NCBI GenBank assembly: GCA_020351915.1
Contig: CP070673.1
Span: forward strand, 4,812,889-4,844,888
From: Deltaproteobacteria bacterium
Lineage (GTDB): Bacteria; Desulfobacterota; DSM-4660; Desulfatiglandales; B25-G16
DNA: 32,000 nucleotides
Reading direction: 5' to 3'
Of this stretch, positions 1 through 32,000 are shown in pieces. Within the stretch, counting starts at the first letter, position 1, and the number at the start of each line of letters is the position of its first letter. Both the position numbers and the translations under genes were made by a program. The notes beneath the pieces were generated by a model, which was not told the DNA's origin, searched no databases, and saw nothing but the letters and a program-made list of their open reading frames with translations.

Positions 1-1634
1 TCGGCGGCCACCTGGGCCAACTGTTTTCTGGCATCAAGGGCCGCAACCTTGACCGCATTGCCGGCATAGAAGGTTACCCTGGACCCCCAGGTACCGCCAT
101 CTATGGGTGTATAATCGCTGTCCACCAGGGCAAAGCTGACATCGTCCGGCTCAATCCCTAGAACTTCGGCCACGATCATTGGTAGGACGGTGTCGCATCC
201 CTGCCCAACATCCGTTGCGCCGCTCTGGAGAGCCACTGTCGCATCCTCCTGAACCTTCAGCAGCGCCGAACAAGCCGACATCCCCATGATGTTGGCGCCG
301 GTCGCAAATCCTGCCGCGCCAAGACCTATGCCCCGGTATTTTGGCAATTTCCCCTTCTTCTTATCCCAGCCGGAGACCTCTTTGGCCTTGTCCAGGGCCT
401 CTTTGAAGCCGCAGGAGGTTATCTTGAAACCATTTGGCCCTTCATACCCAGGGGTGATCGCGTTCCTTTTCCGAATCTCAAAATGATCCAGGCCCAGCTC
501 ATTGGCTATGTCATCCAAAAGCCCTTCAAAGGCAAACCGGGACTGGGGCGCACAGTGACCTCTCAGTGCTCCTGGCCATGATTTATTCGTGTATATCCGA
601 TAGCCCTGGTACCTCACATTGGGTATCTTGTAAGCTGCCATAAAAAAGGCCCCCAGCAGATAGATGCTCAACTGTCCAATACTCGTATGGGCGCCACCAT
701 CGGCAATGGCATAACAATCCACTGCCTTAATGATTCCTTCCTTGTCCACACCGATCTTGAGGTCTATCTTGAAGGGATGGCGCATATGCCCTATGGTCAG
801 GACCTCCTTCATGGTATGAACAATCTTCACCGGCCTGCCAGTCTTCCTCGAGAGCATCACCGACGCGAAATCCATGGGCATGGCTTCCTGCTTGCCGCCC
901 GAATTGCCGGCCCCTACAAAGGTCTGTTTCATTCTGACGTTATGGGGCGGAACGCCCAGACCCATGGCCAGCTGTCTCCACACCACATAGGGGCTCTGCT
1001 TGCATGATTCTAAGGTAATCTTGTCATTGGCGTCCCAAAAGCCAATACAGGTATGTGTCTCCAGCATACCATGCTTAATCGGCTGCGTTCGATAGGTATC
1101 CTCTTTGATTAGATAGGATTCGCTGAAACCCTTTTCTATGTCTCCGAATTCCCACACCGATCTACAGCTAATGTTCCCGGGCTTGTCATCATATATCAGG
1201 GGCGCACCCTCTTTCATGGCTTCCTCATGATGAAACACCGCAGGCAGCGGCTCGTATTCTACGTCAATCAGATTTAGCGCTTCCCAGGCCGTATCTTCGT
1301 CATCAGCCGCCACCGCAGCGACTTCCTCCCCCATATACCTTACACGGTCAATGGCCAAAGGAAGATAATCCCTGGTGTGCATGAAATTCCCGTACAGGAT
1401 CCCAGGAAAATCCTTGCCTGTCACAACGGCCCGGACTCCCTTAAGCTTCTCCGCCTTGCTGGTGTCAATACTGAGTATCCGGGCGTGGGCATGGGGACTT
1501 CGAAGCATTTTCCCATGGAGCATGCCCGGGACCTGGATGTCCCCGCCAAAAGGACATTCACCGGTCACCTTGATCCTGGCATCCTTTTTGGGGTATGGCT
1601 TACCTATTACTTCAAGAGTCTCATGTTCATTCAT
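1..1634 (-). CDS. Xanthine dehydrogenase/CO dehydrogenase-family molybdopterin-binding large subunit, paralog 2 (N-terminal 544 codons; 3' end lies beyond the window)
   Basis: Absent from the ORF track because no stop codon falls inside the window. Hand translation of the minus strand from ATG 1634 (GGAG 9 nt upstream) reads MNEHETLEVIGKPYPKKDARIKVTGE..GMLHGKMLRSPHAHARILSIDTS..VEYEPLPAVFHHEEAMKEGAPLIYD... The frame stays open to base 3 (..GGTWGSRVTFYAGNAVKVAALDARKQLAQVAA). It is colinear block by block with the 757-aa product of 4240-6513. Confidence 0.85.
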   Translation of the reverse strand, partial: MNEHETLEVIGKPYPKKDARIKVTGECPFGGDIQVPGMLHGKMLRSPHAHARILSIDTSKAEKLKGVRAVVTGKDFPGILYGNFMHTRDYLPLAIDRVRYMGEEVAAVAADDEDTAWEALNLIDVEYEPLPAVFHHEEAMKEGAPLIYDDKPGNISCRSVWEFGDIEKGFSESYLIKEDTYRTQPIKHGMLETHTCIGFWDANDKITLESCKQSPYVVWRQLAMGLGVPPHNVRMKQTFVGAGNSGGKQEAMPMDFASVMLSRKTGRPVKIVHTMKEVLTIGHMRHPFKIDLKIGVDKEGIIKAVDCYAIADGGAHTSIGQLSIYLLGAFFMAAYKIPNVRYQGYRIYTNKSWPGALRGHCAPQSRFAFEGLLDDIANELGLDHFEIRKRNAITPGYEGPNGFKITSCGFKEALDKAKEVSGWDKKKGKLPKYRGIGLGAAGFATGANIMGMSACSALLKVQEDATVALQSGATDVGQGCDTVLPMIVAEVLGIEPDDVSFALVDSDYTPIDGGTWGSRVTFYAGNAVKVAALDARKQLAQVAA

Positions 1635-1659
1635 GTCCTTTTTCTCCTTTTCCAATTTT

Positions 1660-2133
1660 TTACCTTGTCCCCATCTTTTCGGCGGCTGCCCTGATGGCCT
1701 CAATGATTTGTACATACCCCGTGCAGCGGCATAAGTGCCCTGAAATGGCTTTTCTGATTTCTGCCTCGGATGGGTCCGGATTCTGGTCCAAAAAAGCCTT
1801 GGCAGCTATAATCATGCCCGGGCTGCAGAATCCGCATTGGACAGCACCATGAGTCACAAACGCCTCCTGTATCGGATGAAGTTGGCCCCCTTCTGAAAGG
1901 CCTTCGATGGTGAGAATGTCTTTGCCCTGGGCTTCGAAAGCCAACATCAAGCAGGAATTGACGGCCTGTCCGTCAACGATAACGGTGCAAGCGCCACAAT
2001 GACCCTCTCCACAGCTCTGCTTGGTGCCGGTCAAGTTTAATTGATCCCTTAGAACTTCGAGCAATGTCCTCCATGGCTGCGCCTCCACCTCATAGGTCTG
2101 CCCGTTAATCCTTAATTCGATTTCTTGTTTCAC
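1660..2133 (-). CDS. [2Fe-2S]-binding small subunit of a xanthine dehydrogenase-family molybdenum hydroxylase
   Basis: Track ORF 1660-2148. Two 2Fe-2S motifs are present: CGEGHCGACTV and CGFCSPG...CRCTGY. The track start at 2148 is a TTG with no RBS. The in-frame GTG at 2133 sits 5 nt after AAGGAGG and gives MKQEIELRINGQ.., so I prefer 2133. Confidence 0.92.
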   Translation of the reverse strand: MKQEIELRINGQTYEVEAQPWRTLLEVLRDQLNLTGTKQSCGEGHCGACTVIVDGQAVNSCLMLAFEAQGKDILTIEGLSEGGQLHPIQEAFVTHGAVQCGFCSPGMIIAAKAFLDQNPDPSEAEIRKAISGHLCRCTGYVQIIEAIRAAAEKMGTR

Positions 2134-2151
2134 AACGACCTCCTTCAAGAC

Positions 2152-3036
2152 TTATGGTTCGATCTTATTGAGCGCCTGCTGGATCGCTCGACGGGTTAGA
2201 ACACCAACCATAGAGCGTCGATACTCCTCCGAGGCGCGTATGTCCGATATCGGTGAGGCTTCCCTGGATGCTGTCTCTGCCGCCAACTGAATGACCGCTT
2301 CATCTAGTTTCTTGCCGATCAAAACCCCTTCCGCCTCCTTGGCCCGGATAGGCGTGGGGGCCACAGCCCCAAGAGCCAATTTCGCCTCTTCACAGGTACC
2401 GTTTTTCGACTCAAGTGAAATAACTCCTGCCACACCGACCACGGCAAGATCCATGGCCTTCCTAATGCCGAGCTTGATGTAAGCCCCAGCACTTCGCGGT
2501 TTCATGGGCGGCACTTCCAGTCTGACCAGTATCTCATCGGGTTCCAACACGGTCTTGCCAGGCCCGACGAAAAAATCCTCGAGCAGGATAACCCTTTCTC
2601 CTTCTTTTGAGGCAATCACAGCCTTGGCGCCCAACACCAGCAGAGATGGGGCCATATCTGCCGACGGCGCAGCATTGCACAGATTTCCCCCTAAGGTTCC
2701 ACGATTTCTTATCTCGGTAGAGCCCAGCACAGATGCAGCCTGGGCCAATAGGGGGTACTGTTCTCTGATGATATCGGATCTGTCTATTTGGCTTATCTTG
2801 CACGCGGCGCCCAATTTTAGGCCGCCTGTCTTCGTAAATTGAATCTCCTCCAGATCCGGTATTTGACTGAGGGCCAACACATACTCAGGTTTTACCTCTT
2901 CATTTTTCATCTGCGGGATAAGGTCCGTCCCTCCGGCCATGACCTTGGCCTTTTGGCCATATTGATCCATCAGGGCAATCGTCTCCTCAATTGTCTTGGG
3001 ACTCAAGAATTCAAATCTTGGTAAACTTCTAAACAT
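2152..3036 (-). CDS. FAD-binding medium subunit (CoxM/XdhB-like) of a molybdenum hydroxylase
   Basis: 294 aa. It has AGGTDL near the N-terminus and the TLGGNL(C)NA motif, both typical of the FAD-binding PCMH-type domain of this family. AAGGAGG lies upstream of the ATG. It sits directly upstream of the 2Fe-2S gene (stop-to-start gap of a few nt). Only three scattered Cys, so no extra Fe-S insertion. Confidence 0.9.
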   Translation of the reverse strand: MFRSLPRFEFLSPKTIEETIALMDQYGQKAKVMAGGTDLIPQMKNEEVKPEYVLALSQIPDLEEIQFTKTGGLKLGAACKISQIDRSDIIREQYPLLAQAASVLGSTEIRNRGTLGGNLCNAAPSADMAPSLLVLGAKAVIASKEGERVILLEDFFVGPGKTVLEPDEILVRLEVPPMKPRSAGAYIKLGIRKAMDLAVVGVAGVISLESKNGTCEEAKLALGAVAPTPIRAKEAEGVLIGKKLDEAVIQLAAETASREASPISDIRASEEYRRSMVGVLTRRAIQQALNKIEP

Positions 3037-3128
3037 CTTTTCCCTCCTTGTCTTAAGTTCCTTATTTCGAAGCCGATGGGGGTGTTCACAACATATTCGG
3101 TCAAATACGTCTCCATCCGTACTGGCTT

Positions 3129-3137
3129 ATTATATCA
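3129..3137 (-). promoter_or_regulatory. Candidate extended -10 promoter element (TGATATAAT) for the FAD/2Fe-2S/large-subunit-2 genes
   Basis: The minus strand reads ttttTGATATAATaagcc, a perfect TATAAT with an upstream TGn, about 90 nt upstream of the ATG at 3036. I found no convincing -35. Sequence match only. Confidence 0.3.
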
Positions 3138-3370
3138 AAAGGCTCCTTGCCTCTGGCTAGGCCTTGCATAAAGGACAGCCAGTAAAGTCCCAGCGTAGGG
3201 TTTATCCTGTGCTTCTGGTCCAAACATGCCTCTTGAGCCGAATGTCGGCAATACCTGCTAACAATCTGCTTTCAGCAGAGGGGAACAGGACACGACTCGA
3301 TTGTTTTTGAGACAAAATGACCACCACCATCCAAATTCAGTTTCATAACTCCCTAACGTCAAGGAAGCCC

Positions 3371-3850
3371 CTAAATGGCTTTCTTAACGTTTCCTAGCTT
3401 CATAGAGTCTCCTGGAATATAGATCGCAAGCTTGCCCTCCAGCTCCCTGGCCAGGCGACCTTCCGGTTTATACCCCGTGGCCAGCACGGTGCTCTCCGCC
3501 TCAAAAAAGACCTCATTGGGGCAGTACTCAAAACTCCTCTTCACCCCCAACCTGGTGCTCCGAGATGTGGGTCACCTCAAGATCGGTCTCTATCTCTGCC
3601 TTTGCCTTCCCCAGCCAGACCGTTGTTTGCTCTGACGCCAACGGCGTACCCGATCTGCTAAGCATTCAGCGGTCCCCGAGCCGACCATTTCTTTAGGGAA
3701 TCGAAGGTATAGCGCCGGTTGCCAGAATCACAGCATCTGGCTTTTCTTTTTCAATAAGCTTTGCGGTCGCGGCATACCAAATACTCTCTTGCAGAATTGA
3801 TCTCGTATTCATGGGGCGGTAGAGCACCTCGCTATGATCATATACGCTGC
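3371..3850 (-). pseudogene. Decayed C-terminal fragment of an OYE/FadH-type FAD/NAD(P)-binding reductase (boundaries approximate)
   Basis: Minus-strand pieces in different frames: ..SILQESIWYAATAKLIEKEKPDAVILATGAIPSIP*(stop), then ..LGKAKAEIETDLEVTHISEHQVGGEEEF*(stop), then YCPNEVFFEAESTVLATGYKPEGRLARELEGKLAIYIPGDSMKLGNVKKAI*. These are colinear with ..ATAQAPEVREADALILATGASPLLPDI.., ..VRLETGVEVIRFRE.. and ..FFQADDIILAVGMKSNDGLAQALKAEVPQLYQVGDS.. of the intact 10845-12752 protein. There are at least two frame breaks, and about 70 codons are missing between the first two pieces. Confidence 0.6.
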
Positions 3851-4239
3851 CTCATCAGGATGACTTTTTAATTTCGGAAACTCGTTTTTGGACAAGTGAA
3901 AGACGATATAAAAGTTCAGAGCATTAATATCGTTCAAACGTTTTTGTGGAATGGCATATTGGTTATAGAAGATGAGTATAATTACCTGTATCCGGGCATG
4001 CCAATTTCCTCAAGGTGATATTGTTGGCCTCAAGAGAGGTGGCCAAATATGTTTGGTTTAGATGAGCCAGGCCAAGGCTCCCAGGGCATCCGAAGGGTAA
4101 ACCCCACATATTTGGCCATGGAAAAACCTGGTGGTATCTCTTAGGGAATATCGCCTTTCGAAAACCGCCGCGACCTCCTGAGGCCCTAAATGATCATTCA
4201 GTGTTATTCATGCAAACACTTTTGAACCGTACCAAACCA

Positions 4240-6513
4240 TTAGGCTTTCTGTTCAAGGGACTCAACTACTCCTTGAGGAGTGATGGGCAATTTGTTGAAT
4301 ACGACACCGGTAGCGTTCAAAACTGCATTGGACACCGCCCCTCCGGTTGGAATTGTCAATCCCTCACCCGCCTCCTTGGCACCAAATGGCCCCTCAGGTT
4401 CATAGGTCTCCACCACGATGGATTCCACCTCTGGCATGTCTGCCGCGGTGAAAAGTTTATAGTCCCTGAAGGAAGGGTTCTGGACCCGCCCATCTTCAAA
4501 CAGGAGCTGTTCTGAGAGGGCCCCCCCTAAGCCCATCTGTGCTGACCCTTGAAGCTGTCCGTCTACCAGTAGAGGATTGATTGCTTTACCGCAATCGTGG
4601 GCAGTGGTTAATTTCAGGACCCTTATTATGCCCGTCTCCCTATCCAACTCGATTTCCGCCACCTGAGCTCCAAAACTCCAAGCGGCGGAAACCAGGCCTT
4701 TGCCTCTGGGCGTATAAGCTCCTCTGCCCATAACAGGCATGCCGCCCTTCGCTCTTTTTGCAGTGGACACAGCCTCAGCAAAAGAAATGGCCTTGTCCGG
4801 CCGCTCCCTTATGTAGATTCGCCCCTCTTTAGCGTCCAGTTCCTCATGTAACCTTATGCCAAGCCTTTCCCCTGCAATCTCAAAGATTTGGCCTTTGGCG
4901 TCGAATGCGGCCCTCTTGACAGCATTCCCGGCTTGAATAGTGAGTCTACTACTCCAGGCCCCTAAATCGGCCGTGGATGTCTCCGTGTCACCAGCAAGTA
5001 TCTTCACATCTTCCAATTTTATGCCCAATTCCTCAGCCAAGATCTGTGACAGAACGGTGTTGGAACCTTGACCAAGATCTGGTGCGCGTGTATAGAGGTT
5101 AACAGTGCCATCCTCATTGACCTTTACAAGGGCCTCGGAGAAAGGGAGGTCCGTGTTGAACCAGTTAAATATCCCTCCACTGGTGAAACTATAACAGGCG
5201 ATGCCTATGCCGTGCCCCTCGGGAAGCTGTTTTCTCTTTCTCTGCCAATCTGAAGCTTCGGCCGCCTTCTTGATACATTCGCTCAGTCCACAGCTAAGTA
5301 TCTCATTGGCTATTCCCGGAACGCTGTCGCCAGTCTGAACTGCATTCTTAAGCCTCAGCTCTACAGGATCAATTTCCAATTCTCCGGCTATAAGATCCAA
5401 TTGTACTTCGCTGGCAAAATTGGGCGGCAACGCCCCATGTCCTCTCATGGCTCCTGAAGGCATGTTATTGGTGTAGACACGGCTGCCGTGATATCGATAA
5501 TTGGGGATACGGTAGGGTAAAAGACTAAACATGCCAGAAAGCAGGAGCGTGGTAGGCGTCTGGCCATTATAGGCACCGCCGTCCAGTATGATTCTTGATT
5601 CTCTCGCTACGATAGTCCCATCGATCTTGACCCCAGTCTTCATTTCGATTATTTCAGGCTGCCGTCGTCGGGTCACGGTAAACTCTTCCTCTCTTGTGTA
5701 CTCTATTCTAACCGGCCTGCCGGTTTTCTTGGAAAGCAGGGAGGCGCAAAATTCATTGGTAAACATTTCCACTTTGTTTCCAAAACCTCCACCAACATGA
5801 GGCTTTACCACGCGCACGTCATTCTCTCGCAGGCCAAGGGTGGTGGCCAGAAGCACTTGGACGAAGTAAGGGCTCTGGGTGGAGTCCCAAATCGTCAATT
5901 TACCTGAGGCATCGAAGTCGGCAACACAGACGTGGGGTTCCATAGAGGAATGCTGTACAGGCTGCGTGACGAATCTGTCTTCTCGCACATAATCGGATTC
6001 AGTGAAGCCCTTCTCTACATCGCCGATGTTTATCGTGCGGACGACGCTGACATTTCCCTCGAATCCATCATGAACCAATGGCGCACCCTCTTTCATTGCC
6101 TCCTCAGGTGTGAATACCGCTGGAAGTGGCTCATAATCCACCTGTATCAGTTCCAGGGCTTCTTGCGCCGTGTCCTCATCAATAGCGGCCACAGCGGCGA
6201 CAGCATCGCCGATAAAGCGCACCTTTTCCATAGCCAGACCTTCCTCATCCAGAAGCTCAGGCCGGACCCGCCACATCCCGTACTTAACCCCCAATGTGTC
6301 TTTGCCGGTAATAACACTCTTCACCCCGGGCAACCTGGCTGCCCTGGTTGTATCAATACTGAGAATCTTGGCATGGGCATGAGGGCTCCTCAAAATCTTC
6401 CCTATCAGCATTCCCGGCATCTTTATGTCACCAGCATATAGGGCTGCACCCTTTACCTTAACAAGACTATCTACATTAGGTATTTCCTTACCAACTACCG
6501 AATATGATCCCAT
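4240..6513 (-). CDS. Xanthine dehydrogenase/aldehyde oxidase-family molybdopterin-binding large subunit, paralog 1
   Basis: 757 aa. Family landmarks: ..LRSPHAHAKILSID.., VGGGFGNK, GQGSNTVLSQILAEELG, and C-terminal FGAKEAGEGLTIPTGGAVSNAV. Strong RBS (GAGGAGGAGG) upstream of the ATG. Confidence 0.95.
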   Translation of the reverse strand: MGSYSVVGKEIPNVDSLVKVKGAALYAGDIKMPGMLIGKILRSPHAHAKILSIDTTRAARLPGVKSVITGKDTLGVKYGMWRVRPELLDEEGLAMEKVRFIGDAVAAVAAIDEDTAQEALELIQVDYEPLPAVFTPEEAMKEGAPLVHDGFEGNVSVVRTINIGDVEKGFTESDYVREDRFVTQPVQHSSMEPHVCVADFDASGKLTIWDSTQSPYFVQVLLATTLGLRENDVRVVKPHVGGGFGNKVEMFTNEFCASLLSKKTGRPVRIEYTREEEFTVTRRRQPEIIEMKTGVKIDGTIVARESRIILDGGAYNGQTPTTLLLSGMFSLLPYRIPNYRYHGSRVYTNNMPSGAMRGHGALPPNFASEVQLDLIAGELEIDPVELRLKNAVQTGDSVPGIANEILSCGLSECIKKAAEASDWQRKRKQLPEGHGIGIACYSFTSGGIFNWFNTDLPFSEALVKVNEDGTVNLYTRAPDLGQGSNTVLSQILAEELGIKLEDVKILAGDTETSTADLGAWSSRLTIQAGNAVKRAAFDAKGQIFEIAGERLGIRLHEELDAKEGRIYIRERPDKAISFAEAVSTAKRAKGGMPVMGRGAYTPRGKGLVSAAWSFGAQVAEIELDRETGIIRVLKLTTAHDCGKAINPLLVDGQLQGSAQMGLGGALSEQLLFEDGRVQNPSFRDYKLFTAADMPEVESIVVETYEPEGPFGAKEAGEGLTIPTGGAVSNAVLNATGVVFNKLPITPQGVVESLEQKA

Positions 6514-6568
6514 AAAACCTCCTCCTCATTTTGATTGGGAAAGAAACGTTCGTTTACATACTATACTG

Positions 6569-6591
6569 CAGGAAATTATTCCAGGAAATTA
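6569..6591. repeat. Tandem direct repeat CAGGAAATTA-ttc-CAGGAAATTA in the upstream region of the 4240-6513 gene
   Basis: Two perfect 10-mers at 6569-6578 and 6582-6591 (13-bp register), 56-78 nt upstream of the ATG at 6513. The junction forms TTCCaGGAA. Confidence 0.5.
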
Positions 6592-7089
6592 AGTAATAAA
6601 ACCCCGAAATTTTTCAAACTCTATACTGTCTGGTTCAACCTTCTTCATGGCGATCTAGCCGTTCAATATCTTTATCTATATTTTCTATATAATGGATTAG
6701 ATTCCCTTGCCTAATTCATTTTGTCACATTACGAGCTCAGTGCCCCAGTTTATTTGATCAAAATGATTCTTCATAATTCTTACAAGGGAAATTCATCCTC
6801 GATCCCCAAGCTCAATTTCCCTATACTCCTTCGCCAAAAAAGCAGTCTCTTATCACCCCGTTCATAAAATGGAGGCTTTGAGTATACGCGGAGATTCACA
6901 TGTGTGGCGACCTTCCCCGGTAGGAATAGATATCGCCTTGAGGAAAGAGCCCCGGCTCCCTTTGCCTCCTCTCACACCCGGCGTACAGCTAGCTGAAATG
7001 TGAGTAAAAGTCAGCCATTGAGGGGCAAGGCAGGTGGAAGTGGTAGCTTGACCTCCATTTCCTCAGTCAGTAGCCACTGCATCACTTAA

Positions 7090-7377
7090 TTAGAGTGAAA
7101 GCACTTCCTGATAGGGCGTACCACGGAGGTATTCACCTAGTTCCTCGGTGATCTTAATGACCCAAGAATCCGGTAACAGCACGCCAACCGGGGACCTGAA
7201 CCTCAGGGTGTCCCCGTCAGGCAACTTCTCGGGAGAACTGTACAATATCGCTCTTACATTCCGGGCCTCATACTTTCTCTGACCCGATGTCAGGTCTCTA
7301 ATGGTGAGTTTGATCTCTTCGCCCTGAGGCAGTTCTTTGAGGTCCTTAACCCAGGCCAGGTATTCTTTCTTTTTCAT
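7090..7377 (-). CDS. Small (~95 aa) protein of unknown function immediately downstream of the UbiD-family gene; possible accessory subunit
   Basis: The track ORF 7090-7485 overlaps the UbiD gene. An internal start (GGAG then acaATGacaATGaaaaag; ATG at 7383 or 7377) removes the overlap and gives M(TM)KKKEYLAWVKDLKELPQGEEIKLTIRDLTSGQRKYEARNV... The composition looks protein-like. I recognised no family motif. Confidence 0.55.
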   Translation of the reverse strand: MKKKEYLAWVKDLKELPQGEEIKLTIRDLTSGQRKYEARNVRAILYSSPEKLPDGDTLRFRSPVGVLLPDSWVIKITEELGEYLRGTPYQEVLSL

Positions 7378-7418
7378 TGTCATTGTCTCCACAGATTTCA
7401 AAATGCATATCCGGTTTC

Positions 7419-8849
7419 CTACTTCAAACCATACTGCCCCCACCTTTGGAGCACCTTGTCTCTTATCTCTTTGGGATAGATACAATCGAATGAAGATCTA
7501 ATGGGGAGGGTTTCCCTGGGCCATTCAACAGGCCAGGTGCAGTCGAACACATCTATTCCCCCTTTCATTATTTTGCGCTCCTCATAACTATAACAAGGGG
7601 TGAGCATATTAGCCTTGCCCGCTGGAACCTCTTCCACAATAATACCATTGACAGGGTGGCATTTAACGGCAAAGGCATGTAAAACCTTTCCCACATCGTA
7701 GACATCCACATCTTCATCCACCACTATAATCTTATTCACCATCACACGGCGAGCCAAAAATACATCTCTAATCCTTCTAGCCATCTCCGTACCCCCAGAC
7801 CTCACTCCAATGATCACCAGGTGAGTGACACCTTCAGGCGGAGCGTAAACAGCTGTGACCGGTATACCGTGTCTTTCAAGGCGCCGCTTCATGGATATGC
7901 CAGCGGTAAGCGCGGCTGCGACCGAGGCATCATCTACAGGAACACCAAGGCTGATCATCGTAAGGATGGGGGAATTTCGGTAAGTTATCGCCTTTACCTG
8001 ACATAATACTCCTGTTCTTGCTATTCCGGTGCGATAGCCTGGATATTCGCCAAATGGCCCTTCGGGCGCTATCCCGTCAGGCAGTATCTCTGCCTCTACG
8101 ACTATTTCAGCATGGGCCGGCACCAGCAGATCACTGGTCTCACATTTAACCAGCTCCACAGGCTCTCCTCGCAGGGCCCCGGCAAAGTCAGCCTCATCTA
8201 CGTCTATGCCGTAGCCACCTGTTGCTACCATGTGGCAAAGGGGGTCTGCCCCGATGACGAGCGCCATGGGCATGGGCTTCTTTTTGGGCAGATATTTCTC
8301 CCTGAAGACAAGGGCAAGGTGGCTGATAGGGCTTGGGTCCCCGGATAGGGTTCTGCGCGTGTTAATCATGAAACGGTACATCCCCCAATTTGTCCAACCC
8401 GTCTCTGGATCATTGGTCACCACAATGTCCCAGGTGCCAAGGTAGCGCCCCCCGTCACCGTCATGAATCATCGGGGCTGGGAAAAGGGAGAGGTCCACGT
8501 CCTCCCCCATCAGCACATTTTCCTTGCAAGGACCAGAGTCGACCACAACAGGCTTTATTGGGTGCTGTTCTCTCTGTTCATACTCTTGATGGATAGCAGG
8601 AATGGGTGTATCAGGATCGAGTCCCAGGGCGATAGCCACTCTCCTGTAAGTTCCCAAGGAACCACCAAGTATGCGATGACCAGGATAATCCCTTATGTTC
8701 TCGAAAAGGACAGCTGGGCCTTGCGTCTCATAACAGCGTCGATTTATAGCGCCTGCTTCCAGCTCCCAGTCGACTTCCTCCTTGATTCGGACGATATCCC
8801 TGCTCTTGTCCAAGGCTTCCATAAACTCACGAACACTGTCAAATGCCAT
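7419..8849 (-). CDS. UbiD-family (prFMN-dependent) aromatic (de)carboxylase
   Basis: 476 aa. UbiD landmarks: N-terminal ..REF(M)EAL.., ..GGRYLGTW.., WGMYR, EGPFGEYPGY (family GPFGE(F/H)xGY with the conserved Glu), and VVDEDVDV. The C-terminal ..SFDCIYPKEIRDKVLQRWGQYG resembles the phenylphosphate/arene carboxylase-type tail as I recall it. AGGAGG RBS. Confidence 0.9.
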   Translation of the reverse strand: MAFDSVREFMEALDKSRDIVRIKEEVDWELEAGAINRRCYETQGPAVLFENIRDYPGHRILGGSLGTYRRVAIALGLDPDTPIPAIHQEYEQREQHPIKPVVVDSGPCKENVLMGEDVDLSLFPAPMIHDGDGGRYLGTWDIVVTNDPETGWTNWGMYRFMINTRRTLSGDPSPISHLALVFREKYLPKKKPMPMALVIGADPLCHMVATGGYGIDVDEADFAGALRGEPVELVKCETSDLLVPAHAEIVVEAEILPDGIAPEGPFGEYPGYRTGIARTGVLCQVKAITYRNSPILTMISLGVPVDDASVAAALTAGISMKRRLERHGIPVTAVYAPPEGVTHLVIIGVRSGGTEMARRIRDVFLARRVMVNKIIVVDEDVDVYDVGKVLHAFAVKCHPVNGIIVEEVPAGKANMLTPCYSYEERKIMKGGIDVFDCTWPVEWPRETLPIRSSFDCIYPKEIRDKVLQRWGQYGLK

Positions 8850-8872
8850 TCCTTCCTCCTGTCGTATATTTT

Positions 8873-10534
8873 CTATAAATGGTTGTTCTGGAGCCTCGCC
8901 TCATTTTTGAGTTTCTCTACGATGTCTTGGGCAAGTCGCTTCTTATCTACTTTTTGTTCTCCTACCATGGGGAGTCGCTCTACAATAACCAGCTTTTCTG
9001 GCAGTTTATATGTGGCAATGCCTTTCTCCTTGAGGAAAGAGATCATTTCATCAAACGAAAAATCCTGGCCAGGCTTAGGCACGAGGTAAACACATGCCTT
9101 CTCACCCATAACGGGATCGGGCATCCCCACGATGGCAACGTCCAACACTTTGGGATGAGTCAAGAGTAAGTCCTCGACCTCAACGGGGTAGATATTCTGT
9201 CCTCCTCGAATGATCATGTCTTTCTTCCGGCCCATGACAAAAATGTTGTCTTGCTCATCAAATCTACCCAGATCACCGAGCTTGAACCAGCCATCCTTGG
9301 TCCAGGCCTGCCAGGTAGACTCGAGGTCTTTAAAGTATCCTGAGGCACAAGCTGGTCCTCTTCCCCATATCTCTCCAACTTCCCCTTTTGCCACTTCTTT
9401 GCCAGCGTCGTCAACCAATTTTATTTCAGTCCCACCCCTCGCCTTACCGACTGTTGGCAAACGAACCTCGGGGGGGTCATCAAATCGGGTAGCGGTCGTA
9501 CCACCAAAATCTACTGCACCAATTCCTGTAATTACCATTCCTCCCAGTTTCTCTTCGGCTTCCACTCTAAGCTGGTAAGAGACCGGGGCCCCAACGCACC
9601 ACCAGACTCGTAGCGAACTGAGATCGCAGCGCTCGATGTCAGGATGCCCCACCATCTTGGCCAGTTGGGCTGGAACAACCAAGCCGACGGTGATCCTCTC
9701 ATCTTGAATCAACCCGAGGCTTTCCCCAGCCTCAAAACGCTCTTGCACGACAATCTTTGCACCCACTCCCGGTGCAGCAAAATAAGCTACACAATTAGGC
9801 CCAGCTGGTGCAGGGCCAAAGACACCGATGATATCGTTGCCAGTAAGTTCCAAAACCTCCGAAAGTGTGCGGGCAAGGTTATGGCGAGCACAGAAGGGAA
9901 ATTCGACAAACTTTGGAAAACCAGTGGTACCGCTCGTGAGGGTAATGATCGAAACCTCCGTGGAAGCATAACTTCTCTCTTCAAGGAGGCTTGTGGGGTA
10001 TTTTTCTTTTAAGGGCCGCTGGATCATCTCATTAATAGAGATTGCCCCTTGAGGGACCTTGTCACCCATTACGAAAATATACCTCAGCGATGGCAGATTG
10101 GGCCAAATCTCCTTTATCATGTTAAAGTAATCGAAATCTCTATACACCCCTGGGTTGATCACCCCCAGTGCTCCACAATGTTTTATGATGTATTCCATTT
10201 CCCTACGCCGCAAAGTCATCAATCCATGTAGGGAAAGGATGCCAGCCTTCTCACAGGCCACCCTCAGTAAGGGAAGCTCGGCACAGTTAGGTAGCTGAAT
10301 GACAATACTATCATCCTTCTCAAAACCTATTTCCACCAACCCCCAGGCCAACCTATCTATTACCTGCTCAGCCTGGGCCCAAGTTAGCCTGGTCTTGGAG
10401 TCCACAATCGCCTCTTTGTCAGGATAGTCTCTGGCATTTCGGTCCCACAATCTGGACAGACTTGTGGGCTCCCACCATCCCCTTTCCATATATTCACTGA
10501 TCAATTCTGGAGTGTATCGAGTTGGCTTTGCCAT
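8873..10534 (-). CDS. AMP-forming acyl/aryl-CoA ligase (adenylate-forming superfamily; aryl/alicyclic-acid type N-terminus)
   Basis: 553 aa. Motifs: LTSGTTGFPKFV (A3/P-loop), GWFKLGDLGRFDEQDNIFVMGRKKDMIIRGGQNIYPVEVE (A7/A8) and the C-terminal Lys region ..GEQKVDKK... The N-terminal Y..RGWW...T pattern resembles aryl-acid activating enzymes. Confidence 0.9.
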   Translation of the reverse strand: MAKPTRYTPELISEYMERGWWEPTSLSRLWDRNARDYPDKEAIVDSKTRLTWAQAEQVIDRLAWGLVEIGFEKDDSIVIQLPNCAELPLLRVACEKAGILSLHGLMTLRRREMEYIIKHCGALGVINPGVYRDFDYFNMIKEIWPNLPSLRYIFVMGDKVPQGAISINEMIQRPLKEKYPTSLLEERSYASTEVSIITLTSGTTGFPKFVEFPFCARHNLARTLSEVLELTGNDIIGVFGPAPAGPNCVAYFAAPGVGAKIVVQERFEAGESLGLIQDERITVGLVVPAQLAKMVGHPDIERCDLSSLRVWWCVGAPVSYQLRVEAEEKLGGMVITGIGAVDFGGTTATRFDDPPEVRLPTVGKARGGTEIKLVDDAGKEVAKGEVGEIWGRGPACASGYFKDLESTWQAWTKDGWFKLGDLGRFDEQDNIFVMGRKKDMIIRGGQNIYPVEVEDLLLTHPKVLDVAIVGMPDPVMGEKACVYLVPKPGQDFSFDEMISFLKEKGIATYKLPEKLVIVERLPMVGEQKVDKKRLAQDIVEKLKNEARLQNNHL

Positions 10535-10689
10535 TGAGGTTTTCCCCTTATTAGTGTGCTCTAACTCAGTGTCTGAAACTTTATTCTTAAAGCTTCGTCT
10601 TAATATCCTGGCAGGTCAGCCCTACCGCATCCCCAAATGATAGGTCATAGGATTTCAGGTGGCGCCTTCTCACAAAAGCAGGGTAGACA

Positions 10690-10700
10690 GTGTGTCACAC
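10690..10700. promoter_or_regulatory. Palindrome GTGTG-t-CACAC in the reductase/ligase intergenic region
   Basis: Perfect 5-1-5 inverted repeat seen directly in the sequence. Candidate operator. No assigned regulator. Confidence 0.25.
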
Positions 10701-10760
10701 ATTCTCTTACGATTCGTAAAAAATGAGTTACCTTAAGGAGAGGTATGTTATGCCAAAAGC

Positions 10761-10788
10761 CCTTGGGGGAAAGAAATTTCTTTGCTAT
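10761..10788. promoter_or_regulatory. 14-bp perfect palindrome AAAGAAATTTCTTT plus a third AAGAAATT half-site
   Basis: 10761-10774 is self-complementary with no loop, so it is more likely a protein-binding site than an RNA hairpin. The half-site AAGAAATT recurs at 10781-10788. It lies between the reductase stop (10845) and the ligase start (10534). Confidence 0.3.
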
Positions 10789-10844
10789 TAAGAAATTATT
10801 ATTTTCAAGGTGTCAGACGTAAGAGGGTCTTCTATCCGTCCAGT

Positions 10845-12752
10845 TCAAAGTTTTGCGGCTACATAGTAAGCCTCCTGCATAGCCTCTCCCAATTTACGCG
10901 GTTGTAAAGAATCGCCTACCTGGTAAAGCTGGGGCACTTCTGCTTTCAGTGCTTGAGCTAAACCATCGTTGGACTTCATGCCCACAGCGAGGATAATGTC
11001 ATCAGCTTGGAAAAATTCACTCTGTTCTTTGCGCAAGACCTCAACGCCATCCTCTCTAAACCGTATGACCTCAACGCCAGTCTCAAGTCTGACCCCGGCC
11101 TCTCTCAGTCTCGAAAGGAGCCTCCAGCGAAGGGTGGGTCCCATGTCCCCTGCCATTCTGTCAAGCATCTCCAGCACAGTCACATTTTTACCCTTCTTAC
11201 TCAGTAACTCAGCAGTCTCACACCCTACCATGCCGCCACCCACGATAATGACCCCGTTGCCCACTTCCTTCATTCCCATAAGCACGTCCAATGCTGTAAC
11301 CACGTTTTTCCCTTCAATTCCAAGAATATCTGGCAAAAGCGGGCTGGCCCCTGTTGCCAGAATAAGAGCATCAGCCTCTCTCACTTCTGGTGCTTGAGCG
11401 GTGGCCTCATGACTTAGTTTGAATAAAACTCCCTGTTTTTCCATTTGACCAACGAAATACCTATTCAAGTCACCGAAGTCGCTCTTAAAAGGTGGGATAG
11501 AGGCGACTTGAAGATTCCCCCCAAGTTCGTCCTCCTTTTCTAAGAGAGTCACTTCGTGGCCTCGCTTTGCAGCTATTACTGCTGCCTCCATCCCGGCCGG
11601 TCCCCCTCCTATTACGACCACCTTCTTTCTATCCACTGCTGGCTTGATCGCATATTCTGGGTCACTCTCTCTCCCAGCCCTAGGATTGACGACACACCAT
11701 ATGGGCCTTCCCTGAAACACGTTGTCGTAACAACCCTGGCAGCAGCAAATGCACGGAATAATGTCTTCGGGGCGATTTTCAGCCAATTTTTGAGGTATCT
11801 CAGGGTCAGCTATAAAGGGACGCGATGCCTCCCAAAGGTCTATGATACCTGCGTTGATCGCCTTGTCCGCTTCTGTATGTGTGACGCGGTAGGCCATCAT
11901 CGTCGGAATCTTGACGACCTTCTTTATCCGTTCAGCTAAATAAAGCCAGTGTCCCCGTGCTATCTCCCCAGTAATTGCAGGGACCGTCGATTCGTGCCAT
12001 CCCACCGTAAGGCTCAGGGCATCAACGCCAGTTTCCTCAAGCATCTTTGCCACGTTTGTCAGCTCTTCAGGGCTGCTGCCTTCGGGCATTAATTCGTCGC
12101 CGCACATGCGGAACACCAGGGGAAACTCCTTTCCTGTCTTAGATTTTATTGCATCGACCACCTCTGAGCTGAAACGAGCCCTATTTTCCAAGCTGCCACC
12201 GTATTGATCAGTACGTGTATTTGTCCAAGGGGAGAGAAAGCTTGAGAGAAGATATCCAGCGCAGGCACATACTTCTACAGCATCGAACCCGGCCACTTTC
12301 GCCCTTCTTGCTGTTTCCCCAAAGGCCCTTACTAATTCAGCGATTTCTGTTTCACTCAGTTGGCGGGGCTCCGCCCGGGTCATAATCCGTGTTGGTACGG
12401 ACGAGGCATCTGTTAATTCCTCTCGACGGTAGGTGTACCTGCCACAATGACCAATAGAGAGACAGGCCTTGGCTCCTCCTGAATGAATTGCTTCGGCCAG
12501 TTCACGAAAATCGGCAATAAAACTATCATCCCAACCGCCCAACATATTGGGGACTAGACGGCCCCAAGGCGTGACGTGAGAAATCCCCGTGGTCACGAGA
12601 CCTACGCCTCCTTTCGCGCGCTCTTCCAACCACCTTTTCTCCTGCTCAGTTACTCTTCCCTCTTTAGTGCAAAAACAGGTGGTCGTGGATGCGAATTTGA
12701 CCCTGTTTCGCAGACACAAATTACCAATATACCCTTCCTCAAGTAACATCAT
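10845..12752 (-). CDS. OYE-family FMN/[4Fe-4S]/FAD oxidoreductase (2,4-dienoyl-CoA reductase / enoate reductase / 2-naphthoyl-CoA reductase-like architecture)
   Basis: The N-terminal OYE TIM-barrel pattern is present (L.LRNR...., RAKGGVGLVTTG, IGHCGR). There is a Cys cluster CICCCQGC...C, then two Rossmann motifs, VVVIGGGPAGMEAA and VIIVGGGMVGCETA. The track start at 12764 is TTG. The ATG at 12752 lies 5 nt after GGAGG and is preferred (MMLLEEGYIGN..). Confidence 0.9.
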   Translation of the reverse strand: MMLLEEGYIGNLCLRNRVKFASTTTCFCTKEGRVTEQEKRWLEERAKGGVGLVTTGISHVTPWGRLVPNMLGGWDDSFIADFRELAEAIHSGGAKACLSIGHCGRYTYRREELTDASSVPTRIMTRAEPRQLSETEIAELVRAFGETARRAKVAGFDAVEVCACAGYLLSSFLSPWTNTRTDQYGGSLENRARFSSEVVDAIKSKTGKEFPLVFRMCGDELMPEGSSPEELTNVAKMLEETGVDALSLTVGWHESTVPAITGEIARGHWLYLAERIKKVVKIPTMMAYRVTHTEADKAINAGIIDLWEASRPFIADPEIPQKLAENRPEDIIPCICCCQGCYDNVFQGRPIWCVVNPRAGRESDPEYAIKPAVDRKKVVVIGGGPAGMEAAVIAAKRGHEVTLLEKEDELGGNLQVASIPPFKSDFGDLNRYFVGQMEKQGVLFKLSHEATAQAPEVREADALILATGASPLLPDILGIEGKNVVTALDVLMGMKEVGNGVIIVGGGMVGCETAELLSKKGKNVTVLEMLDRMAGDMGPTLRWRLLSRLREAGVRLETGVEVIRFREDGVEVLRKEQSEFFQADDIILAVGMKSNDGLAQALKAEVPQLYQVGDSLQPRKLGEAMQEAYYVAAKL

Positions 12753-13205
12753 ATCGGCCTCCAATTTTGCGCTTAAACTGATCGTATAGAAATCTCTTTC
12801 TTGAGTTCGCCACAGGCCGGAATCATAAAAAATCGCGAACCAATTTTATAACCTCGCTGGACCCTTATCCTATTTTCGTTATGCTACATTTGAAATGATT
12901 CCTTTGGATTCCGCACGTTACCAATGGTGGCTATGTTAAACCCCGAAACCGTGGGTGTCAAGCTCTCTGAGGTGATAGTGGTTAGAACACCCTTTTGACC
13001 CAAGGCGCTATAAGGATAAAATTGCTTGGATGACAAACGGGAAATTCCTGTTGACTTTTGAGCGATAGTCTATTTTATAGAAAATATCATGTGACCGCTC
13101 AAAAAGGTATTTCCCAGGCTTTGAAAGTCTTCTGCGCTACCGAATTTGTCAAACATTGAATCATGCTTTCACCCAGTTGGCTTGGGAAAGAGGAGGAGGT
13201 AGATT

Positions 13206-13331
13206 ATGGCCAAAAAGGAGGTCATGCTGAATCTAATGAAGCGGGGAGCGAATCCAAGGGAGATTTGGGAGGGGAATAACGAGTTTCTCCAGAAGAAGCT
13301 TGATCATTCAGTTTTATCAATGGATTATTGA
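13206..13331 (+). CDS. 41-aa ORF with a very strong Shine-Dalgarno, isolated in the AT-rich gap (small protein or N-terminal stump of a lost gene)
   Basis: AGGAGGAGG at 13191-13199, a 6-nt spacer, then an ATG. Product MAKKEVMLNLMKRGANPREIWEGNNEFLQKKLDHSVLSMDY. No homolog recognised and too short for the ORF track. Confidence 0.25.
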   Translation: MAKKEVMLNLMKRGANPREIWEGNNEFLQKKLDHSVLSMDY

Positions 13332-14104
13332 CTCTGCTCAGCAATCCTTATCAGAAGTTAATAATTGGTCTCTTGTATCAGTAGACGTGCAGCCGTTCAG
13401 CACCTGAAGGAATGTCTGACGTCTCCAAAAAAGGAGATTAAAACGATTAATACTTCTGATAGATACCTCTGAATATGTTTTGTGATACGCTATGATGAGG
13501 GTTATTCATGACTGCTTTAGTGCCTGCAATTAGTCGATGAGTCCACAGCCGATTCTTTGAAGTAGCTTGATATTTTACAGCCTAATGATTCAATAATATC
13601 AATCATTATGACTATCAAAAAGAGGCTAAGTTTTTGTTGACAATCTTGTTTTTCTTTTATATGAACAAGCTGCCTATCAAAATAATGACCGTTCGGTAGG
13701 TTTACCTCAATTTTATAAAGTTTCCTCTCACTTTCAAGCAATGATGTTTTTTTATAAACGGACGGACACAGGAGAAAGACAAGGATTTGAAAAAAGAGCA
13801 TTTGGCTGTGCTTGGTCTGGGCTTGTCCTTTTGCAATGCTTGGAGGAGAAGAGATGCTATGTGGTTTGATGTCCACACAGAAATGTGCTTTTTAGGACAA
13901 AGGAAAGATGAATAAGATTTACTTTGCCGAATGAAGGCTGCCAAAAACAAGAAGTGAGCAATCGAGGAGGTTGGATGAGCTGCCATTCGAATAAAGTCTT
14001 CGAGTGTGGAATGTCTTTCGGCCATCTATACTTGTGATGATGAATACTATTCATTACCAGGTCTCATAAAACGGTTTCATGCTATTTGATAGGAGGTGAG
14101 AATA

Positions 14105-15514
14105 ATGATCGGCATTATTTCATATGGTGCCTACGTTCCCCTTTGGAGACTGAGAAGAGAGGTTATATCCAGAGGAGGGCGAGGTGAGAAAAGCGTGGCA
14201 AGCTTTGATGAAGACAGTTTAACCATGGCGGTATCTGCGGTTAACAACTCTTTGGCAGGTATGGACAGGGAGTTGGTGGATGCCTTATTTTTCGCTTCAA
14301 CAACCTTTCCTTATAAAGAGAAACAGGGCTCAAGTATAGTTGCGGCGGCCACTGATCTCCGAAGAAATATATTAACTATTGACTCCGCCAATACGCTGAG
14401 AGGGGGCACAAGCTCGGTTAAGCTTGCTAAAGATATGGTGAGAGCTGGATCAGCGAGAAATATAGCTGTCGTGGCTTCCGATTGCCGATTAGGAGAGCCT
14501 GGGTCAGTTTTTGAACAGATCTGTGGCGATGGTGCTGGAGCTCTCGTAATTGGCGATACCGATGTTGCGGTTGAAATAGAGGGCACCTACTCGGTATACA
14601 ATGAGATGATTGATGTCTGGCGGGCAGACGACGACAAATTTGTCCGTGCCTGGGAAGATAGGTTTATTCAATCACAGGGATATATTAAGGGGATCCAAGG
14701 GGCGGTCACGGCTTTAATGAAGGATCACAGCATGGAACCCAGGGACTTTGCCAAGGCGGTTATCTATGCCCCAGACCAAAAAAGGGTTGCGGAGTTAGTT
14801 GCCAAACTTGGCTTTGATCCCGAAAAACAGTTGCAGGATCCTTTAATTTCGGCGATGGGGAATACAGGAACGGCCTACCCACTGATGCTTTTAATTGCAT
14901 CCCTTGAAGATGCCAAGCCTGGTGATAGAATTCTGTGGGCCAGTTATGGTGACGGCAGTGATGTCCTTATTCTCAAGGTCGCCGAAGCCATAGAGAATAT
15001 CAGAGACAGGAAGGGTATGAAAAAACTCCTGGCATCCAAAAAAGACCTAGGGGACTATACTGCATATCTGACAAGGAAAGGCTTGCTTAAGATGGATAGG
15101 GGACCAAAATACTCTCCTCAAGTTGTTTCCGCGACAGCATTATGGAGGGATTTGGATGAGGTTATTCGACTTTATGGGGTCAAGTGCAACTCATGTGGCA
15201 CTATTCAATACCCGCCCCAGAGAATATGTACCAAATGCCATGCCAGGGATCAATTCGAAAAGGTGAGGCTTTCTGACAAAAGAGCAAAGCTATTTACGTA
15301 TTCCCTCGATTTCGTATCCAATCCCCTAGAAGTACCGATGGTTGTGCCGGTTATTGATTTTGACGGAGGTGGCCGTTCAGCCGGCATTATTATGACTGAT
15401 CAGGACCCCAAGGAGCTACAGATCGGCATGCCGTTGGAGATGAGTTTCAGAAAGTTATTCAGTAATGACGGTATACATAATTACTTCTGGAAGTGCGCCC
15501 CCTTGAGGACTTAA
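14105..15514 (+). CDS. Fusion protein: HMG-CoA synthase-like (thiolase-fold) domain + C-terminal DUF35 zinc-ribbon/OB-fold domain, copy 1
   Basis: The track start at 14096 is GTG. The ATG at 14105 lies 8 nt after AGGAGG and matches the paralog N-terminus (MIGIISYGAYVPLWRL vs MVGITSYGAYIPFLRL). The HMGCS-like segment has ..DEDS(L/I)TMAV.., GDGAGAL and GNTG. The C-terminal part has CNSCGTIQYPPQRICTKC plus an OB-like tail ..IDFDGGGR...IGMPLEMSFRK. Confidence 0.85.
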   Translation: MIGIISYGAYVPLWRLRREVISRGGRGEKSVASFDEDSLTMAVSAVNNSLAGMDRELVDALFFASTTFPYKEKQGSSIVAAATDLRRNILTIDSANTLRGGTSSVKLAKDMVRAGSARNIAVVASDCRLGEPGSVFEQICGDGAGALVIGDTDVAVEIEGTYSVYNEMIDVWRADDDKFVRAWEDRFIQSQGYIKGIQGAVTALMKDHSMEPRDFAKAVIYAPDQKRVAELVAKLGFDPEKQLQDPLISAMGNTGTAYPLMLLIASLEDAKPGDRILWASYGDGSDVLILKVAEAIENIRDRKGMKKLLASKKDLGDYTAYLTRKGLLKMDRGPKYSPQVVSATALWRDLDEVIRLYGVKCNSCGTIQYPPQRICTKCHARDQFEKVRLSDKRAKLFTYSLDFVSNPLEVPMVVPVIDFDGGGRSAGIIMTDQDPKELQIGMPLEMSFRKLFSNDGIHNYFWKCAPLRT

Positions 15515-15535
15515 TAATCAAATTTAGGAGGGATT

Positions 15536-16717
15536 ATGGGTGGAATAAAGGATAAAATTGCGATCGTAGGCATGGGTTGCAGCAAGTTTGGAGAGCTTTG
15601 GGATAAAAGCCAGAATGATCTTATGATAGAGTCTTGCTATGAGGCATTGGATGATGCAGGGATTGATACAAAGGATATCCAGGCAGCCTGGTTGGCGACG
15701 GCCGAAAGCGGTCGAACGGGGATGAGACTTGCCCGGGCATTGAAGACCGATTACATCCCTGTGACCAGAGTTGAGAATCTCTGCGCCAGCGGAACCGATG
15801 CAATGCGCCAGGCCTGTTATGCAGTGGCGGCGGGGATATACGATATTGTCCTTGTCTGTGGATTCGAAAAGTTGAAGGATACGAAAGATCTCTTTGGAGG
15901 CAGCCTCGAGGGGCCTTGGAACACCAAGATTGATCCCAATTTGCCGCCGGCTACAGCATACGCTTTGGCAGCTAACCGGTATTTTCACCAGTACGGTTTA
16001 AGCCCTGAGGAGGGTAAGGAGATATTAGGCAAGATTGCCGTAAAGAATCATCGTAATGGGAGTCTGAATCCCAAGGCCCATTTCCAAAGGGAGATCACCC
16101 TGGAACAGGCCATAAAAGCCCCTATGATTGCCGCCCCGTTGGGGTTATATGATTGCTGTGCTGTGAGTGATGGATCAGCCGCGGCTGTGATTACTAGGGC
16201 TGAGCTAGCCAAAAAACTCAGGGATGACTATGTCCTGGTTAAGTCGGTTCAAGTGGTTACTGGTGCTTATGAAAGGCCATTACAAAACGATGCGGATTTT
16301 GTCCATTTTGAGGAAAATGTGGTCGCTGCTAACTTGGCTTATAAAGAAGCTGGAATCACTGATCCACGAAAGGAGATCGACTTGGCCATTGTTCATGACT
16401 GCTTTACAATCACTGAATTAATCATCTACGAAGACCTGGGGTTCAGCCCTCGCGGACAGGCCAAAGAGGATGTCAATGCAGGCACCTTCGAGTTGGGTGG
16501 AGGACTGCCGGTGAATACTGACGGAGGGTTGAAATGTTTCGGCCATCCTATTGGCGCAAGCGGTTTGAGAATGCTGTACGAGGCGTATAAGCAATTACAG
16601 GACAAAGCTGGTCCCCGTCAGGTGAAAAATGCCAACATAGCTTTGACGCACAACATAGCTGGGACTCCACGTGAATCATCTGTTTCTGGAATAACCATTT
16701 TAGGGCGTAGGAACTAG
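15536..16717 (+). CDS. SCP-x/archaeal-type thiolase (thiolase-like, non-FadA type), copy 1
   Basis: 393 aa. Motifs: VAIVGMGCSKFGE, nucleophile region VENLCASGTDA, IVHDCFTITE and NTDGGLKCFGHPIGASGLRM. RBS AGGAGG. Starts 21 nt after the upstream fusion gene. Confidence 0.9.
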   Translation: MGGIKDKIAIVGMGCSKFGELWDKSQNDLMIESCYEALDDAGIDTKDIQAAWLATAESGRTGMRLARALKTDYIPVTRVENLCASGTDAMRQACYAVAAGIYDIVLVCGFEKLKDTKDLFGGSLEGPWNTKIDPNLPPATAYALAANRYFHQYGLSPEEGKEILGKIAVKNHRNGSLNPKAHFQREITLEQAIKAPMIAAPLGLYDCCAVSDGSAAAVITRAELAKKLRDDYVLVKSVQVVTGAYERPLQNDADFVHFEENVVAANLAYKEAGITDPRKEIDLAIVHDCFTITELIIYEDLGFSPRGQAKEDVNAGTFELGGGLPVNTDGGLKCFGHPIGASGLRMLYEAYKQLQDKAGPRQVKNANIALTHNIAGTPRESSVSGITILGRRN

Positions 16718-16965
16718 GAAAAGTGACTTTAGACCTTAACCGCTCATCCAAATAAGTTTAGACCCACCAATTCGGTATTCTGATATGGAACATTTGCTTT
16801 GCAAATTCTGGCATTCGAGGTTTCTCCCGTAATCCTGCGGGATGATTGAAGTGAAGTAACTTGTTTGTCGAGGGATTTCCTTTTTTCACCCTCTCTTAAG
16901 CTCTTCTCTTTGAAGGGAGAGGGCCGAATAAAGGCATTAACTTGCTTTAGTTAAGGAGGCGTATA

Positions 16966-18963
16966 ATGAAAGAATTGAAACAAGTAACCGTTTTGGGTGC
17001 TGGTGCTATGGGAGGCGGATTGGCCTTATTATGCTCCGAGTCCGGGTTTGATGTAAAAGTGAGAGATATCGAAGAGGAGTATCTAGAGAAAGGACGTAAT
17101 ACCATTGAAAATCAATTAGATAGGAGAATAAAGAGGGGGAAGTTCACAGAGGAAGGCAAGAACAATGTGCTCGGCAGGATACAATTTACCACAGATTTAA
17201 AAGAGGCCGTAAAAGACGCGGACTATATCATAGAGGCCGTAACTGAAGAAATGGATATAAAGCAAAAATTATTTAAAGAGGTTCACCAATATGCACCCAA
17301 GCATGCCATCTTTGGCTCCAATACCTCCTCCTTTGTAATTAGTGAAATCGCTGCGGCTATTCCTGAGCCAGAGAGAGTCATAGGTATTCATTTCTTCAAC
17401 CCTCCGAGCGCCATGAAACTCTTAGAAATCATTTATGGAGAGAAGACCAGTGAGGAAACGATCAAGGTGACAGATGAGTTTGCGAAGTTATTAGGCAGAG
17501 AAGTCATCTATTGTTTAAAGGATAGCCCAGGTTTTGTAACCACTCGCCTCATTACCATAATGATTAGTGAGTCTGGATGGGCAGTGGACTTGGACGGCGC
17601 GAATATACCTGAGGTGGATGCAGCCTTGAAATACAGGCTGGGACTTCCCATGGGCATGTTTGAGTTCAGTGACGTTCTAGGTGGAGGAGGTGGTGTTGCG
17701 TTACAGCATAAAGTGACACGCTATCTGAGCAGCAAGTTAGGGGAGACTTACAGAAATGCACCTATCATGGAAAAGAAGTATGAGTCAGGTGAATGGGGCG
17801 TGACCAGCGGGAAGGGATTTTATGATTGGTCAGAAGGCAAGAAAAACGAGATCCCCTTCAAATTAGCGAGCAATTTTGATCCCATCAGGATCTTGGCCCC
17901 CTTGGCTAACGAGGCTGTTAAGCTCGTCGAAAATGGGATAATGACAAAGGAGGATCTAGACAAGGCTTTGATACTTGGCCTTGGCTTTCCAAGGGGCCTT
18001 CTTAGAATGGCCGACAGCATCGGCCTGGATAAGATAGTCACAAAGGTTAATGAACTGTTTGATACCCACAAGGAGGAAAGGTATAGATGCTCTCCCATGT
18101 TGGCTAGCCTTGTTAAAAAAGGAAACCTGGGAAGAAAAACAGGCGACGGCATTTATTCATATGGGCCAGGAGAATATGAGTTTATTACCTTGGATTTCGA
18201 TAAGAAAAAAGGGATCGCTAAGCTAACCATCAACCGGCCCCTCCGGGCAAACGCCCTCAATGTTGACTGTTTTTCAGAGATAAATAAGGCATTAGATGCC
18301 TTTGAAGCGAGCGATGAAGTCAAGTGTTTAGTTATTACAGGAGCGGGAAGAGTTTTTTGTGCGGGGGCTGACATCTCCATGTTTGGTGCAAGGGATGTGA
18401 CGGAGTTGCTGAATATGAGTACCCCGGTTCAGGAATTGCTAACAAGACTTGAGACCCTGAACAAACCTGTAATCGCCGCAATAAACGGGGCTTGCCTGGG
18501 AGGCGGTCTGGAGCTGGCAATCGCATGTGATTTGAGGATCGCCAAAGAAGGCGCGATCTTGGGCTTTCCTGAGGCGAATCTTGGGATTTTCCCTGGGGCG
18601 GGTGGCACGCAGCGTGTTACCAGATTAATTGGACTAGCCCGGGCCAAGGAGCTTGTCCTAATGGCCCAAAACATAACAGCTCAGAAGGCCCTAGATTGGG
18701 GATTGGTGAACGCGGTCGCCGAGCCGGATAAGTTTGAATCTACGGTTGAGGAGATGGCTCAAACGCTGGCAGATAAGGCCAGCTTGGCCCAAGGTATAGC
18801 CAAACGAGTGATGTATTATGGAGCTCAAGCAGACCAAAGAACGGCCCTTTTTCTGGAGGGTTTTAGCTCTCCTCCGGCAATTCTGTCTGATGATGCCAGC
18901 GAAGGCATTACAGCGTTTATGTACAGGCGCAAACCCAACTTTGGAGCAAAGAATGAGAAGTGA
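16966..18963 (+). CDS. Bifunctional 3-hydroxyacyl-CoA dehydrogenase (N-terminal) / enoyl-CoA hydratase (C-terminal) fusion
   Basis: 665 aa. The N-terminal Rossmann motif is VTVLGAGAMGGGLA, followed by GSNTSS and HFFNPPSAMKLLEI (HACD signatures). The C-terminal crotonase fold has ITGAGRVFCAGADI, GGGLELAIACDLRIA and PEANLGIFPGAGGTQR (both hydratase Glu positions present). TAAGGAGG RBS. Confidence 0.9.
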   Translation: MKELKQVTVLGAGAMGGGLALLCSESGFDVKVRDIEEEYLEKGRNTIENQLDRRIKRGKFTEEGKNNVLGRIQFTTDLKEAVKDADYIIEAVTEEMDIKQKLFKEVHQYAPKHAIFGSNTSSFVISEIAAAIPEPERVIGIHFFNPPSAMKLLEIIYGEKTSEETIKVTDEFAKLLGREVIYCLKDSPGFVTTRLITIMISESGWAVDLDGANIPEVDAALKYRLGLPMGMFEFSDVLGGGGGVALQHKVTRYLSSKLGETYRNAPIMEKKYESGEWGVTSGKGFYDWSEGKKNEIPFKLASNFDPIRILAPLANEAVKLVENGIMTKEDLDKALILGLGFPRGLLRMADSIGLDKIVTKVNELFDTHKEERYRCSPMLASLVKKGNLGRKTGDGIYSYGPGEYEFITLDFDKKKGIAKLTINRPLRANALNVDCFSEINKALDAFEASDEVKCLVITGAGRVFCAGADISMFGARDVTELLNMSTPVQELLTRLETLNKPVIAAINGACLGGGLELAIACDLRIAKEGAILGFPEANLGIFPGAGGTQRVTRLIGLARAKELVLMAQNITAQKALDWGLVNAVAEPDKFESTVEEMAQTLADKASLAQGIAKRVMYYGAQADQRTALFLEGFSSPPAILSDDASEGITAFMYRRKPNFGAKNEK

Positions 18964-19032
18964 GATGGGATAGTCCAATTAGATTAAGAAAAGAGGAAAG
19001 ATTCGAGGGTATGAAGGAACAAGGAGAAAACA

Positions 19033-20430
19033 ATGGTTGGTATTACGTCATATGGTGCTTATATACCCTTCTTGAGGCTGGACAAAGCTGCCCTTCGAGC
19101 TAAAGGAGAAAAGGCTGTAGCTAATTTTGACGAGGACAGCATAACCATGGCGGTAGCTGCGGGTGTCGACTGTGTAGAGGGTTTTGACAGCACTGGTATA
19201 AACGGGCTCTTTTTGGCTACGACGACATCGCCTTATAAGGAGAAGCAGGCTGCTGCGACAGTTGCCCTGGCCATGGATTTGCCCAGTGAGATTCGGACTG
19301 CTGATTTTGGTGGCTCTTTGAGGGCGGGAACAGCGGCTTTGGGGTCGGCGATAGATGGTATTCAAAGCGGTTCTATGAAAAGCGTGATGGTCATTGCATC
19401 AGATTGCCGGATGGGTTCTCCTAAAAGCCAGTATGAACAGTTGGTTGGGGATGGAGCTGCCGCGTTACTATTGGGAGATAGCGGTGTCATTGCTAGTGTG
19501 GAGGGCAGTTATTCTATCTCGAATGAAATATTGGACGTATGGAGAAAGGATGGGGATCCTTTTATTAAGTGGTGGGAAGACCGTTTTATTCTGAGCCAAG
19601 GGTATCAGGAGGTCGTACAGAGGTGTGTTTCAGGTTTGATGCAGAAATATGGGGTAACTGCCAAGGACTTTACAAAGGTTATCTTATATGCACCAAACCC
19701 GAGGGTTCCTGTCGGTTTGGCAAAGAGGTTGGGTTTTGATATTGAGAACCAGGTTCAGGATCCGTTGCTTATGATGGTAGGCAACACAGGGGCTGCCTCT
19801 GTTATGATGATGCTGGTGTCAGCCCTAGAAGAAGCCAAGGTGGGAGATAGGTTTTTGGTAATCAGTTATGGTGATGGCTGTGACAGTTATATTTTTCGGG
19901 CTACGGAGAAGATCAAGGACCTTAAAGAGAGGCGTGGGGTTAAGGGCCATATAACATCCAAACAGGTGCTATCAAGCTATGAGAAATATGATATGTTGCG
20001 TCATCTTACTCCAGTTGAGGGCAATCCGATGGTACAGCACATGTTAGCCTCGGCCGTAGCCATATGGAGGGAACGGAAAAAGAACATTGCCTTTTATGGT
20101 AAAAAGTGCAAGCAGTGTGGGACGCCACAGTATCCGCCTCAGCGGATATGCACCGTGTGTCAGAGCAAGGATGAGATGGAAGATTATCGATTTTCCGACA
20201 AAAAGGGTAAGGTTTTCACATACACCTGGACGGCTGCTGCCCCTGTGGGGGATCCGCCACTGGTTTATGCTATTGTGGATTTTGAAGGAGGAGGAAGGAT
20301 TTTCACCGAGATGACTGACAGGGATCTTTCCAAGCTTGAAGTAGGTATGCCGGTAGAGATGACATTCAGGAAGATGCAGATACCGGGGGCTTTCCACGAC
20401 TACTTTTGGAAATGTAGGCCGTTGAGATAG
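19033..20430 (+). CDS. Fusion protein: HMG-CoA synthase-like domain + C-terminal DUF35 zinc-ribbon/OB-fold domain, copy 2
   Basis: 465 aa, colinear with 14105-15514 over the full length. Shared strings include SYGAY(V/I)P, FDEDS(L/I)TMAV, PYKEKQ, ASDCR(L/M)G, GDGA, WEDRFI(Q/L)SQGY, GNTG and SYGDG. The zinc ribbon is CKQCGTPQYPPQRICTVC and the tail is VGMPVEMTFRK..YFWKC(A/R)PLR. Confidence 0.85.
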   Translation: MVGITSYGAYIPFLRLDKAALRAKGEKAVANFDEDSITMAVAAGVDCVEGFDSTGINGLFLATTTSPYKEKQAAATVALAMDLPSEIRTADFGGSLRAGTAALGSAIDGIQSGSMKSVMVIASDCRMGSPKSQYEQLVGDGAAALLLGDSGVIASVEGSYSISNEILDVWRKDGDPFIKWWEDRFILSQGYQEVVQRCVSGLMQKYGVTAKDFTKVILYAPNPRVPVGLAKRLGFDIENQVQDPLLMMVGNTGAASVMMMLVSALEEAKVGDRFLVISYGDGCDSYIFRATEKIKDLKERRGVKGHITSKQVLSSYEKYDMLRHLTPVEGNPMVQHMLASAVAIWRERKKNIAFYGKKCKQCGTPQYPPQRICTVCQSKDEMEDYRFSDKKGKVFTYTWTAAAPVGDPPLVYAIVDFEGGGRIFTEMTDRDLSKLEVGMPVEMTFRKMQIPGAFHDYFWKCRPLR

Positions 20431-20442
20431 AGAGGGGATCAA

Positions 20443-21630
20443 ATGGAGAGCATTGAGGACAAGGTTGCTATCGTTGGTATGGGTTGTACCAAATTCGGGG
20501 AGCTATGGGACAAGAGTGGTGATGATTTGCTGATCGATGCAACTTATGAAGCCCTTGAGGATGCCGGGATTGGACCCGAGGATGTTCAGGCGGCATGGTT
20601 TGGGACGGCTTGGTCCGGTCTCACTGCTTTAAACGTGAGTGTTCCTCTGAAGACACAATACATTCCGGTGACCAGGGTGGAAAATATATGTGCTACCGCA
20701 ACTGAGGCTTTGCGAGCGGCCATTTATGCCATAGCAGCCGGGGCGTGTGACGTGGCTCTGGCCGTTGGTATGGAAAAGCTGAAGGATACCTTCGGCGTTG
20801 TGGGCCCACAGGGGTCAGATATTGGCATTTCCTCAATGGGAACTTCGGGCATAGAAAGGATTCACATTCCGACCGTTTATTACTCGATGCTTGCGGTGAG
20901 GTATTTTCATCGCTATGGAATGAGTGTGGAAAAAGGTAAGGAGCTTATTGCTCGAATCCCCGTGAAGAGTCACCATAATGCCTCGATGAATCCGAAGGCT
21001 CATTTTCGGAATGAAATAACGATGGATCAGGTCCTCAAGGCTCCGATCATTGCGTATCCATTGGGATTACTTGATTGCTGTGGGTATAGTGATGGGGCAG
21101 CAGCGGCCGTAGTGACGAGGGCGGACATGGCAAAGAGTTTTCGAGATGACCCTATCTCTATCAAGGCCTTATCCGTGAACGTGGGGGCTCGTCAGGGTTT
21201 CCTGCAGCAGGATTACGACTATACCCATGTGGAGGCAAATCGTCGTGCCGCCCAAGCCGCCTATAAAGAGGCAGGGATAAGCAATCCTCTTAAGGAACTG
21301 TCTATGGCCGAGGTTCATGATTGTTTTTCGATTCATGAGTTGGTCATCTATGAGGATCTTCAATTTTGCCCTCCTGGCGGAGCCAAAGAATATATCGAGG
21401 GCGGTGTCTTTGAACTGGATGGAGAGCTGCCGGTCAATACTGATGGTGGCCTAAAGTGTTTTGGCCACCCGTTTGGGGCCAGCGGTTTGAGGATGATCTA
21501 TGAAGCGTATTTGCAGTTGCAAGGGAAGGCCGGTCCTCGTCAGGTGAAGGATCCCCAGCTTGCATTATGTCATAATCTTGGAGGTGGCCCGGGCCAGGGC
21601 ATTGGCAGTGTAGTTATCTTTGGAAATTGA
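20443..21630 (+). CDS. SCP-x/archaeal-type thiolase, copy 2
   Basis: 395 aa, colinear with 15536-16717. Motifs: VAIVGMGCTKFGE, VENICATATEA, EVHDCFSIHE and NTDGGLKCFGHPFGASGLRM. Starts 12 nt after the upstream fusion gene. Confidence 0.9.
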   Translation: MESIEDKVAIVGMGCTKFGELWDKSGDDLLIDATYEALEDAGIGPEDVQAAWFGTAWSGLTALNVSVPLKTQYIPVTRVENICATATEALRAAIYAIAAGACDVALAVGMEKLKDTFGVVGPQGSDIGISSMGTSGIERIHIPTVYYSMLAVRYFHRYGMSVEKGKELIARIPVKSHHNASMNPKAHFRNEITMDQVLKAPIIAYPLGLLDCCGYSDGAAAAVVTRADMAKSFRDDPISIKALSVNVGARQGFLQQDYDYTHVEANRRAAQAAYKEAGISNPLKELSMAEVHDCFSIHELVIYEDLQFCPPGGAKEYIEGGVFELDGELPVNTDGGLKCFGHPFGASGLRMIYEAYLQLQGKAGPRQVKDPQLALCHNLGGGPGQGIGSVVIFGN

Positions 21631-22008
21631 GTCTTTGAAGAATTCGAGACTTTCAAGCGAGTTATCGGAGGGGGGCCCAGAGGGCAGGAGGATTGATCCG
21701 GACGCAGAACTTCAGAGCCATTGTGTCCTGGTTGCCAATAAGGTCGATTCAGCTGGATGCAGGCGCTTTTTAAGCAATATCGCAAAATAGGGGTTACTTG
21801 AGGAAAATCTAAGTTGCTGCTGATTCGGCTTACATGGATGGAGGCTGGGATCAATGGTCCTAGATTAATTGATTTTTTCAACTGTTAAAGATCAGTTAGG
21901 GACAGGGGAGCACAGGTCCGTTTACCCTGTTAAACGGGAGAATTCAACCTCAGGTGATGGTTGAGAACAGAAGCGGGTACTAAAAGGAAGGCAACTACAC
22001 TCTGTCTG

Positions 22009-22306
22009 TTATTTTCCAGGGCAGCGCCATTCTAAGGCATCATATGCCTTCCTATGGCTCCCATCCTTGGGCTGGTAAACGATTTTTGACTCTTCAGGGA
22101 TATAGGTCATCGTCTCTTGGGAGATACCCGGATGCCTCGCATTGTGAAGCACTGCGTGCAGGGAGCACAGATGTATAAGGAGGCAGCTTTTCCGTGGCCT
22201 CTTCCTCTCTATAGAAATAGCCCCCATCGCTACCACCCCGATTGAAAAGATACATATATTCGATATGCTTCGGCTCAGCCTCTGCCATCCATCCACAAGG
22301 TGACAA
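22009..22306 (-). pseudogene. Remnant of an IS91-family-like (Y2 transposase) gene, frameshifted and truncated
   Basis: The minus-strand frame gives ..AVLHNARHPGISQETMTYIPEESKIVYQPKDGSHRKAYDALEW then a stop. This resembles the conserved C-terminal transposase pattern (R)Y.ARPP(I/F)(S/A)QERL.Y.PE.G.V.Y..K.......(L/A)LEF as I recall it. A second overlapping frame (22094-22306) and the very short length indicate decay. By-eye match only. Confidence 0.35.
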
Positions 22307-22452
22307 TGGGGGCTATCTGCTTCTCAGAAATCAACACATTATTAATTGGTCCCTCAAGGATCCTGATTCCATTAACCTCCGCCCGGCAACGAAACTTCGT
22401 CGTGTGGAAAGATCCAAAAAGAGCATTCACCAAACCATCCACTCTACGAGTG

Positions 22453-23739
22453 TTATTTGATCGCCTTCAATCCTGAAGGGAGCTGAATCTTCGCTTCGGC
22501 TATCGACTCAGGATAGATAACGACCATTTGGCCATCCTTAGTCCACTGAATCACGCATGCCATAGCCGCCTCTTTGGGATCGAAACCATAAGGAACCTGA
22601 TGCCCCTCATCAAACCTGATCCTTCCCATAACGCCCATTCGATCGGTCTTTTCAACCTCGGCTACAATTGCATCAGGGTCAAGGCTGCCCGCCCGTTCGA
22701 TCGCCTCAGCAAGAACATAGACAGCCTCATAGGAAGGTGCTGGCCCATGACCGACTGGCCCAGGTGGATACTCCCCCCATCTCTTCACAAAGGCATCATA
22801 AAAGGCTATGGATTTGGGCATCTTCTTCGCCCCCGTCCCACTTCCTACTTCCAAAGCCATATCAATGCAACCAGCGATCTTTCCGTCATAGTGCTTCCAG
22901 GCCCCACGATAAGCGAATTGTGTTGACTGGCCGGTCATGAGTGCTGGGATTTTCATTGATATCCACAGCTTGGTCAGGATGCTGGCCTCGGCCATACTAA
23001 AAAAGGTCAAGAGCACCTGAGCCCTCTCGGCCTTCGCCTTCATCAGTCCGGTTGAGAAATCGGTACTGCCCGAAGGATAAATATCTTGACCTAAAACGGC
23101 CCAACCGTTTTTATCAAACCATCCGGCCATCATTTCAGCGCTTTTCCTCGCGAACATTACATCTTGAACATACAAATACACCCTATTAAAACCGAACTCC
23201 TTATTTATCTCAGCCATCAGACCGGATAAATACATCCCGGCATACCTGGAGGTAAGGCACAGTCTGAAGATGTATTTGTACTTCTCAGGATTTTCTCTTA
23301 TCCGCGCCTCAGACGCTGGGCTCATGGCGATACTACCCAACATGGGAACCTTGTGCTTTGCTATAATATCCATACTGGCAAGAAGGACCTCTGAGCGGAA
23401 TGGCCCGACCACTATAGCGTGGACCTTCTTCTCCAGTATGGTCTTTTCCAATGCCAAAAGACCCTCAGTTACCGGGACCCCCGGCTCTGCGCCCCGGGTG
23501 TCAGCAGTTACGATTTTAAAAGGTCTTCTGGTTGATCCGACCTTAACCCCTCCTTTGGCGTTAATCTCGTCGACAGCCAGCTGCACTGCCTTATAGCTGA
23601 GGTCGCCTGCAAAGAATTTTAAAGAGGTAACTACGCCCAGCACTATAGGCTCAGCTGCCCGGCCAACACCTCCAGTTAAGTTAATAGAAAAGCACATGAC
23701 GGCAAAAAACACAATGAGTACCTGAAGGATTCTTTTCAT
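22453..23739 (-). CDS. Periplasmic/extracytoplasmic substrate-binding protein of a Liv-type (branched-chain amino acid / aromatic acid) ABC transporter
   Basis: The N-terminal signal peptide is MKRILQVLIVFFAVMCFSINLTGGVGRA/AEP. The type-I periplasmic binding fold pattern is IVLGVV...AVQLAVDEINAKGGV. The ATG at 23739 lies 8 nt after GGAGG and is preferred over the track start at 23754. Confidence 0.85.
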   Translation of the reverse strand: MKRILQVLIVFFAVMCFSINLTGGVGRAAEPIVLGVVTSLKFFAGDLSYKAVQLAVDEINAKGGVKVGSTRRPFKIVTADTRGAEPGVPVTEGLLALEKTILEKKVHAIVVGPFRSEVLLASMDIIAKHKVPMLGSIAMSPASEARIRENPEKYKYIFRLCLTSRYAGMYLSGLMAEINKEFGFNRVYLYVQDVMFARKSAEMMAGWFDKNGWAVLGQDIYPSGSTDFSTGLMKAKAERAQVLLTFFSMAEASILTKLWISMKIPALMTGQSTQFAYRGAWKHYDGKIAGCIDMALEVGSGTGAKKMPKSIAFYDAFVKRWGEYPPGPVGHGPAPSYEAVYVLAEAIERAGSLDPDAIVAEVEKTDRMGVMGRIRFDEGHQVPYGFDPKEAAMACVIQWTKDGQMVVIYPESIAEAKIQLPSGLKAIK

Positions 23740-24739
23740 AATCTCTACCTCCATACTTAAAAGTTATTAATCTGATACCTCGTGGAGCCCAAGCTACAAA
23801 TGCGGCCGAAAGGCTTCCTTACCGGGGCTTGTTATACACCCAGTCTTCTCCAAGGTACAATTCGTCTCCTTCTTTGGAATAATATAGTGATTCAAGAGGG
23901 GGAATAAGCTCTCGCATGCATGTAAGTTAGTATAGTGTAGAGTATTTTGTGTAAGTTGTGTAAAGGTAGAAAAATAGAGCTTATACTTTTCTAAGGATTT
24001 TACTTACCCCACTTTTTTTACTAAACCCCCCGGCTAATGTCAATATTTTTTCATTCCTGTAGCCCCCGAACAAAGCCCTGAGAATGGGCTTATCACATGA
24101 TACCCCGTATAACGTTTCAGTTCTTTCTGGAAAGAACTGATATCTGGCAGGTGTCAGTTGAGGGCTCTATCGAAGTCATGATAGAAGCTTCAGATCCTGA
24201 ACGATTGGGAACTGAGTGGCAAACGCATCCCCAACAGGCGCTGTGGAATCATAGTCTTGGCTTTGTCTATGGGGTAGGAAACAAAACTCGATTACTGCAT
24301 TGCTACAGGCAAGAGGTTGAATCTTTCAAAGAGGAAAGGATAATAGAAAATAGAGGATCGGTGAGCAGTCAAAAAGATCTGTGCGCCTTAGTCCACAGCT
24401 TTCTCTATTGACCTGTCTGAAACATTAGATACATGCAAAATTGCCTTACGTGATGCTTTGTATCCTTTACATAAAACACTTGCTTCCCTGAGTAGGATTC
24501 TGTTAATTTGGATTTGGCGCACAGACTGGCCGGAAGTCCACGAGAGGCATCTGCTTGGGGTGTAAGTGTTGTGGGGCGTAGAGACTAGAAATTACTGTAG
24601 TGGTTTCTCAATTGTTGCAATTGCTAAAATGGAACTGACAAAGGATGGCCAAACCGTCATTCTGCATCCAGAGTGGTTAGTTCAAGCCAATATTCAACTC
24701 CTCCAGGATTAAAGATGATTAAACAACACTGACAATGTA

Positions 24740-25618
24740 TTGGGTTCAATGCTTATTGGAAATTTAATATACGGATTACTCAATAGTGCTATCCTGGCGT
24801 TTATGGCCCTTGGTTTTAGCCTGACCTTTGGTATAAGTGGGGTAGCTAATTTTGCCCATGGGGCCCTATATGTCTTTGTCGGGTATGCGACGTTGGTTCT
24901 CTATGAGCAGTTGAGTTTTCCATATATTTTGTCTGTTGTGGTATCTACCCTTTTTGCGGGCCTTTTTGGTGGGCTCATGTATCGGTTTATTGTCCTGCGC
25001 GTACGTGGCCAGATTACTTCTGAGGTGATAGCTACATTTGGGGTGGGGCTGGTAATACTGGAATTAGTGCATTATTCTACTGGTGGTTATGCGTATAATC
25101 TGCCGGTTCTTGTTGACCGTAGTTTCGAGGTTGCGGGTGTATATATAGATGGGCAGCGGCTAATTATTTTAGCGGTCTGTGCAATACTCATCTTCTCTCT
25201 CTGGCTTTTCACCAATTATACCCGAATTGGCCGTGCCTTCAGGGGGATAGCACAGGATGAACGTACAGCTCTCTCCTTAGGCATAAATTCAGACTGGATG
25301 GCCACTTTGAGCATTTCCTTCGGTGCAATGCTGGCTGGCCTGGCCGCAATATGTATCTTTCCCTTAGGGTCTCTAGCTATTGGTGAGGGCTACAATGTCT
25401 TGCTGATGGCATTGGCCGTCAGTATTATAGGTGGTCTTGGTAGGACAGGGGGAGTAGTTCTTGCCAGTCTTTTTATTGGCTTTTCTGAGCAGTTCACAAA
25501 TTTCTATATAGGCCCAAACTTGAAAATGGTGGTCGGTCTTGCTGCTATGTGCTTAGTACTGGCTATCAAGCCCTCCGGTCTCCTTGGACAGCAGAAGGAA
25601 CTGGAAGAGAGGATTTAA
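24740..25618 (+). CDS. ABC transporter permease, LivH-like
   Basis: 292 aa, multi-pass hydrophobic. It has the N-terminal ..LLNSAILAFMALGFSLTFGISGVANFAHGAL.. signature of the LivH family. The start is uncertain (TTG 24740 per the track, or in-frame ATG 24749) and the RBS is weak. Confidence 0.85.
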   Translation: MGSMLIGNLIYGLLNSAILAFMALGFSLTFGISGVANFAHGALYVFVGYATLVLYEQLSFPYILSVVVSTLFAGLFGGLMYRFIVLRVRGQITSEVIATFGVGLVILELVHYSTGGYAYNLPVLVDRSFEVAGVYIDGQRLIILAVCAILIFSLWLFTNYTRIGRAFRGIAQDERTALSLGINSDWMATLSISFGAMLAGLAAICIFPLGSLAIGEGYNVLLMALAVSIIGGLGRTGGVVLASLFIGFSEQFTNFYIGPNLKMVVGLAAMCLVLAIKPSGLLGQQKELEERI

Positions 25619-26616
25619 TGGGGCAGCGAAAAGAGCGGTTAGATCGAGGCATCAAGGCGAGATCAGACGACATATATGCCCTATGCTCTTGGGGGGAAAT
25701 GGTTTATCTAGCTGGGCCGAGATTATTTCTTATTTTGGCTTTTGCATTTCTGCCACTTCTCTTGAACTATTACTGGCAAAAGGTGTTTTTATCTGCGGGT
25801 GTCTTTGCCATGTTGGCCATCAGCTGGGATATGTTAGAGCAAAGTGGGATGGTATCTCTTGGGCAAGCTTTCTTTTTTGGGGTAGGTGCTTATTTCGCCG
25901 GTATCATGAATCATTCGTGGGGCTGGCCTGTGTATGTCACCATCCCTATGGCGACTGTTTGTGGGGCCCTCTTCTGTACCATTTCCCTCTTACCAGTTTT
26001 AAGATTACGCGGAATATATTTTGCCATGGTGACTTTGATACTACCCATCATGCTGGGTAGGATAATTGAAGCTACAAAGATCTTTGGGGGTACAGTGGGG
26101 CTCAGCGGACTGGACCCACTTCCATCAAGATGGGTAGAACTATACCTTGTTCTGGCCGCCCTTGTGGCCGCCTTCTTTGGCTCTAGACGGCTAATGGATT
26201 CAGATTTTGGTTTAGCTCTCAAGGGTATGAAAGATAATGATCGATCCATTATGAGCGCTGGTATTAACATTTACTGGCTTAAGGCACAGATCCTATTTGT
26301 CTCTAGTGGCCTGGGAGCGTTTGTCGGCGCTTATATGACCCACGTGTACATGTTTGTTGGCATGCCTGCCTTCGCCTTGGACTATTCTATACTTCCTATT
26401 GCGGCCGCTGTCGTGGGTGGGGTGGGAACACTCACTGGTCCGATGTTAGGGGCCTTCATTCTGGTACCCCTGTCAGAGATCTTACGCGGTATTGGCGGCT
26501 TTCGCATGGCATTGTACGGATTTTTTCTAGTGTTTTTTATCGTGGGATTACCTGAAGGCATTTTTCACTATATCCAGAGGAAATATCATCAGTTCGAACG
26601 ATGGGTTGAGGTGTAG
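25618..26616 (+). CDS. ABC transporter permease, LivM-like
   Basis: The track ORF starts at 25549, inside the upstream gene. The in-frame ATG at 25618 overlaps the LivH-like stop (TAATG) and follows GGAAGAGAGGA. The product is hydrophobic with ..GQAFFFGVGAY.. and ..GGTVGL.., typical of LivM. Confidence 0.85.
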   Translation: MGQRKERLDRGIKARSDDIYALCSWGEMVYLAGPRLFLILAFAFLPLLLNYYWQKVFLSAGVFAMLAISWDMLEQSGMVSLGQAFFFGVGAYFAGIMNHSWGWPVYVTIPMATVCGALFCTISLLPVLRLRGIYFAMVTLILPIMLGRIIEATKIFGGTVGLSGLDPLPSRWVELYLVLAALVAAFFGSRRLMDSDFGLALKGMKDNDRSIMSAGINIYWLKAQILFVSSGLGAFVGAYMTHVYMFVGMPAFALDYSILPIAAAVVGGVGTLTGPMLGAFILVPLSEILRGIGGFRMALYGFFLVFFIVGLPEGIFHYIQRKYHQFERWVEV

Positions 26617-26618
26617 AG

Positions 26619-27374
26619 ATGAGCTCTTCTTCTTTGTTGCAAGTTTCCGAGCTCTCGAAGCATTTCGGTGGCGTCCAGGCTTTATTTGCTCTCAGTTTCG
26701 ATCTAAATGAAGGAGAACTATTGGGTATTATTGGGCCTAATGGATCGGGAAAGACAACAACTGTTAACCTTATTACCGGCTTCGTAAAACCAAATTCGGG
26801 CAGGGTCCTCTATCGTGGCAAGGATATCACTGGGTGGGCTCCATATAAAATAGCTCGTCTGGGTATAGCGAGGACTTTTCAAATGGTCAAGCCCTTCTAT
26901 CGTCTTCCGGCTTTCAAGAATTTGATCATTCATCTGTATTCGCCCCGGGTCAAACGGCTTGCCGGTGGGAAATATGGTGACCGGGAGGCGGTGGCCTTGG
27001 ATCTCTTGGAAGAGGTAGGCTTTGAAAGGGATGCTTTTGTGGCATACAAGGCTGCCGGGGTCCTTCCCCAGGGCTACCTCAAGAAATTGGAGTTGGCCAA
27101 AGCGATTGCCTTGGAACCAGATCTTCTAATCCTGGATGAGCTTTTCTCTGGCTTGAGTCTGGCTGAAGTAAGTAGCATAGTACCAATTGTCGAGAAATTG
27201 AAGGTGGGGGGAAAGCCGATCATCATGATTGAACATCGGCTGAGAGAACTCTTTAGGATCGCTGATCGAGTGATTGTCCTCAATTATGGGCGGAAGATAG
27301 CCGAAGGAGCTCCATATGAGATTATAGAGAAGGAGGAGGTCAAGCAGGCTTATTTAGGGAGTGAGGTAGATTAG
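26619..27374 (+). CDS. ABC transporter ATP-binding protein, LivG-like
   Basis: Walker A GPNGSGKTT, Q-loop ARTFQ, Walker B LLILDE and H-loop IEHR. The signature region reads LPQGYLKKLELAKA rather than the LSYGQQRRLEIA type. Confidence 0.9.
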   Translation: MSSSSLLQVSELSKHFGGVQALFALSFDLNEGELLGIIGPNGSGKTTTVNLITGFVKPNSGRVLYRGKDITGWAPYKIARLGIARTFQMVKPFYRLPAFKNLIIHLYSPRVKRLAGGKYGDREAVALDLLEEVGFERDAFVAYKAAGVLPQGYLKKLELAKAIALEPDLLILDELFSGLSLAEVSSIVPIVEKLKVGGKPIIMIEHRLRELFRIADRVIVLNYGRKIAEGAPYEIIEKEEVKQAYLGSEVD

Positions 27375-27375
27375 A

Positions 27376-28122
27376 GTGTTGGAAGTGAGGAATTTAATGG
27401 TCTTCTTTGAAAATGCCTTGGCCTTGAATGACTTTTCCATAGTAGTTCGTCAAGGTGAGATTGTAGGGGTTATTGGCTCCAACAGTGCAGGCAAAACCAC
27501 CTTAATGAATACGATCTCAGGCCTCATAATCGATATGAAGCTAAAAGAGAAGCGGAGGGGCGGTGAACGGATAACCATATATGGAGAGATAATCTTCCAA
27601 GGTGAAAATATTATGGATATGGAGCCATACAACAGGGTGAAAAAGGGTATTGTCCTTAGCCGAGAAAGGCATCCGGTATTCCCGGAAACCGATGTGATGG
27701 GAAATTTAAAGATAGCCGCTCACCTGAGAAAAAAGTCAGAAGCTAAGGAAATGTACGAATATGTTTTCAATCTTTTTCCTATTCTTGCTCCCTTGAAGAG
27801 GCGCAAGGCAGGGTTTCTGAGCGGGGGTGAGCAGCAGATGCTATCCATTGGTATGGCCTTGATTGCAAGGCCTACACTTCTTTTGCTCGACGAACCTCTT
27901 CTTGGTCTCAGTCCACATGTGCAGTCTGTCCTCGTTGACGCCATTGAAAATCTAAAGAGTTCCCTGGGTATCACTATTCTGATAACTGAACAATTCGCAC
28001 GGCCTATATTGCCTATGATAAGTAGTGGATGTATCATCGAAAATGGGATGCTCGCCCTGACCGGTACAGGAGCCGAGCTAATGGATAATCCAGATGTTAA
28101 GGCAGCATACTTCGGGGTCTGA
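27376..28122 (+). CDS. ABC transporter ATP-binding protein, LivF-like
   Basis: GTG start. Walker A GSNSAGKTT, signature LSGGEQQMLSIGMAL and Walker B LLLLDEP. About 14 extra residues (..IDMKLKEKRRGGERITIYGE..) follow the P-loop helix relative to E. coli LivF as I recall it. Confidence 0.9.
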   Translation: MLEVRNLMVFFENALALNDFSIVVRQGEIVGVIGSNSAGKTTLMNTISGLIIDMKLKEKRRGGERITIYGEIIFQGENIMDMEPYNRVKKGIVLSRERHPVFPETDVMGNLKIAAHLRKKSEAKEMYEYVFNLFPILAPLKRRKAGFLSGGEQQMLSIGMALIARPTLLLLDEPLLGLSPHVQSVLVDAIENLKSSLGITILITEQFARPILPMISSGCIIENGMLALTGTGAELMDNPDVKAAYFGV

Positions 28123-28127
28123 CTCCT

Positions 28128-29774
28128 ATGAACCAGGGCCAGACAAGGAACATATATCCAACCTTCGAGGAGGTGGTCAAGAAACGTGGGAGGCACACGG
28201 CTGTGGTCTTTCTCGGTACAAGATACTCTTATCAGAGGTTGAAAGACTTATCCGAAACATTTGCGAGTGCCTTGTTACACCTAGGAGTCAAACAAGGGGA
28301 TAAGGTCATCCTTTATGTCCCTAACAGTATTCAGTGGGTGATTGTCTGGCTGGGCATTCAGAGAATCGGTGGGGTGTGCGTGCCTATAACACCCATATAT
28401 ACACCTTACGATATCGAATATATCGCCAATGATAGCGGTGCAGTAGCTATTGTTTGTGCTGATATCAATTTTGGATACGTGACAAGGGTCTTGCCCAAAA
28501 CCAATATCAAGCTGGTGGTGATTTCCAGGATGGCCGATCTTCTGCCCTGGTGGAAAAGGCTATTTGGATTCCTCTTTGATAGAACACCAAAAGGTAGAAT
28601 AGGTCTTGTCGAAAACACGTACTTACTCAGAAAACTGCTGTCTAAATACCACGGCCAGACGGACCAGTTGCCTGAGGTTGAACAAGCCGCGGAAGACTTA
28701 GTAGAGATAATGTATACTGGTGGTACCACCATGAGACCCAAAGGGGTTCCCGTTACCTCTAATAGCTTTCTACAATCTTGTCATATATCAGTCGGAGGAT
28801 TTGCAGCCCTCATCCCGCCCGAGACAAATATCATTGCAAGCAATGCGCCCCTTTTTCATATTTTAGGGCAAACTGCTGGCATGAGCACAATTATAGTTGG
28901 GGGAGGAACTTTGCTTATCTACCCTCGGGTGAACCTGGACGCCTTTTTGGAGGCTATCCAGCGATTCAGGGTAAAGACAATGCTCGGCGTTCCCTTGCTT
29001 TACCGGATGATACTGGAACATAGCCGTCTCGATCAATACGACCTGAGCTCTGTTGAGATCTGGTTTGCTGGGGGGGACGTTCTTCCTGTCGAGGTTGGGA
29101 ACCGGTGGCGTGATAAATTCGGTAAGTTTATATGTCAGGCATACGGGACAACAGAGACCTGCGGTGGCATATCCATGTGCCCGCTAGATAAAGATAGCCC
29201 GCCAAAAAGTGCAGGTAGACTTTATCCTGGTGTAAAAATCCAAATCGTTGACCCCGCCACTCTGAAACCTGTAAAACCCGGAGAGCCAGGGGAATTACTT
29301 GTTACTCTAGATTCAATGGTTCGCAGTTACTGGAACAACCCAGAGGAGACTAAAAAGTCCTTTGTAAAGCTGGACGGCGTTGTATGGTATCGCACTTCTG
29401 ACATTATGTCTATGGATGAAGAGGGGAACCTCTACTTTTTGGACCGAACCGTAGATACCATAAAACATAAAGGCTACCGCGTGTCGTCCTCTGAGATAGA
29501 ATCGCTGTTAAAAGAGCACCCGGCAATCATGGATTCCTGTGTGGTAGGGGTACCAGATTCAAGGGTAGGGGAAAGGATTAAGGCCTTTGTGGTTCTCAAG
29601 GAAGATATCAAAGGTATTACCGGCTACGACCTTATTAGATGGTGTAGAGAAAGACTCCCTTCGTATAAGGTTCCTCAATACATAGAGTTCAGGGATATGC
29701 TTCCTAAATCCAAGGTAGGTAAACTGTTAAGAAGAGAGATGAGGAGCGAGGAGATGCGAAGACAGGAAAAATAA
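28128..29774 (+). CDS. AMP-forming acyl-CoA ligase, FadD-like (medium/long-chain or arylalkanoate type)
   Basis: 548 aa. Motifs: YTGGTTMRPKGV (A3), QAYGTTETCG (A5), WYRTSDIMSMDEEGNLYFLDRTVDTIKHKGYRVSSSEIE (A7/A8) and PKSKVGKLLRRE (A10 Lys). Confidence 0.9.
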   Translation: MNQGQTRNIYPTFEEVVKKRGRHTAVVFLGTRYSYQRLKDLSETFASALLHLGVKQGDKVILYVPNSIQWVIVWLGIQRIGGVCVPITPIYTPYDIEYIANDSGAVAIVCADINFGYVTRVLPKTNIKLVVISRMADLLPWWKRLFGFLFDRTPKGRIGLVENTYLLRKLLSKYHGQTDQLPEVEQAAEDLVEIMYTGGTTMRPKGVPVTSNSFLQSCHISVGGFAALIPPETNIIASNAPLFHILGQTAGMSTIIVGGGTLLIYPRVNLDAFLEAIQRFRVKTMLGVPLLYRMILEHSRLDQYDLSSVEIWFAGGDVLPVEVGNRWRDKFGKFICQAYGTTETCGGISMCPLDKDSPPKSAGRLYPGVKIQIVDPATLKPVKPGEPGELLVTLDSMVRSYWNNPEETKKSFVKLDGVVWYRTSDIMSMDEEGNLYFLDRTVDTIKHKGYRVSSSEIESLLKEHPAIMDSCVVGVPDSRVGERIKAFVVLKEDIKGITGYDLIRWCRERLPSYKVPQYIEFRDMLPKSKVGKLLRREMRSEEMRRQEK

Positions 29775-30056
29775 TGCGGGGAGCAACAAGACGCTCATAT
29801 ATGAATCCACTTTTTCCCTTCTAGGATTTACCCAAAAGGGGCACATGTATTTCTTGCTCCAGGACGGTCTTTTCTTTTGGCTTTCCTTTCTCAATTCTAA
29901 CAACAGCAAAACATAGTGGCTTTATCAAATTTTCAGCCTGCCAAAATCTCTGGTCCTGACCAACCAGTCCGACGTGACTATACTTCCCATGATTCAGTGC
30001 TGAGATATTAGGTGACTTGGAAGTAAACATTTGAACCCTCTTAAGCTAAATGATCC

Positions 30057-30335
30057 TTGAAATTGGTAAGTCGTAGCATGCCAATAGATCAGCAGAGATT
30101 GTTTGAGATGATCCGAGCGGATATCAGGGGGAGTGCTGGTCAGTACCTGACGAAGATGATGAATACGGAGTCGAGGCACTTTCTTGATAGAGTTGGAAGA
30201 TATAAAATCTACAGAACAAAGCAAAAAAAAGTATTGACAAAATTAGAAGATATTGATATATGTTCTACCTACCGGTCGGTTATAAGTATTTCAGGTGACT
30301 TTTCCCATATCGGCGACTATCTCGGACCAGTATAG
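30057..30335 (+). pseudogene. Possible N-terminal stump of an IS256/Mutator-family transposase
   Basis: The ORF fragment ..IDQQRLFEMIRADIRGSAGQYLTKMMNTESRHFLDRVGRY.. resembles the N-terminal L..(M/V)(I/V)R......L..LM..E...FL....Y(E)R region of IS256-type transposases. The DDE domain is absent. Weak by-eye match. Confidence 0.25.
30234..30262 (+). promoter_or_regulatory. Sigma70-like promoter candidate: TTGACA - 17 nt - TATATG
   Basis: A perfect -35 hexamer at 30234-30239 and a 4/6 -10 at 30257-30262 with a 17-nt spacer. It points toward the intron fragment and the bis-MGD gene about 600 nt downstream. Confidence 0.25.
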
Positions 30336-30440
30336 GATCTGCCGCGATGTCTGCATTCACCACAAGATCCTGGGCTGCCTTTGTCATTAACACCCAATGG
30401 CAAGTTCCATATACTTCGTCCCACAAAAAGGGAGTCCTTA

Positions 30441-30800
30441 GTGCGCCAGGCAAAGCCTGCGAGATCCAGTTGGTTAAGAAGCCAACCTGACAAAGTTAGC
30501 CGACCGTCAGAACCGAGTTTTCCATCCATACGGGTAATCGTATGGGTGAAGCGTAAACAGGGTGGCAGTAGGCCATAATCCTTGAAGGGTGAAGGTGTTC
30601 AGCCTCGAAAACGCTTATGTTGTGGAGCAAGTCCAAGTGATTAAGCACACCGAAGGCAGCAACGAAATCATCGTTAGAGGCAAGATGGTGGAAACTCCAC
30701 CGGGGTCACAGTCCACGGCATGCTGTCCAAGGGATCTCACAGGAACCTGGGAGGACCTATGTATTTTGTCCCCTCTGGAGACAAGGCAAACTCACCCCCT
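30441..30800 (+). mobile_element. 5' fragment of a group II intron (domain I to about the start of domain IV); no reverse-transcriptase ORF, no domain V/VI
   Basis: It starts with the canonical GTGCG (GTGCGCCAGGCAAAGCCTGCGAG..). Purine-rich, hairpin-dense strings typical of bacterial group II domain I-III follow (..CCATACGggtaatCGTATGG, GGTGAAGGTG, GAAGGCAGCAACGAAATC, GGTGGAAACTCCACC..). It ends in ..CACAGGAACCTGGGAGGACC.., which in full-length introns I recall lies just before the IEP start. The next gene starts at 30865, so at least 1.5 kb of a normal intron is missing. The 3' boundary is approximate. Confidence 0.5.
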
Positions 30801-30864
30801 CTATGGGTTAACTTAATACCACCCCCTCTGGGGGTAGCTTCTTTATAAAAGGAGGGTAAAAGAG

Positions 30865-32000
30865 ATGAGTGGAAAAACGGATACTAAGAAAGCGATATGC
30901 ATGTGGTGCCACAGTCATTGCCGGGTTTCTGCAGTGATTGAAAACGGCCGGTTAGTGCGTGTTGAAGAGGATAAGGACCATCCGTGGGGCAGTTTATTTA
31001 CCCCCATAACCAAAGGGTGCCTCAGAGCGCGTGCTGCTGCTGAGTGGTTTTATCATCCTGATAGGCTTGGCTACCCACTAAAGAGGGCCGGTGAAAAGGG
31101 AGAAGGCAAGTGGCAGAGGATCTCATGGGAACAGGCGTTAGACGAGATAGCGGAGAACTTGAGACAAATAAAAGACAAGCATGGAGCGGAAGCCATTGGT
31201 AACACCAGTGGTACCGGAAGGACTCATGACGAATACAGGGACCGTTTCTTTCATCTGCTTGGCAGCCCAAACAGTATAGGACAGGGTGAGATTTGCTGGG
31301 GACCTCACATAACGGCTGGCCACACATTCTTCGGCTGGACACCGTTTCCAGTTGTGAGACCAGAAACCAACTGCATCTTAGCCTGGGGTGGTGGTATCCC
31401 AATGTATTTGCCACCTCTATGGCATGCCTCGCGTAAGGCAATGAGAAGAGGGGCAAAGTTCATAGTTGTTGATCCCAGGCGTATAGAGTCAGCAGAGAAG
31501 GCCGATATATGGTTACAGCTCAGACCAGGGACTGATTGTGCCCTAGCTATGGGCATGATAAATGTGATTATAAGTGAGGGGCTTTACGACAAGGAGTTTG
31601 TGGATAAATGGTGCCACGGCTTTGATAAACTGGCAGAAAGGGCACAGGAATATGCCCCGGAAAAGGTAGCCGACATCACTTGGGTTCCGGCGGAAAAGAT
31701 AAAAGAGGCTGCACGAATGTATGCCACCAATAAACCGGCGGGTTCTATTCAGGGAATGGGGGTCGAGCATCTGCCCAACTCTATGGAGGCTCTGCACGCT
31801 AGATTTATCCTCCCGGCGATAACTGGCAACATTGATATAAAAGGCGGTGACTTGCTCGAGGGACCACCTGTGAAAGTGATCACAGCAAAGGAGATAGAGC
31901 TTGCCGAGAAGCTACCCCCGGAACAGAGAAAAAAGGCACTCGGAGCAGATAGGTTTAAACTTATGGCGTGGCCGGGATATGAGCTGCTAGAACCGAATGT
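30865..32000 (+). CDS. Molybdopterin (bis-MGD) oxidoreductase-family catalytic subunit, cytoplasmic type (N-terminal 378 codons; continues beyond the window)
   Basis: Absent from the ORF track because there is no stop in the window. AAAGGAGGG RBS, ATG at 30865. The product reads MSGKTDTKKAICMWCHSHCRVSAVIENGRLVRVEEDKDHPWG...KGC.., a C-x2-C-x3-C...C [4Fe-4S] motif at the extreme N-terminus with no twin-arginine signal. Further family strings are ..ISWEQALDEIAENL.., FIVVDPRR and LQLRPGTDCALAMGM. The frame is open to base 32000. Confidence 0.85.
   Translation, partial: MSGKTDTKKAICMWCHSHCRVSAVIENGRLVRVEEDKDHPWGSLFTPITKGCLRARAAAEWFYHPDRLGYPLKRAGEKGEGKWQRISWEQALDEIAENLRQIKDKHGAEAIGNTSGTGRTHDEYRDRFFHLLGSPNSIGQGEICWGPHITAGHTFFGWTPFPVVRPETNCILAWGGGIPMYLPPLWHASRKAMRRGAKFIVVDPRRIESAEKADIWLQLRPGTDCALAMGMINVIISEGLYDKEFVDKWCHGFDKLAERAQEYAPEKVADITWVPAEKIKEAARMYATNKPAGSIQGMGVEHLPNSMEALHARFILPAITGNIDIKGGDLLEGPPVKVITAKEIELAEKLPPEQRKKALGADRFKLMAWPGYELLEPN

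Follow-up and report, generated by a model that had tools for sequence, protein, structure and literature searches.

In the putative anaerobic benzene carboxylase cluster the genes are arranged as ubiX-bzlA-abcA-abcD, with AbcD listed under ppcC (PMC5852087), and the naphthalene carboxylase clusters open with a PpcA-like and gamma-like pair (PMC6849830). In Syntrophorhabdus, the activation of isophthalate and the decarboxylation of isophthalyl-CoA are attributed to an isophthalate-induced cluster (PMC9516798). For the phenylphosphate carboxylase system, PpcABCD plus phenylphosphate synthase, our reference was the plasmid cluster of Azoarcus sp. KH32C (L087). Note that this canonical ppc cluster also has a transporter and, at its end, an AMP ligase, so neighbours of these two kinds leave the direction of the UbiD reaction unfixed.

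The 32 kb window (the whole stretch of DNA that was analysed) contains a block of four genes, all on the minus strand, which correspond to the GenBank CDS UCG65269 to UCG65266. The sequence-only reading had proposed four co-directional genes at these coordinates, encoding an OYE-family enzyme, an AMP ligase, a UbiD and a small ORF; the genes are real, and these identities proved right. The block starts with an NCR-like OYE flavoenzyme (12752..10845, 635 aa, UCG65269; Oxidored_FMN 220 bits, Pyr_redox_2 139 bits), whose start could also be a TTG further upstream (12764). Beyond a 310 nt spacer (10535..10844) lies an AMP-forming acyl/aryl-CoA ligase of the DhbE/EntE/medium-chain type (10534..8873, 553 aa, UCG65268; AMP-binding and AMP-binding_C). 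Its best PDB matches were salicylate-AMP and DHB (2,3-dihydroxybenzoate)-AMP ligases (238 bits), and it reached no NCBIfam equivalog cut-off. It is followed by a UbiD-family prFMN-type (de)carboxylase (8849..7419, 476 aa, UCG65267; UbiD_N, UbiD and UbiD_C domains) and by a gamma-type small subunit of the PpcC/PpcG/AbcD family (7377..7090, 95 aa, UCG65266). The ligase/UbiD and UbiD/gamma gaps measure 23 and 41 nt, as expected from the tight packing noticed earlier (23 and about 40 nt). The absence of UbiX and of a second UbiD from the window was likewise confirmed by tblastn, using UbiX, PpcA, PpcB and other UbiD queries. MRP/ParA ATPases are lacking in the window, and neither a transporter nor UbiX adjoins the module.

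The best model for the UbiD was TIGR02723 phenyl_P_alpha, the PpcA model, with 434 bits (the cut-off of 565 was missed), whereas the ubiquinone UbiD model gave 162 bits; clustering with ubiquinone-biosynthetic UbiD, an outcome that would have told against the sequence-only reading, is thus not observed. The protein is 56-57% identical to the UbiDs of the Syntrophorhabdus and Pelotomaculum phthalate clusters, and its clade is the sister of PpcA, with genuine PpcA lying outside it in 86 of 100 NJ bootstraps. Residues N154, R159, H177, E219, E263 and E268 align with Fdc1 N168, R173, H191, E233, E277 and E282, and judged by this alignment the protein keeps its prFMN, metal and Glu-Arg-Glu residues. 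The small ORF, for its part, belongs to a family that had been missed: it scored 36.6 bits against Pfam PF09662 (gathering threshold 25) and is 33% identical both to genuine PpcG (E 9e-11) and to the SynarDRAFT_0374 ortholog (E 2e-13). By sequence it is a small subunit of the Ppc-gamma/AbcD type, within the phenylphosphate-carboxylase gamma family. It has no cysteines, and its AF2 model (pLDDT 86) is a small all-beta fold without a PDB match. UbiD and gamma would presumably form a complex. As in the Ppc system, an alpha-like UbiD is directly followed by the gamma subunit, and the Ppc models score best for both proteins. However, identity to Azoarcus PpcA is only 45%, the window proteins remain below the equivalog cut-offs, and the beta and delta subunits and ppsABC are missing from the window.

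Conservation was analysed in 84 related loci, which span many phyla. The gamma ORF lies directly 3' of UbiD in 73 of them and an AMP ligase is found within 4.5 kb of UbiD in 53 (32 of the 42 loci that are flanked by 3 kb or more on each side), while homologs of Pps (phenylphosphate synthase) or PpcD occur in none of the 84. Thus, the conserved unit is ligase–UbiD–gamma, and clustering exceeds chance for these three of the four genes. Ligase orthologs with 46-66% identity adjoin UbiD-gamma in 21 loci, and the identities of the ligase are correlated with those of UbiD (r = 0.76; 19 loci with ligase identity of at least 40%). The module clade extends over Binatia, Chloroflexota, Acidobacteriota and Methylomirabilia, single genomes carrying several paralogs, and its commonest neighbours across loci are carboxylate/solute uptake proteins (NMT1-type and other SBPs, MFS, DctM, TctC, BenE). 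A Zoogloeaceae MAG has UbiD, gamma and ligase in this order, followed by MFS transporters. In other subclades the module is accompanied by different reductases (nitroreductase family, OCD/mu-crystallin, Pyr_redox_2), which may be a sign that a reductive step recurs.

Of the relatives supported by experiment, the closest is the Syntrophorhabdus isophthalate cluster, where the published forward primer for SynarDRAFT_0374 matches exactly and so confirms the ortholog. From its position, the UbiD upstream of SynarDRAFT_0374 would be the isophthalyl-CoA decarboxylase (IPCD), an enzyme reportedly known only from cell-extract and proteomic work said to have appeared in ISME J in 2019. In Syntrophorhabdus aromaticivorans (SynarDRAFT_0374/0375) and Pelotomaculum terephthalicicum JT, the UbiD falls in the same PpcA-sister clade as ours, a gamma-family small ORF comes directly after it, and an AMP-forming CoA ligase adjoins. 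In these clusters UbiD comes first, then gamma, the ligase, an acid transporter and UbiX, whereas in the window the ligase precedes UbiD and gamma. Moreover, the isophthalate ligase (IPCL) is a 435-aa enzyme of the PaaK type, unlike the 553-aa DhbE/medium-chain type found here; BenE and UbiX are adjacent there, neither being in the window; and the OYE of the window has no counterpart in them.

The OYE combines an FMN TIM barrel, a [4Fe-4S] linker and FAD/NAD(P)-type domains, and it shares FMN, [4Fe-4S] and FAD with the type III aryl-CoA reductases (NCR, 2-phenanthroyl-CoA reductase). Its best PDB match was NCR, 2-naphthoyl-CoA reductase (6qkg): the two are 42% identical across 622 aligned residues, and the match scored 486 bits, whereas FadH gave 343 bits. 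The protein thus does not cluster with housekeeping FadH, the corresponding adverse outcome for the reductase. All four [4Fe-4S] cysteines line up with their counterparts in NCR and FadH. Of the NCR residues, Y197, R245, H284, Y320 and E341 have retained equivalents, E341 and Y320 being missing from FadH. However, Y82 is replaced by V, W459 by F, and F573 is deleted, so that the low-potential design of NCR is incomplete, and having F in place of W459 points to a FadH-like, open NAD(P)H site. The models for mycofactocin OYE_2, BaiCD and bilirubin reductase score about equally against the protein (449-474 bits), all below cut-off.

The complete OYE–ligase–UbiD–gamma block is also found in a sister lineage (L092-L097), at 92% nucleotide identity. 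Since it recurs only there, the adjacency of the OYE is inseparable from shared ancestry, and the OYE is missing upstream of the module in every flank-bearing relative at 82% UbiD identity or below (L014, L083, L088-L091). Of the four-gene block originally described, then, ligase–UbiD–gamma stands as a conserved unit, but the OYE is a lineage-specific add-on to it. In the sister lineage the OYE-ligase spacer is 142 nt by blastn; about 165-173 nt of our spacer (10662-10835) is missing, the alignment breaking at 10835/10662. A simple consensus scan revealed no convincing promoter or terminator in the spacer.

On the 3' side, synteny with the sister lineage is retained over 6874..7089 and stops at 6874 (L092-L097 blastn alignments). 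Past this break L092 has a 199-aa ORF, Amidohydro_2 and a second UbiD, and L093 has a transposase remnant; the four-gene block is intact in that lineage although its downstream flank differs. In our genome a Mo hydroxylase large subunit (4240..6513, minus strand) starts 577 nt downstream of the block. It resembles 4-hydroxybenzoyl-CoA reductase alpha, with TIGR03194 as best model (773 bits, cut-off 995) and XdhA next (596). Being outside the synteny break and absent beside every other homolog, this genome-specific neighbour lies outside the conserved unit. For context, the FAD subunit (3036..2152, minus strand; FAD_binding_5/CO_deh_flav_C) and the [2Fe-2S] subunit (2148..1660, minus strand; Fer2/Fer2_2) of a xanthine-dehydrogenase-family enzyme lie further on, and a decayed gene fragment lies between the Mo subunits. 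The FAD subunit scored 149 bits against the HcrB model TIGR03195 (cut-off 405) and is about 30 residues shorter, which would fit loss of the HcrB iron-sulfur loop. The sequence-only reading had overlooked both the Mo enzyme and the position of the UbiD in the PpcA sister clade.

That reading had left two logics undiscriminated, carboxylation first or ligation followed by decarboxylation. Both are possible, but the balance tilts to the latter through the isophthalate cluster and the missing accessory parts. If carboxylation came first, UbiD-gamma would carboxylate a neutral arene, heteroarene or phenolic, the ATP-dependent ligase would trap the acid as its CoA thioester and pull the unfavourable equilibrium, and the NCR-like OYE would dearomatise or reduce the aryl-CoA without ATP, in the manner of the benzene (AbcDA-BzlA) and naphthalene pathways. 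We regard this as possible but rather doubtful. The gene order is indeed that of bzlA, abcA and abcD, PpcA, the sister group, is a true carboxylase, the N47_K27540-K27460 and NPH_5855-5863 clusters share the PpcA-like and gamma-like pair, and the OYE has the two NCR residues that FadH lacks. The likeness to the benzene cluster is one of gene order and description; that cluster has an adjacent UbiX, a BzlA described as benzoate-CoA ligase and a narrow taxonomic range. However, hydrocarbon carboxylases are narrowly distributed, in contrast to the broad spread and several paralogs per genome of our clade, whose typical neighbours are solute-binding and carboxylate transporters. The naphthalene/phenanthrene clusters carry MRP/ParA ATPases and further UbiD paralogs, and in N47 and NaphS2 the carboxylase, a PaaK-like ligase and the reductase are in separate clusters. 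A second UbiD, MRP/ParA ATPases, Pps and PpcD are missing from the window and related loci, so the energy-coupling parts of known carboxylases are absent. The incomplete NCR design and the lack of an OYE beside any more distant module homolog also argue against it.

It is unlikely, and somewhat more so, that the block is not one pathway, with ligase–UbiD–gamma acting alone and the OYE being an independent enoate/dienoyl-CoA-type reductase placed upstream by chance. The long spacer (310 or 142 nt, compared with 23 and 41 nt within the module), the relatives without the OYE, its indifferent model scores and the FadH-like NAD(P)H site would all fit; against this, the genes are co-directional with no terminator seen between them, the block is intact across a rearrangement boundary, and the module has other reductases as partners elsewhere. 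Improbable is a phenol/4-hydroxybenzoate route, in which UbiD-gamma, acting like a Ppc core or a hydroxyarylic acid decarboxylase, would interconvert a phenolic and its para-hydroxy acid, the ligase would form the 4-hydroxyaryl-CoA and the Mo enzyme would dehydroxylate it to benzoyl-CoA. The Ppc-type matches of UbiD and the small ORF, the nearby Mo large subunit on the same strand and the ligase ending the Azoarcus cluster point this way, but every Ppc and Hcr equivalog cut-off is missed, PpcB, PpcD and Pps are absent, the FAD subunit matches HcrB poorly, and the Mo genes, split by the decayed fragment, lie where the sister lineage has other genes.

Our best reading, to which we give a probability of about 0.4, is that an aromatic dicarboxylate is first ligated to CoA, next decarboxylated and finally reduced. 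The ligase would thioesterify one carboxyl of an imported aromatic or heteroaromatic acid bearing a second carboxyl, and the prFMN-dependent UbiD, complexed with gamma, would strip the second to give a simpler aryl-CoA, in the order of isophthalate-CoA ligase and isophthalyl-CoA decarboxylase. The NCR-like FMN/[4Fe-4S]/FAD reductase, added upstream in this lineage, probably reduces the aryl-CoA or a conjugated derivative, and in this genome the gene for the Mo enzyme lies downstream. The PpcA-excluding clade that contains the Syntrophorhabdus ortholog, the UbiD-gamma-ligase-transporter synteny (Syntrophorhabdus, Pelotomaculum, Zoogloeaceae MAG), the uptake proteins as neighbours, the co-varying identities, the intact UbiD residues and the block kept in the sister lineage count in its favour. 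The ligase type, the knowledge of IPCD from cell extracts and proteomes only, the absence of an adjoining transporter or UbiX and the limited OYE adjacency count against it, as do the PpcA sister position, the Abc-like gene order and the NCR-like reductase, which fit carboxylation equally well. Taken together, the nearness of the isophthalate cluster and the missing carboxylase accessory parts favour ligation followed by decarboxylation, though not decisively. Ligase–UbiD–gamma is a widespread module that most likely converts an aromatic carboxylic acid to an aryl-CoA.

The four genes of the block lie co-directionally on the minus strand, at the positions proposed from sequence alone, and are the same four genes as the deposited GenBank CDS UCG65269 to UCG65266. 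They encode an OYE-type reductase (12752..10845, UCG65269; Pfam Oxidored_FMN and Pyr_redox_2), which could also start from the TTG at 12764, an AMP ligase (10534..8873, UCG65268; AMP-binding and AMP-binding_C), a UbiD protein (8849..7419, UCG65267; UbiD_N, UbiD and UbiD_C) and a small gamma ORF (7377..7090, UCG65266; Phenyl_P_gamma, PF09662). The spacers measure 310 nt between the OYE and ligase genes, 23 nt between ligase and UbiD and 41 nt between UbiD and gamma, which bears out the tight packing described for the last three genes (23 nt and about 40 nt). A promoter and terminator scan gave no clear signal in either spacer, and terminator-like sites were fewer than in shuffled sequences. Note that about 165-173 nt of the OYE-ligase spacer, at 10662-10835, are missing from the sister lineage (92% identity); this segment includes an AT-rich hairpin and occurs only once in the window. 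tblastn searches with UbiX and several UbiD queries found neither a UbiX nor a second UbiD in the 32 kb, as had been claimed.

The UbiD protein has the three-domain architecture of its family, with PF20695 (80.8 bits), PF01977 (206.4 bits) and PF20696 (50.5 bits) all above their gathering thresholds. The best family model was PpcA (TIGR02723), with 433.7 bits against an equivalog cut-off of 564.6, followed by VdcC (271 bits) and menaquinone decarboxylase (190 bits). The concern that the protein might be of the ubiquinone-biosynthetic type can be set aside, since that model scored 162 bits compared to 434 for PpcA. Among solved structures, Fdc1, HudA and TtnD reached about 268 bits each and AroY 129. 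Phthaloyl-CoA decarboxylase was also considered as a relative and was rejected, its score being only 74 bits. In the alignment to Fdc1, in the numbering of the A. niger enzyme, residues N154, H177, E219, R159, E263 and E268 correspond to N168, H191, E233, R173, E277 and E282. Since the prFMN/metal ligands and the Glu-Arg-Glu network are all intact, the protein should work as a prFMN enzyme, with UbiX predicted to be encoded elsewhere.

The ORF of about 95 aa noticed in the sequence-only reading does exist, but its membership of the Phenyl_P_gamma family had gone unseen. It scores 36.6 bits against PF09662 (threshold 25) and 37.6 bits against the NCBIfam equivalog TIGR02725 (cut-off 135.55), and is thus a member of the PPC-gamma family, not an ortholog. 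The protein has no cysteines and shares 33% identity (E 9e-11) with the genuine PpcG encoded in the phenol cluster of Azoarcus sp. KH32C, where ppcG also directly follows ppcA. Its AlphaFold model (pLDDT 86) has a five-stranded all-beta fold, which found no significant structural match in the PDB. A word-indexed homolog search with gamma returned only 10 proteins. The ligase carries a C-terminal domain of the AMP-binding_C (DhbE) type, not AMP-binding_C_2. At the DhbE specificity positions it keeps N235 and has H234 replaced by P, Y236 by C and S240 by A, a comparison too weak to suggest the name of a substrate.

Our comparative analysis showed that ligase, UbiD and gamma form a conserved unit. 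Scanning GTDB species genomes with a UbiD profile gave 80 loci, to which contig look-ups added 11; after removal of duplicates and of the PpcA reference, 84 loci were counted. A gamma ORF lies directly downstream of UbiD in 73 of them. An AMP ligase is found within 4.5 kb of UbiD in 53 (21 of the DhbE/medium-chain type, like that of the window, and 33 of the PaaK type), and in 32 of the 42 loci whose flanks extend 3 kb or more to either side. Ligase identity co-varies with UbiD identity (r = 0.76). Homologs of PpsA, PpsB and PpcD were present at none of the 84 related loci nor in the window, and second UbiD paralogs (PpcB/PpcY-like) lie near 16 of the 84. In a neighbour-joining tree with Azoarcus PpcA, PpcB and PpcY as references, the related UbiDs formed a clade excluding PpcA (86/100 bootstraps), within which the subclade of the window's UbiD was supported by 89/100. 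The conserved unit, arranged as ligase-UbiD-gamma or UbiD-gamma-ligase, is distinct from phenylphosphate carboxylase. The loci come from Desulfobacterales, Syntrophales, Dehalococcoidia and other Chloroflexota, Binatia, Acidobacteriota, Methylomirabilia and Clostridia, among other taxa, and some genomes have several paralogs.

The most frequent neighbours of the module are uptake proteins for anionic solutes. NMT1-type solute-binding proteins account for 11 of the 79 neighbour ORFs at DhbE-type loci, which also have other solute-binding proteins; neighbours at PaaK-type loci include MFS, DctM, TctC, NMT1 and BenE proteins. In the subclade to which the window's module belongs, a flavoprotein of the nitroreductase family and a solute-binding protein of the SBP_bac type repeatedly accompany the module (L001, L004, L006 and L083); neither is in the window. 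A large subclade, mostly from Binatia chromosomes (L051-L076), has a PaaK-type ligase upstream of UbiD-gamma, and proteins of the ornithine cyclodeaminase/mu-crystallin family make up 12 of its 125 sampled neighbour ORFs. As reductase partners these differ from the OYE, and they may hint at N-heterocyclic carboxylate substrates. At another locus (L088, 1-1986 and 4818-5534), the flanks of a UbiD-gamma pair (82% identical) hold no ligase but a bis-MGD molybdopterin oxidoreductase, an SDR and an aldehyde:ferredoxin oxidoreductase of the BamB-type family.

The OYE reductase is 42% identical to 2-naphthoyl-CoA reductase (NCR) over 622 aligned residues. It scored 486 bits against NCR and 343 against FadH, and is thus closer to NCR than to the housekeeping FadH that would have spoken against the proposal. 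It has the FMN TIM barrel, the four-cysteine [4Fe-4S] linker and the FAD domain (Pfam), and its CxxCxxxC...C motif aligns with C367, C370, C374 and C386 of NCR. The low-potential features of NCR include W459, which blocks the NADPH site, Y82 and H284, which activate Y197, E341, which counters R245, and a Phe cluster (F375/F379/F573). The reductase keeps Y197 (the proton donor), R245, H284, Y320, E341 and F379; the equivalents of Y320 and E341 are present here and in NCR but missing from FadH. Changed are W459 to F (as F424 in FadH), Y82 to V and F375 to Y, and the F573 segment is deleted. Judged by the kept residues and the W459 replacement, this is a three-domain enzyme of the NCR/FadH class, for which NAD(P)H may be the reductant.

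The tie of this reductase to the module is shallow. The same OYE-ligase-UbiD-gamma block, with a 142-nt spacer, is present in the sister contigs (92.4% nucleotide identity), and the OYE gene is absent in every relative of 82% UbiD identity or less that has upstream sequence. A metagenome scan with the OYE gave one 1.9-kb fragment, which lacked a ligase and was of no help on this point. Reductases of the nitroreductase, OCD/mu-crystallin and Pyr_redox_2 families adjoin the module in other subclades, and reduction may be a step that repeatedly follows the reaction of the module.

Of the relatives backed by experiment, the isophthalate system is the nearest. The Syntrophorhabdus locus L038 is the ortholog of the cluster that isophthalate induces in S. 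aromaticivorans, and the published SynarDRAFT_0374 forward primer matches it exactly, at the start of a gamma-like ORF. The order there is UbiD, gamma-like ORF and PaaK-type ligase, then BenE and UbiX; this ligase is the counterpart of the isophthalate-CoA ligase (IPCL), which has been characterised biochemically. The L038 UbiD is 56% identical to that of the window, compared to 45% for Azoarcus PpcA. The gamma-like ORF (3921-4235, Syntrophorhabdus sp. PtaB.Bin006), which the Pfam model misses, is 33% identical to the window gamma (E 2e-13) and 46% to that of Pelotomaculum. The window module thus resembles the IPCL/IPCD system in having a UbiD of the same clade, a gamma-like ORF directly after it and an adjoining AMP-forming ligase, but differs in that its ligase is not of the PaaK type. 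No BenE, MFS or UbiX gene lies beside the window module. The evidence for the isophthalyl-CoA decarboxylase (IPCD) comes from a 2022 BMC Microbiology paper and a 2026 review.

A cluster syntenic with that of Syntrophorhabdus is present in Pelotomaculum terephthalicicum JT (L042, 2142-9804), where a sigma-54 regulator, UbiD, gamma, a PaaK-type ligase, BenE and UbiX follow one another. This cluster offers a specific candidate for the terephthalate route, whose genetics, to our knowledge, have not been worked out. PpcA-like decarboxylases have already been proposed in the literature for terephthalyl-CoA.

Unlike PpcABCD, the window has no PpcB, PpcD, PpsA or PpsB matches. The putative benzene carboxylase cluster runs ubiX, bzlA, abcA, abcD, with AbcD listed under ppcC, and the window order of ligase, UbiD and PpcC-like small protein is that of genes 7, 8 and 9 of contig-100_0 (PMC5852087). 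AbcA (D8WWP8) was absent from the best 120 protein matches of the window UbiD. The naphthalene carboxylase clusters begin with a PpcA-like and gamma-like pair, after which come MRP/ParA ATPases and three additional UbiDs (PMC6849830), whereas the window has a single UbiD, and the MRP/ParA-type family was unmatched among the large ORFs scanned. The 'Magic' cluster of the benzene degrader ORM2a was rejected as a comparison, its authors reporting no known hydrocarbon-activating homologs and no benzoyl-CoA ligase.

Since the isophthalate and the benzene/naphthalene clusters share the same two proteins, UbiD and gamma, both logics weighed in the sequence-only reading, ligation followed by decarboxylation and carboxylation followed by ligation and reduction, have true precedents. 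That interpretation was partly supported and made sharper. We tentatively favour ligation followed by decarboxylation, with a probability of about 0.4. In support of this order are the experimentally backed isophthalate relative, the lack at every locus of the energy-coupling and accessory parts of known carboxylases, and the anionic-solute uptake proteins as the most frequent neighbours. However, ligase and transporter neighbours fit either order, because a ligase and a transporter likewise stand at the end of the canonical Azoarcus ppc cluster. Carboxylation followed by ligation, for which the benzene and naphthalene clusters are the precedent, seems to us doubtful. A fuller version of it makes the block a compact four-gene pathway, in which the two-subunit UbiD-gamma enzyme would carboxylate an unactivated arene or heteroarene, ATP-dependent CoA ligation would pull the equilibrium and the NCR-like OYE would dearomatise the ring without ATP; this we consider unlikely. 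If true, the carboxylation reading would be far more interesting, and the four-gene version would represent a minimal benzene/naphthalene activation machinery without the multi-UbiD/ATPase complex. In a more remote variant, the adjacent flavoproteins (OYE here, nitroreductase-family in sister loci) would serve oxygen-free prFMN maturation.

The genes downstream of the module are genome-specific context. Synteny with the sister contigs stops at window position 6874, past which these have an ORF of unknown function, an Amidohydro_2 gene and a second UbiD (39% identity), with a transposase remnant in L093. In the window, a Mo hydroxylase large subunit (4240-6513, minus strand) starts 577 nt after gamma, with 4-hydroxybenzoyl-CoA reductase alpha as its best model; next come an FAD subunit, a poor match to HcrB, and a [2Fe-2S] subunit. 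All three missed the Hcr cut-offs (TIGR03194, TIGR03195 and TIGR03193), with alpha at 773 bits of 995, beta at 149 of 405 and gamma at 177 of 258. These Mo genes, which lie past the synteny break, are beside no other homolog; the predicted enzyme may act on a hydroxyaryl-CoA product. Between the large-subunit and FAD-subunit genes, the 1.2 kb at 3036-4240 (minus strand) have no long ORF and look like a decayed gene, with only frame-broken fragments that resemble the pyr_redox region at the C terminus of OYE/FadH-type enzymes. A second Mo large-subunit paralog (1-1610, minus strand), 46% identical to the first, runs off the left window edge.

On the other side of the block, a divergent operon (14096-21630, plus strand) encodes two HMG-CoA-synthase-like/DUF35 (ChsH2 zinc ribbon and OB) fusions, each paired with an SCP-x-type thiolase, and between the two pairs lies a 3-hydroxyacyl-CoA dehydrogenase/enoyl-CoA hydratase fusion. 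Further along are genes for an ABC uptake system and a second CoA ligase (28128-29774). An RNA of group II intron domains D1-D4 (Rfam RF02005, 102.9 bits, E 3e-28) lies at 30477-30715 on the plus strand, and the 1.3 kb of the window left beyond it have no ORF of the size of a reverse transcriptase.

PpcA-like UbiD proteins with a gamma partner act in the anaerobic phenol pathway, and clusters with such pairs have been linked to the degradation of benzene, naphthalene and isophthalate. The loci described here make up a large clade from many phyla that is coupled to two kinds of CoA ligase and lacks the phenylphosphate machinery. The window module differs from the known ligase-coupled PpcA-like UbiD/gamma systems in its ligase family and, in this lineage, in the added NCR-like reductase, and its subclade has no characterised member. 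The identity of the substrate would widen the known routes by which aromatic carboxylates enter aryl-CoA metabolism in anaerobes and subsurface bacteria, and the module would offer a simple two-subunit system in which to study the role of gamma.

Follow-up and report, generated by a model that had tools for sequence, protein, structure and literature searches.

Gene arrangement and domain architecture

The locus consists of two gene pairs that flank a single fused gene, together with genes for an ABC transporter and a CoA ligase. Positions are those of the window, the whole 32,000-nucleotide stretch of DNA that was analysed.

14105..15514, + strand: HD1, a pseudo-HMG-CoA synthase (HMGS; residues 1 to ~330), a linker and a DUF35 zinc ribbon/OB fold (residues ~354–467); 469 residues from ATG
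15536..16717, + strand: T1, SCP-x/archaeal-type thiolase, partner of HD1; 393 residues; NF004810, 548 bits against a cut-off of 403
16966..18963, + strand: HE, fusion of 3-hydroxyacyl-CoA dehydrogenase (HACD, N-terminal) and enoyl-CoA hydratase (ECH, C-terminal); 665 residues; Pfam 3HCDH_N, 3HCDH and ECH_1
19033..20430, + strand: HD2, a second pseudo-HMGS::DUF35 fusion, of a different subfamily from HD1; 465 residues
20443..21630, + strand: T2, SCP-x/archaeal-type thiolase, partner of HD2; 395 residues; NF004810, 538 bits
22453..23754, − strand: Liv-type periplasmic binding protein (PBP) of the operon's ABC transporter; 54–57% identical to its counterpart encoded after HE in the orthologous operons
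24740..28122, + strand: genes for two permeases and two ATPases of this ABC transporter
28128..29774, + strand: AMP-forming acyl-CoA ligase, the last gene of the conserved operon; 60–63% identity to the ligases of loci L085 and L093

A sequence-only reading of this DNA had described two HMGS-like::DUF35 fusions, each closely followed by a thiolase, on either side of a dehydrogenase/hydratase fusion. The open reading frames match this description, with spacings of 21 nt (HD1–T1) and 12 nt (HD2–T2), and the start of HD1 is preceded by GGAGG 9 nt upstream of the ATG. The C-terminal ~115 residues of both fused proteins match zf-ChsH2 (PF12172) and OB_ChsH2_C (PF01796) above the Pfam gathering cut-off, and carry the motifs C-x2-C-G-T-x-QYPPQRIC-T-x-C and GMP(L/V)EM(S/T)FRK noted in that reading. 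The N-terminal ~300 residues have KAS-III-type thiolase-fold matches in Pfam. Over residues 1–330 the NCBIfam model for archaeal HMG-CoA synthase (PRK04262) scores 225 and 220 bits, narrowly missing its cut-off of 244, and a second NCBIfam HMGS model reaches 173 bits against 353. The two fused proteins are 46% identical and the two thiolases 59%, close to the earlier estimate by eye of roughly half.

Within HE, the domains span residues 6–186 (3HCDH_N), 308–399 (3HCDH) and 413–660 (ECH_1), which is the inverse of the order in FadB/FadJ. The best models for its HACD domain are of the 3-hydroxybutyryl-CoA dehydrogenase type. Saci_1109 of Sulfolobus acidocaldarius shows the same inverted order and is partnered by an archaeal-type ketothiolase, Saci_1114; DUF35 genes are common neighbours of archaeal ketothiolase genes. 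Unlike the window, however, the Sulfolobus acidocaldarius set is archaeal, has a free-standing DUF35 and lacks an HMGS-like subunit. The domain architecture and gene arrangement of the window are far above chance.

Active-site residues

Three of the four residues of the HMGS catalytic tetrad are replaced in HD1 (E82 by T66, C114 by L98, H238 by Y221), and only N270 is retained, as N253. The corresponding positions in HD2 are T64, L96, Y219 and N251; E-C-H-N reads T-L-Y-N in both copies. Across 75 family members the cysteine position is occupied by Leu (68), Thr (5) or Ile (2) and never by Cys, and no other invariant cysteine was seen in the HMGS-like domain of these relatives. By contrast, the thiolases retain their catalytic residues. 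T1 has Cys83 (codon 15782–15784), H287-D-C-F290 and G336-H-P338, and T2 has Cys83 (codon 20689–20691), HDCF and GHP. Among the 75 partner thiolases, Cys83, H287, D288, F290 and GHP are present in every one and C289 in 74. Judged from these residues, the HMGS-like domains of HD1 and HD2 are predicted to be catalytically dead, while T1 and T2 keep their active-site motifs. The thiolase nucleophile region is as intact as first described, but the loss of the HMGS catalytic residues had been overlooked, and the HMGS-like domain does not qualify as a third catalytic component.

Other features of the fused protein are also well conserved. The four zinc-ligand cysteines (C361, C364, C375 and C378 in HD1; C359, C362, C373 and C376 in HD2) are kept in all 75 relatives. 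T66 is found in 74 of the 75, and it and the other HD1 pocket substitutions L98, D126 and R128 are almost invariant. This near-invariance could indicate a retained ligand-binding or other function instead of a purely structural role.

Structural relatives

The best PDB matches are three chains of the archaeal thiolase/HMGS/DUF35 complex 6ESQ (HMGS, E = 2.6e-34; DUF35, E = 8.3e-16; thiolase, E = 4.7e-59), with 6esq_I and 6esq_E aligning to separate halves of the fused protein. All three parts are homologous, as had been suggested, and the thiolase motifs and the zinc ribbon plus OB fold of DUF35 are shared. A Foldseek search with an AF2 model of HD1, which is of moderate quality (pLDDT 71.8, linker and several loops poorly predicted), returned the HMGS of 6ET9/6ESQ at the top and PhlA and MucA next.

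This homology, the near miss of PRK04262 (225 bits against 244) and the name 'hydroxymethylglutaryl-CoA synthase' given to the fused protein of relatives by JGI and NCBI could all be taken to mean that each pair is a working thiolase/HMG-CoA synthase channelling complex in the style of the archaeal mevalonate pathway, as many database annotations imply. This is hardly credible, however, given Leu, Thr and Tyr in place of the catalytic Cys, Glu and His in both copies and a catalytic cysteine in 0 of 75 relatives. Replacement of the whole E-C-H-N tetrad in an archaeal HMGS abolishes HMG-CoA formation, and a bacterial complex with a fused subunit, that of Pseudomonas fluorescens, does not form HMG-CoA either (PMC12960953). 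The window further differs from 6ESQ in that its DUF35 is fused instead of free, and its host is bacterial with a catabolic context, whereas the archaeal complex serves mevalonate synthesis.

PhlACB and MucABC (PDB 5M3K, 9VBO) are likewise tripartite with an inactive, tetrad-less HMGS-like subunit, and in a phmmer alignment an arginine of PhlA is aligned to R128 of HD1. In addition, PDB 6OK1, in which DUF35 scaffolds Ltp2, is among the matches for both the fused protein and the thiolase. The pairs might on this basis be CoA-independent Friedel–Crafts C-acyltransferases (PhlACB/MucABC) or retro-aldolases (Ltp2/ChsH2, Sal/Shy). Ltp2-type aldolases are not known to have the thiolase nucleophile, which T1 and T2 retain. 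PhlC and MucB have lost HDxF (PMC12960953), and their complexes, which transfer acetyl groups to phenols, have DUF35 as a separate protein and lie in secondary-metabolite clusters, whereas HDCF is kept in both window thiolases and a look through the window turned up neither PKS/NRPS genes nor a gene cluster for steroid degradation. Scores for PhlC (101–115 bits), MucB (83) and Ltp2 (116) are far below the 204 bits of the archaeal ACAT (6esq_A), and this reading is very unlikely.

Benzoylsuccinyl-CoA thiolase, BbsAB (PDB 7PXP), resembles the pairs in combining an SCP-x-type thiolase bearing HDxF with a DUF35 zinc-finger subunit, in an obligate complex of anaerobic aromatic catabolism. However, it lacks an HMGS-like domain, and the window proteins score far short of what the NCBIfam models for BbsA (27.8 and 22.7 bits, cut-off 250) and BbsB (172 and 181 bits, cut-off 750) require.

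Distribution of the module

The pair occurs at 547 loci in species-representative genomes. A thiolase gene follows within 300 nt in 79 of 84 cases, directly after the fused gene (median spacing, 22 nt), and four of the five unpaired fused genes lie at contig ends. The fused gene and its thiolase are an obligate, very common and widespread bacterial module. Thiolases beside HD1 orthologues are 75–78% identical to T1 and 59–62% to T2, and those beside HD2 orthologues are 70–79% identical to T2 and 57–58% to T1. The distance matrices of fused genes and thiolases are correlated (r = 0.71), a value reached by none of 999 Mantel permutations. Pair 1 and pair 2 fall in different clades, so the duplication is old, as had been proposed.

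The commonest metabolic neighbours of the pair are acyl-CoA dehydrogenase and ECH/HACD genes, and in many Dehalococcoidia the pair sits among ribosomal-protein genes. HD1 orthologues occur in operons of the order regulator, pair, HACD::ECH, ABC transporter and CoA ligase. The full layout, with the PBP gene directly after HACD::ECH, recurs at four loci (L085, L092, L093, L098); the PBP gene of the window is inverted relative to these operons. HD2 orthologues instead adjoin genes for 3-oxoacid CoA-transferase A and B (above NCBIfam cut-offs) and acetophenone-carboxylase-like (Apc-like) ketone carboxylase genes.

Genomic context and substrate

Neighbouring genes in the window agree with the degradative island that had been suspected. 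One has 2-naphthoyl-CoA reductase (NCR) as its best match (486 bits against 343 for FadH), and others resemble the alpha subunit of 4-hydroxybenzoyl-CoA reductase (522 bits) and Fdc1/UbiD decarboxylases. At L088/L089 the pair again lies with an OYE reductase, a CoA ligase and an Hcr-like FAD/Fer2/MoCo trio, and at L004 UbiD and an Hcr-like set lie upstream of the pair. Feruloyl-CoA synthetase and 4-coumarate ligases are among the best stand-alone PDB matches of LIG2. A gene for an acyl-CoA dehydrogenase was seen neither in the window nor in the four operons with the conserved layout.

These neighbours, the ligase matches, the ketone carboxylase genes beside HD2 orthologues and the ability of BbsAB, a DUF35-associated SCP-x thiolase, to handle aryl ketones all favor the proposal that one or both of the pairs are thiolases dedicated to bulky 3-oxoacyl-CoA substrates, aryl or alicyclic. 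Hydroxycinnamate β-oxidation, for example, could yield (4-hydroxy)benzoylacetyl-CoA and then 4-hydroxybenzoyl-CoA for the neighboring Hcr-like reductase, and an acid that is already unsaturated would fit the missing acyl-CoA dehydrogenase. This sharpens the sequence-only reading and is a sub-case of the thiolase function preferred below, not an exclusive rival to it. However, the evidence for it is all contextual, and the specificity first put forward has no direct support. The sole assayed member of the fused type cleaves acetoacetyl-CoA (PMC12960953), the BbsA and BbsB scores are low, the PBP has only weak matches, to Leu/Ile/Val-binding proteins, pair 2 relatives adjoin 3-oxoacid CoA-transferases, and the ribosomal-protein setting in Dehalococcoidia argues for a general role. 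A dedicated bulky substrate is possible but rather unlikely.

Alternatively, the pairs may condense, in reverse β-oxidation or in acetoacetyl-CoA, PHB or fatty-acid synthesis. Thiolases are reversible, archaeal ketothiolase/DUF35 pairs have been proposed to be synthetic, as a fatty-acid synthase (preprint 10.1101/2024.07.05.601840), and the Dehalococcoidia copies lie in housekeeping gene clusters. This seems improbable for an operon with an uptake transporter, a CoA ligase and an HACD whose best models are catabolic-type enzymes, and the Pseudomonas fluorescens complex gave no acetyl-CoA condensation in vitro (PMC12960953).

Proposed function

We consider it probable that the locus encodes two heteromeric β-ketothiolases, each with a non-catalytic scaffold subunit, in a β-oxidative operon within an anaerobic aromatic-acid island. 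Each adjacent gene pair would form one heteromeric 3-oxoacyl-CoA thiolase. T1 and T2 would perform the chemistry, with Cys83 forming the acyl-enzyme and HDCF and GHP supplying acid/base residues. HD1 and HD2, their HMGS Glu, Cys and His gone, would be the non-catalytic subunits. By analogy with the free DUF35 of the archaeal complex, the zinc ribbon/OB fold may clamp the HMGS-like domain to the thiolase, and the HD partner probably stabilizes the thiolase and forms part of a shared CoA-binding chamber. The obligate pairing of the two genes and their co-inheritance lend such an assembly indirect support.

The context suggests a catabolic direction, in which an acid would be taken up through the adjacent ABC transporter, converted to its CoA ester by the adjacent CoA ligase, and then hydrated, oxidized and thiolysed by HE and the pairs. 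Since the window showed no acyl-CoA dehydrogenase gene, an enoyl- or 3-hydroxyacyl-CoA is the probable entry form of the substrate. Two old subfamilies appear to have been joined in one operon. Pair 1 would be its native thiolase. The lineage of pair 2 otherwise accompanies ketone carboxylases and 3-oxoacid CoA-transferases, and the most likely substrate of this pair is a 3-oxoacyl-CoA, short or aryl, of the kind of acetoacetyl- or benzoylacetyl-CoA.

Comparison with the Pseudomonas fluorescens complex

The sequence-only reading had taken the arrangement to be uncharacterized. However, the module is very common, and the fused HMGS-DUF35 and ACAT pair of Pseudomonas fluorescens has been purified and assayed (PMC12960953, Nat Commun 2026). 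Because a member was described in 2026, the window module is not new in kind. PfACAT/HMGS-DUF35 cleaves acetoacetyl-CoA and forms neither HMG-CoA nor acetoacetyl-CoA, and the H294Y change in the HDxF motif of its thiolase abolishes cleavage (PMC12960953). As in the window, an HMGS-like::DUF35 fusion that has lost the HMGS tetrad is paired with an ACAT-type thiolase that keeps the Cys, HDxF and GHx, and a PKS/NRPS context is absent. Assignment to the same family rests on the published description and on fused homologues from Azoarcus (Proteobacteria) and Rhodococcus (Actinobacteria), which are 30–33% identical to HD1. What sets the window apart is that it has two pairs, each of another subfamily, and that these lie in a β-oxidation/transport operon.

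PfACAT/HMGS-DUF35 was presented as a representative of about 1,000 bacterial loci and termed an evolutionary intermediate without a pathway (PMC12960953). In contrast to this view, the operon conservation described above points to an established role in catabolism.

Gene arrangement and domains

The module consists of five open reading frames (ORFs):

14105-15514, + strand: HD1, fused HMGS-like::DUF35 protein, with GGAGG 9 nt 5' of the ATG at 14105
15536-16717, + strand: T1, thiolase (NF004810, 548 bits against a cut-off of 403)
16966-18963, + strand: HE, HACD::ECH fusion with the domain order 3HCDH_N, 3HCDH, ECH_1
19033-20430, + strand: HD2, fused HMGS-like::DUF35 protein
20443-21630, + strand: T2, thiolase (NF004810, 538 bits against a cut-off of 403)

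Each fused gene is closely followed by its thiolase, with a spacing of 21 nt for HD1/T1 and 12 nt for HD2/T2. The final ~115 residues of HD1 and HD2 match the Pfam models zf-ChsH2 and OB_ChsH2_C (the old DUF35) above the gathering cut-off, and the first ~300 residues give KAS-III-type thiolase-fold matches. The NCBIfam model PRK04262 (archaeal HMG-CoA synthase) spans residues 1-330 of both proteins, at 225 bits for HD1 and 220 for HD2 (cut-off 244). Pairwise identity is 46% between HD1 and HD2 and 59% between T1 and T2. This arrangement is real and was correctly described in the sequence-only reading: ORFs, Pfam and NCBIfam place all five genes where it had put them, with the domains it had called.

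The HMGS-like site of the fused subunit

The closest solved relatives found by sequence search are three chains of the thiolase/HMGS/DUF35 complex of Methanothermococcus thermolithotrophicus. The HMGS part matches 6esq_I (E 2.6e-34), the DUF35 part 6esq_E (E 8.3e-16) and the thiolase 6esq_A (E 4.7e-59). PhlA, PhlB and PhlC rank next, followed by MucA, MucB, BbsB and Ltp2. Foldseek returned the same ranking for HD1 (6ET9/6ESQ HMGS, then PhlA, then MucA) with an AF2 model of moderate quality (pLDDT 71.8), which served for fold assignment alone and not for pocket analysis.

The tetrad Glu82-Cys114-His238-Asn270 of 6esq_I aligns with T66-L98-Y221-N253 in HD1 and T64-L96-Y219-N251 in HD2. When 24 sequences are aligned, T66, L98 and N253 never vary, and Y221 is conserved in 90% or more of them. 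Among 75 family members the position of the HMGS nucleophile holds leucine in 68, threonine in five, isoleucine in two and cysteine in none, and no other invariant cysteine occurs in the HMGS-like domain in either set; the four zinc-ribbon cysteines are kept in all 75. Judged by these residues, the HMGS-like domain of HD1 and HD2 is a pseudo-enzyme predicted to be unable to form an acyl-enzyme, because the tetrad is lost, cysteine never stands at the nucleophile position and no other invariant cysteine is present. An active HMGS complex is excluded because this nucleophile is missing. The HMGS-like and DUF35 domains had both been recognized in the sequence-only reading, which overlooked the loss of the tetrad (T-L-Y-N in both copies).

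Pairing with a thiolase and proposed mechanism

Searches with HD1 gave more than 3,000 matches; full-length fused proteins of 464-474 aa, 53-93% identical, make up almost all of the best 120. Searches with HD2 gave 7,431 matches with E <= 1e-50 out of 8,000 candidates scored. Relatives are encoded at 547 loci in species-representative genomes, and the best 80 of these belong mainly to Dehalococcoidia, Desulfobacterales, Syntrophales and strain N47. In the same best 80 loci, an SCP-x thiolase lies within 300 nt after 79 of 84 fused genes (median gap 22 nt), and four of the five unpaired genes are at contig ends. Tandem pairs are frequent (L021, L040, L052, L054, L064, L066 and L068). The distance matrices of the fused proteins and thiolases correlate at r = 0.71, a value reached by none of 999 Mantel permutations. 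The fused gene and its thiolase are thus obligately adjacent and inherited together.

T1 and T2 retain the nucleophile Cys83, the HDCF loop of SCP-2 thiolases and GHP, all of which are kept in 74-75 of 75 partner thiolases. By these residues, both look catalytically competent. The retained HDCF speaks against a Phl/Muc-type acyltransferase, and the retained cysteine against an Ltp2-type aldolase. Membership of BbsAB was also considered and rejected, as the proteins do not reach the NCBIfam models. Operons with the pair also encode uptake, CoA activation, hydration and dehydrogenation. Biosynthesis is a possible direction but fits poorly with the surrounding transporter and ligase genes.

By homology to 6ESQ, PhlACB, MucABC and the Pseudomonas fluorescens complex, each fused protein would form a heteromer with its thiolase. 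The DUF35 module would clamp two thiolase-fold dimers together, while the pseudo-HMGS domain would steady the thiolase and complete an interfacial CoA chamber. The 3-oxoacyl-CoA produced by HE would then undergo thiolysis by T1 and T2, with pair 1 (HD1 and T1) probably taking the operon-specific intermediate.

Two subfamilies and operon history

HD1 and HD2 fall in different clades, and each is closer to orthologues elsewhere than to its paralogue in the window. HD1 orthologues are 60-69% identical; the thiolases next to them share 75-78% identity with T1 and 59-62% with T2. The HD1-type operon, with the order IclR–HD–T–HACD::ECH–PBP–two permeases–two ATPases–AMP ligase (PBP, Liv-type periplasmic binding protein), recurs in L085, L092 and L093. 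Variants carry an acyl-CoA dehydrogenase or Amidohydro_2 gene (L090, L094), or place the pair amid an OYE reductase, a CoA ligase and an Hcr-like FAD/Fer2/MoCo trio (L088/L089).

HD2 orthologues are 62-74% identical; the thiolases beside them share 70-79% identity with T2 and 57-58% with T1. Genes for 3-oxoacid CoA-transferase come after the HD2-type pair in L095 and L096; in L095 both subunits score above the NCBIfam cut-offs, and acetophenone-carboxylase-like subunits come next. In L097 a carboxyltransferase gene is followed by CoA-transferase A/B, which lead directly into the pair. A conserved 454-aa protein and a ~90-aa gene lie directly 5' of the pair at L095 5067-6738 and L096 6441-8115, on two unrelated metagenome contigs; the 454-aa protein has no Pfam or NCBIfam match.

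From this comparison, the window is therefore an HD1-type operon into which an additional HD2-type pair has been inserted, downstream of HE, and whose PBP gene is inverted. HE itself is only ~30% identical to its counterparts in L085, L092 and L093, and 76% identical to that of L098, which has the same layout with a sigma-54 activator upstream. These identities mark HE as a non-orthologous replacement, from a different lineage that shares the domain order. The genes flanking HE are 54-78% identical to those of orthologous operons, and the HE slot is unchanged. The history of the operon is mosaic.

Two short relics lie just 5' of the permease gene, and one of them forms an inverted repeat with the present PBP gene:

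24499-24585, + strand: thiolase 3' end (last 29 residues), 45% identical to T1
24638-24700, + strand: PBP residues 405-425, 57% identical
22479-22543 / 24637-24701: 65-nt inverted repeat between the inverted PBP gene and the PBP relic

Together these look like traces of operon rearrangement. Against solved structures, the PBP gives only weak matches to Leu/Ile/Val-binding proteins.

Upstream gap and other features

The divergent operons are separated by an AT-rich (~39% GC) gap of 1.3 kb (12765-14104) with no regulator gene. Upstream of orthologous operons there is an IclR or sigma-54 activator gene. No trace of an IclR remnant was detected upstream of HD1 by tblastn, although orthologous operons carry the IclR gene there. 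The sigma-54 promoter scan gave 17 matches in the window against 16.6 expected, with none in the gap, and the sigma-70 promoter/terminator scan gave background levels only. The sole ORF of the gap, read by eye, has 42 codons and a strong RBS (~13206-13334). Further downstream, Rfam detects group II intron D1-D4 (RF02005; 102.9 bits, E 2.8e-28) at 30477-30715 (+). The match lacks an obvious reverse-transcriptase ORF and is followed by a molybdopterin-oxidoreductase ORF that runs from ~30865 off the right end of the window.

Substrate and aromatic context

The divergent side of the window contains the following genes:

1-3036, - strand: second Mo-hydroxylase (FAD/Fer2/MoCo) set, large subunit truncated by the left end of the window
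4240-6513, - strand: Mo enzyme large subunit, best match 4-hydroxybenzoyl-CoA reductase alpha (522 bits)
7419-8849, - strand: UbiD enzyme of Fdc1/HudA type
8873-10534, - strand: CoA ligase
10845-12764, - strand: OYE/FAD protein, best match 2-naphthoyl-CoA reductase (6QKG; 486 bits vs 343 for FadH)

The stretch looks like an anaerobic aryl-CoA island. On the strength of gene context, a hydroxycinnamate-type route would employ every component, running from ligase through HE and thiolase to 4-hydroxybenzoyl-CoA and the Hcr-like reductase. Neither the window nor the operons of L085, L092, L093 and L098 showed an acyl-CoA dehydrogenase gene, which suggests that the acid enters the cell as an enoate or 3-hydroxy acid. 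Pair 2 (HD2 and T2) belongs to a lineage associated with 3-oxoacid CoA-transferases, which suggests a short or aryl 3-oxoacyl-CoA as its substrate, of either the acetoacetyl or the benzoylacetyl type.

The commonest metabolic neighbours of the pair are genes for acyl-CoA dehydrogenase, ECH/HACD, SDR and methylmalonyl-CoA mutase. In about 12-15 Dehalococcoidia loci the pair lies between the genes for ribosomal proteins L1 and L10, and an aryl-only role is disfavoured because of this position. The set there consists of a second thiolase and a free DUF35, then the fused gene and its thiolase. It directly follows the L1 gene at L015 5993-11008 and precedes the L10 gene at L010 8761-13677; the extra thiolase is ~31% identical to T1. 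Related loci have EF-Tu and NusG genes nearby, a striking housekeeping location.

Relation to described systems and significance

A survey of co-localised HMGS, ACAT and DUF35 genes mined 1,030 bacterial loci, 1,001 of them without secondary-metabolism context (Nat Commun 2026, PMC12960953). The fused P. fluorescens complex makes neither HMG-CoA nor acetoacetyl-CoA from acetyl-CoA; it cleaves acetoacetyl-CoA, an activity nearly lost in the HDxF-motif mutant H294Y (PMC12960953). The pairs in the window are members of this kind, with a local variation in having two subfamilies arranged around HE. The sequence-only reading did not recognise a characterised enzyme system here and named the existence of one as a refutation; for the kind that refutation largely applies, since the P. 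fluorescens pair has been assayed, but it does not extend to a physiological substrate. Fused homologues in Azoarcus KH32C and Rhodococcus DK17 (30-33% identical, 99% query coverage) likewise lack the nucleophile cysteine of HMGS and adjoin an 'acetyl-CoA acetyltransferase' in β-oxidation-type surroundings; the P. fluorescens protein is like them by description. The thn operon for naphthalene degradation in N47 has plain thiolases (ThnJ, ThnV) with no HMGS-like partner listed, and no link to the module emerged; the N47 homologue (L043) is on a separate short contig. Two papers on benzene degradation do not mention the module.

The fused complex has been viewed as an orphan 'evolutionary intermediate' (PMC12960953). 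The conserved operons (regulator–pair–HACD::ECH–transporter–ligase, and pair–CoA-transferase–ketone carboxylase) point instead to an established catabolic thiolase in β-oxidative and ketone-derived pathways of anaerobes. A more speculative reading, which we consider rather unlikely as a whole, makes pseudo-HMGS::DUF35 an obligatory CoA-docking or specificity subunit and no evolutionary leftover, because the remodelled pocket is near-invariant (T66, L98, D126, R128), gene pairing is strict and the subfamilies have distinct operon contexts. The HD1 type would go with imported enoyl or hydroxy acids, by aryl-CoA reductase and Hcr-like enzymes, and the HD2 type with ketone carboxylase and 3-oxoacid CoA-transferase. 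The system would serve anaerobic Desulfobacterota and Dehalococcoidia as their main β-ketothiolase, perhaps with aryl-ketone thiolysis included, and in that case thousands of such proteins may carry a wrong HMG-CoA synthase label.

Relatives are often publicly named 'hydroxymethylglutaryl-CoA synthase', though their residues predict that they cannot make HMG-CoA, and this mislabelling can lead to a mevalonate pathway being wrongly called in MAGs of Dehalococcoidia and Desulfobacterota. The value of the finding lies in this mislabelling, in the operon evidence for a catabolic role and in the question of what a conserved dead pocket does. With the two subfamilies naturally side by side, the window offers a place to probe the contribution of the dead HMGS subunit.

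Follow-up and report, generated by a model that had tools for sequence, protein, structure and literature searches.

Catalytically dead HMG-CoA synthase copies fused to a DUF35 domain accompany intact thiolases in a deltaproteobacterial locus for anaerobic aromatic-acid degradation

The window analysed here, a 32,000-nucleotide stretch of contig CP070673.1 from a Deltaproteobacteria bacterium, carries two genes annotated as HMG-CoA synthase (HMGS), A1 and A2, each followed by the gene of an SCP2-type thiolase, T1 and T2, respectively (Table 1). Both pairs and the intervening HE gene are encoded in a beta-oxidation operon inside an anaerobic aromatic-acid degradation locus.

Table 1. Features of the window, with the residues and genes discussed in the text
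Feature	Coordinates	Strand	Length	Description
Divergent upstream catabolic genes	1660..12764	-		Context, outside the complex: 4-hydroxybenzoyl-CoA-reductase-like FeS/FAD/Mo subunits, UbiD-family (de)carboxylase, acyl-CoA ligase, OYE/FadH-type flavoenzyme
A1	14105..15514	+	469 aa	Fused pseudo-HMGS (aa 1-~335) and DUF35 (aa ~336-469); tetrad positions T66 (nt 14300-14302), L98 (14396-14398), Y221 (14765-14767), N253 (14861-14863); zinc-ribbon cysteines C361, C364, C375, C378
T1	15536..16717	+		SCP2-type thiolase, partner of A1, starting 21 nt past the A1 stop; nucleophile C83 (NLCASG), H287-D-C289-F, G-H337-P
[quoted passage not shown]
A2	19033..20430	+	465 aa	Second fused pseudo-HMGS and DUF35; tetrad positions T64 (nt 19222-19224), L96 (19318-19320), Y219 (19687-19689), N251 (19783-19785); zinc-ribbon cysteines C359, C362, C373, C376
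T2	20443..21630	+		SCP2-type thiolase, partner of A2, starting 12 nt past the A2 stop; C83 (NICATA), H292-D-C294-F, G-H342-P
Liv-type ABC transporter and second acyl-CoA ligase	22453..29774	binding protein -; two permeases and two ATPases +		

A1 and A2 share 46.5% identity and are uninterrupted, as the initial annotation had stated; the ATG start of A1 is backed by a 100% identical database protein (P0001). In both, the N-terminal ~335 residues are HMGS-like, with phmmer matches in the PDB to archaeal HMGS (6ESQ_I, E 2.4e-34) and to PhlA (5M3K_A, 1.8e-30), and NCBIfam PRK04262 scores of 225.6 and 220.3 bits, under the cut-off of 244. Furthermore, an AF2 model of the fused protein (pLDDT 81.8) has 6ESQ_I as its best Foldseek match (E 2.6e-28, target TM 0.83). 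The C-terminal part of both proteins, missed in the initial annotation, is a DUF35 domain (zf-ChsH2 and OB_ChsH2_C) with a conserved Cys4 zinc site, and it matches the DUF35 chain 6ESQ_E of the archaeal complex (E 8.3e-16). The nearest matches in sequence and structure come from tripartite complexes of known structure (6ESQ, 5M3K, 9SKH, and 9VBO), of which they are subunits.

The active site was examined against the tetrad E82/C114/H238/N270 of 6ESQ_I, with a numbering that reproduces the tetrad of Liao et al. and the C/G/Q/D reported for PhlA. HMMER and MAFFT alignments concur in placing Thr/Leu/Tyr/Asn at these positions in both paralogs. The substitution of the acid/base Glu by Thr and of the acyl-enzyme Cys by Leu, already proposed from the sequence, is borne out; the third catalytic residue, His, is also lost, and only its proposed replacement by Ala has to be corrected by one position, since the motif pairing FHxP/IYAP used to propose it itself calls for Tyr. 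Asn270 of the GNT motif, which completes the tetrad and had gone unmentioned, is kept in both proteins, as are the GDGAGA, GNTG, and SYGDG motifs. A1 and A2 are catalytically dead copies of HMGS fused to a zinc-ribbon/OB-fold domain, each accompanied by an intact thiolase.

Many family members are labelled "hydroxymethylglutaryl-CoA synthase" in databases. These labels, together with PRK04262 scores just ~20 bits short of the cut-off, would suit genuine HMG-CoA synthases whose catalytic residues had been misaligned, the Cys of ASDCR, for example, taking the place of the nucleophile. However, three independent alignments (HMMER, MAFFT, and the Foldseek-supported fold) agree on T/L/Y, and the ASDCR Cys (A1 C127) lies opposite a Thr of HMGS, and only 50 of 144 diverse members have Cys there. 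Moreover, the archaeal quadruple tetrad mutant is inactive, the fused complex of Pseudomonas fluorescens (Pf) forms no HMG-CoA (PMC12960953), and the window holds no mevalonate-pathway genes. Alignments, family variation at C127, and published biochemistry effectively refute this reading, to which we attach next to no probability.

The loss of the catalytic residues is ancient and family-wide, as judged from sequence comparison. Indeed, among 120 close homologs, Thr occurs in 119, Leu in 120, and Tyr in 116 at the Glu, Cys, and His positions, and neither Glu nor Cys was found at these positions in any of 150 diverse representatives, down to 33% identity. Nearest proteobacterial fused members found are 30-33% identical. 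Purifying selection acts on the fused genes: in comparison with an ortholog of 93% identity, dN/dS is 0.172 in the HMGS-like part and 0.155 in DUF35, next to 0.103 in the thiolase and 0.155 in the HADH/ECH gene.

Such conservation could also mean that the HMGS-like domain has been neofunctionalised, with Thr/Leu/Tyr/Asn and the retained Arg and Asp forming a new, Cys-independent catalytic or ligand site that would, for instance, accommodate the far end of a bulky or dicarboxylic acyl chain or gate access to the thiolase. The replacements are not random but conserved (Thr in 122 of 141 and Leu in 105 of 144 diverse representatives, gaps aside); Asn270, R99, D126, R128, E72, and D142 reach at least 90% conservation in the family; and the PhlA cavity of PpATase runs into the PhlC active site (PMC6392133). 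However, positions 238 (Y/P/S/A) and 270 (N/D/H/Y/F) vary freely among more distant members, no chemistry readily suggests itself for Leu and Thr, R128, D126, and GDG belong to the ancestral HMGS/KASIII pattern, and the PhlACB and MucABC structures put all catalysis in the thiolase subunit (PMC12960953, PMC6392133). We regard a new site of this kind as quite unlikely; the old HMGS pocket may nevertheless bind some ligand, given the retention of Asn270 and of several ancestral residues in the pocket region (DxR, GDGAGA, and the Arg after the Cys position).

T1 and T2 (58.5% identity) score 548 and 537.6 bits with PRK06157 (cut-off 403) and, in agreement with the initial annotation, keep the nucleophile Cys83 and the HDCF and GHP motifs. 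The archaeal thiolase/HMGS/DUF35 complex is the best match for all three modules, T1 matching its ACAT (6ESQ_A) at E 4.7e-59, with identical thiolase catalytic motifs. In the archaeal complex, however, HMGS is active and separate from DUF35, and the pathway served is anabolic (mevalonate), whereas the window proteins are fused and their context is catabolic. PhlACB (PpATase, 5M3K/5MG5) and MucABC (SmaATase, 9VBO/9VBT) likewise combine an inactive HMGS-like subunit, DUF35, and an SCP2-type thiolase-like catalytic subunit, and their dead subunit is necessary for a functional complex. [quoted passage not shown]

This tripartite ancestry and the dead subunit, with genes of phenolic metabolism (UbiD, Hcr-like) close by, could point to Friedel-Crafts-type C-acyltransferases like PhlACB or MucABC, whose acceptor would be a phenolic compound of the adjacent aromatic pathway. 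Unlike the window proteins, though, PhlACB and MucABC are made of three separate polypeptides, carry out Friedel-Crafts acylation in antibiotic biosynthesis, and have other replacements at the tetrad; HDxF is gone from PhlC and MucB, and T1 is far closer to archaeal ACAT than to PhlC (6.2e-28) or MucB (3.1e-22). No PKS or NRPS genes lie near the A/T pairs, and the operon encodes a hydratase/dehydrogenase, so that such an activity is very improbable. BbsAB benzoylsuccinyl-CoA thiolase (7PXP), from anaerobic aromatic degradation, and Saci_1121/1120 KT/DUF35 resemble the window proteins in pairing an SCP2-type thiolase, with a catalytic HDxF, with an obligatory Zn-ribbon/OB-fold (DUF35) partner. 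The window proteins score far below the NCBIfam cut-offs for BbsB (172 and 181 bits against 750) and BbsA (27.8 against 250). As DUF35/thiolase pairs, BbsAB and Saci_1121/1120 function without an HMGS-like subunit, which counts against the reading preferred below, in which the dead domain is needed.

The fused gene adjoins an SCP2-type thiolase gene in 30 of 33 GTDB genome loci, one exception (L019) having no thiolase within 21 kb, and on plasmids of Azoarcus, Rhodococcus, Sphingomonas, Streptomyces, and Haloferax, always with beta-oxidation genes alongside. The partners co-diverge (37 pairs, r = 0.936, Mantel 0/2000), and pairing is paralog-specific, A1 orthologs occurring with T1 orthologs and A2 orthologs with T2 orthologs (r = 0.896). 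Together with the family-wide loss and dN/dS, this fits the initial proposal that the HMGS-like fold is conserved as a non-catalytic partner and that the gene is not decaying; the biochemistry published for a fused complex built in the same way agrees (PMC12960953), and the proposal is supported. The wider context is also shared: in L038, L040, and L041 HE comes directly behind the A-T pair, the Liv transporter/CoA ligase module lies 3' of A-T-HE in L040 and L041, and in L043 the pair adjoins a similar UbiD and Hcr-like set. A1 orthologs share one gene module, in which A-T-HE is joined by IclR, the Liv transporter, and CoA ligase. A2 orthologs have genes of 3-oxoacid CoA-transferase and of acetone-carboxylase-like proteins as neighbours, an indication of acetoacetyl-CoA.

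Thiolases can work in both directions, and condensation is the direction taken by archaeal KT/DUF35 complexes. On the model of the archaeal DUF35-mediated fatty-acid synthase complex, the dead HMGS-DUF35 might be a hub that docks the next enzymes and pulls an unfavourable Claisen condensation, in biosynthesis or reverse beta-oxidation. KT/DUF35 of S. acidocaldarius indeed drives condensation in an assembly with a reductase and a dehydratase (bioRxiv 10.1101/2024.07.05.601840), an anabolic role also belongs to the archaeal thiolase/HMGS/DUF35 complex, and the domain order of HE is of archaeal type (HCDH-N/ECH-C). However, the HCDH-ECH fusion of S. acidocaldarius serves beta-oxidation, not synthesis (same preprint), the Pf complex cleaved acetoacetyl-CoA and made none from acetyl-CoA (PMC12960953), no enoyl-CoA reductase is encoded in the operon, and the genes of the locus speak for catabolism, with an uptake transporter, two CoA ligases, UbiD, and a 4-hydroxybenzoyl-CoA-reductase-like enzyme. 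A condensing role therefore appears unlikely.

We thus favour, as quite probable, thiolytic complexes of aromatic/carboxylic-acid catabolism in which the pseudo-HMGS-DUF35 subunit is dead but structurally needed. Complex formation, reaction direction, substrate, and what exactly the dead domain does are inferred from homologs and the literature. On this basis, A1/T1 and A2/T2 would be two paralogous complexes on the archaeal plan, with the dead module covalently joined to its DUF35 adaptor, and their most likely function would be that of thiolases for short-chain 3-oxoacyl-CoA. All chemistry would take place in the thiolase (nucleophile Cys83, acid/base Cys and His of HDCF, His of GHP), cleaving a short 3-oxoacyl-CoA supplied by HE, for instance acetoacetyl-CoA or 3-oxopimelyl-CoA. 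The pseudo-HMGS-DUF35 subunit would be required for assembly and stability and probably co-forms a CoA/acyl-binding cavity at the subunit interface; in 6ESQ, CoA sits at an interface made by all three proteins (PMC6392133). The operon would then serve the beta-oxidation-like stage of anaerobic aromatic or carboxylic-acid degradation.

The closest precedent is the fused PfACAT/HMGS-DUF35 complex (Liao et al., Nat Commun 2026; PMC12960953), which lacks the E-C-H-N tetrad, makes neither HMG-CoA nor acetoacetyl-CoA, and cleaves acetoacetyl-CoA in a manner dependent on the ACAT His of HDxF, H294Y almost abolishing activity. Like the A/T pairs, it combines an HMGS-like domain devoid of its catalytic residues and fused to DUF35 with an adjacent ACAT bearing Cys, HDxF, and GHx, outside any PKS/NRPS context. 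Thiolysis is demonstrated for the Pf complex and inferred for the A/T pairs, and the window proteins keep the tetrad Asn, whereas Pf, compared here by its published description, is reported without the whole tetrad. The window differs further by its two paralogous pairs in one operon, the HADH/ECH fusion, and the anaerobic aromatic-degradation locus. The non-catalytic partner reading is correct but not novel, this type of complex having been described and biochemically tested in 2026, and A1/T1 and A2/T2 are further examples of it. While the Pf complex was considered by its authors an "evolutionary intermediate" without a pathway, the genomic contexts of the fused pairs argue for a regular catabolic role.

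The two fused HMGS-like/DUF35 proteins (A1 and A2), their SCP2-type thiolases (T1 and T2) and a 3-hydroxyacyl-CoA dehydrogenase (HADH)/enoyl-CoA hydratase (ECH) fusion (HE) are encoded on the plus strand of the window by a five-gene operon with the order A1-T1-HE-A2-T2. The start of A1 is likely the ATG at 14105, because the database calls a 100%-identical 469-aa protein (P0001).

Features of the operon and of its surroundings (window positions)
Feature	Position	Strand	Length or content
A1	14105-15514	+	469 aa
T1	15536-16717	+	393 aa
HE	16966-18963	+	665 aa
A2	19033-20430	+	465 aa
T2	20443-21630	+	395 aa
T2 residues 83-85	20689-20697	+	C-A-T
T1-HE intergenic region	16718-16965
Hcr-like FAD gene	2152-3036	-
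Gap between FAD and Mo genes	3037-4239		1.2 kb
Hcr-like Mo gene	4240-6513	-
Divergent intergenic region, OYE-type gene to A1	12765-14104		1.3 kb
group-II-D1D4-6 (RF02005)	30477-30715	+
Molybdopterin-oxidoreductase-like ORF	from ~30838		runs off the window

In both fused proteins, Pfam recognizes weak KASIII/HMGS-type N- and C-domain matches in the N-terminal part, followed at aa ~350-450 by zf-ChsH2 and OB_ChsH2_C, i.e. the DUF35 module. The archaeal DUF35 chain 6ESQ_E also matches this C-terminus (E 8.3e-16, phmmer against PDB sequences), and the DUF35 Cys4 site is conserved at 97-99% among family members. T1 and T2 are SCP2-type thiolases according to Thiolase_C_1 (Pfam) and NCBIfam PRK06157 (548 and 538 bits for a cut-off of 403). 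A1 and A2 share 46.5% identity, T1 and T2 58.5%, and both pairs are old duplicates with saturated dS. HE best resembles short-chain enzymes (3-hydroxybutyryl-CoA dehydrogenase and short-chain enoyl-CoA hydratase models, both scoring below cut-off). Its domain order, with the dehydrogenase N-terminal and the hydratase C-terminal, is the inverse of that of bacterial FadB/FadJ and has been described as the archaeal arrangement (Saci_1109, bioRxiv 10.1101/2024.07.05.601840); an HE of the same type, with 680 aa, comes after the A-T pair in two surveyed genome loci, L040 and L041. The intergenic region between T1 and HE is conserved in the 93%-identical ortholog only and holds no convincing promoter or terminator signal beyond shuffled sequence.

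The initial annotation held that both HMGS-like domains have lost the catalytic Glu, Cys and His, and we examined these positions against the E82/C114/H238/N270 tetrad of archaeal HMGS (6ESQ_I, from a thiolase/HMGS/DUF35 complex). Among PDB sequences, phmmer ranks 6ESQ_I first (E 2.4e-34), followed by PhlA (5M3K_A, 1.8e-30), the PhlA homolog 9SKH and MucA (9VBO). The HMMER alignment pairs GSES, EFACKAGT, FHQPN and LGNTYS of HMGS with ASTT, ANTLRGGT, IYAPD and MGNTGT of A1. The 6ESQ_I and PhlA sequences were furthermore rebuilt from the HMMER output and aligned by MAFFT, the numbering of which recovers the published tetrad as well as the C/G/Q/D of PhlA (mut4 variant, Liao et al.). The tetrad positions are T66/L98/Y221/N253 in A1 and T64/L96/Y219/N251 in A2. 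Both alignments thereby confirm the replacement of Glu by Thr and of Cys by Leu in the two paralogs, while the residue facing the His is a Tyr and not the Ala initially proposed, that reading being off by one; Asn, the fourth residue of the tetrad, is the only one retained. The possibility that the Cys of the ASDCR motif is the nucleophile, displaced by misalignment, was dropped, as this residue pairs with a Thr in HMGS and is a Cys in just 50 of 144 diverse relatives.

An AlphaFold2 model of A1 built from a 40-sequence alignment (pLDDT 81.8, pTM 0.85) retrieves 6ESQ_I, 6ET9_I, 9SKH, 5M3K and 9VBO as the best Foldseek matches in the PDB (E 1e-28 to 1e-23), bacterial MvaS and FabH scoring lower than this archaeal HMGS/PhlA/MucA group. 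The match to 6ESQ_I (E 2.6e-28, target TM 0.83) places A1 in the HMGS/KASIII fold of the thiolase superfamily. Nevertheless, A1 and A2 lack the tetrad of canonical HMGS and stay below the equivalog cut-offs of PRK04262 (225.6 and 220.3 bits versus 244) and TIGR00748 (172.8 and 163.8 bits versus 353), and on these two grounds, residues and curated scores, an identity as genuine HMGS was rejected. As for the partner thiolases, every catalytic motif is kept relative to 6ESQ_A (E 4.7e-59), as had been noted initially: C83, H287-DCF and GH337P in T1; C83, H292-DCF and GH342P in T2. The C-x-S motif of ACATs is preserved in T1 (C-A-S), and T2 has C-A-T at residues 83-85.

The loss of the catalytic residues extends to a very large family. 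More than 5,450 matches were found at E<1e-10 in a word-indexed database, and 3,360 at E<=1e-3 in a library clustered at 50% identity, 580 of them at E<1e-30; nearly all of the best 150 of these clustered-library matches are fused proteins of about 470 aa. Among 120 close homologs, the four tetrad positions are occupied by Thr (119), Leu (120), Tyr (116) and Asn (116), and the same TLYN pattern occurs in 56 of 70 further A2 homologs. In 150 representatives reaching down to 33% identity, Thr (122) and Leu (105) predominate, positions 238 and 270 drift, and neither a Glu at 82 nor a Cys at 114 was encountered. Glu, Cys and His are likewise missing in the fused proteins of cultured Azoarcus, Rhodococcus, Sphingomonas, Streptomyces and Haloferax volcanii; altogether, neither the two paralogs nor any of the about 340 homologs examined have kept them. 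A fused "missing link" with an intact tetrad was found neither among the 150 representatives (50% clustering) nor among 190 closer homologs or the 5 examples from cultured organisms.

Comparison with the 93%-identical ortholog locus L038 gives a dN/dS of 0.172 for the HMGS-like part, next to 0.155 for DUF35, 0.103 for T1 and 0.155 for HE, and the HMGS-like domain is therefore under purifying selection like its enzymatic neighbors. This ortholog comparison replaces the one between A1 and A2 suggested initially, which is uninformative owing to dS saturation (pS 0.77).

Conservation of the fused gene goes along with that of its thiolase. In 30 of the 33 GTDB loci with a full-length relative, from taxa including Desulfobacterales, Desulfobacterium sp. 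N47, Syntrophaceae, Nitrospinae, Bacillota and many Dehalococcoidia, an SCP2-type thiolase gene lies ~15-140 nt after the fused gene; of the other three loci, two end too early to tell and one (L019) has no thiolase. Pairwise identities of fused proteins and of thiolases are strongly correlated (r = 0.936 for 37 pairs; Mantel 0/2000). Furthermore, A2-like fused proteins go with T2-like thiolases (70%/77% in L049, 63%/70% in L050) and an A1-like one with a T1-like thiolase (62%/76% in L040), and the paralog-specific identity differences correlate as well (r = 0.896). Each A/T pair has behaved as a single unit in duplication and divergence, which is what obligate partners are expected to show. 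Conserved replacements, purifying selection, and synteny and co-divergence with the thiolase support the initial interpretation of the HMGS-like domain as a conserved non-catalytic partner and not a decaying gene. The 30/33 synteny and the correlation of 0.94 also provide indirect evidence for a predicted physical A/T complex that would perform 3-oxoacyl-CoA thiolysis and no HMG-CoA synthesis.

On one MAG contig (L006), three fused-gene/thiolase pairs follow one another. The fused gene of L019 (9992-11422, a Dehalococcoidales MAG) is the sole surveyed one without a thiolase anywhere in 21 kb; its neighbors are an acyl-CoA dehydrogenase gene and a nitronate-monooxygenase-like gene, and the residue at its Cys position is a Met.

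[quoted passage not shown] In the PhlACB structure of 2018, PhlA is devoid of Cys114 and Glu82 and PhlC alone is catalytic, and the folded complex requires PhlA and PhlB; in 6ESQ, CoA sits at an interface built by all three proteins (PMC6392133). More recently, Liao et al. (Nat Commun, Jan 2026) defined the E-C-H-N tetrad, mutation of which kills the archaeal enzyme, and mined 1,030 bacterial HMGS/ACAT/DUF35 clusters, 1,001 of them without a secondary-metabolism context (PMC12960953). Their P. fluorescens complex has a fused HMGS-DUF35 protein without the tetrad and an ACAT with Cys, HDxF and GHx; it makes neither HMG-CoA nor acetoacetyl-CoA but does cleave the latter, an activity for which it depends on the HDxF His (PMC12960953).

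The window proteins resemble this P. fluorescens type, having the HMGS-like domain and DUF35 in one polypeptide and an adjacent ACAT with Cys, HDxF and GHx, the C-x-S of T2 apart. They share all of its sequence-level features except that Asn is kept, a partial deviation from an absent tetrad. Fused proteobacterial members (Azoarcus, Variovorax, Paraburkholderia) align over the full length at 30-33% identity. Three loci labeled "Pseudomonadota" or "Proteobacteria" were discarded as Pseudomonas representatives: the proteins of L005 and L033 match that of Desulfobacterium sp. N47 (L009) almost exactly, and the third locus, L011, comes from an unclassified MAG. An identity as PhlACB/MucABC was rejected, since the thiolase-like subunit of those systems has lost the HDxF motif whereas T1 and T2 keep HDCF, and no PKS/NRPS gene, with which they are associated, was found in the window. 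BbsAB was also set aside on scores far below cut-off (BbsB 172.1 and 180.6 bits versus 750; BbsA 27.8 versus 250); its DUF35 subunit is moreover stand-alone, in contrast to the fused DUF35 of A1 and A2.

The window is a catabolic locus. Its minus strand encodes the FeS, FAD and Mo subunits of a 4-hydroxybenzoyl-CoA-reductase (Hcr)-like enzyme (TIGR03194, 773 bits, below cut-off), a UbiD-family enzyme similar to phenylphosphate carboxylase alpha (434 bits, below cut-off), an acyl-CoA ligase and an OYE/FadH-type flavoenzyme. Downstream of the operon come the genes of a Liv-type ABC transporter and of a further CoA ligase. The gap between the Hcr-like FAD and Mo genes contains no ORF >96 aa in any frame, which is unusual for an apparent single operon. 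The divergent region upstream of A1 is AT-richer (GC ~0.44), with only short, low-complexity ORFs and promoter-like matches no commoner than in shuffled sequence. A full-length Rfam match to group-II-D1D4-6 (102.9 bits, E 2.8e-28), beside which no D5-D6 match and after which no reverse-transcriptase ORF was found, may represent a fragment of a group II intron that is degenerate or has no ORF; about 120 nt further begins a molybdopterin-oxidoreductase-like ORF with an N-terminal CxxCxxxC.

Close A1 orthologs in L040 and L041 share a module of IclR, A-T-HE, Liv transporter and CoA ligase, and that of L043 adjoins three UbiD genes and an Hcr-like enzyme. A2 orthologs adjoin 3-oxoacid CoA-transferase subunits and acetone-carboxylase-like genes in L049, and CoA-transferase and PEP-utilising enzymes in L050, both contexts being acetoacetyl-CoA-generating. 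On pHV4 of Haloferax volcanii (L046, 526483-528051), the fused gene HVO_RS04180 (522 aa) comes after its thiolase-like partner, and the neighboring paaK, HADH, ECH and MaoC genes and IclR regulator suggest a role in phenylacetate catabolism.

The A/T complexes would most likely cleave short 3-oxoacyl-CoAs thiolytically, as the closing step of a beta-oxidation-like route, a candidate substrate being the acetoacetyl-CoA of a possible route from crotonyl-CoA to acetoacetyl-CoA and then to 2 acetyl-CoA; alternatively, 3-oxopimelyl-CoA might be cleaved after ring opening. BbsAB-type and Sulfolobus KT/DUF35 complexes manage without a dead HMGS module. Where such a module is kept, it could serve assembly or stability, contribute a share of the CoA/acyl cavity, or dock partner enzymes. 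A more elaborate and rather improbable scenario is that the dead HMGS-DUF35 protein is not just a relic of evolution but organizes a bacterial beta-oxidation metabolon, in which the old active-site cavity and the shared CoA interface would hold the CoA ester while HE docks and 3-oxoacyl-CoA is channelled to the thiolase, the two pairs having two specificities, e.g. acetoacetyl-CoA and a ring-cleavage dicarboxyl-CoA.

The initial observation holds once a single residue is corrected, and the dead-HMGS phenomenon is already published. New here are the identity of the His replacement (Tyr) and the retained Asn, the near-universal Thr and Leu replacements in a very large family with bacterial and haloarchaeal members, and the quantification of selection and of co-divergence with the thiolase; the contribution of the dead domain has become a well-delimited problem for biochemistry, not a discovery. 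The surveyed contexts (IclR-A-T-HADH/ECH-transporter-ligase, acetone-carboxylase/CoA-transferase and UbiD/Hcr-like aromatic clusters) qualify the published view of these complexes as "evolutionary intermediates" and argue, at the level of gene neighborhoods, that they are probably working catabolic thiolases and not unrecruited forms. In anaerobes, aerobic degraders and haloarchaea alike, the fused complex appears to be widespread and under selection as a part of beta-oxidation-like catabolism. Thousands of genomic and metagenomic proteins of this family carry the label "hydroxymethylglutaryl-CoA synthase", from which a mevalonate pathway would be wrongly deduced for Desulfobacterales, Dehalococcoidia and other groups, and they are better read as non-catalytic partners of SCP2-type thiolases.
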